DNA of 64,000 nt. Source: an uncultured Eubacterium sp. Its GTDB lineage: Bacteria; Bacillota; Clostridia; Lachnospirales; Lachnospiraceae. Made by a program: the position numbers and the translations under genes. Of the stretch, positions 1-64,000 are shown piece by piece. Within the stretch, counting starts at the first letter, position 1. Each line of letters starts with the position of its first letter. The notes beneath the pieces are model-generated. The model made no database searches, was not told where the DNA came from, and saw only the letters and a list, made by a program, of their open reading frames with translations. The stretch lies in contig CAPAOV010000003.1 in NCBI GenBank assembly GCA_948579355.1, forward strand, positions 72,693 through 136,692, given 5' to 3'.

Positions 1-37
1 CTTTTTCGGCCTTAGCTCCACATTCCATACATACCAT
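1..37 (-). CDS. Partial CDS (first 12 codons). CxxC zinc-finger N-terminus of the kind seen in MqsA/YgiT-type antitoxins. Continues past the window start.
   Basis: Minus-strand ATG at 35-37, 2 nt after the stop of the DUF4258 ORF. Reads MVCMECGAKAEK. Only 12 aa are visible, so the family call is weak. Confidence 0.3.
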   Translation of the reverse strand, partial: MVCMECGAKAEK

Positions 38-39
38 GA

Positions 40-354
40 TTAACGCCCCTTTCTTGTTTTAAAATCATTTTCCCACATATCAGTGTCAGGAAAGTATGCA
101 GTTATCAAATATATAAAATCTATATCACAACTTAATACTATATGGATATATTCGGATTCTACAGAAAATCCTAATACCAAACAGCTTGATAATGGTTTAT
201 CATCTTCATATTGTTTAATAATTTCACCTGTATTAATACCGTTTACAATATCATCAATACTTATATTCCTCTCATAAAGACGGATACGTGCATGTTCTGT
301 TATCGCCATATTTTCAATCTTATTTAATGCTTTTAACTGCTCCATCGTTATCAT
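40..354 (-). CDS. DUF4258-family small protein (toxin-like partner of a two-gene module)
   Basis: 104-aa ORF. The ITEHARIRLYERNISIDDI ... ITAYFPD..W layout matches DUF4258 as I remember it. Tightly coupled to the downstream zinc-finger ORF. Confidence 0.7.
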   Translation of the reverse strand: MITMEQLKALNKIENMAITEHARIRLYERNISIDDIVNGINTGEIIKQYEDDKPLSSCLVLGFSVESEYIHIVLSCDIDFIYLITAYFPDTDMWENDFKTRKGR

Positions 355-482
355 TTTTCACCAACTTTTCTATTGATATTCCTATTGTAACAGATTATCC
401 AACCTTTTAAAACCCTTTTTCAACTTATCCATACCTCTAAAGTAACTTATAACAGGGAACTTTCCGCACAATCAAAAGGCAA

Positions 483-515
483 AGAGAGGACTGCTGCCTC
501 CCAACAACCCTCTCT
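483..515 (-). terminator. Candidate terminator hairpin downstream of rubrerythrin
   Basis: AGAGAGG (483-489) pairs with CCTCTCT (509-515). On the minus strand it is followed by a T-rich tract. The loop is long, so confidence is modest. Confidence 0.35.
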
Positions 516-526
516 CAGTATTTGGT

Positions 527-1072
527 TTAGTAATTCTCTGCATGTACCTCAAAATAGCTCTGTGGATGATTACACACCGAACACACTTCCGGAGCATTCG
601 TTCCCACGATAATATGTCCGCAATTTCTGCACTCCCACACCTTGACTTCACTTTTGGCAAATACCGCTGCCGTTTCTACATTTTTCAGAAGCGCACGATA
701 TCTCTCCTCGTGATGTTTCTCTATCTCTCCTACTTTGCGGAACTTATCAGCCAATTCCGGAAATCCCTCTTCCTCGGCTGTCTTTGCAAAGCTTTCATAC
801 ATATCTGTCCACTCATAGTTTTCTCCCTCAGCGGCAGCTTCCAGATTTTGCGCTGTGTCACCGATTCCCTGTAGTTCCTTAAACCAAAGTTTTGCGTGTT
901 CCTTTTCGTTGTCAGCCGTTTTCAGAAACAGGGAAGCGATTTGCTCATATCCCTCTTTTTTTGCCACAGAGGCAAAATAAGTATACTTATTCCTCGCCTG
1001 TGATTCCCCTGCAAATGCAGCTTGCAAATTTTTCTCTGTCTTTGTTCCGGCATATTGATTTGATTTTGCCAT
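527..1072 (-). CDS. rbr: Rubrerythrin (intact copy)
   Basis: N-terminal ferritin-like di-iron region (two ExxH-type motifs) plus a C-terminal rubredoxin-like CxxC...CxxC (WECRNCGH...CSVCNHP). ATG at 1072 lies behind GGAGAGAG. The ORF-track start at 1099 is probably too far upstream. Confidence 0.92.
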
Positions 1073-1174
1073 CGTTCTCTCTCCTTTCGCATGAAACATT
1101 TTAAATTTTATTCTGCAAATTTCATCCCTAATTCTTTTATCTCAGGTATGAAGTTAATCTCCAGTTATTTATAA
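863..1174. repeat. Direct repeat copy A (rbr 5' coding part + promoter region + 3' tip of the neighbouring gene)
   Basis: Aligns by hand to 8923-8944 + 9083-9372 with 7 substitutions and no indels apart from the MITE insertion in copy B. Confidence 0.9.
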
Positions 1175-1196
1175 GCGTGAACACTTACACTGATGC

Positions 1197-1424
1197 CTAT
1201 AACTGGCTACAAAATTTATTTTCTATAAAATATTCCAGTAATTTACCATACATATCCTGTGCAGACAAACAAGTATCTAGCAAATATCCCTGCTCATTCT
1301 CAACTTCTTTTAATCCTCTGTAATAATAAAGTTTATGCCGTTCGTCAACAATAAATGGAATTACGTTATTTTTTAAACATTCTTTGAACATTATTAAAGG
1401 TCCTACTCTGCCATTACCATTAGC
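1197..1424 (-). pseudogene. Fic-family C-terminal fragment (truncated inside the Fic motif)
   Basis: The frame reads (stop)ANGNGRVGPLIMFKECLKNNVIPFIVDERHKLYYYRGLKE. That is the GNGRxxR half of HxFx(D/E)GNGRxxR and the following helix, with a stop directly upstream. Confidence 0.65.
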
Positions 1425-1459
1425 TCATATCAAGTATAGGACAATATTTTTTATATATT

Positions 1460-1720
1460 TTATCTCATTTCTTTGTTTTCTTCATGAATATCTTCTATCC
1501 TATTTTTATATATTTTGATAATCTGTCTTATTGTTCCCTTAAAATATTCCCTCAACCACTCATACTTTTCTCGAACTCCTATATCCTTATTTTTCATACC
1601 ATTATAAATCAATTCCTGAATTTTGCTCAATGTGTCTTGTATAAAATTTGTACAAACATATTTATCCATTACATATACATCTTTTTTAGATGCTTGTACC
1701 ATTTGGCATCCAACGCTCAT
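1460..1720 (-). CDS. Hypothetical protein. The reading frame stays open upstream to about 1945 without an ATG.
   Basis: 86-aa ORF from the track. The same frame continues upstream as ...SKYPRITIRKNALETIQLWDEEEFENKFKDYTWFDNEKVVLFPQDVEKDFYDNELAYIKRDSDGITYIDY. The true gene is therefore probably longer (non-ATG start or frameshift). Confidence 0.5.
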   Translation of the reverse strand: MSVGCQMVQASKKDVYVMDKYVCTNFIQDTLSKIQELIYNGMKNKDIGVREKYEWLREYFKGTIRQIIKIYKNRIEDIHEENKEMR

Positions 1721-1959
1721 GTAATCAATATATGTAATGCCATCAGAATCTCTTTTTATATATGCAAGCTCATTATCATAAAAATCTTTTTCTACATCTT
1801 GTGGGAATAGAACTACTTTTTCATTGTCAAACCAAGTATAATCCTTGAATTTATTTTCAAATTCTTCTTCGTCCCATAATTGTATTGTTTCCAGTGCATT
1901 CTTTCTTATTGTTATTCTTGGATATTTTGAAACTTCACTTTCCAGTCCATTTTATCAAG

Positions 1960-2409
1960 CTACTGCTCCACATACTGCCTGATTTCTTCCGAAAGCTGTT
2001 CATCCTCCCACCATCCCCAACCGTATGCAAGGCGTATTTCCTTATCAATGCTATATGCACCTCCGATGACAACCGTCTTTAGTCCATCCAGTTCAAAAAT
2101 TTCCCCGTCTTTTGCAAACAGTATGTTTGGATATTCTTTTTCCACATATACTGTACCGCCATGCCACTCTGTTTCCTCATATGAGGGAATGGCATATGGC
2201 CTTTTTTTATGGTTTCCATGTATGCAGAACAGTGTTATCAGCATTGCTGCTATGTAATCTTTCTTTATCTGATCCTTAAAACCGCCGCTAAAGTTGATAC
2301 CCGCATCTCCAAGTATAATCATTATGTCATCCACAGATGTTTCAAATCTCACACAAAAATCAAATATGCGCTGGAAATCCCCATGTGCATCCCCTGTAAT
2401 ATAAATCAT
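1960..2409 (-). CDS. Metallophosphoesterase (calcineurin-like), short form
   Basis: GDAHGD, GDAG and GNH motifs in the canonical order. Confidence 0.75.
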   Translation of the reverse strand: MIYITGDAHGDFQRIFDFCVRFETSVDDIMIILGDAGINFSGGFKDQIKKDYIAAMLITLFCIHGNHKKRPYAIPSYEETEWHGGTVYVEKEYPNILFAKDGEIFELDGLKTVVIGGAYSIDKEIRLAYGWGWWEDEQLSEEIRQYVEQ

Positions 2410-2519
2410 AACACTCTGCCTCCTTTCCGGGCAGTATAACCACTAACCATTACAGCATATTATTACCATGGTATGATGTTATAGAAAAAACTTATCATAT
2501 AAAAAATATTAACAGTCCG

Positions 2520-3680
2520 TTATCTCAGAATCTCCCTAATATACCGCTCATAACAATAGACTCTATACCTCTGCTTGTTTGAAATTTCCTTTATCAAGTC
2601 ATGTTTTTCTAAAATAGCAACTAACTTCGCAGCGGTATTATATGCTGTATGAAACTCCTGCTCGATATCACGAATGACAAAAACTGGATTTTCTTCCATA
2701 AATGCAGATATCTCCTGCAATAAAGATTTTTGTTTTTCATTTTTGATAGAAATCAAGGTATTCTTATGAATCTGTTCCAACTGAATAATCGCCTGATTTG
2801 TTTTGGCAGCCGCCATTTCCACAACATGTATAAAAAATGAAATCCATTTACTATAATCTCCACTTTCCCTAACTTGACGCATTGCCGACTTCCGCTCTGC
2901 ATCCTGCTCTACAAAATATCTGGCAAATGGAATGTAATAATCACTTCCCATACCTTTCTGTTTCAAAAAGAAGTTTAATAAAATGCTGACCCAAATTTCA
3001 TTATCCTCCTCATACGGCATAATTGTCAAGAACTGATACGCCAGAAGTCCCGCTTTTATAATCGGATCTATCCTTATAGCTTCATTCCAATATAGTTCTA
3101 AATCCCGCATCAACTCAGGAACTTGTTCCGGTGTTGGTGGATTATACTCCAACAAACTTACTTTCTTAAATTTTGAATTTTCCCATATCTGATTCCGCCG
3201 AAATGTCGCATTCTGATATTTTATTTCAAATTTTCCCCTAAGAATATTACTGCAAATGCGGTCTTTATGTTCTTCCATACATTCATATAAAATCTTTTTT
3301 CTGAAAATATCTTCTGATATCCGAATACTAAATACATCTGCTAATTGTATCTCTATGTCATCATTTTCCAAAACAGAAATGCATTCCTGTTTATAAAGCT
3401 GTCTGTTTCTAGCTTTGAAATCTGTTTCATAAAAGCTAATCCCCTGCATTTTCCCGATTTCTCTATAAATGATGTTTATCCGATGTCCCCATTCATCTAC
3501 TAAAAATGGCTGCTCATCTACGTGTTGTAATGGAGCAGGAATATAAGTGCGATAATATAATCTGCTGTGCGCTTCTTGTACTCCTACAGCATTACGAATA
3601 ATTTCATATTTTCCGGCATTATTCTTTTCCATACGCCGCTTTGCTTCGTCATAACACGTATGTCTGTCAATATTTTCCAT
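2520..3680 (-). CDS. Fic-family protein with a degenerate (probably inactive) Fic motif and a C-terminal winged-helix region
   Basis: Fic-like helical layout. MPYEEDNEIWVS sits where HPFxDGNGRxxR is expected. Confidence 0.6.
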   Translation of the reverse strand: MENIDRHTCYDEAKRRMEKNNAGKYEIIRNAVGVQEAHSRLYYRTYIPAPLQHVDEQPFLVDEWGHRINIIYREIGKMQGISFYETDFKARNRQLYKQECISVLENDDIEIQLADVFSIRISEDIFRKKILYECMEEHKDRICSNILRGKFEIKYQNATFRRNQIWENSKFKKVSLLEYNPPTPEQVPELMRDLELYWNEAIRIDPIIKAGLLAYQFLTIMPYEEDNEIWVSILLNFFLKQKGMGSDYYIPFARYFVEQDAERKSAMRQVRESGDYSKWISFFIHVVEMAAAKTNQAIIQLEQIHKNTLISIKNEKQKSLLQEISAFMEENPVFVIRDIEQEFHTAYNTAAKLVAILEKHDLIKEISNKQRYRVYCYERYIREILR

Positions 3681-3688
3681 AACATAAA

Positions 3689-3808
3689 CTACTCCTGTTT
3701 CCTTTCAATCCCTTCCAAGGTAAAATAACTTCCAAATAATGCTTTTCTATCCAAATTGTAATAAGCTATTTTTCTTTCTATACTTCTTCCACCTTCATTT
3801 TTCTCCAT
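3689..3808 (-). CDS. Small ORF (39 aa) coupled to the degenerate Fic gene
   Basis: Not in the ORF track (<60 aa). AGGAG lies 7 nt before the ATG at 3808. The stop is 8 nt before the Fic start. Sequence: MEKNEGGRSIERKIAYYNLDRKALFGSYFTLEGIERKQE. Confidence 0.35.
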   Translation of the reverse strand: MEKNEGGRSIERKIAYYNLDRKALFGSYFTLEGIERKQE

Positions 3809-3859
3809 ATACACACTCCTGTTAATGATTCGTTTTTATCCTGTTTTCATTATATCATT

Positions 3860-4583
3860 TTATTTGAATTTGTCAATAAAATTTGAAATAAAAAAAATAT
3901 CAAGCTCTTTTATTTTTATCTTTGCTTGACATTTTAATTTTATAATCATTTGTCCTATACTGTGCTTCCCCTCCTGAAACGAATGTATTTTTTCAAAATG
4001 ATAATGAAATTCTACGATATCATCAAAAGTTACTATATCTTTCTGCTGATATTCAAATAATAAGCGTTGCATTTCCTTTTTCACTCTGCTAGGTGGAATC
4101 GTTTTTGAATCACCTACCATATTAGAACATTGTTTATAGTCTCCAACATTAAACCATTCAAGACGGCTATCGGATGTATTAGATTTCAATATCAGATAAA
4201 TTTTCTTTATTATAGTTTCTGTTAATATATCTTGTCTGCTCCTCTGTAAGTTTGCTGGCTTCCATATGATTAGAATTATATGCGAGTTCCATCTGTGTGT
4301 GGTAATATATTCCCCCTTTTAATCGTATCCTTTTTTGTTCTCTCAACCGATATAACAAAGTCGTTTTGTCAACTTCCTTTTTCATTTCCATAATATCTCT
4401 CGGTTGACAGTTTAGAAAACTACAAATATCCTCTATTACTTTCCTGACTACCGGTTCATTTTTCGATAATTTTGCAAGAGTGGCCGTAGAAACTTTTATA
4501 TTTTCTCTTAACCCAGTTTTTGTAACTTCTCTTTGTTCCAATATTTCAGACAATTTATTATAAGAAATCTTCAAAACATTCAC
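3860..4583 (-). pseudogene. HTH(XRE)-Fic fusion gene, frameshifted and with a degenerate Fic motif
   Basis: ORFs 4179-4583 (HTH, then the AYNSNHMEASKLT Fic N-terminal helix) and 3860-4189 (FHYHFEKIHSFQEGKHSIGQ in place of HPFxDGNGRxGR) overlap by 11 nt in different frames. Confidence 0.6.
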
Positions 4584-4677
4584 ATCCTCGCAGTGAGAAC
4601 TCCTGCTCTTCTAAGATTTGTTGCAATACTCTAATTTTGTCCTATTCTTAATCTTACAAAACCCACCATAAACAGAC

Positions 4678-5829
4678 TCAATATTCACTTGACAAACATC
4701 TGAATGCATATGCTAATTTCTTCGCCAAACTTGCCTCTGTTGTATCATTACATGTAAAAACAATATCTTCGTATCTGGTGCTAATCCATATTAACTTTTC
4801 TTTTACTGTTTCATCTGAAACTTCTTTAAAACTAATATATTCTAATTGATATTCAATTGACTTTACATAATAATATATTATCACATCATCAGGATAGCCA
4901 TAGTAAAACGCAATTAAAGCAAATAAGTGATAATCATTTGCAAGCAACAATGCCAAACTTGCTTTTGGCATTGTTGAATAAAAATTTGAACGGGTATTAG
5001 TATCATCTAATCTTTCAGATATAGGAATATTTTTCCCCTTTTTGTTCTTTTGTCTATTTGAAATAGCATTTATTTCATTCTTTTCCAATTCATTTGCTTC
5101 TTGATCAAATACATTCTTGTTTTTTTCTTTGTGCTTATTCCTAGTCAGACAACTAACTTTTAATAAAATGTCTTCCTCATTGTCCCAAGATTCAATCTTA
5201 TATTGTCCATCCAAAAAGAAAATGTAATTTGAAATATCTTTTGACAACATAATCTTTGATGCGCACTCATAATCTGCTTGTGTCACCACTATATGATTAA
5301 AAATCTCTAACAATTTTGAATTCTGTTTTTCCAGCCATTCTTGTTCCTCTGTCTCTAATCTTTTAGGTTCGTGTATATCAGGAGATGCATTAGGCGATTT
5401 ATACGAATCTATTTTACTAACTGTCGATGGATTCATTAATGCGCAAAATGCTGCCGATATATTTTCATTTAAATTAAAATATAGAACACATCCTCCTAAT
5501 ATTGAACTTATAGCCAAAACAACAACACATCTTGTCAAAAATTCATATTTAATTATAAAATACTTTTTCATCTTTTTTTCAATAAAATTTTCAACAAGAG
5601 GAAAAGAAAATACTACACTAATTATTTTTCCAAAAGATATTGCGCAAACAAATCCTATAATAAAAATCGCAATATATACTAGCAATCTTGCATAAATTTT
5701 CCGTGTAATACTTTTTATCTCTTTACGTCTTGATTCATTCCTTATATTTTTTTCTTTACTAGCTACCTTAGCATTATCTCCATTTTTTAAAAACGCAGTT
5801 CGAGAATCACATTCTTTATTCATATTCAA
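4678..5829 (-). CDS. Hypothetical membrane protein (basic N-terminus, 2-3 TM helices, about 250-aa C-terminal domain of unknown function)
   Basis: 383-aa ORF. Hydrophobic stretches LLVYIAIFIIGFVCAISFGKIISVVF and CVVVLAISSILGGCVLYF. No motif recognised. Confidence 0.6.
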   Translation of the reverse strand: MNMNKECDSRTAFLKNGDNAKVASKEKNIRNESRRKEIKSITRKIYARLLVYIAIFIIGFVCAISFGKIISVVFSFPLVENFIEKKMKKYFIIKYEFLTRCVVVLAISSILGGCVLYFNLNENISAAFCALMNPSTVSKIDSYKSPNASPDIHEPKRLETEEQEWLEKQNSKLLEIFNHIVVTQADYECASKIMLSKDISNYIFFLDGQYKIESWDNEEDILLKVSCLTRNKHKEKNKNVFDQEANELEKNEINAISNRQKNKKGKNIPISERLDDTNTRSNFYSTMPKASLALLLANDYHLFALIAFYYGYPDDVIIYYYVKSIEYQLEYISFKEVSDETVKEKLIWISTRYEDIVFTCNDTTEASLAKKLAYAFRCLSSEY

Positions 5830-5856
5830 GTGATTCCCTCCTTTTCGTATATGTGT

Positions 5857-6738
5857 CTAAGAACATATTATCCGTGTTATCATCGCTGCAAGCTCCATTT
5901 TATCGGGCATATAGCCACACAAAATGCGATAAATATCATCCTGAGATTGCCCACTTTTTTTAAGTATTTCCAAAAATTTTGCTACGCCCTCACAGCATAT
6001 TTCCCATTGTTTTTCCTTAACTATAACGTCTGCCTCTTCTAATTGTCCTTTTGCAAGATTCTCCAAAACTGTAAACACACTTAATACATTAGTCTTATCT
6101 TCTAATAAATTTAAAATTGGCAGGAGCAAAAAGAACCTTTCCAAGAAACGATCAATCCAATTTCTCAAAATATTAGATTGGATAAGTTGTAATGCCTTAT
6201 CCAAGTATACCTCATTATTCATTATTATCAGTTTTTCCAAACAATACATATATTTTAAAAACTTATCTACATCTTCTAACGTGCTATTGTTATTAATACA
6301 AAAATTCAAGCGCAATAAAGTATCTTCCATCAGAATCTCTCCGTCTTCATCTGCTTTATCTTGAAAATATCTATAGGTTCTTCTTGCTTCTTGCAACAGA
6401 TATGCACTATTAGCACAAATTATGTTCTCGTCTTTTTGTACTTTGCTTTTTCCACTAAGATACTGCATATAAGCTACACCAATAGCTGAAAGCGAATAAT
6501 ATTTCCTAACACCTCTGCTATCACAATGCAAAAGCTTGTATTTGAATTGTTCAAATTTTAACAAGATATTTGATACGGATGAAACTGTAGAATTTATGCT
6601 CTCTGCCAACTGACCTTGGGTTATTTCGCCTTCAGTAAACAGAACTCGCATGATTTGTTCGCGTTTTCTAAACACAAACTTATCGATTTCATGTATCTGT
6701 TTTTCACTTAGTTCTAATTCAGTAGCTTTATCCTCCAT
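5857..6738 (-). CDS. Winged-helix (MarR/ArsR-like) DNA-binding protein with a long helical C-terminal domain
   Basis: The wHTH-like segment is GEITQGQLAESINSTVSSVSNILLKFEQ...YYSLSAIG. ATG at 6738 lies behind AAGAGGTGA. Confidence 0.6.
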   Translation of the reverse strand: MEDKATELELSEKQIHEIDKFVFRKREQIMRVLFTEGEITQGQLAESINSTVSSVSNILLKFEQFKYKLLHCDSRGVRKYYSLSAIGVAYMQYLSGKSKVQKDENIICANSAYLLQEARRTYRYFQDKADEDGEILMEDTLLRLNFCINNNSTLEDVDKFLKYMYCLEKLIIMNNEVYLDKALQLIQSNILRNWIDRFLERFFLLLPILNLLEDKTNVLSVFTVLENLAKGQLEEADVIVKEKQWEICCEGVAKFLEILKKSGQSQDDIYRILCGYMPDKMELAAMITRIICS

Positions 6739-7098
6739 AAAATCTGTCACCTCTTTAAATAAACATATCACATTTATTGAAACTTTGCAACATTTTATTC
6801 ACTTTTAGTAATCAATTATTCATTTTATATCACTTTTATTATAAAAAAATGAAATAGTATATTGTTTCAAAAAATATTATGAACAGCAAAAGACATTGCA
6901 AAACAATACTGTTTTGACAAAGAAATATTAATTAGACTCTACCAAAATAGTATTTATCTTACATACGCTGATAAATTTTATAGTCTTCTACATGTATCTA
7001 CTAATTATTTACCTTTTAAAAAGAAATAATTACATACAATCAAATTCAATTTCTATATATAAAAAGACCGTCTCCATTTTAGTGAGCAATTAGTCGGC

Positions 7099-7218
7099 AC
7101 ATACAGAAAAGAAAACGATTATCTAATCCCATGCTTAACTGTACCTGCCCAAGAGGAACAGTCGATAGACACATGGGGACGACGGCATAAGGGTTTGCTC
7201 GAGGGAGATTGTGAATGA
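7099..7218 (+). pseudogene. Remnant of a TnpV-like transposon gene (N-terminal about 40 codons)
   Basis: Reads TYRKENDYLIPCLTVPAQEEQSIDTWGRRHKGLLEGDCE(stop). It resembles the conserved GDYLIPxLxLPxxEE..IG.WG.RH N-terminus of TnpV proteins of clostridial mobilisable/conjugative transposons. Confidence 0.45.
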
Positions 7219-7238
7219 GGAAATCATTTACATATAGG

Positions 7239-7279
7239 CACAACACGACGGCAGAGAGAATTTTTGCCGTCGTGTTGTG
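7239..7279. terminator. Strong 15-bp hairpin (terminator-like, no flanking U-tract)
   Basis: CACAACACGACGGCA (7239-7253) pairs perfectly with TGCCGTCGTGTTGTG (7265-7279). Confidence 0.4.
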
Positions 7280-7286
7280 TTAGAGA

Positions 7287-7315
7287 TTGACAAAAGTCAC
7301 TGTTTTATTTATAAT
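7287..7315 (+). promoter_or_regulatory. Sigma-70-type promoter of the TetR operon
   Basis: TTGACA (7287-7292), 17-nt spacer, TATAAT (7310-7315). Confidence 0.7.
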
Positions 7316-7349
7316 CAAGTTATATAAATAATTTATATAACTTGATTAT
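7311..7349. promoter_or_regulatory. Perfect 19-1-19 palindrome, putative TetR operator overlapping the -10 box
   Basis: ATAATCAAGTTATATAAAT-a-ATTTATATAACTTGATTAT, checked base by base. Confidence 0.7.
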
Positions 7350-7362
7350 AAGGAGGTACATA

Positions 7363-7932
7363 ATGCCAAAACAAAGAATTACAAAAGAAATGGTGGTTAA
7401 TGCTGCTTTTGAAATTGCAAGAAATAGCGGTATGGAACAAGTTATGGTAAAGAATATTGCCGAAAAAATAGGATGTTCTGTACAGCCCATTTATAGTTAT
7501 TGTAAAAATATGGATGGATTACGGCAAGATGTGGTTGAGCAGGTTAATTGTTTTATACAAAAATATGTAACTACTCACATTAGCAAAAATGACTTGTTCC
7601 GTAGTACAGGAAAAACATATATTCAATTAGCCCAAGAGGAACCACATCTATTTAAGATTTTTATCCTACATCAACGAAAAGGGATTTCTTCCTTAAATGA
7701 TTTGTATCAATCGGAAGCCAATCCTCATAATGCTGAAATTATTGCCAGTGAATTAAACATCAGTGTAACGCAGGCAAAACAGTTACATTTGAATATGCTG
7801 ATTTATACGATTGGCATTGGCACTGTTCTTTCTGTAACAACACCGGGAATCTCAGCGAATGAACTATATAAGCAACAAGAACTTGCCTATCAAGCGTTTT
7901 GGAATCAAGCATTGGAATATGAGGGGAAATGA
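7363..7932 (+). CDS. TetR/AcrR-family transcriptional regulator
   Basis: N-terminal TetR HTH (AAFEIARNSGMEQVMVKNIAEKIGCSVQPIYSY). ATG at 7363 lies behind AGGAGG. Confidence 0.85.
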   Translation: MPKQRITKEMVVNAAFEIARNSGMEQVMVKNIAEKIGCSVQPIYSYCKNMDGLRQDVVEQVNCFIQKYVTTHISKNDLFRSTGKTYIQLAQEEPHLFKIFILHQRKGISSLNDLYQSEANPHNAEIIASELNISVTQAKQLHLNMLIYTIGIGTVLSVTTPGISANELYKQQELAYQAFWNQALEYEGK

Positions 7933-8351
7933 TGAAGAAAAAGAAAGTAATCCTAATATTGGTATGCGTAATACTATTTGTTTTGATAAGCGTGAAGGTT
8001 ATGCAAAATACTTTAATTGATAATGTTAATAGCATTACAGTTTCCAATCCAGACATAGCCAAAATTGCAGATGGAACATATGGAGGAGAATATTCTGTTA
8101 CGCCTGTCTATGTTAAGGTGGAGGTACTTGTCATTGGACATGAGATAACTAATATAAAAATTATAGAACACGAAAACGGATTAGGCAAAAAGGCGAAAAA
8201 AATTATTGATGATGTCATTGGCGAGCAATCTCTGGAAGTAGATGCGGTATCTGGTGCTACTGTGAGTAGCAAATGTATTATAAAAGCTATTGAAAACGCA
8301 TTGCAAAGTGAAAACCACAAAAATAATTTTAAAGAAAGGAATTCATTATAG
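7929..8351 (+). CDS. FMN-binding domain protein, membrane-anchored
   Basis: N-terminal TM helix and the VDAVSGATVSS FMN-binding motif. ATGA overlap with the tetR stop. Confidence 0.8.
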   Translation: MMKKKKVILILVCVILFVLISVKVMQNTLIDNVNSITVSNPDIAKIADGTYGGEYSVTPVYVKVEVLVIGHEITNIKIIEHENGLGKKAKKIIDDVIGEQSLEVDAVSGATVSSKCIIKAIENALQSENHKNNFKERNSL

Positions 8352-8971
8352 AAAAAGGAATTATTGTTTATCAGTCTAAATATGGTGCTACAAAAAAATA
8401 TGCTGAATGGCTTCAAGATATGACAAATTTTTATTGTGTAGGAATATCGAAAGTGACAGTAGATGAAGTGATGCCATACAAAACAGTCATATTTTGCGGC
8501 GGTATATATGCTTCTAGAATTGCAGGATTACCGTTTTTGAAAAAGAACATTGACAAATTGAAAAATAAAAAAGTGGCGGTATTGTGTGTAGGAGCTTCTC
8601 CCTATGATGAAAGTGCATTTGCAGAAATTAGGGCACATAATTTAACAGGCGATTTAAAAAATATTTCACTTTTTTATGGAAGGGGTGCATGGAATGAGAG
8701 CAAAATGAATTTTGTGGATAGAACTTTGCGAAAAATGTTGCTAAAATCTGTTGCTAAAAAAGATCCCAGTACATATGAACCGTGGATGAAAGCTCTTATG
8801 AATGCGAGAGGACAAAATTGTGATTGGACAGATAGGAAATATTTGGCCCCACTACTAGATTATCTGCAAAAACGAACATGGAAACGCGGTGATAATTTGA
8901 ATAAACCAGAATGGATTTTATGGATTCCCTGCAGTTCCTTAAACGAGTGTGTGAAGAAAAGGACCTGTTGA
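8345..8971 (+). CDS. Flavodoxin-domain protein. No canonical start for the full domain, and the 3' end runs into the rbr-derived repeat.
   Basis: The frame is open from 8333 and reads ...IIEKGIIVYQSKYGATKKYAEW (flavodoxin beta1 plus phosphate loop) upstream of the first ATG (8420). Only ATT/ATA codons are available as starts. The last 15 codons are read from the repeat and MITE sequence. Confidence 0.6.
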   Translation: MIEKGIIVYQSKYGATKKYAEWLQDMTNFYCVGISKVTVDEVMPYKTVIFCGGIYASRIAGLPFLKKNIDKLKNKKVAVLCVGASPYDESAFAEIRAHNLTGDLKNISLFYGRGAWNESKMNFVDRTLRKMLLKSVAKKDPSTYEPWMKALMNARGQNCDWTDRKYLAPLLDYLQKRTWKRGDNLNKPEWILWIPCSSLNECVKKRTC

Positions 8972-9074
8972 CAAATGAAAGAAAAATGATCTCTCATATG
9001 GTATAATTATTATATTAATTGCGGGAGGTCATTTTTTCTTTCATTTGTCAACAGGTCCAAAGTTTCACAGACTC
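8945..9074. mobile_element. 130-bp MITE-like element with about 45-bp imperfect terminal inverted repeats and an 8-bp target-site duplication
   Basis: CCTTAAAC occurs at 8937-8944 and 9075-9082 but only once (877-884) in repeat copy A. TIR core GGACCTGTTGACAAATGAAAGAAAAA (8961-8986) is perfectly inverted at 9033-9058. Both outer ends begin GAGT(G/C)TGTGAA. No ORF. Confidence 0.8.
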
Positions 9075-9082
9075 CCTTAAAC

Positions 9083-9270
9083 CAAAGTTTTGCGTGTTCC
9101 TTTTCGTTGTCAGCCGTCTTCAGAAACAGGGAAGCGATTTGCTCATATCCCTCTTATTTTGCCACAGAGGCAAAATAAGCATACTTATTCCTCGCCTGTG
9201 ATTCCCCTGCAAATGCAGCTTGCAGATTTTTCTCTGTCTTTGTTCCGGCATATTGATTTGATTTTGCCAT
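9083..9270 (-). pseudogene. Rubrerythrin 5' fragment with a premature stop
   Basis: Same start, RBS and promoter as rbr. The AAA-to-TAA change at 9154-9156 ends the frame after ...FASVAK. The gene body downstream of codon about 65 is absent. Confidence 0.85.
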
Positions 9271-9366
9271 CGTTCTCTCTCCTTTCGCATGAAACATTTT
9301 AAATTTTATTCTGCAAATTTCATCCCTAATTCTTTTATCTCAGGTATGAAATCAATCTCCAGTTAT

Positions 9367-10956
9367 TTATAAACGCCCCAAAAGTCCCTGAAATCCCTCC
9401 TCCTCATAAATCCTGCGATAATACTCTACCTCATTTTTAATCAGACTATCAATAACCTGCATACCAAGCAATTCTACCGGCGCTTTATCATCCGTCATAA
9501 TATGGCTGCCGGCCTCGTAAGGCGACATATCCCGACGGATAGTCCGCATCAGTTCTTTCCATTCTCCCTCCGATTCATCTGCAATCCCCTGCTCAAACCG
9601 CCTCATTGCTTCTTGCGAATCAAAAGCGTACAACGCACGATTTGTATAGTTTGGAACATCTATCGTATAAACGTTTTCAAATACCGCACCTATTGTATCT
9701 GACAGATATTCATTGATACTCCCCTTGCTTTCGCCCCGCATATTCAGATTGACAGCCATCACTCCGTCCTTTTTTAAATGAGACTTTACGAGGCGAAAAA
9801 ATTCCACCGATGACATTTGAAACGGAATCGTAATATCCTGAAAAGCATCTACGAGAATAACATCATACGTTTTGTCTATGGCATTGAGGTAAGCTCTGCC
9901 ATCGTACGTCGTAACTTTGACATCATTTGGCATTTGAAAATAATCCTTTGCCAGCGCCGTAATCTTCTCGTCAATTTCCACTCCCTCGACCTGAGAGCGG
10001 GGAAAGAACTTTCTGCACTGGGCGGCAAAAGTTCCCGTTCCGTTGCCAAGAACAAGTACGTCTGTTTTTTCTTTCTCTTCCGCACCCGCCAGCATAGGAG
10101 CCGCCAACATATAATCATAATACATACCCGACAAATCGGCGTCCTTTTTCAAAACCGACTGCACGCCAAACAACACATTCGTAGAGAGAATCACATTTTC
10201 TTTATCTTCTTTTACCTGTAAATAATTATACACCGATTCTCCCTCATATAGAAGATTCGTTTCCCAAAAAGCAAAGCTGTCGGAAAAGCCGCCGAAACAG
10301 CACAGAACAAACAGAATAATACCTGACACCAAACTGACGCAGCGCTTCTTTGTACTAATAAAATAAATCAGGGCAAGAAGAAGCAGGATTCCGGCAAATA
10401 CGAGAAAAGTCACTGAAGTACCAAACGCCGGTATCGTTACAAAAGTTGGCACAAAGGTTCCGATAATGCTGCCGATGGTATTGAATGCATTGAGCATTCC
10501 TACCGTCTTTCCACTATCCTCCAAACTATCAACCGTATATTTTACCAGAGAGGGCGTAACCGTTCCCAAAAGGAACAGAGGAAAGACAAAAATAATCATA
10601 CAGGCAGCAAAAGCCGCCCAAATAAGGAAATTGCTGCTGACAGAGAAAATCAGCAAGGCGGAAATTCCGAGTATGATATACTTGCCTAGTACCGGAATAG
10701 CAGCTATCCATACCGCTGCAAAAATCATGCGTCTGTACAATCTGTCCGGACTTGGATTTTTATCTGCCATCCGTCCCCCGTAAATATTGCCCAAAGCCAT
10801 GGCTATCATTATCGTTCCTATAATAATCGTCCACACAATTTGCGAAGAACTAAAGTACGGAGCCAGCAGCCGGCTGGCCCCGAGCTCTACTGCCATTACC
10901 GACATTCCGGCAAAAAATTCGGTTACATAGAGATACCATTTATTCTTTATTATCAT
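9367..10956 (-). CDS. Fused membrane (MFS-like) / spermidine-synthase-family protein
   Basis: About 220-aa polytopic N-terminus followed by a class-I methyltransferase-fold aminopropyltransferase region (VLVLGNGTGT...GVEIDEKI...DVILVDAF). Confidence 0.8.
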   Translation of the reverse strand: MIIKNKWYLYVTEFFAGMSVMAVELGASRLLAPYFSSSQIVWTIIIGTIMIAMALGNIYGGRMADKNPSPDRLYRRMIFAAVWIAAIPVLGKYIILGISALLIFSVSSNFLIWAAFAACMIIFVFPLFLLGTVTPSLVKYTVDSLEDSGKTVGMLNAFNTIGSIIGTFVPTFVTIPAFGTSVTFLVFAGILLLLALIYFISTKKRCVSLVSGIILFVLCCFGGFSDSFAFWETNLLYEGESVYNYLQVKEDKENVILSTNVLFGVQSVLKKDADLSGMYYDYMLAAPMLAGAEEKEKTDVLVLGNGTGTFAAQCRKFFPRSQVEGVEIDEKITALAKDYFQMPNDVKVTTYDGRAYLNAIDKTYDVILVDAFQDITIPFQMSSVEFFRLVKSHLKKDGVMAVNLNMRGESKGSINEYLSDTIGAVFENVYTIDVPNYTNRALYAFDSQEAMRRFEQGIADESEGEWKELMRTIRRDMSPYEAGSHIMTDDKAPVELLGMQVIDSLIKNEVEYYRRIYEEEGFQGLLGRL

Positions 10957-10985
10957 TCCATGAAAATCCTTTCCCTGACTTCAAC

Positions 10986-11501
10986 TCATTTTTTCCCATC
11001 TTCTACTTCCACACGGTATGCCGCTTCCGTCACATCATCAAACAACACCCACTCAATTGTGTCAAATGCCTGCGGATGTTCTCTTGTATATTCTTTTACC
11101 GTTCTGACTGCAATATGCGCCGCCTGTTGCAGCGGATAGGAATAGATACCGGTTGATATGGAAGGAAACGCAATGCTCTTTATCTTGTACTCTTCTGCAA
11201 GCCACAGCGAATTTCTGTAGCAGTCTGATAACAATCGCTCTTCGTTGTGACTGCCTCCCTGCCATATCGGGCCGACCGTATGAATGATATAATTGCATGG
11301 GAGACGGTATGCTTTTGTAATCTTTGCCTGCCCCGTTTTACAGCCGCCCAGCAGACGGCACTCATCCAGCAGCTCCGGCCCCGCCGCCCTATGAATCGCA
11401 CCATCGACGCCTCCGCCGCCGAGCAGGCTGTTGTTGGCGGCATTTACGATGGCTTCTACCCCATTTACTCTCGTAATATCCCCTTTTATCAGTGTTATCA
11501 T
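10986..11501 (-). CDS. Macro-domain protein (O-acetyl-ADP-ribose deacetylase type)
   Basis: [35 protein letters not shown] and the HTVGPIW motifs. Confidence 0.88.
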
Positions 11502-11717
11502 ATCTGCCTCCGTAACATTTTATTTTGCGGCGCTTTTACTATAATAAGTCATTCCGTTTATATATTCATAATTGTATTGTACCCTCTCTTGTGCGTCAAG
11601 TATTATATTTCTGTTGCAATTTGTGAAGACTTAGGTTATATTATCTCATACATTAAACCTGAGCGAAAAAGTTTTATATTTATGACAATACAAAACAGGA
11701 CAGAAAGGTAGATTTTA

Positions 11718-12197
11718 ATGGAAAAAGTACGTGAAAAGAAAGTTTCTGAATCAATTATTGAACATGTTATACAAATACGGCCGGAACACTTGAACGGAGG
11801 CGGTCGTCTGTTTGGCGGGCGACTGATGGAATGGATTGATGAAATCGCCGGACTCGTGGCAATCCGGCACTCGCAGTCTAATGTTATTACCGCCTCGGTC
11901 GATAATCTCAAATTTATCCGCGGCGCCTTTCAAAACGACCTCATTGTACTTATCGGCAAATTAACCTATGTCGGCCGTACTTCGATGGAAATTCGGGTTG
12001 ACACCTATGTGGAGAGTCTTGACGGCATACGGCGGCCTATCAATCGGGCCTATCTGATACTGGTAGCCGTGGATAAAAATGGAACGCCGCAGGAAGTACC
12101 GCGGTTACAAATTGAAACGGAAAGCGAACGGGCAGAATGGGAAGCCGGTAAGCGGAGAAAGGAAATGCGGGCACAGCGGGCAAAAGAGGGGTTTTAA
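11718..12197 (+). CDS. Acyl-CoA thioesterase (hotdog fold, YciA-like)
   Basis: NGGGRLFGGRLMEWIDEIAG...ASVDNLKFIRG...GRTSMEIRV pattern. Confidence 0.8.
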   Translation: MEKVREKKVSESIIEHVIQIRPEHLNGGGRLFGGRLMEWIDEIAGLVAIRHSQSNVITASVDNLKFIRGAFQNDLIVLIGKLTYVGRTSMEIRVDTYVESLDGIRRPINRAYLILVAVDKNGTPQEVPRLQIETESERAEWEAGKRRKEMRAQRAKEGF

Positions 12198-12260
12198 CAG
12201 ATTGAAAAGGTACTGCTCTAATCAAATACCAAATCAAAATCAATAGTATCATTAGTAAAT

Positions 12261-12306
12261 AATAAAGAAGAGTTTGACAAATTGGAACAGCAACCTCTTC
12301 TTTATT
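12261..12306 (+). terminator. Candidate terminator after the thioesterase
   Basis: AATAAAGAAGAG (12261-12272) pairs with CTCTTCTTTATT (12295-12306). A T-rich tract follows a few nt later. The loop is long. Confidence 0.4.
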
Positions 12307-12494
12307 GAAAACATTATTTTTTCAATCCACAGGTTTAACCCTGACAAACCAATCATATCATATCATTAAAAATAGTTCAATAAAGTTTAGTTAGGTAAAA
12401 CCTTTGAATAATATAAAGTATACACCTCTAAATATTACGCATAATTCCCTCCATGTCCAACATTTGGGTGTAATTCCTAATAAGTCGGGCCTGT

Positions 12495-12590
12495 TTATTT
12501 TTTCTTGTTATTCCTATCTATATAAGCAAACAGTGCAACAAGAAATGTTCCGAAAAGAATTAATAATGTCAAAACTTCGTATGTACTCAT
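12495..12590 (-). CDS. Small hydrophobic peptide (31 aa) resembling holin-like / type-I toxin peptides of Firmicutes
   Basis: Not in the ORF track. GGAGGTG lies 8 nt before the ATG. Sequence MSTYEVLTLLILFGTFLVALFAYIDRNNKKK: one TM helix plus a Lys-rich tail, in an otherwise non-coding AT-rich gap. Confidence 0.5.
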   Translation of the reverse strand: MSTYEVLTLLILFGTFLVALFAYIDRNNKKK

Positions 12591-12969
12591 AAACACCACC
12601 TCCATTCTTTGTTAAATTAGGCCAATGCCACCTTGTAGCACAATTCTTCTTAATGGAAATATAACATAATTTCCCAATGTTTATTAAAAACTTTATTGAA
12701 AGTAAACTTTTTTCTTAAACAAATATCCTCTTGAGTTCAATCCGATTACATCTGAATACAATAAGACAAAGTACTTACCAGAACCCAAAAGGACTTTCTA
12801 CAGAAAAATCTTAAAATCGTTGGCACATTACCATTAGCCGGCAAATATGCCAACGATTTCTTAATGTCTTGTCTGTAATTTGCATGACAGAAGTCTTGTC
12901 TTAAAAGAAAGGTTATCCGTTAATTATATGTAACATTTTCTCTTCACATGACCATAGCCATTACAAATC

Positions 12970-13869
12970 CTACTCCTCACAAATTTCTTCCCATTCCACG
13001 CACGTTTTCTTACCGATACTATGATAATATACAAGCAATACAACGATTACGGCAATGGCAGGGTATTTTCTGATTTTACTTCCCCGCTTTGCCCATGCCA
13101 CAATCCGGCTGACAAGCCTTTTCTTTGTCTCTTCCGTCATACCCCTCTTACGGTCTGAAAAATACAGGAGCAGCCAAGTGAAGCCTGCAATCATGGAAAG
13201 CGTGGCATAAAATTCTATCGGTGCACTATCTCCGGTCTCCGGCCCGCTGCCATTTGAGGAACCTGACCCTGAGCGGCCTCTGGAACTGCTATCAGCGCTG
13301 TCATCACTGCTGTCACTATCGTCGTCATCATCGGTATCATCGCTGCTGTCATCCTCGTTATCGTTGATATCATTCTTATTATCGTCAGGATTGTCTTTAT
13401 TATCATTGACGCCATTTTGATTATTATTGGTGTTATCCTGATTATCATTCTTATTGTTGACGTCCTGATTATCTTTGTTGTCGTTTCCGTTATTGTCACC
13501 GCTGCCACCGTTTGACACATCTTTGTAGACGATTGCATAGGTGGCGAAGCGGTCTGTCTCTATCGTAATAGTATCAGCGTTGTCGTCCACATCATTCAGA
13601 AGTTCCGCCTTGCCATCATGTATCCGCAGAACGGCAAATGTCCTCGTCTTTTTGCTGTCCGTGTTTTTCAGGCTGTCCGGCACGGCAAGCGCGAGCGCAA
13701 TTTTTTCTTTTGTTTCGGATATGGCGCTGCGGTTCTCCCCGATAACCTTAAAGAGGCTGATATCAAGGTACTGCGAGATGGCAAATCCCTTTGCCGCACC
13801 GTCGCCGCTCAATGCCGCCTCTGCGAGAGCTTTGTCGCCGCTGCTGGCAGTGTCCGACACATCTTTCAC
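12970..13869 (-). CDS. C-terminal part of the LRR surface protein: repeat module, D/N-rich spacer, PETG sorting-signal-like motif, two hydrophobic segments
   Basis: The frame is open upstream of the listed GTG and overlaps the end of ORF 13883-17017 (...GTDIKIVLDVKDVSDTASSGDKAL). SGPETGD is followed by a TM helix and DRKRG. Confidence 0.75.
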   Translation of the reverse strand: MKDVSDTASSGDKALAEAALSGDGAAKGFAISQYLDISLFKVIGENRSAISETKEKIALALAVPDSLKNTDSKKTRTFAVLRIHDGKAELLNDVDDNADTITIETDRFATYAIVYKDVSNGGSGDNNGNDNKDNQDVNNKNDNQDNTNNNQNGVNDNKDNPDDNKNDINDNEDDSSDDTDDDDDSDSSDDSADSSSRGRSGSGSSNGSGPETGDSAPIEFYATLSMIAGFTWLLLYFSDRKRGMTEETKKRLVSRIVAWAKRGSKIRKYPAIAVIVVLLVYYHSIGKKTCVEWEEICEE

Positions 13870-13882
13870 ATCAAGAACTATT

Positions 13883-16800
13883 TTAATATCCGTTCCCTTT
13901 CGACAACTGCTCCTTTTCTTCCGGTGTCAGAACAATGTCCGACATCTTTTCCGCAGGCGTGGCAATCTTCGTGTCAGGCGCTTTGTCATCTTTCTGCACG
14001 CCCTGTTCAATTTTCCCGATATCCGGCTTGTCACCGCCTCCGGTGGCCGGAATAGTCTCCTTTTCTTCGAACTCACACGTTTGGCAGGCTCTGTGCTTCT
14101 CTCCCGCCTCGCTTTCCGTCGCCTCTTTATCTGTTATCCATGTGCCAAAATCATGGGCTGACTCGTCCGACTTCTCCCCACAGGCACATTCATGCCAGTG
14201 CGCTGTTTCGTTATGTTCCCACTTCTCTCCAAAATCGTGCGTATGCATAGTTACTGTTACCGTAGTAATATTTCCCGCTTTATCCGTGGCAACAATGGTC
14301 TGCTCTCCGGAGTTCGCTTTTAGTATAAATGCACTGTCGCGTAGCACAACTTCCGTACCATTTACCGTTACGCTTTTCAGGTTTGCTTCGTGTACATATA
14401 CAACCTTTGATGAAGTGTAGGTCGCCCCATCCGTCACACCGATGATTACCGGCGCCGTTCCATCAAACACCAATCCGTCCGAAGAAAGATATGTCACATT
14501 GCCCGCCTTGTCAGTTATCTTTGCATAAATCACACATCTTCTGTCCGGATTTATGGAAAACGAATCTCCTTCTGTCCAGTCATCCCCACCGAGCGCCTTT
14601 ACATCCGCTTCCGTCAGGTTATAGCCGGAAATATGGTAATAAATCTTATCTACGCCGGAGCCTCTATCCTCCGCCTCAATCGTCACCTGTTTCGTTTCCC
14701 TGAAAAACAGTCCGAACGTAATTGTGTTCAGGAAATCTGTCCACGAGTTATCATCAATTCTAATCGTTCCCGCAGGCGGCGTGGTATCGCCTAATACCTC
14801 GCCATAACTTCCGCCGCACACAGAACAAACCGCTTTTTCCGTATATGTAGGCGTACCTCCGGAGCAGTCTCCGTCTTCCGTATGGGCGCCGTCATTTGCA
14901 CAAGTGCGGGTATGGGTTCCGTCTCCGTTGGATTTCCATGCGCCGTAATCATGACCCGTCGCATCATCCCCCTCGGGTATCTCTGTAATCTCATTGTTTC
15001 CCATAGAATCTGAGAACATTTGATTACAGCCATCCTCGCCCTCACACTTCCAGTAGGCACCTGTACCCGCCTCTGTACATGTGGCGGGAACGGCTTTATG
15101 TTCTTTCAGCGTGTGGGTGTGTTTCCTGATAAGCTGCACTTCATTGTCAGGGCCGTTCACAACGTCAAAATCAGGGTCATCGCTTGTAAAATAACGGCTG
15201 TAATCTTTATTGTTAGCATCTGTAATACTGATTAGACTTTCTTCAGAATATAATCTTATGCTAATCTTTGCCGCACCGGAAAGTGGATTCGCACTGTCAA
15301 TCAATATCTTTTTATTTGGAGTGTTAATAAGCAGATTCGCCGGTTCTTCCGACATATTCGTGTTTTCCGCTATAACTGCGCTTCCTCCTACAATTAAATC
15401 TTTCTTTCTACTGGTCCCTACGGCTCCTCCGTTCACTGTTATACTTAAATTTCCACTAATCTCGCCGCCGTACATACTAAAAACATTTTCATTATATACA
15501 CCACTGTAACTCCCTCTGTTTCCTGTAATTTTCCCGCCGTACATAGTAAATATGCCTTGATTCTGTATAGCACCATTTGTTCCGCCGGTAATCTTCCCAT
15601 TTCCCTTACAGTCGTGCAGGTTCAACGTCCAACCATTTACAACATGAATTACTTCACGAACTATATTCTCAGACGTCACCAGCCTGATAGTCTTTCCGTT
15701 CAGACAGAGATGTATCTCACCGTCACCATAGAATGGCTCCCAGCTTTCAGAGAGCGTCACATCCTCCGTCAGATAATAATTTCCCTCTGTCGTCGGCAGG
15801 CTGTCCGTCTTCTTCCATGCGGTACAAGTTACATCGTCGTGGGTATTTGTGTCATCCGTAATATATTTCTCCATCCCATCGAAACTATTCTGATAGTCGT
15901 GTACCGTACCCGCCGGAACATGGATGCCCTTTTTATTTCCCGTCACAAATTTACAATTTTCAAATACCGAAGCAATGTCATAAAACTGAAGCTTCAATGG
16001 ATTGCCAACAATAAACTTCACACTCGACAGATTTGCACAGTTTGCAAATGCCCCATTTTCTATGAGGTTTACATTTTCTGGTATTTCAATACTCTGCAAA
16101 CTACTACACCTTACAAACGCATAGCTGCCTATACATTGCAGGTTTTCTGGCAACTTGATACTACCCAGAGAAGAACAGCCCTCAAAGGCACTTCCGTCTA
16201 TAAATATCACGCTCCCTGATATATCAATTTCTTCCAGATTTACGCAGTCTTCAAAGGCGCTTCCGCTTATAGATGTCACACCATCTTGTATCTCTGCACT
16301 TTTTACGTCTTTATGTATATTCTTTCCATTAATATTCCAGTCTTTCATCCCCTCATGCGTTCTAATCGTCAGTTTACCGTCAGCGTCCAGCTCCCAGCCC
16401 TTACCGGAGACACGCTTCCAGCTGGCGTAAAGAACTGTCTTATCTTCAATACTAGAAGCAAAATCAAATTCTTCCCCGTCGGCAGTCAACCACTTGTCAA
16501 ACACGACCCCATCTTCCTTTGATACCGGCTCTGACGGCTGCTTCGGAGAAGTAAATCTGGCAACAATCTGGTCAGGTATACCTAAATCCGCTCCATCACT
16601 ATCCTTAAATGAAACGCTATAAAGGTTCACCTCCATTTGATATCTCCCTACAAATTTGCTTATTTGAAAACTATTACCCGTGGCAACCCCGTTCACATAT
16701 AAGAAATACTTCGTTTCCATCGGAAGAGATACCTTGTAAACATCTCCCCCCGCACCGATACATTGAGTAGAAACTCCTTCTTCATCCTGCACGGTAACGC

Positions 16801-17017
16801 TCTGTCCGCTCCATGCACTACCGTTAAAATACAAATTACAGACAAATTCACCTGTCTCTTTTGCAGCAGTTTTTACATTAAGCTCACGGACACCTTCCTG
16901 TGCCAGCGCAGTCATTGGGGCCGCACTCTGCACCATACCCACGACCAGTACTGCCGAGAGCAGTGCAGCCATCATCTTCCAAATAAGAGTTCCCCTCCGT
17001 ATTTTCATAATAACCAA
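13883..17017 (-). CDS. Large secreted surface protein with BspA-type leucine-rich repeats, beta-helix-like and Cys/His-rich modules (N-terminal part of a frameshifted gene)
   Basis: Signal peptide (MKIRRGTLIWKMMAALLSAVLVVGMVQSAAPMTALA). LRR consensus ...I.IP..V..I...AF..C..L..I... repeated. CxxC/HxxH-rich segments. Confidence 0.85.
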   Translation of the reverse strand: MVIMKIRRGTLIWKMMAALLSAVLVVGMVQSAAPMTALAQEGVRELNVKTAAKETGEFVCNLYFNGSAWSGQSVTVQDEEGVSTQCIGAGGDVYKVSLPMETKYFLYVNGVATGNSFQISKFVGRYQMEVNLYSVSFKDSDGADLGIPDQIVARFTSPKQPSEPVSKEDGVVFDKWLTADGEEFDFASSIEDKTVLYASWKRVSGKGWELDADGKLTIRTHEGMKDWNINGKNIHKDVKSAEIQDGVTSISGSAFEDCVNLEEIDISGSVIFIDGSAFEGCSSLGSIKLPENLQCIGSYAFVRCSSLQSIEIPENVNLIENGAFANCANLSSVKFIVGNPLKLQFYDIASVFENCKFVTGNKKGIHVPAGTVHDYQNSFDGMEKYITDDTNTHDDVTCTAWKKTDSLPTTEGNYYLTEDVTLSESWEPFYGDGEIHLCLNGKTIRLVTSENIVREVIHVVNGWTLNLHDCKGNGKITGGTNGAIQNQGIFTMYGGKITGNRGSYSGVYNENVFSMYGGEISGNLSITVNGGAVGTSRKKDLIVGGSAVIAENTNMSEEPANLLINTPNKKILIDSANPLSGAAKISIRLYSEESLISITDANNKDYSRYFTSDDPDFDVVNGPDNEVQLIRKHTHTLKEHKAVPATCTEAGTGAYWKCEGEDGCNQMFSDSMGNNEITEIPEGDDATGHDYGAWKSNGDGTHTRTCANDGAHTEDGDCSGGTPTYTEKAVCSVCGGSYGEVLGDTTPPAGTIRIDDNSWTDFLNTITFGLFFRETKQVTIEAEDRGSGVDKIYYHISGYNLTEADVKALGGDDWTEGDSFSINPDRRCVIYAKITDKAGNVTYLSSDGLVFDGTAPVIIGVTDGATYTSSKVVYVHEANLKSVTVNGTEVVLRDSAFILKANSGEQTIVATDKAGNITTVTVTMHTHDFGEKWEHNETAHWHECACGEKSDESAHDFGTWITDKEATESEAGEKHRACQTCEFEEKETIPATGGGDKPDIGKIEQGVQKDDKAPDTKIATPAEKMSDIVLTPEEKEQLSKGNGY

Positions 17018-17396
17018 TCCCCCTTGTCTTTTTCCTACAGCTTCTTAATTTTAATCCACCGATAGCACGCCTATGAAAAAATGCATAATTTAGAATATAT
17101 AATATAGTATAACAGACTTCCCTTTGTCTTTTTGTGTTAATTTTGCTTCAAAACACGTTAATTTTGCTGATTTTTCTTTTTTTACATCAAAAGGAGGAAA
17201 GGTTTTTCTATTTATAGTTTATAATTTTTTTGCTTCTCTTTCGTCATAGCCACACATCTGCTTTCTTTTTGAAAATCTCCCCTTAGATTTTTAAAACAAA
17301 AAGCAGCCAAATTACACTCTCCGGTAAGATGACTGCCTTATATCCTTTTAGGAATTACTGTTCTTTCCTGCGTGACTTTCGCACTATTTATTGTGT

Positions 17397-18866
17397 CTAT
17401 TTCTCAATACTTTTCAGCGTCGGGAACAGCAGCACATCACGTATTGCAGGCGAGTTTGTCATCATCATCACCATGCGGTCAATCCCAAAGCCGATGCCTC
17501 CGGTTGGCGGCATTCCAATACTCAGGGCGTTCAAAAAGTCTTCATCACAGTGGTTTGCTTCCTCGTCGCCGGCAGCAAACAGCTTCTCCTGCGCCTCAAA
17601 GCGTTCTCTCTGGTCAATCGGGTCGTTGAGCTCGGAATAGGCATTTGCCATCTCCCAGCCGTTCATAAAGAACTCAAAGCGCTCCACATATTCCGGATTA
17701 TCCGGCTTCTTTTTTGTCAACGGAGAAATCTCAATCGGGTGGTCCATCACAAATGTCGGCTGAAGCAAATGTTCCTCCACATACTCCTCAAAGAACAGAT
17801 TCAAGATATCACCTTTCTCATGGCGCTCCTCAAATTCAATATGATGTTCTTTGGCGAGCGCTTTTGCCTCTTCCGTCGTTGCAACCGCATCAAAATCCAC
17901 ATCGGCGTATTTCTTAACGGCGTCCACCATCGTAATGCGCTCAAACGGCTTGGACAAATCCATCGTATGTTCGCCATACTGCAGAACTTCCGAACCGGTT
18001 ACTTCTTTTGCCACGTAGCGGTACAAATTTTCCGTCAAGTCCATCATGCCATGATAATCGGTATAGGCCTGATAGAGCTCCATCAGCGTAAACTCCGGAT
18101 TATGTCTCGTGTCAAGTCCCTCATTCCGAAATACCCGGCCAATCTCATAGACCTTTTCAAGTCCTCCGACAATCAGTCTCTTTAAGTACAATTCCAAAGA
18201 AATGCGCAGTTTCAAATCTTCATCCAAGGCATTAAAATGTGTCTCAAACGGGCGGGCGGCGGCTCCACCGGCATTCGCCACCAGCATTGGCGTCTCCACT
18301 TCCATAAAGCCCTGTCCGTCTAAATAATTACGGATACTGCGGAGTACTTTGGAGCGTTTCACAAACGTCTCCTTAACTTCCGTATTCATAATCAAATCCA
18401 CATAACGCTGACGATAACGCATATCGGTATCTGTCAGACCATGAAATTTCTCAGGAAGAATTTGCAGGCTCTTTGACAGCAGCTTCACGTCGCTCGCATG
18501 GATAGAAGTTTCTCCCGTCTTCGTTTTAAATACCTCGCCGGTAATTGCAAGAATATCCCCGACATCATATTTTTTAAAATCTTTATAAGAATCCTCACCA
18601 ATGTTGTCACGCGCCACATAAGCCTGAATATTTCCCTCTAAGTCCTGAACATTACAAAACGAAGCTTTTCCCATCACACGCTTAAACATCATTCGGCCGG
18701 CAACTGTTACCGTTTTTCCCTCCATATCTTCAAAGTGATTCTTTATCTCCATCGAATGATGCGTTACTTCACACTTCGTAATGGCAAACGGGTCTCTGCC
18801 CTCCGCCTGAAGATTTGCAAGTTTCTCTCTTCTCACTTTTAACAACTGATTCATATCTTCTGCCAC
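17397..18866 (-). CDS. lysS: Lysine--tRNA ligase (class II)
   Basis: Full-length match to my memory of LysS (VRREKL..L...G..PF, class-II motifs FRNEG, GGIGxGIDR). GTG start behind GAGGG. Confidence 0.95.
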
Positions 18867-18891
18867 GATTTTTTACCCTCATTTCTATCAT

Positions 18892-19374
18892 TTAGTTCTT
18901 ATGAAAATCCAAAATTTCGTATTGAATAAAACCAACCGGTGTCTCTACCTCTACGGTATCTCCCTTTTGCGCGCCAATCAGCGCTTTTCCCACCGGAGAT
19001 TCATTGGAGATTTTACCTTTCAGGCTGTTTGCTTCCGTGGAACCTACAATCTTGTATTCCATCTCCTCTTCGAATTCCATATCCTTTATTTTCACTGTGC
19101 AGCCTACATTAATTACACTTGCGTCAACATCGTCGTCATCAACTACTTCTGCATTTTTCAGTATTTTGTCTATTTCCTCAATCCGAAGTTCAATGTCGCG
19201 CTGTTCTTCTTTCGCTGCGTCATACTCCGCATTCTCGGATAAATCGCCCTGCTCCCTTGCTTCCTTAATTTTCTGAGCAACTTCACGACGTCGATTCACT
19301 TTCAAATCATGCAATTCATCTTCTAACGCTTTTAATCCCTCATACGTTAAAATTTTCTTCTTTGTTTCAGCCAT
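18892..19374 (-). CDS. greA: Transcription elongation factor GreA
   Basis: LTYEGLKALEDEL..L...RR.E....I.EAR..GDLSENAEYDAAKEEQ. ATG at 19374 lies behind GGGAGGT. Confidence 0.93.
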   Translation of the reverse strand: MAETKKKILTYEGLKALEDELHDLKVNRRREVAQKIKEAREQGDLSENAEYDAAKEEQRDIELRIEEIDKILKNAEVVDDDDVDASVINVGCTVKIKDMEFEEEMEYKIVGSTEANSLKGKISNESPVGKALIGAQKGDTVEVETPVGFIQYEILDFHKN

Positions 19375-19445
19375 GGATATACCTCCCGAAATTCTTAATT
19401 GTACCGCCAACCGAACATAAAATCAGGTTGACTACACATCGTTTT

Positions 19446-19474
19446 ATTATAACTTAACTTCCATACATTGTCAA
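19446..19474 (-). promoter_or_regulatory. Consensus sigma-70 promoter for greA-lysS
   Basis: On the minus strand: TTGACA, 17 nt, TATAAT. Confidence 0.7.
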
Positions 19475-19593
19475 TTCCGCAGCCATTTGAGTTTCGCCCA
19501 TTTTTGTAGCAAGGCGGTGGGTATCCTGCCCTATCTTGTCCGGTATACCGCTCCAAACGAAAAATAGATTATTTCTTTCATTTCCAATCCGTA

Positions 19594-21990
19594 TTAATCA
19601 AGAAACGGCTTCTTTTCTGCTTCCGAATCTTCCTGTTCCTCGGTGGCGCGGATTAAAATATTATGATATTTTTTAGCAATATTATTCAGCGTGTTTTTCT
19701 GCATTGCGGCCCAGTTTGCTTCGGAAATAGAGCAAATCGTATCCGCATATCCCGCTTTTACGGAAGCATCCGTCGTCGGTCCCATCTGCATAATAACACG
19801 AATCGGATAGTAGCGGCAGTCTTCAAACGTATTTTCCGTTACCGTTGGATTGAGAACACCGCGCAGCAGCAGCGCCACATATTTATATGGATTTCCCGAG
19901 TCATTTCGTTTACCATCATCCAACGACTGAATATTCATAAACGTATTTCCCTTAATAAGGGTATCTTTCCAGTTTAGAGCGCGTATTGCCACATTATACG
20001 TTCCATCAAAACAATTGTTTATAATCTGCACATTCTCCTGATATAGCTGTTTTGTGCCGTCGACAGAATAAGTATGGCTGCCAATGGCCGTTCCCACATT
20101 TTTAAATACATTATTGCGAATATAAACGTCCTTACATGTGAGCATATCATGGGCAGACCAGTCATAATTGAAGCCGTCGGTAACTAAATCGTTACCATCT
20201 ACATTGATACACTCTTTATGGCTCTTCTCGTCGAGCGGCTTAAATCCCTCAAACATGCATTTTTCAAAAACTACGTTTTGAGAAGAATTTAATTCCACAA
20301 AATGAGAGCCATATTGATTTTGGAAAGTAACTCCCTGAATTAAAATATTCCTTGCGTGTCCCATCACCAGACCCATGCAATTTTTTACATTGGCACAGTT
20401 GATTCGGGCCGTTCCCTGACCGATAATTTTAATATCGTGCGCCCCATTGTAACTGCGTACCGTTCCCTTTGTCCCATCTTTCGACGGCGGCACTAGGGTA
20501 AAAAGCGATTTGGCATAACAGATATCCGTTGCTGTTGTTCCCGACTTTGTAAAATTGACGCCGTTTTCGAGTGTCATCGTTACATTTGAGGGAATACAAA
20601 TATGATTCGTAACCGGATAATTGCCAGCCTTTACTGTAATTGTACCGCCTCCGGCATATTCCAACTGTTCCATATAAGACAGGAACGTATAGTACACACG
20701 GCGCTTGGAAAAGTCTGCCGCATCGTTATACTTCTCATGGTACGGCCCCGTAGATGAAGTGATAACAAATGCTTTATCTGCTTTATTCCTCACATAGGTA
20801 ATACGCGTCTTGCCGTTGAGTATATAATAATGGCTCAGTTCGCTTGCCGCATTTGCCGCCAGCTTATTTTTCGCTGCCGTGCCAATAACGGATGCCACAC
20901 TTGGCATCTTCTTTCCCTTGCCGGCATTCGCCGCCTTATTAAAGCAGGCCAGAAACTTACATTTACTAACTGTATTTGACGCCACTGACGGCTCATAAAC
21001 ACCATAACCGTACACTGCGCTGCCTGTCTTCTTTTTCGAAGATACAAGCTTAATCGTATTGTTTTTTATCGCCGGCTTTTTCCACAAGACGGCATAAACC
21101 GCGCATTTTTGCGTATCCGTAAATGTATTTTTATCAATTGTGATTTTCGTCTGGTAATGCTTTGTCGTCTTTTTTGCAGACTTTACGACAACTGATTTCG
21201 TCGTGCCAACACCGATATCCGCAGACTGAAATTCATTTCTGGTAATCGTGATGGATTTATTTTTCGTATTATCTAACTTACTCCATTTTCCGGTAAAGTC
21301 ATTTGTCGTCTCATTGATTGTCTCCAAGCGTATCGCCATGCGGTTTTTCAAACCTGAAACAGCCGCTCCTTTTTGAAAAACACAATTGCTGACCGTCACG
21401 TTCTGGGAGCCCTCTATCCAGACGTAACTGCCGCCTTTTTTATTTTTAAATGTAACGCCGCTGATTTTTACATCGGAAGCGTGGCCGATATATACAGCGG
21501 TCGCTCCTTTTACTTTCCCGAGGTCAATCGCGGCCTTTCCGGAACCCTTTATACTCACTTTCTTCGACGATTGGTATTTTGACACCGTACGGTTCTGTGA
21601 AGCCTTTTGGGAAGAAACCGTTTGCAATAAAACTTTCGTCGCCTTTAATTTCCCCGTTCCCGTAGCCTTAGTCTTTTTTATTTTCGCGCCGGATTTTAAT
21701 TCTATCGTCACATTTGATGGCACTGACAGTGTGCCCGGAACTTTATAAGTACCTTTCTTTAACTTCAAAGTTCCCCCGGTTTCCCCCAGACGGTCCAGAT
21801 ACGATTGCAGCATCAAAAACTGTTTTGTCTTTGCATTGTATTGCGGCTTCTGCCGATACGCCCTGCTGCAGGGAATCGTCTTTGGATTCACCGTAACCGT
21901 TCTCTTCTTCGCCTCAGCATTCTGTCCGCATAAACCGATACCGGCCATCATGCCAACCATACCCATAATAATCATCCACTGTTTTTTCAT
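19594..21990 (-). CDS. Secreted protein with two right-handed parallel beta-helix (pectate-lyase-fold) modules
   Basis: Signal peptide. Two internally similar modules (GGTLKLKKGTYKVPGTLSVPSNVTI / GGTITVKAGNYPVTNHICIPSNVTM) followed by N/G/V-rich beta-helix repeats. Confidence 0.7.
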   Translation of the reverse strand: MKKQWMIIMGMVGMMAGIGLCGQNAEAKKRTVTVNPKTIPCSRAYRQKPQYNAKTKQFLMLQSYLDRLGETGGTLKLKKGTYKVPGTLSVPSNVTIELKSGAKIKKTKATGTGKLKATKVLLQTVSSQKASQNRTVSKYQSSKKVSIKGSGKAAIDLGKVKGATAVYIGHASDVKISGVTFKNKKGGSYVWIEGSQNVTVSNCVFQKGAAVSGLKNRMAIRLETINETTNDFTGKWSKLDNTKNKSITITRNEFQSADIGVGTTKSVVVKSAKKTTKHYQTKITIDKNTFTDTQKCAVYAVLWKKPAIKNNTIKLVSSKKKTGSAVYGYGVYEPSVASNTVSKCKFLACFNKAANAGKGKKMPSVASVIGTAAKNKLAANAASELSHYYILNGKTRITYVRNKADKAFVITSSTGPYHEKYNDAADFSKRRVYYTFLSYMEQLEYAGGGTITVKAGNYPVTNHICIPSNVTMTLENGVNFTKSGTTATDICYAKSLFTLVPPSKDGTKGTVRSYNGAHDIKIIGQGTARINCANVKNCMGLVMGHARNILIQGVTFQNQYGSHFVELNSSQNVVFEKCMFEGFKPLDEKSHKECINVDGNDLVTDGFNYDWSAHDMLTCKDVYIRNNVFKNVGTAIGSHTYSVDGTKQLYQENVQIINNCFDGTYNVAIRALNWKDTLIKGNTFMNIQSLDDGKRNDSGNPYKYVALLLRGVLNPTVTENTFEDCRYYPIRVIMQMGPTTDASVKAGYADTICSISEANWAAMQKNTLNNIAKKYHNILIRATEEQEDSEAEKKPFLD

Positions 21991-22102
21991 CTGCTTCGTC
22001 TAACCTCTCTTTTATCATTGAATTGCAACTTATCTTTGCGATAACTCCTTGTGACAATGCCTAGTATAATGGTAAATGATGTCATTTTCTTTACACTTGT
22101 GC

Positions 22103-22131
22103 TTGACATCATCTGCTATTTTATGTATTAT
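22103..22131 (+). promoter_or_regulatory. Promoter of the GntR-ABC operon
   Basis: TTGACA (22103-22108), 17 nt, TATTAT (22126-22131). Confidence 0.55.
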
Positions 22132-22196
22132 TGTATTGTGCTATTAATACAGTAACACAACATTGGATAAATCTTGCAGTAGAAAAGGAGGTAACT

Positions 22197-22556
22197 ATGG
22201 CTTGGAAATTATCTAATGACCGCCCCATCTATATACAATTGATGGAACAGATTAAACGCCAAATTCTTTCCGGACGTTACCATTGCGGTGATAACTTTCC
22301 CTCTGTTCGGGAATTAGCAGCCGAGGCGGCTGTCAACCCAAACACAATGCAAAAGGCGCTCGCCGCTCTGGAGCAGGAGGGACTGCTGGTAACTAACAGG
22401 ACGAACGGACGCTCTGTCACAAGTGACGGGACGCTGATTCAAACAATGCGTGAAAGTCTGGCTGCGGAAATTGTCAACGAATGTCAAAATGCACTGCTGG
22501 CATTGGGTTATGATTCAGAAGATAGTATGGCATTTATTAAAAAGAACTATCCCTGA
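22197..22556 (+). CDS. GntR-family (YhcF-like) transcriptional regulator
   Basis: PIYIQLMEQIKRQILSGRY..GDNFPSVRELAAEAAVNPNTMQKALAALEQEGL. ATG lies behind AAGGAGG. Confidence 0.85.
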   Translation: MAWKLSNDRPIYIQLMEQIKRQILSGRYHCGDNFPSVRELAAEAAVNPNTMQKALAALEQEGLLVTNRTNGRSVTSDGTLIQTMRESLAAEIVNECQNALLALGYDSEDSMAFIKKNYP

Positions 22557-22610
22557 AAAACAGATTAGAAATTGATAAATCAGCCTATAACAGGCAGAAT
22601 GGAGGATTTT

Positions 22611-23306
22611 ATGTTATTACTGGAAGCAAGCCGCCTGACTAAAAAATTCGGCCCAAATTATGCTCTCAATGACGTCAATCTTTCGTTAGATTGCGGCAAA
22701 ATCATTGGCTTATTGGGCCCGAACGGCAGCGGCAAAACAACATTTATAAAAATTATTACCGGACTACTGAAACCAACTTCCGGCATCGTCCGAATTGGTG
22801 CAGAACAACCCGGTATTCTTACCAAACAACACATTTCCTACCTTCCTGACCAGACGATTTTCCCAAAATGGATGAAGGTAACCGACTTATTTTCCTATTA
22901 TCAGGACTTTTTTTCGGATTTTGACAGAGCGAAAGCAAAAGAGATGATGCAGCGCCTCAATATCTCCGAAAAAATGCGCCTGCGCCAGATGTCGAAAGGA
23001 ACACTAGAAAAGGTACAGCTCATTCTGGCTATGAGCCGCAACGCCAATCTCTATTGTCTGGATGAACCTATCGGCGGTGTAGACCCCGCCACACGTGATT
23101 ACATATTACAGACAATTATTTCAAACTATAGCGAAAATGCGTCCGTTCTCATTTCTACTCACTTAATTTCAGATGTGGAAAGTGTTTTAGACGAAGTAAT
23201 ATTCCTGCAAAATGGTCAGGTTCGCATGCACTCGTCCGTAGAGGATATACGGGAACACGAGGGACAATCCGTTGACGCGCTGTTTAGGGAGGTGTTTCGA
23301 TGCTAG
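22611..23306 (+). CDS. ABC transporter ATP-binding protein
   Basis: Walker A GPNGSGKTT, signature MSKGTLEK (degenerate LSGG), Walker B LYCLDEP. Confidence 0.88.
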   Translation: MLLLEASRLTKKFGPNYALNDVNLSLDCGKIIGLLGPNGSGKTTFIKIITGLLKPTSGIVRIGAEQPGILTKQHISYLPDQTIFPKWMKVTDLFSYYQDFFSDFDRAKAKEMMQRLNISEKMRLRQMSKGTLEKVQLILAMSRNANLYCLDEPIGGVDPATRDYILQTIISNYSENASVLISTHLISDVESVLDEVIFLQNGQVRMHSSVEDIREHEGQSVDALFREVFRC

Positions 23307-24112
23307 GAAAACTGATTAAACACGAATTTAAGGATACAATACGCTTATTTTGGCCGATTTTCAGCCTTATCGTTGTATTGACACCGCTTTTCGCCTTTTT
23401 GATGAAATTGGGCCTAAATGGTACTTTTTTAGGCTACGAAGAGCAAAATGGCCTGAACCTGACCTATGCCTTACAGGGAGGGTTAATCGGATACTATTTG
23501 CTTCTTTTAGGACTCTTCCTCAGCTGCCAGATTATGATGGCGCTGCGTTTCTACCGCACGGTTGCAACGAACGAGGCCTATCTGACTTTTACGCTGCCAA
23601 CCTCGACGGGTAAAATTTTATTTAGCAAATGGCTGATTGCCATGCTATATTACATAGTATCCGGAATCCTTGCTTTTTTCTCTATTCTTTTTACTATTAT
23701 TGTAGCTACACCCGCCACTTTTAGAGAAATAGTACAGGCCTTTGAGGATTTGATACTCAATATTGACATTGACAGTTTCTCCCTGCTTTCTTTAGTAGTG
23801 CTTGTATTTATCGTTTCCGGCGCCGCTAAGATACTGCAGTTTTATGTTTCCATTGTGCTGGGGCAGTTATTCCGTTCCCATCGGGCGATAATCAGTATCG
23901 GCTTTTACATCGCGCTGTCGGTCGTATTGCAAATCGTCAGTTCCCTTGTATTGCTGCCAGTCATCTACTTTAACTTTTTGGACGGTCTTTCATCATCCAA
24001 CTATGTATTTCACTCCTTCCTGTTGATGCTTATACTGTTCAATGCGGTTCTTGCCGGAGGATTCTATTTTACGACATATTTGATTATGCGCAAGCGGCTG
24101 AACGTAAGGTAG
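23300..24112 (+). CDS. Polytopic membrane protein (ABC-2-type permease partner)
   Basis: Six or so hydrophobic helices. Overlaps the ATPase stop. Confidence 0.7.
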   Translation: MLGKLIKHEFKDTIRLFWPIFSLIVVLTPLFAFLMKLGLNGTFLGYEEQNGLNLTYALQGGLIGYYLLLLGLFLSCQIMMALRFYRTVATNEAYLTFTLPTSTGKILFSKWLIAMLYYIVSGILAFFSILFTIIVATPATFREIVQAFEDLILNIDIDSFSLLSLVVLVFIVSGAAKILQFYVSIVLGQLFRSHRAIISIGFYIALSVVLQIVSSLVLLPVIYFNFLDGLSSSNYVFHSFLLMLILFNAVLAGGFYFTTYLIMRKRLNVR

Positions 24113-24144
24113 CCTGACGGTAACAAGCCGAGCTAAATAAACAA

Positions 24145-24216
24145 CAAAAAATCCACGAATCATTGTAAAAGAAGAGAGGCTTACAAACAAACTCTCCCAC
24201 CGATTCGTGGATTTTT
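24145..24216. terminator. Bidirectional terminator between the ABC operon and prfC
   Basis: AAAAAATCCACGAATC ... GATTCGTGGATTTTT, with an inner GAGAG/CTCTC helix. A/T tracts on both sides. Confidence 0.6.
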
Positions 24217-24240
24217 AATAAATTTTTTCCCAGCCACTGG

Positions 24241-25836
24241 CTAATTCCGTGAAAATTCGCTCAGTAAAAGATTTTCGTTGCGCTCAAGAGCTGTTTGTAT
24301 GCTCCACGGGTGGGTAAAGAGCAGAAGCGGACGGTCACGCAAATCTTTTACTTTCTTTGTATCCGAAGTTACCGATAATGACGCCACATCAATTTCCTTA
24401 TTTTCAATCCAGCGGACATGTTCATATGGCAACTGCTCCATCCGTATTTCCACATTATACTCATTCTCTAAGCGATACTGGAGGACCTCAAACTGGAGGA
24501 CGCCGACAACGCCGACAATGATTTCTTCCATTCCGGTGTTCATCTCTTGAAAAATCTGAATCGCACCCTCTTGAGCAATCTGAGTAATCCCTTTCATAAA
24601 CTGTTTTCTCTTCATCGTATCCACCTGACGCACGCGCGCGAAATGCTCCGGTGCAAAAGTTGGAATACCCTCAAAACAAACAGGCTCCTTACCTTTATAT
24701 AACGTATCCCCAATGGAGAAAATACCCGGGTCAAAGACGCCGATTATATCGCCGGCATATGCCTCCTCCACATGTTTTCTTTCCTGCGCCATCATCTGCT
24801 GCGGCTGTGCGAGACGAATCTTCTTTCCTCCCTGCACATGCATGACTTCCATGCCCGCCTCGAACTTACCGGAACAAATACGCATAAAGGCGATACGGTC
24901 GCGGTGCGCCTTATTCATATTCGCCTGAATCTTAAAAACAAAAGCAGAAAATTCATCCGAAAAAGGATTGACAGGAGTTCCTTGCGACTCCCGCGGCAAT
25001 GGCGACGTCGTCATTTCCAAAAAGTGCTGCAAAAAAGTTTCCACGCCAAAATTTGTCAGCGCAGAGCCGAAAAACACCGGTGACAGTTGTCCTGCCCGCA
25101 CTTTTTCCAAATCAAACTCATCGCTGGCCCCATCAAGCAATTCAATTTCATCCACCAGAATGTCATGGTATTCTTTTGTAATCAAATCATCCAGATTCGC
25201 ATCGCCGAGTTTCGCCTTAATTGTCTCAACCTTTTGTCCGTTATCTCCAGAGAGAAAGCGGGAAATCGTCTGCGTATTGCGGTCGTAGACCCCCTTAAAA
25301 TTTTTCCCCGAGCCAATCGGCCAGTTAATCGGACAGGTGCGAATACCAAGCACATTTTCTATCTGGTCCATCAGTTCAAAGGCGTCCATCGCCTCTCTAT
25401 CCATTTTATTAATAAAAGTAAAAATCGGAATACCGCGCATCACGCATACTTTAAAAAGCTTGATTGTCTGCGCCTCAACACCTTTGGAGCCGTCGATGAC
25501 CATCACTGCAGAATCGGCGGCCATCAGCGTCCGATAAGTATCTTCCGAAAAGTCCTGATGTCCCGGCGTATCTAGAATGTTGATACAAAAATTGTCATAA
25601 TTAAACTGCAGTACCGAAGAAGTCACCGAGATTCCTCTCTCTTTCTCAATCTCCATCCAGTCGGAAACCGCATGTTTAGCCGCCTTACGCCCCTTTACCG
25701 AGCCCGCCAGATTAATGGCGCCGCCGTATAAAAGAAACTTTTCCGTCAACGTCGTCTTTCCGGCGTCCGGATGTGATATGATAGCAAAGGTACGACGCTT
25801 TTCAACTTCCTTTTTCCATAAATCGCCCATCTTCAT
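24241..25836 (-). CDS. prfC: Peptide chain release factor 3
   Basis: RRTFAIISHPDAGKTTLTEK, DTPGHQDF, NKMD GTPase motifs and RF3 length. The start is 25836 or 25830. Confidence 0.93.
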   Translation of the reverse strand: MKMGDLWKKEVEKRRTFAIISHPDAGKTTLTEKFLLYGGAINLAGSVKGRKAAKHAVSDWMEIEKERGISVTSSVLQFNYDNFCINILDTPGHQDFSEDTYRTLMAADSAVMVIDGSKGVEAQTIKLFKVCVMRGIPIFTFINKMDREAMDAFELMDQIENVLGIRTCPINWPIGSGKNFKGVYDRNTQTISRFLSGDNGQKVETIKAKLGDANLDDLITKEYHDILVDEIELLDGASDEFDLEKVRAGQLSPVFFGSALTNFGVETFLQHFLEMTTSPLPRESQGTPVNPFSDEFSAFVFKIQANMNKAHRDRIAFMRICSGKFEAGMEVMHVQGGKKIRLAQPQQMMAQERKHVEEAYAGDIIGVFDPGIFSIGDTLYKGKEPVCFEGIPTFAPEHFARVRQVDTMKRKQFMKGITQIAQEGAIQIFQEMNTGMEEIIVGVVGVLQFEVLQYRLENEYNVEIRMEQLPYEHVRWIENKEIDVASLSVTSDTKKVKDLRDRPLLLFTHPWSIQTALERNENLLLSEFSRN

Positions 25837-25864
25837 TCTCCTCTCCAAACAAATCTGTTTTCAG

Positions 25865-25896
25865 GCAAAAGAAAAGTCCTGACATCAATCAGGACT
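25865..25896 (-). terminator. Terminator after tRNA-Gln
   Basis: AGTCCTGA/TCAGGACT stem followed on the minus strand by TTTCTTTT. Confidence 0.65.
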
Positions 25897-25902
25897 AGTG
25901 AG

Positions 25903-25974
25903 CTGGGCTACAAGGATTCGAACCTTGAAATGCTGGAGTCAGAGTCCAGTGCCTTACCATTTGGCGATAGCCCA
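25903..25974 (-). tRNA. tRNA-Gln (anticodon CTG)
   Basis: Hand-folded cloverleaf: acceptor TGGGCTA/TAGCCCA, anticodon stem CTGGA/TCCAG with loop CTCTGAC, T-arm GGTTCGAATCC. No encoded CCA. Confidence 0.9.
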
Positions 25975-25992
25975 ATTACAACCACAAGCGAT

Positions 25993-26021
25993 ATTATACA
26001 TGAAACATTTTAAGAATGCAA
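25993..26021 (-). promoter_or_regulatory. Promoter of tRNA-Gln
   Basis: On the minus strand: TTGCAT, 17 nt, TATAAT. Confidence 0.6.
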
Positions 26022-26061
26022 GTAGTTTTTTCATATTTTTTGTACTTTTTTCACCACTTTT

Positions 26062-26523
26062 TTACGGATACTTCTTTTTATCTGCTTTTCCGGCACTGTC
26101 AATCTCTGCCGCTTGCGTTTTACTCATGCGTACGGCCGTACTTTTTTGCACATCGTATGTTCCTACCTGCTGCTTTTTCGGAAATTTCATCCCCATCGTC
26201 AACGCCTTTTTATATATGGTATCATAATCAACAAGCAGACTTTCTTCCTCTTTCTGCAATACTACATTTCCCTTTATCATATCATCAACTTGTGACTGCA
26301 GCGCATATACCGACTTATCTAACATAACTTTGCGATTTTCCAGCCGTACTACATAAAAACATAAAAGAATAAGCAATCCCGTTATCACAAGCGCTGCCAG
26401 TAAATGCTTTAAAATACTTTTCCGTACCCTTTCTTTGCGTACGTCAATAACCGTTATCTTATTTTTGCTGCTTCTTATCTGTATGGCAGTATTTCCTACC
26501 ATATAATCCATCGTCGCCCTCAT
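26062..26523 (-). CDS. Single-pass membrane protein (FtsL/DivIC-like topology), function unknown
   Basis: 153-aa ORF, GGAGGAG RBS, one TM helix (LLAALVITGLLILLCFYVV) followed by a coiled-coil-like segment. Confidence 0.6.
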   Translation of the reverse strand: MRATMDYMVGNTAIQIRSSKNKITVIDVRKERVRKSILKHLLAALVITGLLILLCFYVVRLENRKVMLDKSVYALQSQVDDMIKGNVVLQKEEESLLVDYDTIYKKALTMGMKFPKKQQVGTYDVQKSTAVRMSKTQAAEIDSAGKADKKKYP

Positions 26524-26544
26524 CCGCTCCTCCGTAACTTTTAT

Positions 26545-26694
26545 CTAATCCCTGCGTCTTTCTTTCTGATTATCGGTAGCTTCAACAATCAACATTGTAA
26601 TCGCACCGGAGCGGCTTGTATAATGCTCATCTGCATAGTGGTCAATGCGCTCAAGCACCTTATCATCTAACGTTATGTTGATTCTCTTCTTCAT
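26545..26694 (-). CDS. Ribbon-helix-helix (CopG-like) small protein, 49 aa
   Basis: Not in the ORF track. The MKKRINITLDDKVLERIDHYADEHYTSRSGAITMLI pattern is typical RHH. The stop lies 21 nt before the next gene's start. Confidence 0.6.
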   Translation of the reverse strand: MKKRINITLDDKVLERIDHYADEHYTSRSGAITMLIVEATDNQKERRRD

Positions 26695-26750
26695 ACCGCC
26701 CCTCTTTCCATACATATTATATACTTACTTTATACACATGAATTACTTAT

Positions 26751-26779
26751 ATTATACACACTTTTTCACCACTTTGCAA
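26751..26779 (-). promoter_or_regulatory. Promoter of the RHH/membrane-protein operon
   Basis: On the minus strand: TTGCAA, 17 nt, TATAAT. Confidence 0.55.
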
Positions 26780-26803
26780 CAACTATTTGTTTTTTTCGGG
26801 GCA

Positions 26804-27255
26804 GCGGGTATCATGCGGTATCTTATCCGGTATCCACTCCCAACGAAAAATACATTGCTTCTTTTGTTTACAGAAACCTTTCGCCGCCCCCTCGCAAAAC
26901 TCGCTATCCGCTGTCGTTTTTCCTGACTTTTGCAGCATTGACCGCTCGCCGGTTCTTATACACCACCGTTTGTTACTAATTACTGCGGGTGGCACCAAAG
27001 GTGCCGTTTCGTGGAAGAAAGAAGCGGAAAACAAATTTATTCATTTTCGGCTTCTTTCTTCCACGAACAGATGCTTCGCATCTGCCCGCAGTAAAAACGC
27101 AATCGTTCTGGTGGTGCATTACAAACGGGCTGCCAAAAGTCAGAAAAAACGACAGCAGACATCTCAGACAATTGCTCGGGCGGCGTTCTGTAAACAAAAG
27201 AAACAATAATTTTTCGGGGAGTGATACAAGGACAACGATACCGTATGATACCCGC
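26804..27255. ncRNA. 452-nt imperfect fold-back (long inverted repeat). Candidate large structured RNA, or a foldback DNA element. Strand unknown.
   Basis: Arms 26804-27031 and 27044-27255 pair through perfect blocks of 7-23 bp, e.g. 26859-26875 with 27186-27202 and 27010-27025 with 27050-27065. These are separated by unrelated segments. Overlapping ORFs on both strands are artefacts. Confidence 0.5.
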
Positions 27256-27322
27256 GCAGTGCACAAATTTCGATAGACAAATGATTAAGCGATTGCCCTA
27301 ACCTGAGAACAAAAAATGAATC

Positions 27323-27354
27323 AAAAAAAGAACCGCAAATCAAATTGCAGTTCT
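27323..27354 (-). terminator. Rho-independent terminator ending the tRNA-Gly transcription unit
   Basis: On the minus strand: GAACTGCAATTTGATTTGCGGTTC hairpin followed by TTTTTTT. Confidence 0.65.
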
Positions 27355-27608
27355 ATATAAAAAAACGGCGACTGAAAATTGCTCCGCGCAGGACAATCTT
27401 TCTTATAAAGATTTAGGTGTCAAAAACCCTTTCTTGTTAAAAGAAATGACAATATGCCAATCCATTAAGAAATAAGGGGCTTTTGACACCCGAATCCTAT
27501 AAACCACGAGCGTCACGCTTCGCGAGACTGCTCGGGTTCGCGGGCGCGCTCGGATAGTCTTGTGCAAGCACAGACATATCCTCACTTTGCCTCCGCGTAA
27601 ATAAAAAA
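27355..27608 (-). ncRNA. Unassigned GC-rich structured segment co-transcribed downstream of tRNA-Gly
   Basis: Lies between the tRNA 3' end and the terminator. It has helices 27416-27429/27477-27490, an imperfect hairpin at 27552-27581 and nested CGAGCG/CGCTCG stems. No credible ORF. Confidence 0.4.
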
Positions 27609-27681
<73 letters not shown>

Positions 27682-27701
27682 ATTTGTTAAACACAAGTGC
27701 T

Positions 27702-27730
27702 ATTATACTCAAAAAGCGTCTCCCTGTCAA
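27702..27730 (-). promoter_or_regulatory. Consensus promoter of tRNA-Gly, overlapping the maf stop codon
   Basis: On the minus strand: TTGACA, 17 nt, TATAAT. The -10 ends about 20 nt before the tRNA 5' end. Confidence 0.7.
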
Positions 27731-28305
27731 GTTCTTTTTGCAAAATCTTTTAATGCCTCATATAAAGCATGTACAGGCAGGCCGACAACAGTAAAATAAT
27801 CTCCCTCCACTCCCTCGATATACTTGGCAAACAGTCCCTGTATACCATAACCGCCCGCCTTGTCATAAGGTTCTTCCGTCCGGATATACTCCTCCACTTC
27901 CTCTTCCGTCATGGGAGCTACGTTTACTTTCGTACCTGTGTGAAAACAGAGAGAATGCCCCCTGTCTGCCGAATCGACAAGACAGACACCAGTATATACC
28001 ATATGGCTGCGAGCCTGAAGCATCGTAATCATCGCTCTGGCATCCGCCCTGTCTTTCGGTTTCCCCAAAATTTTACCGTCTGCGGCCACTACCGTGTCCG
28101 CTCCGATAACAATACCATGGTCAAGTAAATCTGCCACTGCCGCCGCCTTTTGGCAGGCCAGTTCTTCCGTCACTTTTGCCGGATTCGTACTTGTAATTAT
28201 CTCCTCTTCTTCCGACACGATAACTTCAAACGGAAGTCCCAACAGTTGCAGCAATTCTTTTCTTCTGGGAGATTTTGACGCCAATACAAGACGCAGTTGT
28301 TTCAT
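27727..28305 (-). CDS. maf: Maf-family nucleoside triphosphate pyrophosphatase (septum formation protein)
   Basis: LASKSPRRKELL...GADTVV...GKP...GGYGIQG motifs. Confidence 0.92.
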   Translation of the reverse strand: MKQLRLVLASKSPRRKELLQLLGLPFEVIVSEEEEIITSTNPAKVTEELACQKAAAVADLLDHGIVIGADTVVAADGKILGKPKDRADARAMITMLQARSHMVYTGVCLVDSADRGHSLCFHTGTKVNVAPMTEEEVEEYIRTEEPYDKAGGYGIQGLFAKYIEGVEGDYFTVVGLPVHALYEALKDFAKRT

Positions 28306-28347
28306 AACCGCCCTCCCTGCAAATATTATAAAAATACAATTCCGCTA

Positions 28348-31300
28348 TCATTTAAAATAATTTACGCCGCTTGCAAAAATCTTTTGGTCTTGTTGCCCGT
28401 AAATATTGATAGCTACACCATCGCCACGTCGCTCGGAATGCGCCATCTTGCCAAGAACACGTCCGTCCGGACTTGTAATACCCTCGATGGCACAGTAGGA
28501 GCCATTCGGATTGAAATCTTCATCCATCGTCGGATTTCCATCAATATCTACATACTGCGTAGCAACCTGTCCATTCTCAAAAAGTTTCTTGAGCCATTCA
28601 TCATTCGCTACAAAACGGCCCTCTCCGTGAGATGCCGGTATAGCGTAGACACCGCCAAGCTCCGCCTCTTGCAGCCATGGCGATTTATTCGTTACCACTT
28701 TCGTATACACGGACTTGGAAATATGACGGCCAATGCTATTCGTTGTCAACGTCGGAGAATCCGCCGTCTGGGTAGTTATTTTGCCATATGGCACAAGTCC
28801 AAGTTTGACAAGAGCCTGAAAACCGTTGCAGATACCAAGCACCAAACCGTCCCTCTTATCAAGAAGTTCGTGTACGGCATCCTGTATTTTCTCGTTGCGG
28901 AATACCGATGTAATAAACTTCGCTGAGCCATCCGGCTCATCTCCGGCGCTGAAACCACCGGAAAACATAAGAATCTGCGATTCGCGAATCACCTTTTCAA
29001 AGGCGTCTACACTATCAGTAATGTTTTGTTCCGTCATATTGCAGAAGACAACGCTTTCTGTGTCTGCTCCCGCCTCCTGAAAGGAAATGGTCGTATCATA
29101 TTCACAGTTTGTCCCCGGAAATACCGGTATAAATACTTTCGGTCTTGCCACTTTGTGCTTACATACATAGATTTCTTTTGTCTCGTATGTTCCCGTATCT
29201 ATTTTTCGCTGTTCGACACCAGAGCGCGTCGGGAATACTTTCTCCAACGTTCCCGTCCATGCCTCTAATGCCTCTTCCAGAGAAATCACTTCTTCGTCAC
29301 AGACAAATTGCGGCTCCGCAAGAACTTTACCGAATTTTTCATATGCGATTCCCATTTCATCCAATAAAGATAAGTCTTCTTCGTTTATCTCCGCCACAAT
29401 CTCACCGTAAGCAGGGGTAAAGAAAAATTCTTTCGGACGGTGTTTACAGAATTTAGCGCCAAACTTATTGCCAAACGCCATTTTGGCAACCGCTTCTGCT
29501 ATTCCGTTGCCATCCAGCGCCTGTGCCGAGAGAATCACACCATCGCGCATTAATTTTAAAATCTTATCATACTGCTCCATAATAAATGCGAAATCCGGTA
29601 AATCATAGTCATCCCTTTTTATGTTAAATTTAACAAGCCGGCTGCCCGCTTTCTTAAATTCATTTGTAATTACATCTTTTACCTTGGCAACAGCAACGGC
29701 AAAGGAGCACAACGTAGGCGGTACATCAATGTCGTTAAATGTACCGGACATGCTGTCTTTCCCGCCAATGGATGGAAGTCCGAGCTTCATCTGCGCATCA
29801 AACGCCCCCAGAAGAGCCGCCATCGGTTCACCCCAGCGTTGCGAATCTTCTGTCATCCGCTTGAAGTATTCCTGAAAAGTAAAACGTATCTTCCGGTAGT
29901 CCCCTCCGGCTGCTACAATCTTGGCAACAGAAGTTAATACCGCATATTCTGCTCCGTGATAAGGACTCCAGCTCATTAGATATGAATCCATGCCATAACT
30001 CATCATCGTAACCGTATCGCATTTGCCCTCAAGAACAGGCAGTTTGGCAATCATTGTCTGTGTCGGCGTCAACTGATATTTTCCGCCATAAGGCATATTT
30101 ACGGTACAGGCTCCGATAGAGCTGTCGAACATCTCTACCAGTCCTTTCTTGGAACAGACATTCAAATCTGCCAGTTTGTTCAAAAATGCCTCTTTGAAAC
30201 TATCCGCCTTATCTACCTGCTGTAAATAATTGTCCTCTTTTTTCGGACTCACTACCTGTACGTCGGTCTCCTGATGAGCGCCGTTAGTATCCAAAAATGC
30301 ACGGGAAATATTTACGATTTCCTTTCCCCGCCATTTCAAAACCAGACGCGGTTCTCTGGTGACCGTTGCCACACATACCGCCTCCAGATTTTCTTCTTCC
30401 GCATACGCCAGCATTTGTTCAACATCTTTGGAGTCGACGACAATTGCCATTCTCTCCTGCGACTCGGAAATTGCCAGTTCCGTTCCATCCAGACCGGCAT
30501 ATTTCTTCGGCACCTTGTCAAGGTCGACAATTAAACCGTCTGCCAATTCACCAATCGCCACCGATACACCGCCGGCGCCAAAATCATTACACTTTTTAAT
30601 CAGGCTGCTGACTTCTCTCCGACGGAACAAACGCTGAATCTTACGCTCTGTCGGCGCATTTCCTTTCTGTACTTCCGCGCCGCACGTATCTATTGATTCG
30701 GTATTGTGCGCTTTGGAAGAGCCAGTCGCCCCTCCGCAACCGTCACGTCCGGTTCGTCCGCCAAGTAATATAATGATATCACCCGCATCCGAATTTTCGC
30801 GGATTACATTTTTTCTCGGCGCCGCACCCATGACAGCGCCAATCTCCAAACGTTTTGCCACATAATTCGGATGGTAAACTTCATCGACAAGTCCGGTTGC
30901 CAGACCAATCTGGTTTCCATAAGAACTGTAACCCTGAGCAGCCCCTGTGACAATTTTTCTCTGGGCCAGTTTGCCCTCCATCGTATCTTTCAATGATTTT
31001 GTCGGGTCTGCTGCTCCAGTCACCCGCATCGCCTGATAGACATAACCGCGGCCGGAAAGCGGGTCGCGAATCGCCCCGCCAAGGCAGGTGGCTGCACCAC
31101 CAAAAGGCTCAATCTCCGTCGGATGATTGTGCGTCTCATTTTTAAAGAATACAAGCCATTCCTCCTCCTGCGGCCCATTTCCATAATCAATCTCAACGGG
31201 CACAACAATCGAGCAGGCATTAATTTCATCCGACTCTTCCATATCATCAAGTTTCCCCTCCGCACGAAGCTTTTTCATGCCAAGAAGGGCAATATCCATC

Positions 31301-32124
31301 AACGAGACAAACTTGTCCTCTCTTCCTTTATACATCTCATCGTGAATCGCTTTGTATTCCCGATATGTTTTCTCTATCGGCTCTTTGTAATCACCGTCCA
31401 AAAACGTAACGTTTTTTAATTCGGTAAGAAATGTCGTATGGCGGCAATGGTCTGACCAATATGTGTCAAGCACACGGATTTCCGTCATCGACGGGTCTCT
31501 GTCTTCCTCCGTTTGAAAATAATTCTGAATGTGGAGGAAATCTTTAAAAGTCATGGCAAGTCCAAGAGAAGAATATAATTTTTCTAATTCGTCTTCCGGC
31601 ATATCTTTGAAGCCATCAAAGATTTTCACATCTTCCGGCTCATCAAACTTCGTCACCAGCGTTTCCGGTACTACCTCATCGGTTTCCCGCGAATCTACCG
31701 GATTAATACAATATGATTTAATTCGTTCAAAATCTGCGTCGGAAATCTGCCCGCTGAGAACATAAGTCGTGGCAGAACGGATAATCGGTTCTTCTTTTTC
31801 ATTTAACAGCTTCACGCACTGTTCCGCTGAATCGGCACGCTGGTCAAACTGTCCCGGCAGATATTCTACCGAAAACACTCTGTCTTCTTCTTTCTTTTTG
31901 AAATCACCCTCGTACACATCATCTACCGGTGGCTCCGAGAACACGGTAACTAATGCTTTTTCATAAGAAGAATCCGTAATTGATTCCACATCATACCGGA
32001 TTAGAATGCGGACATCATCCAATGTCTCAATGTTCAGATAATTCTTTAATTCCTGCTTGAGCTCCTTTGCATGTACGGCATAAGGGGCTTTCTTCTCCAC
32101 ATAAATACGTCTTACGTTTGCCAT
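28348..32124 (-). CDS. purL: Phosphoribosylformylglycinamidine synthase, single-chain large form
   Basis: About 1258 aa with FGAM synthetase N-, central AIR-synthase-like and C-terminal glutaminase (GICNGFQ) regions. ATG at 32124 lies behind GGAAGGAG. Confidence 0.93.
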   Translation of the reverse strand: MANVRRIYVEKKAPYAVHAKELKQELKNYLNIETLDDVRILIRYDVESITDSSYEKALVTVFSEPPVDDVYEGDFKKKEEDRVFSVEYLPGQFDQRADSAEQCVKLLNEKEEPIIRSATTYVLSGQISDADFERIKSYCINPVDSRETDEVVPETLVTKFDEPEDVKIFDGFKDMPEDELEKLYSSLGLAMTFKDFLHIQNYFQTEEDRDPSMTEIRVLDTYWSDHCRHTTFLTELKNVTFLDGDYKEPIEKTYREYKAIHDEMYKGREDKFVSLMDIALLGMKKLRAEGKLDDMEESDEINACSIVVPVEIDYGNGPQEEEWLVFFKNETHNHPTEIEPFGGAATCLGGAIRDPLSGRGYVYQAMRVTGAADPTKSLKDTMEGKLAQRKIVTGAAQGYSSYGNQIGLATGLVDEVYHPNYVAKRLEIGAVMGAAPRKNVIRENSDAGDIIILLGGRTGRDGCGGATGSSKAHNTESIDTCGAEVQKGNAPTERKIQRLFRRREVSSLIKKCNDFGAGGVSVAIGELADGLIVDLDKVPKKYAGLDGTELAISESQERMAIVVDSKDVEQMLAYAEEENLEAVCVATVTREPRLVLKWRGKEIVNISRAFLDTNGAHQETDVQVVSPKKEDNYLQQVDKADSFKEAFLNKLADLNVCSKKGLVEMFDSSIGACTVNMPYGGKYQLTPTQTMIAKLPVLEGKCDTVTMMSYGMDSYLMSWSPYHGAEYAVLTSVAKIVAAGGDYRKIRFTFQEYFKRMTEDSQRWGEPMAALLGAFDAQMKLGLPSIGGKDSMSGTFNDIDVPPTLCSFAVAVAKVKDVITNEFKKAGSRLVKFNIKRDDYDLPDFAFIMEQYDKILKLMRDGVILSAQALDGNGIAEAVAKMAFGNKFGAKFCKHRPKEFFFTPAYGEIVAEINEEDLSLLDEMGIAYEKFGKVLAEPQFVCDEEVISLEEALEAWTGTLEKVFPTRSGVEQRKIDTGTYETKEIYVCKHKVARPKVFIPVFPGTNCEYDTTISFQEAGADTESVVFCNMTEQNITDSVDAFEKVIRESQILMFSGGFSAGDEPDGSAKFITSVFRNEKIQDAVHELLDKRDGLVLGICNGFQALVKLGLVPYGKITTQTADSPTLTTNSIGRHISKSVYTKVVTNKSPWLQEAELGGVYAIPASHGEGRFVANDEWLKKLFENGQVATQYVDIDGNPTMDEDFNPNGSYCAIEGITSPDGRVLGKMAHSERRGDGVAINIYGQQDQKIFASGVNYFK

Positions 32125-32172
32125 GCTTTTCTCCTTCCATTTCCTGTCCGTCATAGCAGCGATGATTCATTC

Positions 32173-33348
32173 TTATTGGGCAACACTGTCATCATAGGTC
32201 ATTGATCCCAATGCCACACGTCCTTTCCAGAATGGCTGAATCTCCGTTGTATACTGTCCCTTAATAGTATTCGCATACTGCTTATCAAACTGATTCGTCT
32301 GCTCCTGCTCCACAACCGTCTTGCACTGGTTATCATACGCTTTCGGATCATTGTTGTTCACCATCTTAATTACATAATAACCGTCTTTCGTCTCAAGGAC
32401 ATCCGAGATATCACCATTTTTCATTTTCTTTACTGTTTTCAATGTCTTCGCATCAAGAAAATCTGTATCCGTTTCAATCAAATCTTTCGTTGCATAAGAG
32501 ATACCGGTCTTCTCGTCCGTGCTGCTGCCCTCTTTCAACTCAATGACATCTTTTGTAAAATCCTTTGCCTGAGCGGCTTTCTTCTGAACCTCTTTCATGT
32601 CTTTCAAAGCCTTTTCCAGAACGCTCTTATCCTTTTCTTTTGACTCATTTTTTGCATCTGTCTCTGTCTTGGCAAAAGTATAATACTGCAATGTATACTG
32701 ACGGTAATCTTCTTTGCTTACTGTCTTTTTCAGAGCTTCTTCATCAATATTCAGTCCGCTAATAACTGATTTCTTATACTTTTCACCTAATTCTCTCTTT
32801 TCAAAAACGGCAGTCACAGTCGCCTCATCCAGACCTTTCATTTTCTTCTGCTTGTCCGTCAGATTTTGTCTTGCCGACTGCACATCCTTTTTAATTGTTT
32901 CCTTTTCCTTATCCGTCAGCGACATATTCTCTTTTAATGCACACATATAGAGAATTTCTCTCTTTTTCAGCTCATCCATAATCGTCTTCTTGTATGTGTC
33001 TGCATAAGTATCACCGTTATCCGTTGTATCTTCCCAATCAAAACTCATGCCGTAAGCAGCATACATATCTGCCATTGCCTCGGTCTGATATATATCATAC
33101 ATTGTTTCTGCCAGGTTGACACTGTTGGTAACTTCCTTACCATCCTTTGCCGGTCCCTTTACGGTCAGGACGATGCGCGGGCGCAACTGCGTATAGCATA
33201 CGACAAAGATTCCTGCCAAAATAGCAAGTATACCGACAATTACAAGGATTTTGTTTTTGTTATCAAACAGGGAGGTATTTTTTCCCTTTCCTCTTTCCTC
33301 TCCGGAACCCATTCCATTATTCTTAATGATTTTTTTCGCACTGTTCAT
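32173..33348 (-). CDS. Membrane-anchored parvulin-type peptidyl-prolyl isomerase (PrsA/SurA-like)
   Basis: N-terminal TM anchor, SurA_N-like helical region, C-terminal PPIC segment (GDISDVLETKDGYYVIKM). Confidence 0.75.
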   Translation of the reverse strand: MNSAKKIIKNNGMGSGEERGKGKNTSLFDNKNKILVIVGILAILAGIFVVCYTQLRPRIVLTVKGPAKDGKEVTNSVNLAETMYDIYQTEAMADMYAAYGMSFDWEDTTDNGDTYADTYKKTIMDELKKREILYMCALKENMSLTDKEKETIKKDVQSARQNLTDKQKKMKGLDEATVTAVFEKRELGEKYKKSVISGLNIDEEALKKTVSKEDYRQYTLQYYTFAKTETDAKNESKEKDKSVLEKALKDMKEVQKKAAQAKDFTKDVIELKEGSSTDEKTGISYATKDLIETDTDFLDAKTLKTVKKMKNGDISDVLETKDGYYVIKMVNNNDPKAYDNQCKTVVEQEQTNQFDKQYANTIKGQYTTEIQPFWKGRVALGSMTYDDSVAQ

Positions 33349-33481
33349 TTCTTTTCAGCCTCCATTACTTAATTTAAAAACCCAAAATCATTTTGTATTG
33401 TATCATAAATCACTGTACTACGCAATATGAACCATAAACATTTCACAATCGGGAAATTCTCCCGCAGTAATGAAAAAGAGA

Positions 33482-33510
33482 TTGACATTTTGTCAGGAAC
33501 ATGATAAGAT
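33482..33510 (+). promoter_or_regulatory. Promoter of tRNA-Leu
   Basis: TTGACA (33482-33487), 17 nt, TAAGAT (33505-33510). Confidence 0.6.
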
Positions 33511-33521
33511 AACTTTCGCAT

Positions 33522-33605
33522 GCAGGAATGGCGGAATTGGCAGACGCGCACGGTTCAGGTCCGTGTGGTAGCAATACCATGAGGGTTCAAGTCCCTTTTC
33601 CTGCA
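33522..33605 (+). tRNA. tRNA-Leu (anticodon CAG), class II with long variable arm
   Basis: GCAGGAA/TTCCTGC acceptor, CACGG-TTCAGGT-CCGTG anticodon arm, variable arm GGTAGCAATACC, T-arm GGGTTCAAGTCCC. Confidence 0.9.
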
Positions 33606-33674
33606 TTTTTTGTTTTGTGACCGGCAAGCACTTGCCAATACAAAATAAGGAAATAAATTGTTGAGGTGATGACA

Positions 33675-34046
33675 ATGACAATCAATCCCGGAATGCTTCT
33701 CTTTTGTATTTTGGATTCTTGCATTGCCTTTTTTTTCGTCTATTTTATTACCCGCTCCAAATTCGGCGGCGTTAAAAAGACATTGGCAAGGATACTTGCA
33801 TCCATATTGGCAACTCTTGTTTTTATCGTCTATTTTGCCGTTCTGATATGGTTTAACACGGCGCACCGCACCGTATCGCAGGCAGCGCAGAACGTTGTCT
33901 ATGCGGCGCCAATTGTTCTTTCTATTCTTATGACAGTATTGACGCTTCTGTCCCAGCCTCCGAAAAAAGAGGAAACGACAGAAGAAACCGAAGAGTCCGA
34001 GGAGGAAGCAGAAACAACCGCCGCAGACGAAACTCCGGTTTCATAA
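33675..34046 (+). CDS. Small membrane protein with an acidic C-terminal tail
   Basis: Three to four hydrophobic helices, then an E/T-rich tail. GAGGTG RBS. Confidence 0.55.
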   Translation: MTINPGMLLFCILDSCIAFFFVYFITRSKFGGVKKTLARILASILATLVFIVYFAVLIWFNTAHRTVSQAAQNVVYAAPIVLSILMTVLTLLSQPPKKEETTEETEESEEEAETTAADETPVS

Positions 34047-34084
34047 TTAACAAGTATTTTTTATCTTATAGGAAAGACCGCCTG

Positions 34085-34124
34085 CGCGCCGCAAAGAACT
34101 AAAGTTCTCTGCGGCGCGGTTTTC
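34085..34124. terminator. Bidirectional terminator
   Basis: CGCGCCGCAAAGAAC-taaa-GTTCTCTGCGGCGCG (one mismatch) followed by GTTTTC. Confidence 0.65.
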
Positions 34125-34136
34125 AGCCGCTGCTTT

Positions 34137-36017
34137 TTATGCCAGCTCTACAGCTCCTGTATAGAGCTGGTAATACCGTCCCTTTTTCTTCAGTAATTCT
34201 TCGTGAGTTCCCCTCTCGATAATTTCTCCCTGTTCCAAAACCATAATACAGTCGGCATTTCGCACCGTTGACAGCCGGTGAGCAATGACAAACGTCGTCC
34301 GGTTTTTCATCAGACGCTCCATTCCATGTTCAATGTGCCTCTCCGTTCGGGTATCAACCGAGCTGGTTGCCTCGTCGAGAACAAGTATCGGCGCCAAGGA
34401 GATGGCCGCGCGGGCAATGTTGAGAAGCTGACGCTGCCCCTGACTTAAATTCGTGCCGTCGCCCTCTAAAACGGTATCATACCCATCTTCCAGACGCATA
34501 ATGAAAGAATGTGCACTCGCTGTCTTTGCCGCCTGCTCAACTTCTTCATCCGTTGCATCCGGACGTCCATAACGGATATTTTCTCGCACCGTTCCACTGA
34601 ACAGATGCGTATCCTGCAATACCATGGCAATATTTTCACGAAGGCTTCGCTTCTTATATTTTTTCAAATCTACGCCGTCAATTGTAATTTTTCCCTCCTG
34701 AATATCATAAAACCGATTCAGAAGATTTGTTATCGTAGTCTTTCCGGCTCCGGTAGAACCGACAAACGCCACTTTCTGGCCTGCATGGGCATAAAGATTG
34801 ATGTCTTTTAAAATCATCCGATCTTCTTCGTAGCCGAAATTTACATGCTCCATAATAACTTCGCCTTTTACATCATTCATCTCCAGCGAATCTTTTCCAT
34901 CCTCTTCCTCGCATTTCTCGTCCATCAACACAAAGACACGCTCGGCGCCGGCAAGTGCGGAAAAGATAGTATTGACCTGCATAGAAATTTCGTTAATCGG
35001 CCGGCTGAACTGGCGGGAATAACTGACAAATACCGTCAGACCACCAATCGAAAGTCTTCCGGATAAACAGAACAAACCGCCGATAGCCGCAGTCAGACCA
35101 TAGCATACCTGACCGATATTTCCGATAACAGGCCCCATAATACCGCCGAAAAACTGCGCGTGTATCTGCTTATCTCTCAATTTATCGTTCCGTTTCGTAA
35201 AATCTTCAACCGCTTTCTCTTCATGGCAGAATACTTTGACAACTTTCTGTCCGGTTACAATTTCTTCTATATAACCGTTCAGTTCTCCGAGCGCCCGCTG
35301 CTGCTCCCGATAATACTTGGCACTGCGTTTCGCTATACTGCCGCCTGCTTTTACCATGACCGGTATCATTACAATCGTTATCAGCGCCAGCCATATATTA
35401 ATACTTATCATGATGACCATTGTTCCCACAATGCTAATCGCGCCAGAAATCAACTGAATTACCGTATTATTCATCAACTCGCCAATCATATCAATATCAT
35501 TCGTAAAACGGCTCATAATATCACCGGTCGCATTGTTGTCAAAGTACCGTACCGGCATCTCCTGCAAATGATTAAATAAATCCCTGCGTATCGCAATCAG
35601 GGCGCGCTGGGATACGCCAATCATAATACGCTGCTGCAAATAGTTGGCAAGCACACCGACACCGTAAACAAGAAGCATCGTAACGACACTCTTTAACAGC
35701 TTTGCGGTTCCGCCCGCAAGCGCCATCTGCCAATCCCCGCCGCTCTTTCTCAAAACAGCAATTTCTGTGGCAGATTGGCGAATTTGGTCAACAATCGGTT
35801 TTAACAGGTAAGAACCCACCAGTGTGGCGGCGCTGAACAACAATACACATAACAGAGCCAACGCTATCCACCCTTTATCTTTTCCCATATAGAACAGAAG
35901 ACGATGAATGGTTTCTCTTGTATTCTGCGGTTTACCACCCTTTACCGCTCCCCCTCTTCTTCCATGTCCCATTGGCGGAACCGGCTGCTGCTTTGCTTTA
36001 TTCTCTGTCTGACTCAT
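34137..36017 (-). CDS. ABC exporter, fused permease/ATPase (half-transporter B)
   Basis: Six-TM exporter domain plus Walker A GSTGAGKTT, LSQGQRQ, ILVLDEATS. Confidence 0.9.
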   Translation of the reverse strand: MSQTENKAKQQPVPPMGHGRRGGAVKGGKPQNTRETIHRLLFYMGKDKGWIALALLCVLLFSAATLVGSYLLKPIVDQIRQSATEIAVLRKSGGDWQMALAGGTAKLLKSVVTMLLVYGVGVLANYLQQRIMIGVSQRALIAIRRDLFNHLQEMPVRYFDNNATGDIMSRFTNDIDMIGELMNNTVIQLISGAISIVGTMVIMISINIWLALITIVMIPVMVKAGGSIAKRSAKYYREQQRALGELNGYIEEIVTGQKVVKVFCHEEKAVEDFTKRNDKLRDKQIHAQFFGGIMGPVIGNIGQVCYGLTAAIGGLFCLSGRLSIGGLTVFVSYSRQFSRPINEISMQVNTIFSALAGAERVFVLMDEKCEEEDGKDSLEMNDVKGEVIMEHVNFGYEEDRMILKDINLYAHAGQKVAFVGSTGAGKTTITNLLNRFYDIQEGKITIDGVDLKKYKKRSLRENIAMVLQDTHLFSGTVRENIRYGRPDATDEEVEQAAKTASAHSFIMRLEDGYDTVLEGDGTNLSQGQRQLLNIARAAISLAPILVLDEATSSVDTRTERHIEHGMERLMKNRTTFVIAHRLSTVRNADCIMVLEQGEIIERGTHEELLKKKGRYYQLYTGAVELA

Positions 36018-37780
36018 CCTGCCACCTCCTCTTTATCCTTTTGGGAATAATAGATTTCCTGATATGTTTCATTATTCTTTAGCAATTCCTCATGCGTTCC
36101 CTGACCTACAATGCGCCCCTCATCCATGACGATAATGCAATCTGCGCTCTCCACAGAGGAAATACGCTGTGCAATAATTAATTTTGTCGTCTCTTTCAGC
36201 GAAGTTGAAAAACTTTTTCTAATCTCCGCCTCAGTTGCCGTATCTACTGCGCTCGTACTGTCATCCAGTATGAGAATTTTAGGTTTCTTTAACAGCGCTC
36301 TGGCAATACACAGGCGCTGCTTCTGACCGCCGGAAACATTTACGCCGCCCTGACCGAGCTCCCGCTCATAGCCGTCCTCAAAATTCCTTATAAAGCTGTC
36401 TGCCTGAGCCGCTTCCGCCACCTCATAAACTTCTTCATCTGTAGCATGTTCATTCCCCCAACGCAGATTCTCCGCAATACTTCCGGAAAACAATGTATTT
36501 TTCTGCAGCACCATCGCCACGCCGTTGCGCAGGTTTTTCAGAGAGTATTCCTTTACATTGACATCATCGACAAGAACCTCTCCCTCATCGCAGTCATAAA
36601 GACGCGGAATCAACTGTACAAGAGAACTTTTTCCGGAACCCGTGGAACCGATAATTCCTATGACCTCCCCCGGATTTGCCGTAAAAGAAATATTCTGCAA
36701 TACATTTTTCTTATGTTTCTTGAAATAGCGGAAACCGACATTGCGGAACTCTATCTTACCAATCTCAACCGTTCTTTCTTTCTGTGACGCCTCATCGTCA
36801 TTCAAATCAATTTTCGTTTCCAGCACGGCAAGAATACGCTTGGACGAAGCAAGGGCACGGGAACCCTGAATCATTATCATGGACATCATCATCAACGACA
36901 TCAAAATCTGTATCACATATGTAGTAAAAGCCGTCAAATCGCCAACCGGCATATCGCCGACAAGAATCTGCTGCCCGCCAAACCAGACGACAGCTATGAT
37001 TGTGACATTCATCGCCAGCGTCATAATCGGCATCGTCAAAATAACAACCTTTATCGCACGCAGCGTTTTATCTTTCAAATCTTCGCTTGCCTTTTCAAAT
37101 GTCTCTTTTTCAAAATCATCGCGAACAAAAGACTTGACAACTCGCTGGTTCGTAATATTCTCCTGAATACGCGAATTAAGTCCGTCTATCTTTGTCTGCA
37201 TGACATCAAACCTCGGAAATGCCGTTTTCATCACAAGTCCAAGTGAAATAAGCAGCAGCGGAATGACAACGCAGAACACCAGCGCCAGCCGCCAGTTCAT
37301 AACAAATGCCATTATCAGGCCGCCAACAAGCATACCGGGCGCCCTTAGCATCATCCGCAGCGCCATGGCGAGAACATTTTGCAAGTTGGTAATATCGTTC
37401 GTCAGACGCGTCACTAATGAACCTGTAGAAAATTTTTCTATATTAGCAAAAGAGAAGTTCTGTACTTTGCTAAACACATCTTTTCTCAAATCGGCCGCAA
37501 AATTTACCGATGCCTTAATGGCAAAATAAGCCCCCAGAACACCTCCCAGCATCATAAACAACGCCGTCACGAGCATAACCGCCCCGATACCCAGTATATA
37601 TCCGGTACCTTTGGCAGCTACTCCCTCTGCTTCTCCACAGCCATAATTAATTATCATTGACATTAATTTCGGCAAAACAACTTCACCGATAACCTCGACA
37701 ATCATAAAAATCGGCCCTAAGATAAAAGCAGCTTTGTATGGACTTACATATTTTTTATATCGTTTCATACTATTTTTCAC
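36014..37780 (-). CDS. ABC exporter, fused permease/ATPase (half-transporter A)
   Basis: GSTGSGKSS, VSGGQKQR, ILILDDSTS. 4-nt overlap with the partner gene. Confidence 0.9.
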   Translation of the reverse strand: MKNSMKRYKKYVSPYKAAFILGPIFMIVEVIGEVVLPKLMSMIINYGCGEAEGVAAKGTGYILGIGAVMLVTALFMMLGGVLGAYFAIKASVNFAADLRKDVFSKVQNFSFANIEKFSTGSLVTRLTNDITNLQNVLAMALRMMLRAPGMLVGGLIMAFVMNWRLALVFCVVIPLLLISLGLVMKTAFPRFDVMQTKIDGLNSRIQENITNQRVVKSFVRDDFEKETFEKASEDLKDKTLRAIKVVILTMPIMTLAMNVTIIAVVWFGGQQILVGDMPVGDLTAFTTYVIQILMSLMMMSMIMIQGSRALASSKRILAVLETKIDLNDDEASQKERTVEIGKIEFRNVGFRYFKKHKKNVLQNISFTANPGEVIGIIGSTGSGKSSLVQLIPRLYDCDEGEVLVDDVNVKEYSLKNLRNGVAMVLQKNTLFSGSIAENLRWGNEHATDEEVYEVAEAAQADSFIRNFEDGYERELGQGGVNVSGGQKQRLCIARALLKKPKILILDDSTSAVDTATEAEIRKSFSTSLKETTKLIIAQRISSVESADCIIVMDEGRIVGQGTHEELLKNNETYQEIYYSQKDKEEVAG

Positions 37781-38246
37781 GGCTATCTCCTTTCCATCTC
37801 TTTTTCACCATCTGCTCCATATTATTGTACATGCGCTCAAAAAAATCATATAATTGGTGCAACTCTTGCTGCTCAAATCCCTGATACATCTGTTCGTCCA
37901 GTGCATCAAAAAAGCCGCAGCTATCCTCCACCAATTTGCGCCCTTTATCTGTTAATTCCACAAAATTAATGCGGTTATCTTCTTCTTTTGCTGTCTTCTT
38001 AATTAACTCTGCTTTCTTCAATGCTTTCAGCGATACCGCAATTGTCGCCGGCGATACTTCTAAATATTGGGCAAGCTCAACCTGCGATACAAAAGACTTT
38101 TTCGCCAATGTCATAAGCAAACGATGCTGCGCCCGATGAATTCCCGTCCCCTCTAAATTACACTCCAACGTACGCCGATGCATCTGATTTGTTACAATCA
38201 TTTGATGTGTAACTTCTCTCGTTGTCAGGATTTCTTCCCGCTCCAT
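37770..38246 (-). CDS. MarR-family transcriptional regulator
   Basis: wHTH segment HRLLMTLAKKSFVSQVELAQYLEVSPATIAVSLKALKKAELI. Overlaps the exporter start. Confidence 0.85.
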   Translation of the reverse strand: MEREEILTTREVTHQMIVTNQMHRRTLECNLEGTGIHRAQHRLLMTLAKKSFVSQVELAQYLEVSPATIAVSLKALKKAELIKKTAKEEDNRINFVELTDKGRKLVEDSCGFFDALDEQMYQGFEQQELHQLYDFFERMYNNMEQMVKKRWKGDSREK

Positions 38247-38278
38247 TTGTCTGCTCCTTTCCCAAATCGTTTTCTAGC

Positions 38279-38304
38279 AATTAATCATTTAATAATTAAT
38301 CATT
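38279..38304. promoter_or_regulatory. Two direct AATTAATCATT repeats, putative MarR operator
   Basis: Copies at 38279-38289 and 38294-38304, about 35-60 nt upstream of the marR start. Confidence 0.4.
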
Positions 38305-38409
38305 AGCATGTTAATTATATAATTTCTTTTTAAAATGTCAAGTGCCCGACGTAACATTTCACATTTTTTTCATATATTATAGTAATCTATGTCCAAAAAG
38401 AGGATATCT

Positions 38410-39642
38410 ATGGAATTTGGAAAATTAAATATTCAGGTAGTATCAGAGAACACAAATTATCCAATCTCTGACGCCACCGTGCGCATTACTTCGGAAAACG
38501 AACCGGAACGTACGATTGAACAATCCAATACAAATCAGGAAGGTCAGTTAAATGACATTGAACTGGAAGCACCTCCCCTCGAATATAGTATGGAACCGGG
38601 CGCCAACAAACCCTATTCAGAATATACGATTTATATTAGCGCCCCCGGCTTTGAGACGGTAGAAATCAACGGAGCCGAAATATTCTCAGGACAAACCGCC
38701 ATTCAGGAAGCCAGCCTCCTTCCGGTGGCAACCGGCGAACCGAACAGCGCCGAGCTTTTTGTCATCCCCGACCATACCCTATGGGGGGATTATCCGCCGA
38801 AAATTCCTGAAAATGAAATTAAGACTGTGGAGGAAACCGGTGAAATCGTCCTCAGCCGCGTTGTCATACCGGAATATGTCGTTGTCCACAATGGTCCGCC
38901 GTCCGACTCTAGCGCTAAGGACTATTATGTAAAATTTAAAGACTACATCAAAAACGTAGCAAGCAGTGAAATCTATTCGACTTGGCCGGAAGCAACGTTG
39001 CAGGCAAATATCCTTGCCATTCAATCCTTTACACTGAACCGCGTGTATACGGAGTGGTACCGAAACAAAGGCTACGACTTTACGATAACCTCCTCAACGG
39101 CATATGACCACAAGTGGATACCAAATCGTAACATCTTTGATAGCATTTCCCGCGTCGTAGATGAAATTTTCAGCAACTATTTGTCCAGACCAAATGTTGA
39201 GCAGCCCATTCTCACCCAATACTGCGACGGCAAAAATGTAACTTGTCCAAACTGGCTAAGCCAGTGGGGTTCCAAGACGCTTGGCGACCAGGGATACACT
39301 CCTATCGAGATTATACGAAACTACTACGGAGATTCCATGTTTATAAATTCATCAGAAGAAATTTCAGGAATTCCTGCCTCCTATCCCGGCACGCCATTGC
39401 GTCAAGGTGATTCGGGAGAGAAAGTGCGGCAGATGCAGCGTCAGCTCAATGTCATTTCTAACGGATATCCCCTCATTCCTAAAATTGCAGAGGATGGTAT
39501 CTTTGGGCCGGCAACCGAGCAGGCAGTGCGGACTTTCCAAAGGATATTTAATCTGACACAGGACGGTATTGTCGGTTTGCGTACATGGTACAAAATATCA
39601 GAAATTTATGTTGGTGTAAGCCGAATTGCCGAGTTGGTGTAA
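38410..39642 (+). CDS. Peptidoglycan-binding-domain protein (N-terminal carboxypeptidase-regulatory-like fold, C-terminal PG_binding_1)
   Basis: The C-terminus LRQGDSGEKVRQMQRQLN...EDGIFGPATEQAVRTFQRIFNLTQDGIVGLRTW is the classic PG-binding repeat. Confidence 0.7.
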   Translation: MEFGKLNIQVVSENTNYPISDATVRITSENEPERTIEQSNTNQEGQLNDIELEAPPLEYSMEPGANKPYSEYTIYISAPGFETVEINGAEIFSGQTAIQEASLLPVATGEPNSAELFVIPDHTLWGDYPPKIPENEIKTVEETGEIVLSRVVIPEYVVVHNGPPSDSSAKDYYVKFKDYIKNVASSEIYSTWPEATLQANILAIQSFTLNRVYTEWYRNKGYDFTITSSTAYDHKWIPNRNIFDSISRVVDEIFSNYLSRPNVEQPILTQYCDGKNVTCPNWLSQWGSKTLGDQGYTPIEIIRNYYGDSMFINSSEEISGIPASYPGTPLRQGDSGEKVRQMQRQLNVISNGYPLIPKIAEDGIFGPATEQAVRTFQRIFNLTQDGIVGLRTWYKISEIYVGVSRIAELV

Positions 39643-39881
39643 CGATTCAGAAAAAGCAATAAGTCGGTGAAAAGCTTTCTTCCGTACGCGGATGTTCTGC
39701 CCGAAATCGATTTATTGTTTTTTCTTTTTACTAATTATAATGGAAACACCTTTGTATTCATGGTACAATGACAACACATGATTCTTATCTCTTCCCGGCG
39801 TTGGGCTCAAAAAATATTTTGCCCTCCAACGGATTCTTTGGAGCATATGGAGAATACTAACAGAAAGGAAATATACCTTAT

Positions 39882-41072
39882 ATGAAAAAGGAATCGTACT
39901 TTTCTTCCGGCGAATTTGCCAAAATGGCACAGGTAACTTTGCGCACAATACGCTACTATGACCAGCAGAATATATTAAAGCCGTCCTATGTTAATGATTC
40001 CGGCGCACGTTTTTATTCGGAAAAGGATTTTGCCAAACTACAACAAATCCTGTTATTCAAATATCTCGGCTTCTCACTAAAAGAAATCCGTGAGATGACG
40101 CTGGATAATTTTGACTGCCACTTTATGCTCAATTCCCTTGCCATCCAGAAGAAGCTGATTCAGGACCGCATAGAACAGATGCGATTGATTGAGCAGGCCA
40201 TTGAAGATACTGCCTCCACACTGCGCACTGGAAAAGAAGTGGATTGGAATCAGATGAGAGAGCTGATTCATCTGACTGCGGTGGAAAAGAGTCTGAAAAA
40301 TCAATATCAGAACGCTTCTAATATCTCCTCCCGCATTCAATTGCACCATAAATATTCGTTAAATAAGCAGGGCTGGTTTCACTGGCTCTATGAACAGTGC
40401 CGCTTCTGCGGCGGCGAAACCGTATTGGAAATCGGCTGCGGAGACGGCACTCTCTGGACTTCAAATCAAACCCGCCTCCCCGCCTCCCTCTCGGTTACGC
40501 TATCGGATTTATCCGATGGCATGCTGCGCGACGCAAGGCGCAATCTCACGGAAAATAATATCGAGAGCAGGTTTACATTTATTGCCGCCGACGCCGACGC
40601 ATTGCCTTTTGATGACAACAGCTTTGACGTTGTGCTGGCAAACCATGTACTCTTCTATTGCAGCAATATTGCTCAGGTATGTAAGGAAATCAAACGTGTT
40701 TTAAAACCGGACGGCATATTTATTGCCAGCACTTATGGCAGGGCGCATATGCAGGAGATAAGCCGTCTGGTCGCCGACTTTGATTCACGGATTGTTCTGT
40801 CAGCGGACAAGCTCTATGAGCGTTTTGGAAAAGAAAATGGGGGGGCCTATCTGGCGCCTCTCTTTCCGCACACACAGTGGCTGGATTATGAGGACGGACT
40901 CTTTGTCACGGAAGCGGAACCGCTAATCTCGTACATCTTATCCTGTCATGGTAATCAAAATCAATATTTGCTCAACCGATACGGTGATTTCCGCAGTTAT
41001 GTAAGCCAGAAAGTACAACACGGATTTTCTGTCACAAAAGAGGCGGGCATATTTATTGCCAAAAATGATTAG
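39882..41072 (+). CDS. MerR-family regulator fused to a class-I SAM-dependent methyltransferase
   Basis: MerR HTH (FSSGEFAKMAQVTLRTIRYYDQQNIL) plus a coiled coil. SAM motif I VLEIGCGDGT and an FDVVLANHVL region. Confidence 0.85.
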   Translation: MKKESYFSSGEFAKMAQVTLRTIRYYDQQNILKPSYVNDSGARFYSEKDFAKLQQILLFKYLGFSLKEIREMTLDNFDCHFMLNSLAIQKKLIQDRIEQMRLIEQAIEDTASTLRTGKEVDWNQMRELIHLTAVEKSLKNQYQNASNISSRIQLHHKYSLNKQGWFHWLYEQCRFCGGETVLEIGCGDGTLWTSNQTRLPASLSVTLSDLSDGMLRDARRNLTENNIESRFTFIAADADALPFDDNSFDVVLANHVLFYCSNIAQVCKEIKRVLKPDGIFIASTYGRAHMQEISRLVADFDSRIVLSADKLYERFGKENGGAYLAPLFPHTQWLDYEDGLFVTEAEPLISYILSCHGNQNQYLLNRYGDFRSYVSQKVQHGFSVTKEAGIFIAKND

Positions 41073-41095
41073 GATAAAAAAATTTAAAAAAGTTC

Positions 41096-41126
41096 TTGCA
41101 GGTGACGTAACGTCATCTTCTATACT
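41096..41126 (+). promoter_or_regulatory. MerR-type promoter candidate for the rfb operon with a dyad in a 19-bp spacer
   Basis: TTGCAG (41096-41101), 19-nt spacer containing TGACGTAACGTCA (41103-41115), TATACT (41121-41126). Confidence 0.45.
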
Positions 41127-41183
41127 GTCTATAAAACAGAACATCCCTTTGAGGAGAAAACTATTTATTATGGAGGACAAACA

Positions 41184-42080
41184 ATGAAAGGCATCATTTT
41201 AGCCGGCGGGTCGGGTACGCGTCTCTATCCATTAACTACCGTGACAAGTAAACAACTGTTACCTATCTATGACAAACCGATGATATACTATCCGCTATCC
41301 GTGTTAATGAATGCGGGAATACGTGATATTCTCATTATTTCTACACCTCAGGATACGCCGCGATTTGAGGAATTACTAAACGATGGCAGCCGCTTCGGCA
41401 TTCATCTCTCCTATGCGGTGCAGCCAAGTCCAGACGGACTTGCCCAAGCTTTTTTAATCGGTTCTGAGTTTATCAGAAACGACACGGTTGCTATGGTATT
41501 AGGCGATAACATTTTCTCCGGACACGGTCTGAAAAAACGCCTTTTATCTGCTGTCAACAATGCTGAAAGCGGTCATGGCGCTACTGTATTCGGATATTAT
41601 GTAGACGACCCGGAGCGTTTTGGTATTGTAGAATTTGACGCAGAGGGAAAAGCCGTCTCGATTGAGGAAAAACCGGAACATCCAAAGAGCAATTATTGTG
41701 TTACCGGTTTATATTTCTACGATAACCATGTCGTAGAATATGCCCAAAACCTGAAGCCAAGTAAGCGGGGCGAATTGGAAATTACGGATTTGAACAAAAT
41801 TTATTTGGAGCAGGGTGCGCTTAATGTTGAACTTCTTGGGCAGGGATTTACATGGCTTGATACCGGAACACATGAAAGCCTTGTGGACGCCACCAACTTT
41901 GTCAAGACAGTGGAAACCCACCAGCATCGGAAAATCGGTTGTTTAGAGGAAATTGCCTATCTAAATGGCTGGATTCAACGCGAAGATGTTCTCGCCGTAT
42001 ATGAAGTGCTGAAAAAAAATCAGTACGGTAAGTACCTCAAAGATGTTTTGGATGGCAAATATATGGACACACTAAACTAA
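41184..42080 (+). CDS. rfbA: Glucose-1-phosphate thymidylyltransferase
   Basis: [18 protein letters not shown]...[16 protein letters not shown] signature. Confidence 0.95.
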
Positions 42081-42124
42081 CAAATCATCGCTGAACAAAA
42101 GCGTTCTCGAAATGGAGGATTTTT

Positions 42125-43144
42125 ATGACTATTATCGTTACCGGAGGCGCCGGATTTATCGGAAGCAATTTCATCTTTTACATGCTCAAAAAATATCCGG
42201 ATTACCGTATTATCTGCTTAGATTGTCTCACTTATGCGGGAAACATGACGACGCTTGCTCCCATTATGGACAACCCGTCTTTCCGCTTCGTGAAAGAGAG
42301 CATTACAAATCGTGAGGCCGTTTACAAACTGTTTGAAGAGGAGAAGCCGGATATCATCGTAAACTTTGCGGCAGAGAGCCATGTAGACCGCTCCATTGAG
42401 AATCCGGAAGTTTTTCTTGATACCAATATTAAAGGTACTGCCGTCTTGATGGATGCGTGCTGCAAATACGGCATTACCCGCTATCATCAGGTATCCACGG
42501 ACGAGGTATATGGCGACTTACCGCTTGACCGACCGGATGTCTTCTTCACGGAAGAGACGCCAATCCACACGAGCAGCCCCTACAGCTCTTCAAAAGCTGG
42601 CGCCGATTTGCTCGTACTGGCATACCACCGCACTTATAATTTGCCGGTTACTATCAGCCGCTGTTCCAACAATTACGGCCCCTACCATTTTCCGGAAAAA
42701 CTCATTCCGCTAATGATTGCCAATGCACTCAATGATAAGCCTCTGCCTGTTTATGGTACGGGAGAGAACGTCCGTGACTGGCTCTATGTGGAAGACCATT
42801 GCAAAGCCATTGATTTAATTATTCACAATGGACGTGTAGGCGAAGTTTATAACATTGGCGGACATAACGAGATGAGAAATATAGACATTGTCAAAATTAT
42901 ATGCAAAGAACTTAACAAACCGGAAAGTCTGATTACCTATGTCACCGACCGCAAGGGACACGATATGCGCTATGCCATTGACCCCACAAAAATTCATAAA
43001 GAACTTGGATGGCTGCCGGAAACAAGCTTTGCTGATGGAATTAAGAAGACCATCCAGTGGTATCTCGACAATAGAGAATGGTGGGAGACCATTATCTCGG
43101 GAGAGTATCAGGACTACTATGAAAAAATGTACGGCAATCGCTAA
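42125..43144 (+). CDS. rfbB: dTDP-glucose 4,6-dehydratase
   Basis: VTGGAGFIGSNF, STDEVYG, YSSSKA motifs. Confidence 0.95.
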   Translation: MTIIVTGGAGFIGSNFIFYMLKKYPDYRIICLDCLTYAGNMTTLAPIMDNPSFRFVKESITNREAVYKLFEEEKPDIIVNFAAESHVDRSIENPEVFLDTNIKGTAVLMDACCKYGITRYHQVSTDEVYGDLPLDRPDVFFTEETPIHTSSPYSSSKAGADLLVLAYHRTYNLPVTISRCSNNYGPYHFPEKLIPLMIANALNDKPLPVYGTGENVRDWLYVEDHCKAIDLIIHNGRVGEVYNIGGHNEMRNIDIVKIICKELNKPESLITYVTDRKGHDMRYAIDPTKIHKELGWLPETSFADGIKKTIQWYLDNREWWETIISGEYQDYYEKMYGNR

Positions 43145-43168
43145 CCAGCAAAGGAAAGGATGTTGAAC

Positions 43169-44056
43169 ATGAAAGTACTTGTTACCGGCGTCAAAGGACA
43201 ATTAGGACATGACGTAGTAAACGAATTAACGAAGCGCAATCACGAAGCCGTCGGTGTGGATATCGAAGAAATGGACATCACCAATCCGGCAAGCGTGAAC
43301 AAAGTTATTCCCGAGACTTCTCCGGACGCCGTTATCCATTGCGCCGCATGGACAGCCGTTGATGCCGCTGAAGAGAAAGAAAACCGGCAGACTGTTGTGA
43401 AAGTTAATTCTGAGGGAACTCGGACAATTGCCACAGTCTGCAAGGAGCTGGATATTCCGATGATGTATCTCTCCACAGACTATGTGTTCGACGGTCAGGG
43501 CAGTAAACCTTGGAAACCCGACCAGACCGATTATGCCCCGCTCAATGTCTATGGCGAGACAAAACTGGCAGGTGAACAGGCGGTAAGCCAGATTCTTGAT
43601 AAATATTTTATCATACGCATTGCATGGGTATTTGGCACTCATGGAAATAATTTTATCAAAACTATGCTGCGCCTTGGCGCCAATCATGACTTACTAACTG
43701 TCGTAGACGACCAGATTGGTACGCCCACCTACACTTATGATTTGGCACGGCTGCTTGTTGATATGATTGAAACAAAACAATACGGATATTATCACGCGAC
43801 AAATGAGGGCGGTTATATCAGTTGGTATGAATTTGCCTGTGAAATCTTCCGTCAGGCTGCTGCTCTGGGACATAGCTGTTACGATACCAAGCACCTGACC
43901 GTTAAACCGGTTTCTACTGCAGAGTATGGGCTGTCAAAAGCCATACGTCCGTTTAACAGTCGCCTGGATAAACAAAAATTAACGGAAAAGGGATTTAATC
44001 CTCTGCCAACTTGGCAGGATGCTTTAGCGCGTTATTTATCGGAAATTGAAATATAA
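43169..44056 (+). CDS. rfbD: dTDP-4-dehydrorhamnose reductase
   Basis: MKVLVTGVKGQLG..., STDYVFDG, YGETKLAGE. Confidence 0.92.
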   Translation: MKVLVTGVKGQLGHDVVNELTKRNHEAVGVDIEEMDITNPASVNKVIPETSPDAVIHCAAWTAVDAAEEKENRQTVVKVNSEGTRTIATVCKELDIPMMYLSTDYVFDGQGSKPWKPDQTDYAPLNVYGETKLAGEQAVSQILDKYFIIRIAWVFGTHGNNFIKTMLRLGANHDLLTVVDDQIGTPTYTYDLARLLVDMIETKQYGYYHATNEGGYISWYEFACEIFRQAAALGHSCYDTKHLTVKPVSTAEYGLSKAIRPFNSRLDKQKLTEKGFNPLPTWQDALARYLSEIEI

Positions 44057-44073
44057 AAAAATGGAGGATAATT

Positions 44074-44685
44074 ATGGGACAGATACAGGTAGAAAAAAAT
44101 GCCGGCGGCATTGAGGGATTGTGCGTGATTCAGCCTACTGTACATGGCGACGAGCGCGGCTATTTTATGGAGACTTATAATGAAAACGATATGAAAGAGG
44201 CCGGACTCAACCTTACTTTCGTACAGGACAATCAATCCAGTTCCTCAAAAGGAGTGCTTCGCGGCCTCCACTTTCAAAAAAACTATCCACAGGGGAAACT
44301 TGTCCGCGTAATACGCGGTTCCGTCTTCGACGTAGCCGTGGATATTCGTCAGGGCAGTAAAACATATGGAAAATGGTACGGTTTGGAACTGTCAGAAGAG
44401 AATAAGAAACAATTTTATGTTCCGAAAGGATTCGCGCACGGATATCTCGTGCTGAGCGAATGGGCAGAATTTTGTTATAAATGCACCGATTTCTATCATG
44501 CCGGCGACGACGGCGGCCTCACTTGGAACGACCCTGCCATCGGCATTGAATGGCCCGATGTCATCGGTGAATACTCCGGCAGCGGCTCCGCCGCCGGATA
44601 TCAGATGAGCGATGGAACACCCCTCAATATCAACGAACGGGATGAAAACTGGCCCGGATTGTCCGGGCAAAATACGTCTGAATAA
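44074..44685 (+). CDS. rfbC: dTDP-4-dehydrorhamnose 3,5-epimerase
   Basis: HGDERGYF.E...Q.N.S.S.KGVLRGLH.Q pattern. Confidence 0.93.
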   Translation: MGQIQVEKNAGGIEGLCVIQPTVHGDERGYFMETYNENDMKEAGLNLTFVQDNQSSSSKGVLRGLHFQKNYPQGKLVRVIRGSVFDVAVDIRQGSKTYGKWYGLELSEENKKQFYVPKGFAHGYLVLSEWAEFCYKCTDFYHAGDDGGLTWNDPAIGIEWPDVIGEYSGSGSAAGYQMSDGTPLNINERDENWPGLSGQNTSE

Positions 44686-44687
44686 CT

Positions 44688-46253
44688 TTAACTTTCTGAC
44701 ATCGTCCGGAGTAGCGTCTGCACTACCGTGCCCTCTACCCGGGCGCCTCCTTCTGAGGCGTCAATAAATTCTATCGGAAGCTTTTCCTGCTTTGCTCGTG
44801 CTATCCTTCTCTCTATCCATAAACGATAATGATTCAGATTTCGGGAAGTGGGAATTTCATTTCCATCAATATCCGTCACATACAATTCCGATTGAGCCGT
44901 CATATTTTTCTCTTTTAAGCCCTGATGACTGCGCCCGCCGGTAAACGCCAAATCAAGGCCAAGAAAAACGATGCGCCTAACACCCATTTTGATACAAAAA
45001 TCAAGTGCGGTTGTCACTACGGAAGCGCCTGTCTCAAACGTCTGCCAGCCCTGTTTATGCGCAAACTCCTCTGCCGGCTCATATCCCTCCTGACAGAGTA
45101 AGTATTTCTCACCCTCATAATCCCTCGCCAGATACAGATAGGCCGTGCTCAGAAGCAGCAGGGGAATCCGGCTCTGCTGAATACCATTAATCTGCGCATA
45201 AACGGCAGTCTTCGGGTCGGTAATGATGCCATAATCGGGATGGATTTCTTCTTGAATACAGCGGCGCAATGAAGTTCCCACAGTAAGAACCAAATCATTT
45301 TCCCCGCGCTCTTTCAGCAAATGGATATTCTTGTCAAGCGAGGGCCCTCCGGCAATGAGATAGACTGTTTTGCCGGCAAAATTCTCCCGCAGTCTGTCCC
45401 CGCCGTCTGGCACCCGTTTTACATTTTCAGAAAAATTAATTTTCATCAGATTCGACCAGCGATTGGCATTGTCCATCTGCAAAAAGAGTGTCTGCATATT
45501 CTCCCGCAAATGTGTATCCCGAATCGTCGCAAGCGAGGGATGATATAAACATAGCTGCTCCATTTTCTTATATTCTTCTATCTCCTGCGCTTTTCTGACA
45601 AACCGCTCATACCTCGCATCTGCCACAATATGGACATTCTTTCGTTTCTCCAAAATTGGCCACACATCGGAATATTTTTGGCAGATGGATATCAACTCCT
45701 CATCCTCTTCATATACATAGACATGAAGATATGGATATCTGCTGAGACTCTCCACATGATAGCCAAGTCCCAAACCGACTACATGATATACGCTGACTCC
45801 CTCTTTCATCCACCGCTCTGTAAACTGCTCCGCTTCACGAAAAGGATTCAGGTTGGAATGCAAATATTTTCTCTTGCCGTCCACCGCGCGCACAAGCGTA
45901 TACGCCGACACGGAAGTCATTTCTAATTCATATCCCTCTCCCGCCTGCGGCAGCGGTTCTTCCGCTAGCATCTGCTGTGTAACATCCTCCAGCAAACGTA
46001 AGATTCCAGTCTCCATATAGTCTGCTGCCAAAATCCTGTCTCTGTCCTCATATGCCGTCAAAAACAGCGTAAAGCAATCTGTTATCTCCGTCACTACATC
46101 CTGCAATTCCTGACACTGTAACAGAGCTTCTAAAGAAGATATCACAGCAGACAGCAGGTTATCGGATAACGATATCTGCTGTGCGCGAATGTAGTCGCAC
46201 CATCGATAGGCGAATCTGTAAAAATTTTGTAATCTTCTTCGAAACTCTTGCAT
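44688..46253 (-). CDS. DUF115 / motility-accessory-factor (Maf)-type putative nonulosonic-acid glycosyltransferase
   Basis: Central VYLIAGGPSLDKN...TVGTSLR...PDYGIITDP region, typical of the MptE-like/DUF115 fold seen in Maf proteins. Confidence 0.65.
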   Translation of the reverse strand: MQEFRRRLQNFYRFAYRWCDYIRAQQISLSDNLLSAVISSLEALLQCQELQDVVTEITDCFTLFLTAYEDRDRILAADYMETGILRLLEDVTQQMLAEEPLPQAGEGYELEMTSVSAYTLVRAVDGKRKYLHSNLNPFREAEQFTERWMKEGVSVYHVVGLGLGYHVESLSRYPYLHVYVYEEDEELISICQKYSDVWPILEKRKNVHIVADARYERFVRKAQEIEEYKKMEQLCLYHPSLATIRDTHLRENMQTLFLQMDNANRWSNLMKINFSENVKRVPDGGDRLRENFAGKTVYLIAGGPSLDKNIHLLKERGENDLVLTVGTSLRRCIQEEIHPDYGIITDPKTAVYAQINGIQQSRIPLLLLSTAYLYLARDYEGEKYLLCQEGYEPAEEFAHKQGWQTFETGASVVTTALDFCIKMGVRRIVFLGLDLAFTGGRSHQGLKEKNMTAQSELYVTDIDGNEIPTSRNLNHYRLWIERRIARAKQEKLPIEFIDASEGGARVEGTVVQTLLRTMSES

Positions 46254-46276
46254 ATTTAATCCTCATTTCTGTTCTG

Positions 46277-46981
46277 CTATTTTGTTGTCTGCGCATTTTT
46301 TTGCAAATACCATTTTGCCAGTTGCAAATCAGGCCACTCGTCAATATCAACACTGTACTGTTTTTCCATGCGATAAGGAACAGGATTATCATTGAAACTT
46401 GTCTTCTCACTCAAGTCTGCAATGCGGTTAATATATATACTGCCGTCAACAAGAACATACTCTGGCATATCCTGTCGGCGAACAGTGCTTCCAAGAGGCA
46501 GCACATGCTCCATCTCTCCCCCATCCATCGTACGCATCAGAATCGGGTGTTCTTCTACCGGACGCACGGAAACTACCCCCCGCTCCCCACTCTCCACAAA
46601 CAGATTGAGGGCGGCGTCAATATCCTGCGCCCGCCTCAACGGCTGAGTGGGCTGCAGTAAAAGTAAAATATCATAGTTCTCTCCCCGCTCTTTCAGCCAG
46701 TTCACCGCATGCAGCACGGCGTCAATCGTCTTCGCCGTATCCGACGCCAGTTCCTGTGGACGCAAAAATGGTACATATGCCCCACAGTCAGCGCTCACTT
46801 TCTGTATTTGTTCGGAATCTGTCGTCACAACAATACGGTCAACATAGGCGCTCTCTTTTGCCGCATCAATCGAATACGCAATCAATGGTTTCCCACACAA
46901 ATCAATGATATTCTTTCCCTTAATTCCCTTACTTCCTCCCCTCGCCGGAATCAGGGCTAATACTCTTTTCCCCGATATCAT
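46277..46981 (-). CDS. Acylneuraminate (nonulosonate) cytidylyltransferase family
   Basis: ALIPARGGSKGIKGKNI..L.GKPLIAYSI motif. ATG at 46981 lies behind AAAGGAG. Confidence 0.85.
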   Translation of the reverse strand: MISGKRVLALIPARGGSKGIKGKNIIDLCGKPLIAYSIDAAKESAYVDRIVVTTDSEQIQKVSADCGAYVPFLRPQELASDTAKTIDAVLHAVNWLKERGENYDILLLLQPTQPLRRAQDIDAALNLFVESGERGVVSVRPVEEHPILMRTMDGGEMEHVLPLGSTVRRQDMPEYVLVDGSIYINRIADLSEKTSFNDNPVPYRMEKQYSVDIDEWPDLQLAKWYLQKNAQTTK

Positions 46982-47007
46982 TGCCAACCACTCCTTTCTG
47001 CCTCATC

Positions 47008-48048
47008 CTATCGTATCATATCATAAGTCAGTTGCACATCCGCATCAATATCCACGGCAGCCGTTTTCCCCAGAAGCGAATCATATTCCTCCGCCAGAAT
47101 ACTACCTGTTCCCGGACGTTTCACCCACAGATTGTCTTTCGTAAATGGCTCCCCCTTTTTCACCGGAGCTATCGTCACAACCGTGGCAAAAGCAAAATCA
47201 ATCGTCACCTGCTCTTCCGGCAAGGCCACTTTCTCACCGCCCCGCATCTTCGGTACTTCCTTTGCCGCCTGCATCAAATCGGAGCAAGCCGCCTCGTCCA
47301 TCGAGCAGACAATATCCGGCCCCATTCTCTCCATTCTGTCCGTAAAATGTCTCTCAACGATATCTGCTCCCATTGCCATGGCAGCAATACAGGCATTATT
47401 ATTTTGCGTGTGGTCGGACAATCCAACCGGAACACCGGAAAACTCTCTCATCAAATCCTGCATGGCGCCGAGCCGCACCCACTCCGGTTTCGTCGGATAA
47501 ATATTCGTCGTATGCATCAATGCATAAGACACGCCGCAGCGCTCCAAAATATTTACCGTCTTTGCTATCGCCGGAATGTCATTCATCCCCGTCGATACAA
47601 TCATCGGTTTTCCAAATTCCGCCACATGCTCAATGAGCGGATAATTATTGAGCTCTCCGGAGCCAATCTTATAGGCCTGAACTCCCATGCGCTCCAGACG
47701 GTCTGCCGCCGCCCGCGAAAACGGAGTACTTAAAAATACCATTCCCAGCTCTTCGGTATATTCTTTAAACTCCCGCTCCTCTTCCTCATTCAATGCGCAA
47801 CGCGCCATAATATCATAAATGGAATCCGTGGAGTTGCCCGGCACTACTTTTCTCGCCACCTGACACATCTCATCTTCTACTATATGCGTTTGGTGTTTAA
47901 TCAAACGCGCTCCCGCGCGCCGCGCCGCGTCTGCCATCTCTTTGGCGACGGCCAGACTCCCCTCATGATTAATGCCGATTTCCGGAATAACCAGCACCCG
48001 ATTGACATCACCAACTAAAATATCCCCAATCTTAAATTGTCTTTTCAT
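47008..48048 (-). CDS. N-acetylneuraminate-synthase family enzyme (NeuB/PseI/LegI/SpsE-like) with C-terminal SAF domain
   Basis: VIPEIGINHEGSL..AKEMADAA...GA..IKHQT, KIGSGEL.N, GLSDHT motifs. Confidence 0.88.
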   Translation of the reverse strand: MKRQFKIGDILVGDVNRVLVIPEIGINHEGSLAVAKEMADAARRAGARLIKHQTHIVEDEMCQVARKVVPGNSTDSIYDIMARCALNEEEEREFKEYTEELGMVFLSTPFSRAAADRLERMGVQAYKIGSGELNNYPLIEHVAEFGKPMIVSTGMNDIPAIAKTVNILERCGVSYALMHTTNIYPTKPEWVRLGAMQDLMREFSGVPVGLSDHTQNNNACIAAMAMGADIVERHFTDRMERMGPDIVCSMDEAACSDLMQAAKEVPKMRGGEKVALPEEQVTIDFAFATVVTIAPVKKGEPFTKDNLWVKRPGTGSILAEEYDSLLGKTAAVDIDADVQLTYDMIR

Positions 48049-48081
48049 CTCTTCTCTCCCCTCAGATACTCTTCTAATATG

Positions 48082-49050
48082 CTAAACCATCGTTCCTTTC
48101 GGATACACATCGTTACAATCCCATCTCGGAAGAGCAAACCGGTTGTCTTCCCCTAATTTTGCGGCCCGCGCCTCTACGGAAACGCCCAGCGCACAACCCT
48201 TTGTTTTTATGTAATCTATCACTGCATCACTGTAATTGCCGTAAGGATAGTTCATTACCCACTCATTGGGATTGATTACATCTTTCATAAATGCAAGCGC
48301 TTTCTCTATATCCTGCTCCATCGCCGGGGCATCCAGCTTTCCAAGCCAATAATGGTCGTAGCCATGCAACCCGAAAAACATACCATCCTCCCGCATCTGC
48401 CGCATTTGTCCGGTATCCAGATAGAGCTCTCTGGCAAAGTCGCTCTCCTCCCGCCCCACGTATTTCTGAAATAATCTTTTTGCTATCTCTGTCCGTATAT
48501 CTTCCGGCAACGCATTCTGCAGTAGCCTCTTAACAAATATAACTTCTGCCGTATCCCAGCGATTCGCCACCGCCAACTCGCTATAAAGCGCCTCATTTGC
48601 CGGAATTTCCAATCCCTGCTTACGGCATTCATCCATTTCCCGAAAACAATCCTGAACCAGTTCTGGCATTGCCTGCCGTCCACGCATCTCGGCTTCTGCC
48701 AAAATGAAATGAATACGGTTTACCGTCAATAATTTATGTTCTTTTAAAGCCATTGCATTGGGAAAAAAAGCCCCCTGAATACCAAACTTTTTTAGAATCG
48801 GATAAACGACCTCGTAATGGTCGATATAACCGTCATCAAATGTCAGTAAAAAACCATTTTCCGCAACTGAAGAAAAATCCTGTTCCCGGTATGCCTGTAA
48901 AATATCCTCCATCCTAAGAGGATTAAAATGCTTTAATAAATATTCTATCTGCTCCTCAAACAAAGCCTTATCCAACCCTTTAATTGCCGGATAAGCGCTG
49001 TCTCTTAAATCACGTACATAATGATACATAATCATATGAATCGGTTTCAT
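48082..49050 (-). CDS. Polysaccharide deacetylase (NodB-type) family protein
   Basis: FLLTFDDGYIDHY...P.L.K.G..G.FF motif. Confidence 0.75.
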   Translation of the reverse strand: MKPIHMIMYHYVRDLRDSAYPAIKGLDKALFEEQIEYLLKHFNPLRMEDILQAYREQDFSSVAENGFLLTFDDGYIDHYEVVYPILKKFGIQGAFFPNAMALKEHKLLTVNRIHFILAEAEMRGRQAMPELVQDCFREMDECRKQGLEIPANEALYSELAVANRWDTAEVIFVKRLLQNALPEDIRTEIAKRLFQKYVGREESDFARELYLDTGQMRQMREDGMFFGLHGYDHYWLGKLDAPAMEQDIEKALAFMKDVINPNEWVMNYPYGNYSDAVIDYIKTKGCALGVSVEARAAKLGEDNRFALPRWDCNDVYPKGTMV

Positions 49051-49333
49051 TTTTTTGACACCCTGTAGCACCTGAAATGCCGCCTTTCCGTTTTTTTCCT
49101 GTCTTTCTTTATACTATCATACCGTAATTCATCTGTAAAGACCGGCACGGCTGTAATAATACTCTATAATGCGACCATGAAAGGCGAAGCTTAGGTTGTC
49201 GACACTCTCTGGAAACTCTTTGTGAAAGCGAAGAAAATATAAGAACGGATAACTTTCCGGCCAATTGAAAAATATCCTCTTTTTATGTATAATGAAAAGA
49301 AAACTCAAATTGAGAAACCTATCGGAGGAAAAT

Positions 49334-49792
49334 ATGAAATATATAACAGCGACTTCTGACATGGCAGGTGCCATCCACAATGTTTTACAGACAACAATTC
49401 AAACGATATATCCAAAGTATTATCCGAGAGAAGTCGTGGATTTCTTTTGCCGGCTCCACAGTAAAGAACACATTGCAGACGGTATCTCATCTGGTAATAT
49501 GGGCGTATTGGTAGATGAACATATAATTATGGGAACAGGGTGCTTTGACAACAACCATATTACCGGCGTATATGTACTGCCCCCGTATCAAAAGCGGGGC
49601 TGCGGCTCGCACATTATGAATTTTCTGGAAAATGAGATTTCCAAAAAATATGACACGGCCGTCTTAGACGCCTCTCTTCCCGCAGCATGCCTGTACGAGC
49701 ACAGGGGCTATAAAACTGTGGGACATGGGATTTACGAATTGGAAAATGAAGTAAAGCTGGTTTATGAAATCATGGCAAAAGATTTAAAATAA
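49334..49792 (+). CDS. GNAT-family N-acetyltransferase
   Basis: The motif A-like segment is VLPPYQKRGCGSHIM. ATG lies behind GGAGGAAAAT. Confidence 0.75.
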   Translation: MKYITATSDMAGAIHNVLQTTIQTIYPKYYPREVVDFFCRLHSKEHIADGISSGNMGVLVDEHIIMGTGCFDNNHITGVYVLPPYQKRGCGSHIMNFLENEISKKYDTAVLDASLPAACLYEHRGYKTVGHGIYELENEVKLVYEIMAKDLK

Positions 49793-49869
49793 GACAAAAC
49801 AAAGCAAAGTAAGTCGGGCAGATTTTTATTTGATAAGATATACTGTTCCTGCAACAGGAGGTGATACGA

Positions 49870-50727
49870 ATGGAATGGACGAATGCCATACAAAGTGCAA
49901 TTGACTTTATGGAGCAGCATATTACCGAGAACATATCCGCAGAAGATGTTGCCAATCATGTGCATATTTCATCTTTTTATTTCCAAAAAGGATTCCGTAT
50001 GCTCTGTGGCTTTTCGGTAATAGAATATATCCGGAAGCGCAGGTTAGCTCTCGCCGGCGGCGACCTTGCCACGACAGATATGAAAATCATTGATATTGCG
50101 ATGAAATACGGATATGATTCTCCTGACAGCTTCACAAAAGCATTCACAAGATTTCATGGTGTATCGCCAACTATGGTGCGGAAAGACGATGTCATGATAA
50201 AGACTTTTGCACCGCTGAAATTAGAAATCTCATTGAAAGGTGGTTATCTCATGAATTACAAAATCATTGACAAAGAAAGCTTTACGGTCCTTGGGGTGTC
50301 GAAAGAATTCAATTATGAAAACTGCAAACAGGAAATCCCTTTGTTTTGGCAGAGCCATTATGAAAAAGGAAACGGGAAATATGTCTGTGGGATGTTTGGA
50401 ATCAACATTGATGAAAAAATGGGGAATGACAGCTTCGAGTATTTGATTGCCGATTTGTATGATTCAAAAATGGAAATTCCGGAAGGTTTTGTAACCCGAA
50501 CTATCCCTGCATTTACATGGGCTGTTTTTTCCTGCGTAGGACCGATGCCAACAGCACTTCAAGATGTGAACACAAAGATTTTTTCGGAATGGCTTCCGGC
50601 ATTGAAAGAATACGAGTTTGCAGCAGGTTATTGTGTGGAAATGTATGACGCAGCAGACAAGTACCCGAACGGAACGCAGGATGAAAACTACCATACTGAA
50701 ATATGGATTCCCATTCAAAAGAAATGA
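49870..50727 (+). CDS. AraC-family regulator with a GyrI-like effector-binding domain
   Basis: AraC HTH (SAEDVANHVHISSFYFQKGFRMLCGFSVIEYIRKRRL...YGYDSPDSFTKAF) plus a C-terminal GyrI-like half. Confidence 0.85.
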   Translation: MEWTNAIQSAIDFMEQHITENISAEDVANHVHISSFYFQKGFRMLCGFSVIEYIRKRRLALAGGDLATTDMKIIDIAMKYGYDSPDSFTKAFTRFHGVSPTMVRKDDVMIKTFAPLKLEISLKGGYLMNYKIIDKESFTVLGVSKEFNYENCKQEIPLFWQSHYEKGNGKYVCGMFGINIDEKMGNDSFEYLIADLYDSKMEIPEGFVTRTIPAFTWAVFSCVGPMPTALQDVNTKIFSEWLPALKEYEFAAGYCVEMYDAADKYPNGTQDENYHTEIWIPIQKK

Positions 50728-50788
50728 TTTACCCAAATCAATAAGCCAATCACGGTTGTAAAGATAATAGCAGTATGCTAAACTAAAT

Positions 50789-50823
50789 GCAGTCACTTAC
50801 TTGTTTTCTAAGTAAATGACTGC
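50789..50823. terminator. 14-bp hairpin after the AraC gene
   Basis: GCAGTCACTTACTT-gttttct-AAGTAAATGACTGC (one mismatch). No clear U-tract. Confidence 0.4.
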
Positions 50824-50885
50824 AAAAAGCGTACTGCCCAGCTACAGGGAGCGAATGCGAATCAATCAATAATAAGGAGATTTCT

Positions 50886-51584
50886 ATGCACTATATAAAA
50901 GACAACACAAAAATATACGTTTATTCGATGCCGATAATGGATTCGCGGATGTATGTTATAATAAATGACGAGAATGAAAAAGAGGCGCTAATTATTGACC
51001 CGCTTTTTTCGGATGAGGCAGTTCCTGTTCTTCACGCGCTTTCACATGCCACGGTACTGCTCACCCATTCCCACTATGACCACATTTCCGGTATGAGCTG
51101 GCTGCGTGAGCAGGTTGATTGTACACTCCTCTGCTCGCAATGCTGTGCAGAAAAAATTGTAAACCCATATAAAAATCTTGCTGCATTCTCCGCCGTATTA
51201 ATTATAGGAAAGACCGAGGAGGAGCAGGAACAGTGCATGCAGTTTTTTGAACTGGACTTTACCTGTGAAGCCGACAAAACGTTTGACAGGGAAATAAGCT
51301 TTCCTTTTGGCGGCTACGAAGTTGCGATTCGCTACACGCCGGGGCACTCCGAATGCAGTCAGTGCATCTGCCTTAATGCGTCAAAAAAAGGACTGACACC
51401 GAAAATTGTCTTTACCGGTGACAGTCTTGTAAATGGATATGATACGATAACACGCCTTCCGGGAGGAAGCAAAAAAGATTTTAATTCGATAACCAAGCCT
51501 TATCTGGATTCCCTTTCCGATGACACCCTAATCATGCCGGGGCATGGAGATTGGGCACTAAAAGGGGCACTTGCCTCCTCCTGA
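50886..51584 (+). CDS. MBL-fold metallo-hydrolase
   Basis: THSHYDHISG motif plus a later GHS/H motif. Confidence 0.8.
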   Translation: MHYIKDNTKIYVYSMPIMDSRMYVIINDENEKEALIIDPLFSDEAVPVLHALSHATVLLTHSHYDHISGMSWLREQVDCTLLCSQCCAEKIVNPYKNLAAFSAVLIIGKTEEEQEQCMQFFELDFTCEADKTFDREISFPFGGYEVAIRYTPGHSECSQCICLNASKKGLTPKIVFTGDSLVNGYDTITRLPGGSKKDFNSITKPYLDSLSDDTLIMPGHGDWALKGALASS

Positions 51585-51616
51585 CAAAAATGCGTATCTT
51601 TAAATAAGTTTGTAAA

Positions 51617-52936
51617 TTATTTTTTCAGCGAATCATTTTGCAGCTTATCAAACTTCTTCATACATTCCTCCACAGAAGAGCCTTTCAACAAATCCCTCAC
51701 GATGTTGCATATATTCCCCCACTGCTCTACTTTCATTCCGGCATTGGAGCCAAGTACATAGGTTCCCTCATTTACTTTTTCTTTCAGCGGCACTAAAGCA
51801 TCAATACAATCTACTTCCACATTCTTCGATGGAGAAATTACTTTATTCGTCTCTGTATATATCTTAAGCTGCTCATCAGACAGAATAATATTCAGAACAT
51901 CCTTTGTGTTTTTCAGATTATCTGCATTGACATGAATGCCATATCCGGTCATGGAAATCACCGGCATTTGGCCCAGATGACTTGGAAAACCAATTACCTG
52001 CAAATTAAAGTCCACTTTACCATACGCAGTTTCTGCGTTAGCCGCTCCCCAATATGCCATAACAATTGGCGTCTTCTGGGCTTTAAAATCTGGCCCCTCA
52101 CCATCTATCGCCTCATATGTGTATGCCTTTTTGGCATCAATATATCCCAAATCTATTAATTTTTGCAAATATTCAAAGCCGGGGCGCATATAATCACGCA
52201 GCTTCTTTGCACCACTGTTAATCTGTGCAATCTCCTCGTCCGTATGGTCTCCGTTATACATATCTGCATAAGCCTGAGCAAGAACAAAACACTCCAGCCA
52301 CCATCGGTTTGCACCTATCGGTGTTTCTATTCCATTTTTCTTAAATACCCGGCAGCACTCGAGAAGCTCTTCCGGAGTAGAAGGAAGCTTCAGATTATAT
52401 TTATCAAACATATCTTTGTTGACGAATAATCCATGCACTACCACTTCCTGAGGAATTGCCACCAACTTACCATTTACCGTATTGGCAATCTTTACAACGT
52501 CTCTGAGGTTTTTGGCGCTTTCAAGCTCTGATAAGTCCGCCAGCCTCCCCTCATTACCCAACACCTGAATTGTATCCGGATTTAATAAATACAAATCGTC
52601 CATATTATTGCGCGCCCTGTCAAGCGTTACATCATCATAAGTTTTCTCCTTATAATTCTCCGCAGTATATGTTCGGTACTCTACCGTGATTCCCGTTTTC
52701 TTTTCTGCTGCGCTGACCGTAATATCAAATGCCGTTCTCGCAATATTATCTGCATCCGGGTCGGTTCTTTCCATTGGCCCAAATAAATTAACCATCTTCG
52801 TATTATTCACTCGGTCACTCACAAGATTCTCCTCTAAATCCTCTTGTCTCGCACAGGCAGCCATAGTAACCATCATTGCTCCGATAAGCAATAAAGCAGC
52901 TAGTCTTTTCCCGTTTTTCTTTAAATGAATAATCAT
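51617..52936 (-). CDS. ABC-transporter extracellular solute-binding lipoprotein (sugar family 1-like)
   Basis: Lipobox LLIGAMMVTMAAC. Size and composition are typical of SBP_bac_1. Confidence 0.75.
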   Translation of the reverse strand: MIIHLKKNGKRLAALLLIGAMMVTMAACARQEDLEENLVSDRVNNTKMVNLFGPMERTDPDADNIARTAFDITVSAAEKKTGITVEYRTYTAENYKEKTYDDVTLDRARNNMDDLYLLNPDTIQVLGNEGRLADLSELESAKNLRDVVKIANTVNGKLVAIPQEVVVHGLFVNKDMFDKYNLKLPSTPEELLECCRVFKKNGIETPIGANRWWLECFVLAQAYADMYNGDHTDEEIAQINSGAKKLRDYMRPGFEYLQKLIDLGYIDAKKAYTYEAIDGEGPDFKAQKTPIVMAYWGAANAETAYGKVDFNLQVIGFPSHLGQMPVISMTGYGIHVNADNLKNTKDVLNIILSDEQLKIYTETNKVISPSKNVEVDCIDALVPLKEKVNEGTYVLGSNAGMKVEQWGNICNIVRDLLKGSSVEECMKKFDKLQNDSLKK

Positions 52937-52950
52937 TGCACTCTCCCTTT

Positions 52951-55527
52951 CTATTGCAAATATTTGCTCAGCGTCTTCTTTATCGACTCCATGTCAATTG
53001 GCTTAGCAATATGTGCGTTCATTCCCGCTGCCAAAGCATCTTTTACGTCTTCTGCAAAAGCATTTGCCGTCATTGCAATAATTGGTATCGTCTTCGCATC
53101 TTCACGCTCCAATGCCCGAATCGCCTTTGTAGCCTCATATCCGTTCATAACCGGCATTTGAACATCCATTAAAATGGCATCAAACTCTCCCTTTTCAGCG
53201 CGGGAGAAACGTTCCAGCGCTAATTTACCATCTTCTGCGATTTCACAGGTTGCCCCTTCTCCTCTTAATACTTCTGACAAAATTTCTGAATTGATTTCAT
53301 TGTCCTCGGCTACAAGGAAATTTCGTCCGGCCAAACTGTAATCCTGTCCGTCATCTTCTACTGTTCCCTCTCCTGAAGAAGCAAAATGAAGTTCCCGAAC
53401 TTTCTCTTTCAGTGCAGATACAAAAAACGGTTTGGATAGAAATCCGTCAACGCCCGACTGTACTGCCTCTTCCTCTAATTCATTCCAATCATAAGATGTC
53501 AGAAGAAAAATAGGCGTATGCTCAGGCACAATATCCCGAATCTGTCTTGCCGTTTCAATGCCGTCCATTTCCGGCATTTTCCAATCCAACAAGATAAGAT
53601 GATATGGATTTTCTTTCTCACAGGCATTGCGTACCTGTTGGATGCCATCCTCACCACTCAATGACAAGTCCACGGAAACAGGTGTTTCTTCCATAAGCAT
53701 TTGAACATTGTTCAAAATATCCTGTTCATCGTCCACAACCAGCATTCGGGAAACACCATGGTCTTTCCAAAACTGCTCGTCTATCACCTCTTCCGGAATA
53801 CGCAGTTCCAAGTCCACCGTAAAACAGCTTCCCTTATCCACTTCGCTGGCGACCTCAATCGTTCCCCCCATCAGTTTGACAATATTTTTTGTTATCGCCA
53901 TACCTAATCCGGTACCCTGTACCTTGTTTGTCGTGCTATTCTCTGCTCTGGTAAAGACATCAAATATCACCTCAAGATATTCCGGAGTCATACCATAACC
54001 ATTATCTTCAACTTCGATTCGAATATGCTCATACTGACTGGAGCGCTGCTCCAATCCAATAATACGCAGCCATATATTTCCCCCCTCCGGAGTATATTTC
54101 ACTGCATTTGAGAGAAGATTAATTAAAATCTGATTAAGCCTTGTCTCATCACCTATCAGATATTCATGTTTTACACCGCTTACCGTAACTTCAAACGTCT
54201 GTCCTCTGGCGTCTGCTGCCGGACGTATAATGGCATCTACCGATGAAATCATGCTGCTCAGAGTAAATTCTCCAATTGTAAGTACAACTTTTCCACTCTC
54301 AATCTTCGACACATCCAAAATATCATTTATAAGACTGAGCAAATGCTGTCCTGACGCAGTAATTTTTTCCGTATACTCTTTCACTTTTGCAGGATTATCC
54401 GCTTCCTTGGCGAGAAGGGAAGTAAATCCCAATATCGCATTCATCGGAGTCCGAATGTCATGCGACATATTGGATAAAAACGTTGTTTTTGAATCATTGG
54501 CAATCTGTGCCGCCTGCAATGCCTCTGCTAATCGTTTATTATGTATCTCACGTTCCTTTTCTCTCTCTTTTCTGCTCTTGTCCTGCTGTCTGTGACTGAA
54601 AACAAACAGCCCACAGCAAAGGAAAAAGGTAAGCAGCATCACCGCAACAATGAAATATATATTGTTATTTACTGCCGTTCCTTCCCGTTGTATTGCTTCT
54701 ACCGGCACATATCCGATAAGATATGTAGTTCCACCATTGACTGACCACATATATATCAGAGACTCTTTCTCCTGAATATCATGATAAAACATGATGTTCT
54801 TTCCCCTTTTTATATGTTCGGAAACATTCTGCTTTATTTTTTCTTCCAATACTTTATTCGCATGATAAAAGTCTGACAGATTTATATGGCCTGCTGCCCT
54901 CTCTCCCATTCCTTTCGGCTTTAATACAAATCTCTCGCTCTTTGCATCCATAATATACAGAATGGCGCTATTATTATAGAACTTGTCAGGTAAGGCGCTC
55001 TCAAAGGAATCATAAACATACTCCACATAAAGAGTCGCAATTTCCTTATTTTGTTTTATAATCGGACATTTCATCGTATACGCCCATGTACCCATTGAAT
55101 TTATATAGGATTTGGACATTTTCATGCCCTCTACTATACTTGTGGAAGAAAAATCCAAATCCTTTGTTGAAAATGTTTGTCCTGTATTGGAAATTCCCTC
55201 CGTCTTTCCCGACGGTACAATAGATATTTTTACCATTGTACTATTTTTATCGTAAGAACGAATAAATTCTTCCGGCTCTTCCATAGTGGCTAACTCCTGT
55301 GCGAGCAGCCTCTGAAACTCTGCCTCCCGTTTTAACATTACCTCTATCGTTCCCCGAATTAAATCCAAATTTTCGCTTAGATTTTCAACAGCAGAAGCAG
55401 ACATCTGTGTTGATATTTTACCCGCAGCCACATACAGAGCCGCACCCATAATAGAAAAGAATAATATAACGGGAATAATCAAACTAATCCCCCGTTTTGC
55501 TCTATGTTTTTTTCCCTTTCCGTTCAT
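52951..55527 (-). CDS. Hybrid sensor histidine kinase with a periplasmic sensor domain and two receiver domains
   Basis: Two TM helices flank an about 250-aa extracellular region. H-box SHDIRTPMN, N/G boxes, and two REC domains (VVDDE..., VAEDN...). Confidence 0.88.
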   Translation of the reverse strand: MNGKGKKHRAKRGISLIIPVILFFSIMGAALYVAAGKISTQMSASAVENLSENLDLIRGTIEVMLKREAEFQRLLAQELATMEEPEEFIRSYDKNSTMVKISIVPSGKTEGISNTGQTFSTKDLDFSSTSIVEGMKMSKSYINSMGTWAYTMKCPIIKQNKEIATLYVEYVYDSFESALPDKFYNNSAILYIMDAKSERFVLKPKGMGERAAGHINLSDFYHANKVLEEKIKQNVSEHIKRGKNIMFYHDIQEKESLIYMWSVNGGTTYLIGYVPVEAIQREGTAVNNNIYFIVAVMLLTFFLCCGLFVFSHRQQDKSRKEREKEREIHNKRLAEALQAAQIANDSKTTFLSNMSHDIRTPMNAILGFTSLLAKEADNPAKVKEYTEKITASGQHLLSLINDILDVSKIESGKVVLTIGEFTLSSMISSVDAIIRPAADARGQTFEVTVSGVKHEYLIGDETRLNQILINLLSNAVKYTPEGGNIWLRIIGLEQRSSQYEHIRIEVEDNGYGMTPEYLEVIFDVFTRAENSTTNKVQGTGLGMAITKNIVKLMGGTIEVASEVDKGSCFTVDLELRIPEEVIDEQFWKDHGVSRMLVVDDEQDILNNVQMLMEETPVSVDLSLSGEDGIQQVRNACEKENPYHLILLDWKMPEMDGIETARQIRDIVPEHTPIFLLTSYDWNELEEEAVQSGVDGFLSKPFFVSALKEKVRELHFASSGEGTVEDDGQDYSLAGRNFLVAEDNEINSEILSEVLRGEGATCEIAEDGKLALERFSRAEKGEFDAILMDVQMPVMNGYEATKAIRALEREDAKTIPIIAMTANAFAEDVKDALAAGMNAHIAKPIDMESIKKTLSKYLQ

Positions 55528-55974
55528 CTTAAGACCATCCTTTTAATTTCATTTCTTTATACGTTTCATTTTACTCATCTAAAAAAAGAAGTCAATATTT
55601 TACGAGTAAAAGATAACTTTCCAAAGAGGGTACATCCATTCCGGCAATTACATGCATATAATATAATATCATATGTATGTTTTCCTGAAACGTCAACCAT
55701 AAATCGCCCTTTCATCAAAAAACTGACACCGCAAATACTCTTTACGGATGTCAGTCTCATAGATAGACAAAACTAATTTTCTCATTTTCTTTTTGCAGTA
55801 GCGGACCGAATTATACGACTCATCCCATTTTTATAACATACTCTGCAAAAACAAAAAAAGGTCTCTCTGAAGTACTTTTAGATAAATCTTCTCTGTCTTT
55901 CAAATAGCAGGCATATGCCTCACAACCAAATATATTATTATACAATTTCTAACCCCTCATTTCTTTTTGTCCAG

Positions 55975-56793
55975 TTAATCATGATCGCAGTGCTGATGCA
56001 GATATATACAATCAGTCAAACCGTCATGTCGATAACCAAATTTCTCATATAACCGGATTGCGTTCTGATTCGTGCTCTCTACCCATAAATAAAAAGATTG
56101 GCTCTCATTTCTGTGAATATCAATATAACTGTTGACAAGGGAAAACCCTATGTCTCTGCTTCTATATATGGGATTAACACAAAGCGCTCTCAAATATGAT
56201 TTGACACCATATTTTTCAAATATTAAAACACCTGCCAGTTTTTTATCCCGACATATTTTAATAACTTGATGAAAAAGAAGAGACTGCTTCAGCTCTTCTT
56301 TCGTAAGCAAATGGTCCGACAAGACATCAAAGGAACTATAAAGCAGTTCGTATATTTCTTCACAATCTGTTTCATCCGCAAATACAGCCTTTTCCGTTAA
56401 AGGGAATATTTTCTCTTTGTCAACAGAAAGCTGCAGACGAAAATATTTTTTATAAAAATTAAATCCCATATTTTTTACAACGTCATAGCGGCCATTTTCT
56501 CCCCTCGCAATAATATCTGTTATCAAAATATTGTAATTTAACATTTCTTCATATAAATCCTGATAAACATTCTTAGAGAGTCTTCTACTATCATTTAAAA
56601 AATAGTACATCTTGTACATTCCACGCATCTTGTGCACAAGTACTACGATATCCTTATGGGAAAATATGTCCATCTCCCCATCCATAATCTTCTTTTGGAC
56701 TTCATGATAAGATAAATAACAATTTGCCCGCAATGGCTTCCCAATTGCATTCCTTATAATTTTTTTATCGTCTTCTGACAAAAAATGGGTCAT
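55975..56793 (-). CDS. GNAT-family acyltransferase with an N-terminal extension (last gene of the acylation operon)
   Basis: The GNAT core is LRALCVNPIYRSRDIGFSLV...NQNAIRLYEKFGY. ATG at 56793 lies behind AAGGAAGG. Confidence 0.7.
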   Translation of the reverse strand: MTHFLSEDDKKIIRNAIGKPLRANCYLSYHEVQKKIMDGEMDIFSHKDIVVLVHKMRGMYKMYYFLNDSRRLSKNVYQDLYEEMLNYNILITDIIARGENGRYDVVKNMGFNFYKKYFRLQLSVDKEKIFPLTEKAVFADETDCEEIYELLYSSFDVLSDHLLTKEELKQSLLFHQVIKICRDKKLAGVLIFEKYGVKSYLRALCVNPIYRSRDIGFSLVNSYIDIHRNESQSFYLWVESTNQNAIRLYEKFGYRHDGLTDCIYLHQHCDHD

Positions 56794-56806
56794 TTCCATC
56801 CTTCCT

Positions 56807-58450
56807 TTACAAAAACTCCTTAATACTATCTGAAATATGTATAATTGTCGATGACACGGCAAGAAATTTTAATGATACTAGCTTTTCGACGGCCTGTGCA
56901 AGAAAAAATGGTCTTTCCATATCCGACGAATCTTCCAACGAAATCTTTCGTTCCAACCATTCCGGACTATCAAAAATTTTAGGGAACAAATCAAAACTCT
57001 CCGCTTTATACACGACAGCATTCACTCTATACTCTCCCTGTAGCAAAGCAGAAAGGGAGGACATAAAAGATTGTAAAGTTTCATCACTCTCTTCTTCCTC
57101 CGCAACAAGAACAATGGAACTATTTGTAGACAACGCCCCCTGCTCCGCTAAACATTGCGCCGATTCTGCGACTTTCTCCTCATCATAAATAGTCATATCA
57201 AAAATAACGGCATCATACTTTTTTGAAGAACTTTCCGCCACCGAATCTAACTTATCAACAAATAACTCACAATCTTTCCAAAAGAGCTGTGACTGCATCT
57301 CTTCGACAATTTCGTGAGAACCGTAAAAACCCAGATTACATCCACTAGAATCCAATTCACGGCCAATAAATTTATCAATAGCAGTCTTTGGCTCCATTAT
57401 GAGAACATTTCTCGTATAGATTTCTCCATAATGCAGCCTATGCTCATCAAAGTGCTCATCCGTCACAATGACAGGAAGAATGTTTTCCACCGGAACCTGA
57501 AAGTAAGAAATTCCCATAGACAGACCGACACCAAAACCACAACTGCAAATCTGAATATTTTCTTTCCCATCGTATTTATCCCGATTATGACAAAGCGTAA
57601 TCGGAATCGATGCACTAGATGTATTTCCATATTCTTCAAATGAGGTAATCACTTTATCTTCTGGTAATCCACACACATCTGTAACGGTGTCTAAAATCAA
57701 TTTTTGTGCCTGATGTAAAACATAAAAATCAACATTTTCCTCTATATTCAGGTCACGTACAAAGGCACTCATGTTTGTGGCGACATCATTAAGTGCAAAT
57801 TCAAATACTTTATTTCCCTGCATCATCATTTCTGTCTTTCTATAGCGTACAATTGCATCCCATCCCGAACCATCACTAAAATTCCGAAACGAAAATTCGT
57901 TTTCCGGCTGCTTCTCTAAAGCCGTTGCTGCGCCTCCGGAGCCAAACATCATAATATTAATAATATCTTCTCTTTTCATTGTCACACTATCCGGCAGAAT
58001 CGCAATGTCACCTGTCAACAACAGAGCCTTTGTTCCATCCGGCTGACTTTGTAACAAACCGCCTATCGTCTGTATTCCCAAATCAAAAGCAGAACAGCCG
58101 AGATTGATATCATATGCCATACAATCTTTTCCCATTCCGAGACGTTCCGCCAAATCAATTGCCGTAGATGGAATCTCGTAATCGGCAAACTGCGTACACA
58201 AAATAAGCACTTTCACTTCTTCCCGGTTCCACTGTAAGTGCTCCAACAGTTTTTCCGCGGCACTGACACAAAGGTCCGAAAGTTTCTGATAACGATATGA
58301 TAAATGATGGCGGTATATTCCGGTTAATTTCGCCTGTTTCATCACCTGACGCTTGCCAAACACATCAATATAATCCATGTTATCCATAACATAAGAAGGG
58401 ACTGCTGAGGCAATGCCAGATACCTTTATATTAGAATACTTTCCATTCAT
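56807..58450 (-). CDS. KAS-III (FabH)-like enzyme fused to an about 220-aa C-terminal domain of unknown function
   Basis: The Cys-His-Asn triad context is retained (NLGCSAF, VLHQAQ, YGNTSSASIP). The C-terminal third has no motif I recognise. Confidence 0.8.
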   Translation of the reverse strand: MNGKYSNIKVSGIASAVPSYVMDNMDYIDVFGKRQVMKQAKLTGIYRHHLSYRYQKLSDLCVSAAEKLLEHLQWNREEVKVLILCTQFADYEIPSTAIDLAERLGMGKDCMAYDINLGCSAFDLGIQTIGGLLQSQPDGTKALLLTGDIAILPDSVTMKREDIINIMMFGSGGAATALEKQPENEFSFRNFSDGSGWDAIVRYRKTEMMMQGNKVFEFALNDVATNMSAFVRDLNIEENVDFYVLHQAQKLILDTVTDVCGLPEDKVITSFEEYGNTSSASIPITLCHNRDKYDGKENIQICSCGFGVGLSMGISYFQVPVENILPVIVTDEHFDEHRLHYGEIYTRNVLIMEPKTAIDKFIGRELDSSGCNLGFYGSHEIVEEMQSQLFWKDCELFVDKLDSVAESSSKKYDAVIFDMTIYDEEKVAESAQCLAEQGALSTNSSIVLVAEEEESDETLQSFMSSLSALLQGEYRVNAVVYKAESFDLFPKIFDSPEWLERKISLEDSSDMERPFFLAQAVEKLVSLKFLAVSSTIIHISDSIKEFL

Positions 58451-58472
58451 AGAACACACTCTCTTCCTAGTA

Positions 58473-58694
58473 TTAATCCGGTATATAATTGCATATATCG
58501 CCTATGGTTACAAATTCTTTAATCGTATCTGTCGTAAGATTCATATCATAGTCCTGTTTCATTCTCACAGTCAACGTCAAAGTACTAAGAGAATCCCATT
58601 CTTCCACTTCTTCCAAAATGGTATCCTCTGTCAGGCTTCCCTCATCTACATCCATAATCTCCTCAATAAATTCGATTTTTTCCTGTAACGTCAT
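58473..58694 (-). CDS. Acyl carrier protein
   Basis: 73 aa, acidic, phosphopantetheine-site context EEWDSLSTLTL. Confidence 0.8.
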   Translation of the reverse strand: MTLQEKIEFIEEIMDVDEGSLTEDTILEEVEEWDSLSTLTLTVRMKQDYDMNLTTDTIKEFVTIGDICNYIPD

Positions 58695-58736
58695 TTTTTC
58701 ATCCTCTCCTTAATCAAAATACTGCGTTATCTATTA

Positions 58737-59462
58737 TTATCCGTGATATCCTGCGCTTATACCAATGCATTCCCCTGTTATATACTTCGCTTCATCGGAT
58801 AATAGAAACTGAACTACATTCACTACATTATCAATAGGAATAATTCCCAATGGCTGCTTTTGTTTTACTACCGCAATCTCTTCCTCGCTCCACTCATTCT
58901 TATCATCACTCATTTTCGACATCACATTAGCGGGCATCACCGTATTAATACGAATCTTCCGTTTCAAAAATTCTTTCGCTAAAATCTGTACCTGAACATT
59001 CATCGCTTCTTTCGTCATCGCATAAGCAGACATCCCCATCTCTTTCATTACAGCCGCATAAGAAGAAATTCCTACAACAGCCGCTCCTTTATTGGAAGCT
59101 TTCACATTTATGAAATTGCGGCACATTTCATAAAAACCAAAAACGTTGACCCGAAACATATATTCCAAGTCATCCCGCTCCATAAGTTTCAATGTTTTTA
59201 TAAACACCACTCCTGCGCAATAAACAAGACCATCCAGACGTATACCCTCTTCTTTTAACGTCTGAAAAACAGGCTCAATTTCTTCTAATTTCCCCAAGTC
59301 GCATGGTATTACCATACTCTTTCCCTCTATTTCCTTTTGTACTTCCAACAGTTTATCCCGTCTGCGCGCTACAAGGATAACCGTTGTATCTGCATTGGAA
59401 AGTTTTTTTGCCATCTCTCTGCCTATGCCGGAAGATGCTCCTGTAATCATATAATATTTCAC
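58737..59462 (-). CDS. Short-chain dehydrogenase/reductase (FabG-like ketoreductase candidate)
   Basis: TGASSGIGREMAKKL, NVFG, SSYAA...YAMTKEA (YxxxK). GTG at 59462 lies 6 nt after AGGAGG. Confidence 0.8.
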   Translation of the reverse strand: MKYYMITGASSGIGREMAKKLSNADTTVILVARRRDKLLEVQKEIEGKSMVIPCDLGKLEEIEPVFQTLKEEGIRLDGLVYCAGVVFIKTLKLMERDDLEYMFRVNVFGFYEMCRNFINVKASNKGAAVVGISSYAAVMKEMGMSAYAMTKEAMNVQVQILAKEFLKRKIRINTVMPANVMSKMSDDKNEWSEEEIAVVKQKQPLGIIPIDNVVNVVQFLLSDEAKYITGECIGISAGYHG

Positions 59463-59684
59463 TGTATTCCTCCTATCTTTTATTCCTATACACTTCTCAT
59501 GATGGACGGTCTTGATCGCCGTCGCCACGGAATAATTTCATCCCCTGTATAAGAAAGGCTATCATATCCAAAGAAACATTTTTTTACTCAAACAGATGAA
59601 AATAATTTGTCAACAGCCTCCTCTTTGTCTTCCGCAAAACTGAAATGAACTGCATTATCTCCTGAATTTTTATTTTTCCCTCCA

Positions 59685-60749
59685 TCAATAAACCGATGTA
59701 ATCATTTCACAAAAATCCATGTTCCCCAGTTCCACAATCATAGAAGACCAAGACAAGCCGGCGCCAAATCCGGCAAGGCAGCACTGGTATCGATTCGTTG
59801 TCATCTCTTTAGCCAGATTATCGGTAATGGCAACCGGTATCGTTGAGCCGCTGGAATTACCAAATCTCTCCACTACATTCATAGGAACTTTATTCCATGG
59901 CACCTCCATTTTATCTGCGAGTTTCTGTAACATAAATTTGTTTGGCTGATGAAACAAAAACCAGTCAATATCTTCTTTTGTCATATTCGCATAGCTTACA
60001 ATCTCGTCAATCATAGGCGGTACTTCTTTTTGGACAAAGTTAAATACTTTAGAGCCATCCATCCACAAATCATCATAACTTTTCATTGTTCCATCACCGA
60101 TATCTCTCGGAATAGATGTCTCTGGCGTTCTCGGCATACGGAAACCGCCTGCATGCATAATCAATGTTTCCCTCTCTCTTCCGTCATTATATAAATTCAT
60201 ATATATATCTGCCGCCTTATCATCATGCTCAAATACGGTAATCGCCGTCGCATCCCCGCCAAAAGAAGCTGCTGTAAGCGGCTCCTCTTTATTCTTTCTG
60301 CACAGTACATCACCATTAAAAACAACAACTTTCTTGTCACCTATGACATCCAGAAGCAAAAAGGCCTGAAGCGCTCCTAACATAAACCCGACGCAGCCTT
60401 GTGGAATGTCCATACATATCACATCGGTAGGAAGGTCACACTCACCATGAATAATATTGCTCACATGAGGAATAAAATAATCAGGCGTCAGCCCCGTAAC
60501 TACAATGGCACCGATTTCTTCTCTCTTTATATATCCTTTCTCCAGCATATAGTTTAATCCGTAGATACAAAAATCAGATGTCGTTGAGTCTGCCTTGGCC
60601 GCTCGTCTTTTTCCAAAACCCATAATCCGCTTTAATCTCCTTGTCTGAAGCGTAGCAAAAGGTTTTGTCTCCTCATCATAATCATACTCATTTTCCGGCA
60701 TTACTGTCAGCATCCCTGCTATCCTCTTCCCTTTCAATGTAGTAATCAT
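59685..60749 (-). CDS. KAS-III (FabH)-like condensing enzyme / acyltransferase
   Basis: QGCVGF, FHQPNKF, FGNSSGSTIP triad contexts. 354 aa. Confidence 0.8.
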   Translation of the reverse strand: MITTLKGKRIAGMLTVMPENEYDYDEETKPFATLQTRRLKRIMGFGKRRAAKADSTTSDFCIYGLNYMLEKGYIKREEIGAIVVTGLTPDYFIPHVSNIIHGECDLPTDVICMDIPQGCVGFMLGALQAFLLLDVIGDKKVVVFNGDVLCRKNKEEPLTAASFGGDATAITVFEHDDKAADIYMNLYNDGRERETLIMHAGGFRMPRTPETSIPRDIGDGTMKSYDDLWMDGSKVFNFVQKEVPPMIDEIVSYANMTKEDIDWFLFHQPNKFMLQKLADKMEVPWNKVPMNVVERFGNSSGSTIPVAITDNLAKEMTTNRYQCCLAGFGAGLSWSSMIVELGNMDFCEMITSVY

Positions 60750-60976
60750 ACATTCCCTCCATTTTTTTTCACAACATTCGCAATTGTATCTAATGACTTG
60801 AAATTCTCCGGTATGATATCCAAACCATCAATTGAAATATCAAATGTATCATCCAGTTCAGATACTAACGATACAAGGTCAAAAGAATCTAAGTACCCAT
60901 CTTCAATAAAATCCTCACTGGAAGTAAAATCAAATTCAGGGCGGATTCCCTGCAAAATCTCCATTATTTTTTCCAT
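60746..60976 (-). CDS. DltC-like (aminoacyl/acyl) carrier protein
   Basis: 76 aa. GYLDSFDLVSLVSELDDTF resembles the DltC Ser-site helix. ATGA overlap with the downstream gene. Confidence 0.75.
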   Translation of the reverse strand: MEKIMEILQGIRPEFDFTSSEDFIEDGYLDSFDLVSLVSELDDTFDISIDGLDIIPENFKSLDTIANVVKKNGGNV

Positions 60977-60996
60977 TGTCTTTCCTCCTTTCTTTC

Positions 60997-62517
60997 TTAT
61001 ATTGACTGTGAAAGTTTCAGACGGTCAATTTTGCCATTCGTATTTCTTGGCAGCTCATCCATCGCATGGTAAACCGTAGGAACCATATAGCGCGGGAAAG
61101 AAGTCCCCAAAGCTTTACGAATCTCCAACTCCGTCACTCCACTTTCTTCGTAAAACAATACAATACACTTATTTTTATTATCATAAACAACACAACAGTT
61201 TGAAACCAATTTAAGATTGTTTACTATCTCATGTTCTATCTCACCAAGCTCAATCCGATATCCCTGATGTTTCACTAAGCTGTCTTTACGGCCTTTGAAA
61301 TAGATAAGACCATCCTCTCCATATGCCGCAATATCCCCTGTCCGATAAATCAATTCAGGATAAGATTGATTCAAAGGATTTTGGACAAACACAGTTTCCG
61401 TCTTTTGCAGGTTATTATAATATCCCATCGCAAGGGAAGTACCACGCACACAAATTTCTCCTTCCTCACCCCTGTCACACAGCTTGTCTTCCTCCGTGAG
61501 AAGCAAAATATCGGTGTTATTACATGGAATACCGATTGGCAGCGGCTCATCATCGGCAAATGTTTTATCTACAATGTAATAAATACAGTCAAGCGTTATC
61601 TCAATCGGCCCATACAGATTGGCAAAGACTGCCTGCGGCAAATGTTTCTGCCAGTAATTAAATTGTTTTGTTGGGAAAACTTCACCGGCAAACCATACAG
61701 TTTTGATATCCGGCAACGGTATCTTTACAAGCAAATCCATATTGGCAATATTAACCATAATTGTCGGTACCCAGAACAAAAAGTTTACTTTCTTTTCCTG
61801 CAATTCAGCTAATAATTTTGCCGGAAAAACAGCCAGCGAGCTGTCCAAAAGAACAATCGTCGCCCCTTTCATCATCATCAGGCATATCTCAAAATCATAA
61901 ATATCAAATACAATCGGAGAAAGGGCTCCTATTATTTCATCGCCGCACAAATCAAAAGTTTCTGTCGCCCATGCCATAAAATCAAAAAAGCTGCGGTAAT
62001 TTAATACAACTCCTTTAGGCGTTCCGGTGGAACCGGATGTATTAATAATGCAAAACGGGTCGGTGTCAATTAATTTCGCACGGTTTTCCTGCAGTATGGC
62101 GTCATCAACAGACATCGCGCCGTACTCCAGTTTATCCATCTCTACCACTTTCATCTGATATTTTCCCCAATCAATCAGCGCAGAGTATTTCGTGCTGGTA
62201 ATTACCGTAGACGGTTTCAATTGCTTGAGTATATTTTCCAAACGCTGGATAGGCGTCTTTATATCCAAGTTATTAAACACATGGGAGCTATATAAAATTC
62301 CAATATCGGCAACTACCGAATCAATTGATTTTGGCAACAATACAACGATAGGGGAAAATTGGGATTGTGGCAGCATTTCAGATAATTTAGTCCCAAGTTT
62401 CCTTCCCCGCATCATTAAGGTCTCAAACGTACAGGTTTCATTATTATGTATCAATGCCGTCTTCTCTTTGTTTTCCGCCACTGTTTCTTCAAAATAATCT
62501 AACACTGTTTTATACAC
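60997..62517 (-). CDS. Stand-alone adenylation enzyme, DltA-like (AMP-binding superfamily)
   Basis: NTSGSTGTPKGV, YGPIE, YRTGD, GRKDSLVKHQGYRIELGEIE, NGKIDR cores. 506 aa, like DltA. GTG lies behind AGGAGG. Confidence 0.85.
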   Translation of the reverse strand: MYKTVLDYFEETVAENKEKTALIHNNETCTFETLMMRGRKLGTKLSEMLPQSQFSPIVVLLPKSIDSVVADIGILYSSHVFNNLDIKTPIQRLENILKQLKPSTVITSTKYSALIDWGKYQMKVVEMDKLEYGAMSVDDAILQENRAKLIDTDPFCIINTSGSTGTPKGVVLNYRSFFDFMAWATETFDLCGDEIIGALSPIVFDIYDFEICLMMMKGATIVLLDSSLAVFPAKLLAELQEKKVNFLFWVPTIMVNIANMDLLVKIPLPDIKTVWFAGEVFPTKQFNYWQKHLPQAVFANLYGPIEITLDCIYYIVDKTFADDEPLPIGIPCNNTDILLLTEEDKLCDRGEEGEICVRGTSLAMGYYNNLQKTETVFVQNPLNQSYPELIYRTGDIAAYGEDGLIYFKGRKDSLVKHQGYRIELGEIEHEIVNNLKLVSNCCVVYDNKNKCIVLFYEESGVTELEIRKALGTSFPRYMVPTVYHAMDELPRNTNGKIDRLKLSQSI

Positions 62518-62527
62518 TGTATACCTC

Positions 62528-63388
62528 CTATTGAACCGTGGTTACATTGCCATATGAGTATTCTTTTACGAGTGGTTTCGTATCATATGGTTCTGCCAAA
62601 AAGCAATTTACATCTCTTGTCAGCCATTCAACCGCTTTCTCATATGCTGCTTTTTCAGTAAAACTTGAAACGTTGGCATCTCCTACCTTTTTCTTTAAAA
62701 ACAATCCCTGTTCCATGAGCTCTTGTTCAAATGTCGGCGGAACACAAGGTAACACATCCCTATACTTTACATACAACGTATGTTTATCTTCCCGAATATT
62801 CCCATCGGCGTCAATAATATGTCCGGTAAATTCCTTATCATAACGATAGGGAACCCGCAATTTTTCTTCTACATAGTGCATCTGTGTATGACATTGATAT
62901 AATTCTGCTCCAAAAAAGAGTATTCTCGCATTTGGAGTCTGGTGCAAACGGTCAAAAAAACTCCCCTCCCCCAACGACTTATCGCCGCTTACTTCTGCCA
63001 GCTCTTTATGTTTTCCAATCACACAAACTGACATCAGAGGGTCTTCGGAGCGTACCGCATCTTCTCTCTTTCTCGCATACTCATTTAACATGCCCATCTT
63101 ACATTTTGTGTTTTTCACATCATAGTCTTCTCTATTCCCATAACTAAAAGTAAAAGTTGGAAATACAAGCGTACAGACTTCCAACTCACAAAGGGAATCA
63201 AACAATATCTCAACCAACTCTTTTCTCTTAATTTCTCTGTTAAGCAAACCAAAAGACAAATCAGTGTGAACGAGAAGAACCTCACAATCATCCGCTTTTA
63301 CATCACGCATCGCCTGAACTAACTGACCATATGTAACCCATGACTTATCTCTCGCCTGAAATAGTTTTAATTCGCTATCTCTTCTCAT
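62528..63388 (-). CDS. AAC(3)-fold (Antibiotic_NAT family) N-acyltransferase
   Basis: LLVHTDLSFGL, TLVFPTFTF, GMLNEYARKREDAVRSEDPLMSV, ILFFGAEL..CHTQMHYVE layout, as in aminoglycoside 3-N-acetyltransferases. Confidence 0.7.
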   Translation of the reverse strand: MRRDSELKLFQARDKSWVTYGQLVQAMRDVKADDCEVLLVHTDLSFGLLNREIKRKELVEILFDSLCELEVCTLVFPTFTFSYGNREDYDVKNTKCKMGMLNEYARKREDAVRSEDPLMSVCVIGKHKELAEVSGDKSLGEGSFFDRLHQTPNARILFFGAELYQCHTQMHYVEEKLRVPYRYDKEFTGHIIDADGNIREDKHTLYVKYRDVLPCVPPTFEQELMEQGLFLKKKVGDANVSSFTEKAAYEKAVEWLTRDVNCFLAEPYDTKPLVKEYSYGNVTTVQ

Positions 63389-64000
63389 TATAGCCGTCCT
63401 CCATCTACATAGAATTTTCTTCCCGTAATAAATTTTGCAGTATCGCTTATTAAATATGCCGCCATATTGGCAACATCTTCCGGCTCTCCCAGTGGCATCA
63501 TCTGTCTTCCCGTGATATTACTCTCCTCACCGGAAACCTCCCCAAAAGAATATGCCATCGGTGTGGCAATCGGCCCCGGCACAATGGCATTCACCCGAAT
63601 ATTTTTATCAAACAATTCAACCGCCAGAGAAGAAACTGCCATCTCCAATGCTCCTTTTGTCGCTGCGTATACGCTCATGCATTTTTGTGGATAGTGCGCA
63701 TTAATCGCAGATAATGCAACAATACTTCCACCTGCTGAATTTGTTTTTTTACTGTAGTACTTTACGAGTTCCATGAAAGAAACAAAATTCACATCAAACA
63801 TTTCCTGAATATTTGCGGCTGAAACTACTTTGATAGGAATCACTTTTGCAATGCCAGCACAATGCACCAGACCGGAAAGCTTTTCTCCTGTCTCACGTAT
63901 CTCCTTAAATGCGTTAGCATAAGAAGCAAATTCCCTAAGTTCCAGTGGAATAACAATATGTCCATCCCCTGTAAGCTTCTGCTTTGTTTCATCCAGACGG
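63388..64000 (-). CDS. SDR-family oxidoreductase, 5' end beyond the window
   Basis: The frame is open to the window edge (...LSGLVHCAGIAKV). YAATKGAL (YxxxK), NAIVPGPIATPM. TAATG overlap with the downstream gene. Confidence 0.8.
   Translation of the reverse strand, partial: RLDETKQKLTGDGHIVIPLELREFASYANAFKEIRETGEKLSGLVHCAGIAKVIPIKVVSAANIQEMFDVNFVSFMELVKYYSKKTNSAGGSIVALSAINAHYPQKCMSVYAATKGALEMAVSSLAVELFDKNIRVNAIVPGPIATPMAYSFGEVSGEESNITGRQMMPLGEPEDVANMAAYLISDTAKFITGRKFYVDGGRL

Follow-up and report, generated by a model that had tools for sequence, protein, structure and literature searches.

Prokaryotic MITEs, for which we follow the definition given in section 2.1 of PMC10969869, are mostly intergenic, multi-copy elements with no transposase or other coding capacity, typically shorter than 500 bp, that end in terminal inverted repeats (TIRs) of about 4-30 bp and, at least in their younger copies, are flanked by direct repeats, and whose movement depends on a related autonomous IS with like ends, acting in trans; Coxiella QMITE1/2, Geobacter Chunjie, Neisseria Correia, enterobacterial ERIC and pneumococcal RUP are examples (PMC10969869). 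Among eukaryotes, Foldback (FB) and the FB-like Galileo and Tetris elements are mobile DNAs whose bulk consists of long inverted repeats (PMC3573991, PMC4079207). The insertion sequence ISArsp11, a member of the ISAs1 family, has the inverted repeat CAGGGCTGATGCAAAGTCG (CAGGGCT...) and a 10-bp direct repeat (PMC6305408, Table 3).

The 452-nt fold-back described here lies within a 64,000-nt stretch of DNA from an uncultured Eubacterium sp., the whole of which we refer to as the window. It had been read from the sequence alone as a candidate large ornate non-coding RNA (or foldback element) beside a tRNA-Gly gene. We find that it is very probably the body of a non-autonomous, fold-back MITE-like transposon, of which the window carries an old, immobile insertion; it is not a new class of ornate RNA, so that a false lead is removed, and is instead a further example of the prokaryotic MITE kind. 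In common with other prokaryotic MITEs, the element is non-coding, multi-copy and intergenic and has TIRs; duplications are found in the better-preserved copies and are lost from old ones, truncated and internally deleted copies form a gradient, and a very stable stem-loop is predicted for its transcript. Whereas the usual MITE consists of TIRs around an unconstrained core, almost all of the interior of this element can pair with itself, in about 180 pairs that show covariation, and the side hairpins specific to each arm are conserved. No parent IS was found, and its hosts so far are a narrow group of mouse-gut Clostridia. As in FB, Galileo and Tetris, the DNA folds back, is structurally dynamic and suffers frequent internal deletions; those elements are eukaryotic and kilobase-scale with tandem-repetitive arms, however, while this one is bacterial, about 0.5 kb long and has arms of unique sequence, and there is no sign of common descent.

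The fold-back in the window

The pairing blocks proposed in the sequence-only reading were all recovered by a repeat finder where that reading had placed them (Table 1), and both of the arm-specific triloop hairpins that it described are seen in the minimum free energy (MFE) structures. Either strand of the 452-nt stretch folds into a single long branched hairpin, with an MFE of -230 kcal/mol (z -17.4) for the plus strand and -262 kcal/mol (z -24.8) for the minus strand, and 0 of 100 shuffles was as good in either case. A supposed 1-nt indel between the arms did not survive alignment, which shows 40 gap columns and hence many indels, with 173 of 206 aligned positions identical. The three GGTATC motifs at the base of the left arm may be protein-binding repeats.

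The interval originally proposed is correct for the inner fold-back, but homology with other copies and comparison with an empty site place the true unit at 26789-27300; the outer inverted-repeat end on the right had been missed. Homology to more than 20 other copies covers approximately 26781-27302. Defined against the empty locus L065 and the remnant L061, the left junction consists of host CAACTATTT, ending at 26788, followed by GTTTTTTTCGGGGCAGC, and the right junction of GATTGCCCTA (27300) followed by ACCTGAGAA. The window copy lacks the preceding 22 nt of the left outer TIR and the left target duplication, as well as 24 nt of the right arm that are present in other copies and mirror the left-arm GACCGCTCGCCGGT; having no left terminal repeat, it is to be regarded as an immobile fossil. 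The sequence at 26773-26793 was considered as a degenerate left TIR and ruled out, being host sequence according to the empty site. The ACCTGAGAA that follows the right end is probably the surviving right copy of the target-site duplication.

Table 1. Positions of the element, its parts and neighbouring features in the window (a dot denotes a feature without strand)
Feature	Position	Strand	Basis or remarks
Whole element copy, 512 nt, fold-back MITE-like repeat	26789..27300	+	Left end truncated, right end intact
Left subterminal residue GTTTTTTTCGGGGCA (consensus GTCATTTTCAGGGCA)	26789..26803	+	Family alignment, junction comparison
Inner fold-back, arms pairing over ~200 bp	26804..27255	.	Repeats, MFE folds, arm alignment; terminus single-copy within the window
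Base pairing block, I6	26804-26822/27237-27255		Repeat finder
Three GGTATC motifs, 10-12 bp spacing, base of left arm	26807..26834	+	Mirrored at 27222-27252; read from sequence; region conserved with co-variation in family (helix 1)
Pairing block I3, containing 17-bp block	26859-26875 with 27186-27202 (17-bp block)		Repeat finder
Pairing block I4	26907-26932/27134-27159		Repeat finder
32-nt block CCTGACTTTTGCAGCATTGACCGCTCGCCGGT	26922..26953	+	Invariant in first seven copies found; part of it was the search pattern, so conservation among copies found with that pattern is partly by construction
Pairing block I16	26980-26989/27085-27094		Repeat finder
Left-arm-specific hairpin GGCACC-AAA-GGTGCC	26991..27005	+	MFE; family helix 9
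Pairing block I2	27008-27036/27039-27067		Repeat finder
Inverted-repeat block I7, among those confirmed			Repeat finder
Right-arm-specific hairpin CAGATGC-TTC-GCATCTG	27068..27084	+	MFE; family helix 12; stem invariant in 12 copies
Right outer TIR, TAGGGCAATCGCTTAATCATTTGTC on minus strand	27276..27300	-	Exact match to family consensus; 0 mismatches (fuzzy TIR search)
Putative right copy of target-site duplication, ACCTGAGAA	27301..27309	+	Suggested by empty L065 (...ACCCTA/AACCTCGAAC); left copy gone with truncation
Terminator-like hairpin	27354-27329	-	
Second insertion, ~245 nt	27359-27603		Directly after 3' T-run of tRNA-Gly
87-nt inverted repeat within second insertion	27410-27496		GGGTGTCAAAAGCCC.../...GGGTTTTTGACACC
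tRNA-Gly	27681-27609	-	
Promoter-like site	26779-26751	-	
Small ribbon-helix-helix protein gene	26545-26715	-	PF07878/HicB-like antitoxin C-terminus
153-aa protein gene	26062-26523	-	Single-pass membrane/coiled-coil; no Pfam hit of its own
Solo left-arm fragment, ~75 nt	19510-19586	+	77-80% identical to four different copies (BLAST); in spacer between minus-strand ORFs 18892-19410 and 19594-21990
Inverted repeat, 48-nt arms, 46-nt spacer	8939-9080		83% complementarity
Perfect 21-nt palindrome	7309-7351		

Read along the minus strand, purL and maf come first, then a consensus sigma-70 promoter, tRNA-Gly, the terminator-like hairpin and the fold-back; beyond it lie the promoter-like site, the ribbon-helix-helix gene, the 153-aa gene, tRNA-Gln and prfC. 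The fold-back is thus situated between a terminator-like site and the next promoter-like site. While the tRNA-Gly gene is indeed nearby, it is 309 nt from the end of the element, and both the terminator-like hairpin and a further insertion of about 245 nt intervene.

The syntenic locus in sister genomes was found by way of homologues of the 153-aa protein, and alignments and base-by-base junctions were compared. L065, in which this neighbouring protein is 89% identical, is an empty site (...CAACTATTT/ACCCTAAACCTCGAAC...). In L061, L062 and L064 (96% identical), the right outer repeat and both stem bases are retained and the whole hairpin is gone, through a clean deletion of about 439 nt whose junction shows a GCG microhomology; the full hairpin state at this locus is that of the window, and the neighbouring genes are intact in the relatives from which the hairpin is deleted or absent. 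The truncated left junction (CAACTATTT/GTTTTTTTCGGGG) is common to the window and to L061, L062 and L064, and loss of the left end therefore predates the hairpin deletion there; it would be most simply explained by deletion between an ATTT in the host and an ATTT in the repeat. More distant orthologues of the 153-aa protein (P0023, 57% identity) were not syntenic and provided no further empty sites.

A dispersed family with target-site duplications

Exact-protein look-ups of the maf and 153-aa genes returned short-read contigs that all end at tRNA-Gly or in the left arm and so allowed no comparison of the element; these breaks were the first hint of a palindrome or repeat, and the Logan and ENA contigs of the window's species all end within or adjoining the element. 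A translated 140-codon mechanical ORF running across the element, used as a query against a metagenome protein collection, recovered nine spurious 'proteins' whose contigs carry homologous elements in unrelated contexts. Copies include a full one adjoining FTHFS (L021 and its duplicates), another after rplL (L034), a centre-deleted copy (L032/L033), one reduced to its termini (L031) and, at the L021 locus, a version that lacks 73 nt at the apex (L036). An invariant 22-mer from the 32-nt block gave 18 matches on different contigs of a species-representative genome collection, all of them in two mouse-gut MAGs labelled 'uncultured Eubacterium sp.'; the search being for an exact 22-mer, these figures amount to at least 12 copies in MGBC165605 and at least six in MGBC100342. 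A second block led to six more metagenome contigs. Phage and plasmid collections yielded no match to the element (blastn 'distant'), scans of viral contigs with the inner terminus, apical stem and outer TIR gave chance 18-20-nt matches or none, and a limited literature search turned up nothing relevant on a described MITE or foldback family in Lachnospiraceae or Eubacterium. The analysis documents a repeat family each copy of which interrupts short-read assemblies of mouse-gut Clostridia. The Logan contig L035, which over positions 1-200 connects one member's left arm with the right arm and IS of the L021 copy, had seemed to be a second transposase context. The changeover falls within the invariant 32-mer, and the contig was set aside as most likely a chimera of k=31 assembly; it is a caution for users of such contigs on repeat families.

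Between loci only the element matches the window, and the flanks never do. All 16 independent copies are intergenic, in short spacers, and none is spanned by a long reading frame; their orientation with respect to the neighbouring genes is mixed (-/- five, +/+ two, divergent four, convergent none), and no tRNA is found near the copies at 17 other loci. The only ORFs over the element are mirrored mechanical ones, and neither the four window ORFs nor four of the metagenome 'proteins' contain a Pfam domain above cut-off. Copies within a genome are 67-92% identical (median 82-85%), which indicates an old family with no recent burst.

Intact copies are about 545 bp long (full-length range 531-545 bp), deletion derivatives 300-470 bp. 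At both ends intact copies carry a 25-bp outer TIR, YAGGGCAATCGCTTAATCATTTGTC, of the form T(A/G)GGGCAATCGCTTAATCATTTGTC ... GACAAATGATTAAGCGATTGCCCT(A/G), which lies 18-35 nt outside the GCGGGTATCAT termini recognized in the sequence-only reading. Both of these ends survive at eight independent loci, and at five of them the sequence directly outside is duplicated in the same direction over 9-11 bp, with a single mismatch: ACAATT[C/T]TAT at L038, TT[C/T]TGTGAGTT at L039, TTG[C/T]GAGGC at L043, TC[C/T]TTTATC at L044 and C[C/T]GGCGCACT at L053. The perfect 10-mer TATATCAGAT on both sides of L037 brings the loci with duplications to six altogether, and when the left and right flanks of different loci were cross-paired, 0 of 110 combinations scored as high as the true duplications. 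With the element oriented as in the window (+), the mismatch in each of the five imperfect duplications reads C on the left and T on the right, at a position that varies. This pattern may be due to chance, there being five cases and the observation post-hoc; a general strand bias does not explain it, the family substitution spectrum being symmetric, and it counts against a simple staggered-cut model, which does not predict it.

The MITE reading rests on a family that is multi-copy and dispersed, with TIRs, target duplications, presence or absence at the window locus and deletion derivatives, and on copies that are intergenic in 16 of 16 cases, of mixed orientation and without coding capacity or an Rfam family. 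In terms of the definition cited above, the 25-bp outer TIR is present at both ends of intact copies and at the right end alone of the window copy, direct repeats flank five of eight independent loci and L037, the left end of the window copy having been deleted, there is no coding capacity, and multiple dispersed intergenic copies exist. The sequence-only reading had offered a foldback element as its alternative, which this evidence supports, and had expected of such an element homologues that always flank a transposase or else occur in many copies with target-site duplications; the second of these is what we find, while homologues do not generally flank a transposase. Counting against the MITE reading, besides the C/T pattern and the failure to find an autonomous partner in the sequences searched (below), are the length, which at 531-545 bp for full-length copies is slightly above the typical limit of 500 bp, although this is not a hard boundary; the single terminal repeat and missing target duplication of the window copy; and the maintained stem, since ordinary MITEs need no pairing of their whole interior.

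By established transposition chemistry, duplications of 9-10 bp imply that the target was cleaved with a stagger, by a DDE-type transposase that would have acted in trans. No autonomous partner, and no TIR pair enclosing a transposase, was detected in the sequences examined around the copies or in viral contigs. Elements of the ISAs1 family have ends beginning CAGGG and direct repeats of 8-10 bp; the ends of the present element, TAGGGC or CAGGGC, and its 9-10-bp duplication are compatible with this family, the match being short, and ISAs1 is at best a lead to the source of the transposase. The resemblance to ISArsp11 lies in ends of the form YAGGGC... (CAGGGCAATCG, at the right end of L043 and L053) and in the 9-10-bp duplication, but beyond the first six bases the repeats differ, and no ISAs1-type transposase was seen adjoining any copy or sharing its ends.

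The L021 locus (also L022-L030 and L040) contains, at 766-2374, an IS of about 1.6 kb with 21-bp TIRs (TAATTAGTGTCTGCTGATTAA) and a 480-aa DUF772 + DDE_Tnp_1_2 transposase, inserted 15 nt beyond the inner right end of the fold-back, between this inner end and the outer repeat. Its downstream contexts differ between contigs, which implies that the IS is multi-copy. This transposase gene was ruled out as the partner of the fold-back because its own TIRs are unrelated.

Full and deleted states occur at identical sites not only at the window locus (window against L061) but also for L049 (full) against L031/L055, L050 (full) against L032/L056 and L021 against L036; L039 and L048 represent the same insertion in two MAG species, L048 having three independent deletions. 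Long DNA palindromes that are attacked at extruded hairpins are expected to lose sequence around the apex, and a hairpin-attacking enzyme may be responsible here. The family thus forms a natural series on the fate of long bacterial palindromes, with full, apex-deleted, fully collapsed and empty states at identical sites.

These observations suggest the following course of events. The intact element of about 545 bp, with its YAGGGCAATCGCTTAATCATTTGTC ends and 9-10-bp target duplications, would be the footprint of a DDE-type transposase supplied in trans that cuts its target with a stagger, and copies would have come to rest in short spacers between genes, within a narrow group of Clostridia from the mouse gut that carry the label 'Eubacterium sp.'. 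The insertion in the window, downstream of tRNA-Gly, would be an old one; its left terminal repeat and target duplication then disappeared, apparently by deletion between the ATTT microhomologies, as did the 24 nt of its right arm, and it could no longer move. Instability of the long DNA palindrome would account for repeated deletions of the apex or whole hairpin at fixed loci, including the window locus in sister genomes, while across the family the pairing of the arms would be kept through coordinated changes, either because propagating copies need the hairpin or through conversion between arms or copies.

Arm pairing and alternative readings

The consensus structure of the family, from 12 independent full-length copies, contains 182 pairs with 97.5% of cells paired. 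Two-sided changes are seen at 37 of the 182 pairs. Shuffles gave 14.2 +/- 2.6, none of 500 attaining 37, and sliding the partners by 1-3 columns as a control gave 3-7. The changes cluster in two helices, where they affect 18 of 63 pairs (terminal) and 11 of 18 (apical); mid-arm sequence is almost invariant, partly owing to how the copies were found. The orthologous L039 and L048 also differ in a coordinated manner (CAGT/ACTG vs CGGT/ACCG, and ATGCACC/GGTGCAT vs ACGCACC/GGTGCGT), and together with the covariation this excludes simple neutral decay of a once-perfect palindrome; the number of two-sided pairs further indicates that the stem is maintained by more than the binding of a transposase to the tips. 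The proposal that structure is kept while sequence changes is therefore correct at the level of the family, although a DNA palindrome explains it equally well. Either selection for the hairpin (as DNA or RNA), or arm-to-arm correction in extruded hairpins, or copy-to-copy conversion could be the cause, and the family raises the small question why a non-autonomous element should keep about 180 bp of self-complementarity through coordinated changes.

One possibility is that the element is mobile DNA whose transcript hairpin also acts on the host wherever it has landed, by RNase III/RNase E processing, by stabilisation or termination, or by delivery of a promoter, effects that have been reported for other bacterial MITEs; the structure of the RNA would then be of secondary importance. 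At their left end intact copies have a promoter-like site that faces inward, TTGTCA-16/18-TATCAT, with 10/12 matches and its TTGTCA within the outer repeat, and the left ends of ISs often carry a promoter in that position; insertions favour promoter-side spacers (four divergent, none convergent), and pairing is kept even between the orthologous L039 and L048. Transcripts of prokaryotic MITEs are moreover known to form stable stem-loops, some of which act on expression (PMC10969869, sections 2.1 and 4.1). We nevertheless consider such an effect unlikely, since the window copy lacks the -35 half of the promoter-like site, no terminator-like site is present inside the element, and the hairpin has been lost repeatedly at fixed loci, which speaks against strong selection at the level of the host. 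It is less probable still that the family is a previously undescribed bacterial 'fold-back transposon' with a stem of about 250 bp kept by selection and not mere conversion, in which the hairpin, cruciform or long dsRNA (from the inward promoter-like site) is needed for propagation or is processed to small RNAs; if this were so, the C/T asymmetry of the duplications would point to an unusual integration or repair step.

The reading as a gene for a large structured ncRNA, with a minus-strand transcript downstream of tRNA-Gly and the branched hairpin as its functional fold, now seems very improbable. Its attractions are an extremely stable fold, 32 kcal/mol better for the minus strand in the window copy; mismatches between the arms of that copy, of which 11 transition mismatches become G.U on the minus strand against three on the plus; the strong covariation described above; and conserved side hairpins, one of them with a compensatory change (the L053 counterpart of the left-arm hairpin is GGCGCC...GGCGCC, altered on both sides). 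The strand preference is not conserved, however. Over 21 copies the two strands differ in MFE by anything between +19 and -31 kcal/mol, and by about 0 in the copies that are best preserved; substitutions in the family are symmetric between strands (C>T 73 vs G>A 65; T>C 75 vs A>G 64); and copies lie in either orientation, four of them between divergent genes. None of this points to a conserved strand of transcription. The minus-strand G.U excess was accordingly dropped as an RNA signal, not being common to the other copies. A cmscan of 24000-30000 against Rfam at E<=1 returned only two tRNAs and sub-threshold miRNA-hairpin noise over the apex, four full-length copies gave 0 hits at gathering score, and the covariance models of ROOL, GOLLD, OLE, raiA, HEARO and other large RNAs had no match. 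Like these RNAs the element is several hundred nucleotides long, highly structured and non-coding, and the window copy is near a tRNA; unlike them it forms a simple rod-like hairpin, not a multi-domain fold, and its copies, many to a genome, have TIRs and target duplications, lie in mixed orientation and are polymorphic for presence or absence. Adjacency to a tRNA, central to the ROOL/GOLLD comparison, is unique to the window copy, which moreover sits between a terminator-like site and the next promoter-like site; in close relatives the same locus is empty or has the hairpin deleted with its neighbouring genes intact, and the covariation is equally expected from a maintained DNA palindrome.

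There is similarly little to recommend the reading that a Y1/HUH or similar enzyme (IS200/IS605-type), and not a DDE transposase, moves the element as folded ssDNA, so that it would be a single-strand transposon or recombination substrate dependent on its hairpin. In its favour, the whole element folds with pairing kept beyond its tips, GGTATC repeats lie at the base of the stem and a DDE partner was not found in the sequences searched. Against it, there is no strand asymmetry in folding or mutation spectrum, and the 25-bp TIRs and 9-10-bp duplications are unlike IS200/IS605-type elements, which insert 3' of a short specific motif and are not known to have TIRs or target duplications.

Other features near the element

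The insertion of about 245 nt that separates the element from tRNA-Gly is missing from all four relatives at the locus (L061, L062, L064 and L065) and has T7 runs on both sides. No Rfam match was obtained with it, but parts of it are found again next to the fold-back copies of L054 and L048, and the L037 copy is adjoined by a similar GGCTTTTGACACCC motif; the insertion is probably another small repeat or mobile family. On the other side of the element, some homologues of the 153-aa protein carry a DivIC septum-formation domain (PF04977), and the ribbon-helix-helix and 153-aa genes are kept together as a pair even in relatives that are not syntenic, as in L068, where the two ORFs overlap.

Follow-up and report, generated by a model that had tools for sequence, protein, structure and literature searches.

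A carrier-protein-centred gene cluster that is probably an acyl-decoration module of a nonulosonic-acid glycosylation island

The window, the 64,000-nucleotide stretch of DNA analysed here, ends in nine packed minus-strand open reading frames (55975-64000), all of which lie at the coordinates given in the initial annotation, with domain calls that are borne out by Pfam for all nine proteins. From the window edge inwards, the features are:

63388..64000, minus strand: SDR, 247 aa in full, of which the window holds residues ~45-247 (Pfam adh_short_C2, E 1.5e-45)
62528..63388, minus strand: AAC(3)-fold putative acyltransferase, 286 aa (Pfam Antibiotic_NAT, 122 bits)
60997..62517, minus strand: stand-alone amino-acid adenylation enzyme, 506 aa (Pfam AMP-binding, E 3e-52)
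60746..60976, minus strand: DltC-like carrier protein, 76 aa, serine in LDSFD (Pfam PP-binding, E 3.7e-4)
59685..60749, minus strand: KAS-III-like protein, type 2 (KAS354), 354 aa, C119/H267/N298 (Pfam ACP_syn_III_C)
59463..59684, minus strand: deletion scar, from its frame-2 translation against genes of locus L002
58737..59462, minus strand: SDR, 241 aa, FabG-like ketoreductase with TGASSGIG and YAMTK (Pfam adh_short_C2, E 1.7e-43)
58473..58694, minus strand: acyl carrier protein, 73 aa, serine in WDSLS (Pfam PP-binding, E 3.9e-7)
56807..58450, minus strand: KAS-III with a C-terminal degenerate SDR-like domain (KAS547), 547 aa, C119/H246/N276 (Pfam ACP_syn_III, ACP_syn_III_C)
55975..56793, minus strand: two-domain protein with C-terminal GNAT, 272 aa, the cluster's last gene (Pfam Acetyltransf_1, E 1.4e-12)

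Two junctions are read directly from the sequence, an ATGA overlap of the DltC-like carrier stop with the KAS354 start (60749-60746) and a TAATG between the AAC(3)-fold gene and the edge SDR (63390-63386); the gap at 59463-59684, put at about 220 nt earlier, measures 222 nt. The AT-richness ascribed to the region is real but modest, because its GC of 0.391 compares with 0.44 at 9-54 kb, and the 1-9 kb portion of the window is lower still, at 0.33. No cluster protein has membrane-like segments. A public contig (L001) that is identical to the window (0 mismatches in 11473 nt) continues past position 64000 with the remainder of the cut SDR (full gene, L001 3101-3844) and with genes for a further carrier protein and a third KAS-III, together with an SDR fragment and an IS element. 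This extension holds no NRPS/PKS megasynthase that would absorb the genes. The unit in the source strain thus has 12 genes, forming three KAS-III/ACP/SDR sets and one aminoacyl arm, and not the nine genes and two arms first described; its full-length genes (11/11) are intact, tightly coupled open reading frames with conserved catalytic residues. By Pfam and L001, the cluster encodes neither a transporter nor a regulator and has no condensation or thioesterase domain, and the earlier view that it is not a dlt operon, FAS-II or NRPS/PKS stands, the set being one of stand-alone enzymes centred on carrier proteins. Neither FabD nor a PPTase is encoded inside the cluster, which counts against the reading favoured below.

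The Cys-His-Asn residues of both KAS-III proteins align with C112/H244/N274 of E. coli FabH, with no sign of misalignment. Unlike FabH, which has arginines for CoA/ACP binding, the cluster proteins lack R36/R151/R249 in the alignment while keeping the triad. The triad itself does not discriminate between a condensing enzyme and an acyltransferase, and both points likewise count against that reading. KAS354 (best PDB match 4efi, E 9e-47) belongs to a family of 885 proteins at E<=1e-30 that bear generic names only, and we propose that the aminoacyl group of the preceding carrier is its substrate, for condensation or for transfer. In KAS547 the two Pfam domains cover residues 1-320, and a C-terminal extension of ~210 aa, missed by the initial annotation, is a degenerate SDR-like domain: homologues at 37-40% identity have adh_short matches within it, and the alignment shows the window's protein to have lost both its glycine motif and its YxxxK segment. 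This degenerate domain is common to many close homologues. The 241-aa SDR, called at the same length in L001, has both motifs (TGxxxGxG and YxxxK) that had been assigned to the SDRs; of those of the edge SDR, YAATK lies inside the window, and the first 44 aa, with TGASSGIG, lie past 64000. Both carrier proteins have the DSx serine, as had been noted, and the DltC-like carrier, which gives weak DltC/AmcB matches, also adjoins a KAS354-type gene in Campylobacter, Arcobacter, Paenibacillus, Maribacter and Haliangiales. The GNAT gene has its called start at 56793 and an open reading frame that extends to 56862, with Acetyltransf_1 on residues 169-277 of the resulting 295 aa; the protein is paralogous to unk262/unk270 of relatives, and its homologues in Arcobacter and C. 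concisus are fused to an MBL domain.

The adenylase has the expected A3 (SGSTGTPKG), A8 and A10 (NGKIDR) motifs, scores 291.7 with TIGR01733 (cut-off 317.4) and 260.9/240.6 with DltA models (cut-offs 476/559.85), and finds its best PDB matches in LgrA and DltA. Its pocket code, DIFFWALLDK, includes the Asp235 and Lys517 equivalents, and bulky residues line the pocket, so that the substrate is probably small; the enzyme probably loads the carrier protein of the next gene. The AAC(3)-fold protein, the module's most conserved marker, scores 46.8 with NCBIfam AAC_3 against a cut-off of 270. The top Foldseek matches of its AlphaFold model (pLDDT 86.8) are AAC(3)-IVa, FrbF and YokD (E ~1e-14, TM 0.65-0.72, 16-21% identity), and on the strength of this prediction we take the fold as established. 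H171 and E174 do not vary across 12 homologues, and relatives are fused to a PPTase and an aminopeptidase-like DUF4910/DUF2172 domain, to MaoC or to HAD, one fusion gene being followed by FkbH-like, ACP, MaoC and Wzx genes. Enzymes of this fold, such as FrbF, act on amino-sugar-like or CMP-linked amines, and the protein is a candidate N-acyltransferase onto a sugar amine.

The 222-nt gap has a frame-2 translation, KIQEIMQFISVLRKTKRRLLTNYF...KNVSLDMI..GMKLFRGDGDQDRPS followed by a stop, that matches two proteins of L002, unk262 at its N-terminus and unk329 at its C-terminus. Relatives have four genes at the gap position: L027 has unk262-CP73-KAS358-unk329, whereas the contig of L028 stops after CP73. 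At the DNA level L027 and L028 are 90.5% identical. Judged from these matches, the gap is what a four-gene deletion left behind, a scar to which a GNAT-like gene (262 aa) contributes its 5' end and a 329-aa gene its 3' end. The scar had gone unnoticed in the initial annotation. Close relatives possess at least 16 genes and a second, divergent paralogous operon, with a recombinase-driven invertible switch between the two operons. Homology of the window copy to these intact relatives begins within the right inverted repeat, with a 100-aa SDR fragment and a DDE transposase upstream, and the comparison indicates that the switch has been lost. The window copy has been remodelled: part of its interior is deleted, the switch upstream is gone and an IS element lies close by; it may or may not be expressed in the source strain, and may be inactive.

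Outside this strain, a core of carrier protein, KAS-III, SDRs, AAC(3)-fold protein, adenylase, DltC-like carrier and second KAS-III recurs in many Lachnospiraceae, Campylobacter concisus, Arcobacter, Paenibacillus, Maribacter and a myxobacterium, and 22 genome loci, among them those of C. concisus, Arcobacter and Haliangiales, share the order CP-KASIII-SDR-SDR-AAC3-(A)-CP-KASIII. Recurrent neighbours are genes for flagellin, FliD/FliS, Maf, NeuB/PseI, CMP-sugar synthetase, sugar deacetylase and formyltransferase. Among 106 non-cluster ORFs of 14 Lachnospiraceae loci, counted by Pfam family, Flagellin_C (6) and Flagellin_N (5) are commonest, followed by NeuB, Epimerase_2 and CTP_transf_3 (4 each), Maf, deacetylase and formyltransferase (3 each), and DegT, FliD, FliS and FabD-like (2 each). 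The C. concisus module abuts PseH-like, PseF (342 bits, cut-off 205.7), PseI (489, cut-off 340), PseD-type Maf and flagellin genes. In Paenibacillus (L030) the core, a GNAT, an MBL-fold gene and, last, a deacetylase gene form one transcription unit.

The window itself holds genes of this kind, 7-11 kb from the cluster for the first four below:

44688..46253, minus strand: Maf-type (MptE-like) putative flagellin nonulosonate transferase (Pfam MptE-like, E 4.7e-34)
46277..46987, minus strand: CMP-nonulosonate synthetase (cytidylyltransferase; Pfam CTP_transf_3)
47008..48048, minus strand: nonulosonic acid synthase, NeuB family (Pfam NeuB, E 3e-66)
48082..49071, minus strand: polysaccharide-deacetylase-family protein, 329 aa (Pfam Polysacc_deac_1)
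50886..51584, plus strand: MBL-fold hydrolase, 232 aa (Pfam Lactamase_B)

The initial annotation had linked this nonulosonate (NulO) locus to the cluster by pure inference, and neighbourhoods in about 20 other genomes now lend the link support: homologues of its genes lie directly beside the cluster in L008, L009, L011, L012, L017 and L022. The Maf has a weak PseD-domain match and a 43%-identical homologue adjoining the cluster in L022; the CMP-synthetase (159 with the PseF model, cut-off 205.7) has such homologues in L009, L011, L012 and L017, and NeuB (NeuB_NnaB 373, cut-off 399.65; PseI 209) in L009 and L012. Deacetylase homologues, at 61% identity, adjoin the cluster in L008, L011 and L022, and the protein is a candidate de-N-acetylase that would free a sugar amine for re-acylation. 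The MBL-fold hydrolase, with weak GloB/SolJ matches and homologues beside the cluster in L015, L017, L018 and L021 as well as inside the Paenibacillus operon, is probably an associated thioesterase-type component. In the window, however, the cluster and the NulO genes are kept apart by unrelated genes (for a hybrid histidine kinase, a solute-binding protein and an AraC regulator), a separation that weighs against the link.

The observation that opened this analysis is confirmed and its interpretation partly supported. We consider it fairly probable that this gut-Clostridia cluster belongs to a nonulosonic-acid (legionaminic/pseudaminic-type) glycosylation island as an accessory module for acyl decoration, with the glycan most likely on flagellin. 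Gene context suggests that the module makes non-acetyl N-acyl groups on carrier proteins and moves them to sugar amines. Dedicated carrier proteins, primed by a housekeeping PPTase, would hold the building blocks; each KAS-III, ACP and SDR set would perform Claisen condensation and ketoreduction to a short 3-hydroxyacyl-S-ACP, the hydroxyl groups being kept because a dehydratase and an enoyl reductase are absent. The stand-alone adenylase would put an alpha-amino acid onto the DltC-like carrier, and the translationally coupled KAS354 would transfer this aminoacyl group or take it as a condensation starter. The deacetylase-family enzyme would expose an amine, either on the sugar itself or on its nucleotide-linked form, and carrier-bound acyl groups would be moved to the N5/N7 amines by the AAC(3)-fold and GNAT enzymes, with the phosphopantetheine arm replacing CoA; the MBL-fold hydrolase may edit or release thioesters. 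The decorated sugar would then be CMP-activated and attached to flagellin by Maf. If true, this is a poorly studied route to variation of a major bacterial surface antigen.

The same biochemistry might instead serve a different surface glycan (capsule, S-layer or cell-wall polysaccharide) by decorating one of its amino sugars, which we regard as unlikely. The absence of a flagellin gene from the window counts against flagellin as the target, as does rmlACBD next to Maf, and genes for glycosyltransferases and polysaccharide pyruvyl transferases are repeatedly found close to the cluster. The Maribacter adenylase-CP-KASIII trio sits in a polysaccharide, not flagellar, locus with Bac_transf, GT1, PglD-like acetyltransferase and FemAB-like genes, and a Wzx flippase lies beside an AAC3-fold fusion in L029. 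However, the commonest Lachnospiraceae neighbours are flagellin, FliD and FliS, Maf-family genes are adjacent in L008, L022 and C. concisus as well as present in the window, and no flippase, polymerase or initiating transferase appears beside the Lachnospiraceae clusters among the top 25 families. In Paenibacillus no NeuB lies within 10 kb of the module, which counts against a nonulosonate; because of this and of the Maribacter trio, the acceptor may be any 2,4-diamino-trideoxyhexose-type sugar.

It is distinctly improbable that the cluster makes a diffusible, non-glycan small molecule, an acylated amino acid or short polyhydroxy-acyl amide from a type-II-like A/carrier/KAS-III hybrid. Stand-alone A, CP, KAS-III and KR-like enzymes with acyltransferases, no glycosyltransferase inside the cluster, GC below the flanks, mobile elements close by and a Paenibacillus operon away from sugar-synthesis genes would all suit such a product; against it stand the missing condensation and thioesterase domains, transporter and regulator, the recurrent co-localisation with NulO and flagellin genes in three phyla, the sugar deacetylase as an operon member in Paenibacillus, and the amine substrates of the enzymes to which the computed fold match points. 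Somewhat unlikely, on our assessment, is a decaying, non-functional remnant in the source strain, which has lost a four-gene cassette, the switch and probably the native promoter, and has an IS element adjacent. The scar joining two gene ends, the start of homology in the right inverted repeat below an SDR fragment and a transposase, and the degenerate domain of KAS547 speak for decay, but the 11 full-length genes are intact, catalytically conserved and tightly coupled, and many close homologues share the degenerate domain. Cassette content differs widely across apparently functional loci, so that loss of one cassette may simply alter the product.

A decoration module of nonulosonic-acid glycosylation has known counterparts, because of which the description of the set as fitting no textbook pathway was too strong. 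The closest characterised precedent is the vioS/vioR/acp set of Pseudomonas syringae, which comprises KAS-III, ACP and 3-oxoacyl-ACP reductase genes; genetically, flagellin viosamine depends on this set for its N-(3-hydroxybutanoyl) substituent (PMC3927599), and ACP, FabG and AMP-ligase genes occur in Aeromonas flagellin glycosylation islands (PMC7874193). Furthermore, 7-N-(3-hydroxybutanoyl)-pseudaminic acid occurs naturally (PMC6333632), and CMP-nonulosonates undergo de-N-acetylation and re-acylation (bioRxiv 10.64898/2026.04.20.719630).

The nine minus-strand open reading frames of the cluster lie where the initial annotation had placed them, each of its domain assignments was upheld by Pfam, and the observation of the gene cluster as such is confirmed. 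From the downstream end, the genes are:

55975-56793, minus strand: GNAT protein
56807-58450, minus strand: KAS-III with a long C-terminal extension (KAS547)
between KAS547 and KAS354, minus strand: acyl carrier protein (ACP)
between KAS547 and KAS354, minus strand: SDR
59685-60749, minus strand: second KAS-III, of type 2 (KAS354)
60746-60976, minus strand: second, DltC-like carrier protein (CP76)
60997-62517, minus strand: amino-acid adenylation enzyme
62528-63388, minus strand: Antibiotic_NAT/AAC(3)-fold protein
cut by the window edge at 64000, minus strand: SDR

The ATGA and TAATG junctions within the operon were both borne out by direct reading of the sequence, and the GC content of the cluster is 0.391 versus 0.44 for 9-54 kb of the window. 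None of the cluster proteins reaches a curated NCBIfam cut-off, and thus none is a recognised equivalog of FabH, FabG, AcpP, DltA, DltC or AAC(3). A public contig (L001, Logan ERR3199609), which matches the window with 0 mismatches over 11,473 nt, adds 3.2 kb past the edge. Upstream of the cut SDR (247 aa) it encodes an ACP (72 aa) and a third KAS-III, and farther upstream (L001 1-1790, past window position 64000) come a C-terminal fragment of an SDR, 100 aa long, and, where the contig ends, a DDE_Tnp_1 transposase. Because the window genes are continued by those of L001, the unit in this strain consists of three KAS-III/ACP/SDR sets, one adenylase/carrier/KAS-III set, one AAC(3)-fold gene and one GNAT gene. 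Promoter scans performed no better than on shuffled sequence, and promoter and terminator scans thus carry no weight as evidence. Elsewhere in the window, a second low-GC stretch (0.29-0.35) spans positions 1-9000 and includes a gene for a Fic-domain protein (2520-3680) as well as three ORFs without a Pfam match (383 aa, 4678-5829; 304 aa, 5857-6771; 196 aa, 7342-7932). A probable surface protein of 1044 aa, with leucine-rich repeats of the BspA type, is encoded at 13883-17017.

The KAS-III catalytic residues read in the initial annotation are present and aligned in both proteins, the Cys-His-Asn triads C119/H267/N298 of KAS354 and C119/H246/N276 of KAS547 being in register with C112/H244/N274 of E. 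coli FabH (EcFabH). The triad positions of the EcFabH reference sequence used for the alignment check out. Arginines 36, 151 and 249 of EcFabH bind CoA and ACP, and in the alignment no KAS paralogue of the module has a basic residue at any of the three. The type-2 family to which KAS354 belongs comprises 885 proteins at E<=1e-30, all with generic names, from hosts that include Campylobacter, Aliarcobacter, Paenibacillus, Tissierella, Maribacter, Muriicola and Odoribacter. The extension of KAS547 (window 56807-57460, the C-terminal third) is SDR-like but degenerate: the window copy and its close relatives have lost the glycine motif and the Tyr-x-x-x-Lys segment, and the domain is therefore probably a structural remnant. 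In homologues at 37-40% identity, adh_short domains are still recognisable in this region, which suggests that the remnant derives from an ancestral KAS-III-ketoreductase fusion.

The adenylase scores 291.7 bits against TIGR01733 (cut-off 317.4), its best PDB matches are LgrA, GrsA and DltA, and it is a true amino-acid adenylation domain. Its pocket was anchored on a GrsA-PheA fragment, for which the canonical code DAWTIAAICK was reproduced, and reads DIFFWALLDK, with the Asp235 and Lys517 equivalents present and the same code in orthologues. This code has no confident match to any known adenylation specificity. The pocket suggests an alpha-amino acid as substrate, and the crowding by three aromatic residues suggests a small one. 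Other loci carry DIQYMGVVNK, DISFIGTVVK, DIQFMGLVNK, DNLFLALVDK and DHYFWALVDK, all of which keep the Asp that binds the alpha-amino group, and this variation fits a diversified use of amino acids.

With these features in hand, the familiar pathways that share parts with the cluster can be weighed. A dlt operon was rejected because the adenylase falls short of both DltA equivalog models (260.9 bits, cut-off 476; 240.6 bits, cut-off 559.85), DltB and DltD genes are absent from the cluster and L001, and no cluster protein has membrane-like segments. Adenylation motifs are present, as an NRPS/PKS system would have them, but that assignment was also rejected, because the window, the 3.2 kb beyond it and the fuller loci of relatives hold no condensation domains, thioesterase domains or multidomain modules, and no NRPS/PKS megasynthase, which the initial annotation had considered possible just past the edge, is found in the 3.2 kb added by L001. 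Type II fatty acid synthesis (FAS-II) was rejected because the FabH arginines are replaced and the curated FabH cut-offs are unreached, both by KAS547 (at best 166.1 bits, cut-off 249, and 125.7 bits, cut-off 292.1) and by KAS354 (156.2 bits, cut-off 436, and 153.5 bits, cut-off 249), and because no fab genes are clustered; neither the window cluster nor L001 has fabD, fabG, fabF, fabZ or fabI, and of 14 related loci only 2 have FabD-like genes nearby.

The AAC(3)-fold protein scores 122 bits against Pfam Antibiotic_NAT (cut-off 25) and 46.8 bits against the NCBIfam AAC_3 resistance family, whose cut-off of 270 is not reached. As phmmer found no match to any PDB chain, AAC(3) entries included, profile and fold searches were needed. 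The profile search gave weak matches to YokD, AAC(3)-IIb (7lao) and FrbF, and Foldseek with the AlphaFold model (pLDDT 86.8) returned AAC(3)-IVa, FrbF and YokD with TM values of 0.65-0.72, E ~1e-14 and 16-21% identity. H171 and E174 are invariant, and H171 lines up with the histidine of the YokD FHLAEY segment; E174 fits the spacing of His-x-x-Glu, the catalytic pair of AAC(3) enzymes at that site. The subfamily forms about 200 clusters of 50% identity at E<=1e-30 and has hundreds of metagenome relatives, the few named ones being Lachnospiraceae or Eubacterium. FrbF acetylates a CMP-linked amine, which makes a CMP-nonulosonate a plausible acceptor for the AAC(3)-fold enzyme. Distant members are fused to MaoC, HAD or sugar-type methyltransferase domains, or to both an aminopeptidase-like DUF4910/DUF2172/M28 region and a 4'-phosphopantetheinyl transferase (PPTase). 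One such fusion, of AAC(3)-fold, DUF4910/DUF2172 and PPTase, is an 812-aa protein (P0354; L029 4654-7092) with FkbH-like, ACP, MaoC and Wzx genes downstream of its own, and this arrangement connects the AAC(3) fold with acyl donors bound to phosphopantetheine and with glycan loci. The joining of AAC(3) fold and aminopeptidase-like region echoes the proposal for Campylobacter jejuni that Cj1295 strips the N5 acetyl group before the new acyl group is added (PMC3068675). Compared with AAC(3), FrbF and YokD, the fold and the conserved His-x-x-Glu are alike, but the context here is one of carrier proteins and not of resistance cassettes.

A genome scan yielded 22 loci, in which genes were mapped by BLAST. 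Relatives carry the labels Lachnospiraceae, Eubacterium or Roseburia. The conserved core reads ACP, KAS-III (type 1), SDR, SDR, AAC(3)-fold, adenylase, DltC-like carrier protein, KAS-III (type 2), and is kept at 38-42% identity in Campylobacter concisus, Arcobacter and a Haliangiales genome. Around it, cassettes are shuffled between loci: a 330-aa protein, 262/270-aa GNAT paralogues, extra carrier proteins and SDRs, and the long KAS-III. The accessory 330-aa and 262/270-aa proteins of relatives match nothing in Pfam or PDB, and the relation of the latter to the GNAT gene is by BLAST only.

The genomic company of the core points to glycans. In C. concisus, the module is bordered by genes for a PseH-like GNAT, PseF and PseI (both over curated cut-offs), flagellin and a Maf of the PseD type, and in Arcobacter its neighbours are PseG-like, NeuB-like and cytidylyltransferase genes. 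A 457-460-aa protein of Arcobacter and of the second C. concisus locus (L024) matches the GNAT, and the 457-aa Arcobacter version has, by eye, an MBL-type N-terminus. In a Pfam census of 106 non-cluster ORFs from 14 Lachnospiraceae loci, Flagellin_C and Flagellin_N are the commonest families, followed by NeuB, the hydrolysing 2-epimerase family, CTP_transf_3, the SAF domain, PS_pyruv_trans and Lactamase_B, and then by MptE-like (Maf), polysaccharide deacetylase and formyltransferase; DegT aminotransferase, FliD, FliS and FabD-like acyltransferase also occur. The window itself has no flagellin gene and contains, with the first four genes 7-11 kb from the cluster:

44688-46253: Maf
46277-46987: CMP-sugar synthetase
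47008-48048: NeuB-family synthase, nearer the NeuB/Leg type than PseI
48082-49071: polysaccharide-deacetylase-family gene
50886-51584: MBL-fold hydrolase, with weak GloB/SolJ-like matches

Homologues of the first four adjoin the cluster in six related loci (L008, L009, L011, L012, L017 and L022), and homologues of the MBL-fold hydrolase do so in four Lachnospiraceae loci. The window MBL gene and deacetylase are tied to the system by Paenibacillus, where one compact operon unites the core, GNAT, MBL-fold hydrolase and polysaccharide deacetylase; the window hydrolase may be a thioesterase or an editing component. In Maribacter, the adenylase-CP-KAS-III trio belongs to a polysaccharide locus that also encodes initiating transferases, a PglD-like acetyltransferase and FemAB-like proteins, so that amino-sugar decoration in glycan loci is the safest statement of a general role. 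For the Lachnospiraceae and Campylobacterota, the best-supported candidate acceptors are flagellin nonulosonates, and the nonulosonate acceptor guessed in the initial annotation is thus backed by genomic context.

Other genes recur in or near these islands. A full rmlA/B/D/C-like set (dTDP-rhamnose pathway; window 41184-44685) adjoins the Maf gene on the opposite strand, and homologues of its first two members, rmlA- and rmlB-like, lie near the cluster in one related locus (L018). A hybrid histidine kinase with two receiver domains (52951-55527) sits just downstream of the cluster and has a 52%-identical homologue near the cluster in L013, which may reflect regulation or plain synteny. Accessory genes recurring in related islands (L014/L015 13784-15811, L008 14249-17226, L013 15041-17269) include a TPP-dependent enzyme, reminiscent of the likewise TPP-dependent SO_3262 (sfmB) of the Shewanella flagellin-modification operon, and FrhB-like, DUF6270 and polysaccharide pyruvyl transferase proteins.

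Judged against its relatives, the window copy is evidently a degraded derivative. The 222-nt gap at 59463-59684 reads in one frame as the N-terminal end of the 262-aa GNAT paralogue running into the C-terminal end of a 329-aa protein, and a relative with 90.5% DNA identity (L027) has four genes in its place; by this comparison, the gap is a deletion scar. A second loss concerns an invertible element. In eight related loci (L002-L004, L016, L019, L020, L027 and L028), a Phage_integrase gene separates a right operon, homologous to that of the window, from a divergent paralogous left operon with its own adenylase, carrier proteins, KAS-III and SDR genes; in L006 the integrase gene lies at the contig end, with the left operon out of view. 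In L002 the switch (6715-7855) is a 1087-nt segment with a gene for a 326-aa Phage_integrase, bounded by 27-nt inverted repeats with the core CCTTAAG-N7-CTTAAGG. Outside the repeats, L002 and L003 align without any change of order (99% and 97% identity); between the repeats they match, at 96%, only as reverse complements. Both orientations are also found in the closer pair L027/L028, the orientations coming from different samples. In L020 (4167-6618) the inverted repeats are 2.4 kb apart and enclose the integrase and the 330-aa cluster gene, so inversion there would move a structural gene too. In these relatives, the segment looks like a toggle between two decoration programmes, as is typical of surface-antigen variation. 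Upstream homology of the window strain to intact relatives starts inside the right inverted repeat; one half-site is left, the integrase segment is gone, and an SDR fragment and an IS element stand in its stead. A rearrangement at the recombination site seems to have removed the switch from the window strain.

All functional statements on the module are drawn from sequence, fold and neighbourhood. Taken together, a possible reading, if on the unlikely side, is that the AAC(3)-fold subfamily would be an unrecognised class of carrier-protein-dependent N-acyltransferases which, with shuffled KAS-III/ACP/SDR and adenylase/CP cassettes, re-acylates de-N-acetylated nonulosonates, writing a variable flagellin 'acyl code' that is toggled in many gut Lachnospiraceae by a self-encoded tyrosine recombinase flipping a segment between divergent operons. 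If true, this would be phase-variable chemical editing of an antigen that ranks among the dominant ones of gut commensals. Host immunity in the gut has Lachnospiraceae flagellins among its major targets, and antibodies against flagellin serve as markers in Crohn's disease; a variable, possibly phase-switched acyl decoration could affect recognition by antibodies, innate receptors and phages. Nonulosonic acid chemistry is very diverse, with N-acyl groups that include 3-hydroxybutanoyl and di-O-methylglyceroyl as well as alanyl and glutamyl. The genes that install non-acetyl groups on nonulosonates are largely uncharacterised (PMC3068675). The module offers a concrete, widely distributed and testable candidate enzyme set for such non-acetyl N-acylation, in which the AAC(3) fold and a large unnamed KAS-III subfamily would each take on a new role. 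As a caution for annotation, genes of gut commensals that are labelled 'AAC(3) family N-acetyltransferase' probably do not encode resistance.

Among characterised systems, the viosamine island of Pseudomonas syringae comes closest. In pv. tabaci, vioS (KAS-III), vioR (3-oxoacyl-ACP reductase), acp and vioB provide the N-(3-hydroxy-1-oxobutyl) group of flagellin viosamine, and viosamine is absent from a vioR mutant, the reductase being needed for the N-acyl group on the 4-amino-4,6-dideoxy sugar (PMC3927599). Like this island and orfB/C/D of P. aeruginosa PAK, the cluster combines KAS-III, ACP and a FabG-like SDR, of which the window strain has three adjacent sets, and its relatives place them in a flagellin glycosylation island, with flagellin, FliD, FliS, Maf, PseI and PseF neighbours; the window copy has Maf, NeuB, the CMP-sugar synthetase and the deacetylase at 7-11 kb and no flagellin gene. 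The initial annotation was therefore right in kind as to interpretation, but the vioS/vioR/acp precedent means that the system is not undescribed in principle. The likeness is drawn at the level of gene content. The P. syringae acceptor is dTDP-viosamine and not a nonulosonate, and its single arm is without the adenylase/DltC-like arm, the AAC(3)-fold enzyme (a hexapeptide-type VioB serving instead), the second KAS-III type, the MBL-fold protein, the deacetylase and the multiplicity of cassettes.

Group II polar-flagellin islands of Aeromonas place ACP, 3-oxoacyl-ACP reductase, AMP-dependent synthetase, LuxE and LuxC genes between pse genes, and the flagellin glycan has been proposed to be modified there with a lipid or acyl group (PMC7874193). 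Carrier-protein and acyl-activating genes thus lie among pseudaminic acid genes and maf in both cases, but the Aeromonas set, which is also biochemically uncharacterised, uses LuxC/LuxE-type enzymes and is without KAS-III, AAC(3)-fold and amino-acid adenylase genes. The C. jejuni NCTC 11168 locus, which we take to include fabH2, acpP3, Cj1307 and an 'amino acid activating enzyme', is likened to the window's genes at the level of annotation. Both Cj1308 and acpP2 carry an acyl-carrier-protein annotation (PMC6338021), and C. jejuni makes a Cj1295-dependent 5-N-(di-O-methylglyceroyl)-pseudaminic acid, for which an aminopeptidase-like protein was proposed to remove the N5 acetyl group first (PMC3068675). 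With a C. concisus query, the named relatives of the KAS354 type were C. pinnipediorum, Campylobacter sp. and Aliarcobacter, not C. jejuni. Cj1298 was considered as an AAC(3)-like protein and rejected, as it is LegH. Furthermore, 7-N-(3-hydroxybutanoyl)-pseudaminic acid is known to occur naturally (PMC6333632), and de-N-acetylation with re-acylation has been seen at the CMP-sugar level (bioRxiv 10.64898/2026.04.20.719630). No equivalent of the whole gene set was found in the literature on Eubacterium rectale fatty-acid-amide clusters, nonulosonic acyl groups and Lachnospiraceae flagellin/legionaminic acid, or in the 2026 papers on Clostridium and C. jejuni flagellar glycosylation, and none of the literature searched reports a core of AAC(3)-fold enzyme, adenylase, CP and KAS-III, its arrangement in cassettes or the switch.

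Like DltA/DltC and AlmE/AlmF/AlmG (which place glycine onto lipid A), the cluster pairs a stand-alone adenylase for a putative small amino acid with a carrier of ~76 aa, presumably in the service of a cell-surface polymer. Unlike them, it is without DltB/DltD or a membrane acyltransferase, the partner being a cytoplasmic KAS-III, and the adenylase pocket has F at the position equivalent to 278, where DltA has C. The gene order adenylase-CP-KASIII matches that of natural-product starter sets. CerJ, ChlB6, PtmS/PtmI/PtmK of pactamycin and BtrH of butirosin, the last an ACP-dependent N-acyltransferase acting on an aminoglycoside, are cases in which carrier-bound groups are handled by FabH-like enzymes or moved to sugar hydroxyls or amines, and none of the CerJ, ChlB6, Ptm and BtrH proteins is among the close sequence matches of the cluster proteins. 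Those natural-product sets belong to antibiotic clusters, whereas the context of the module described here is that of a putative glycosylation island.
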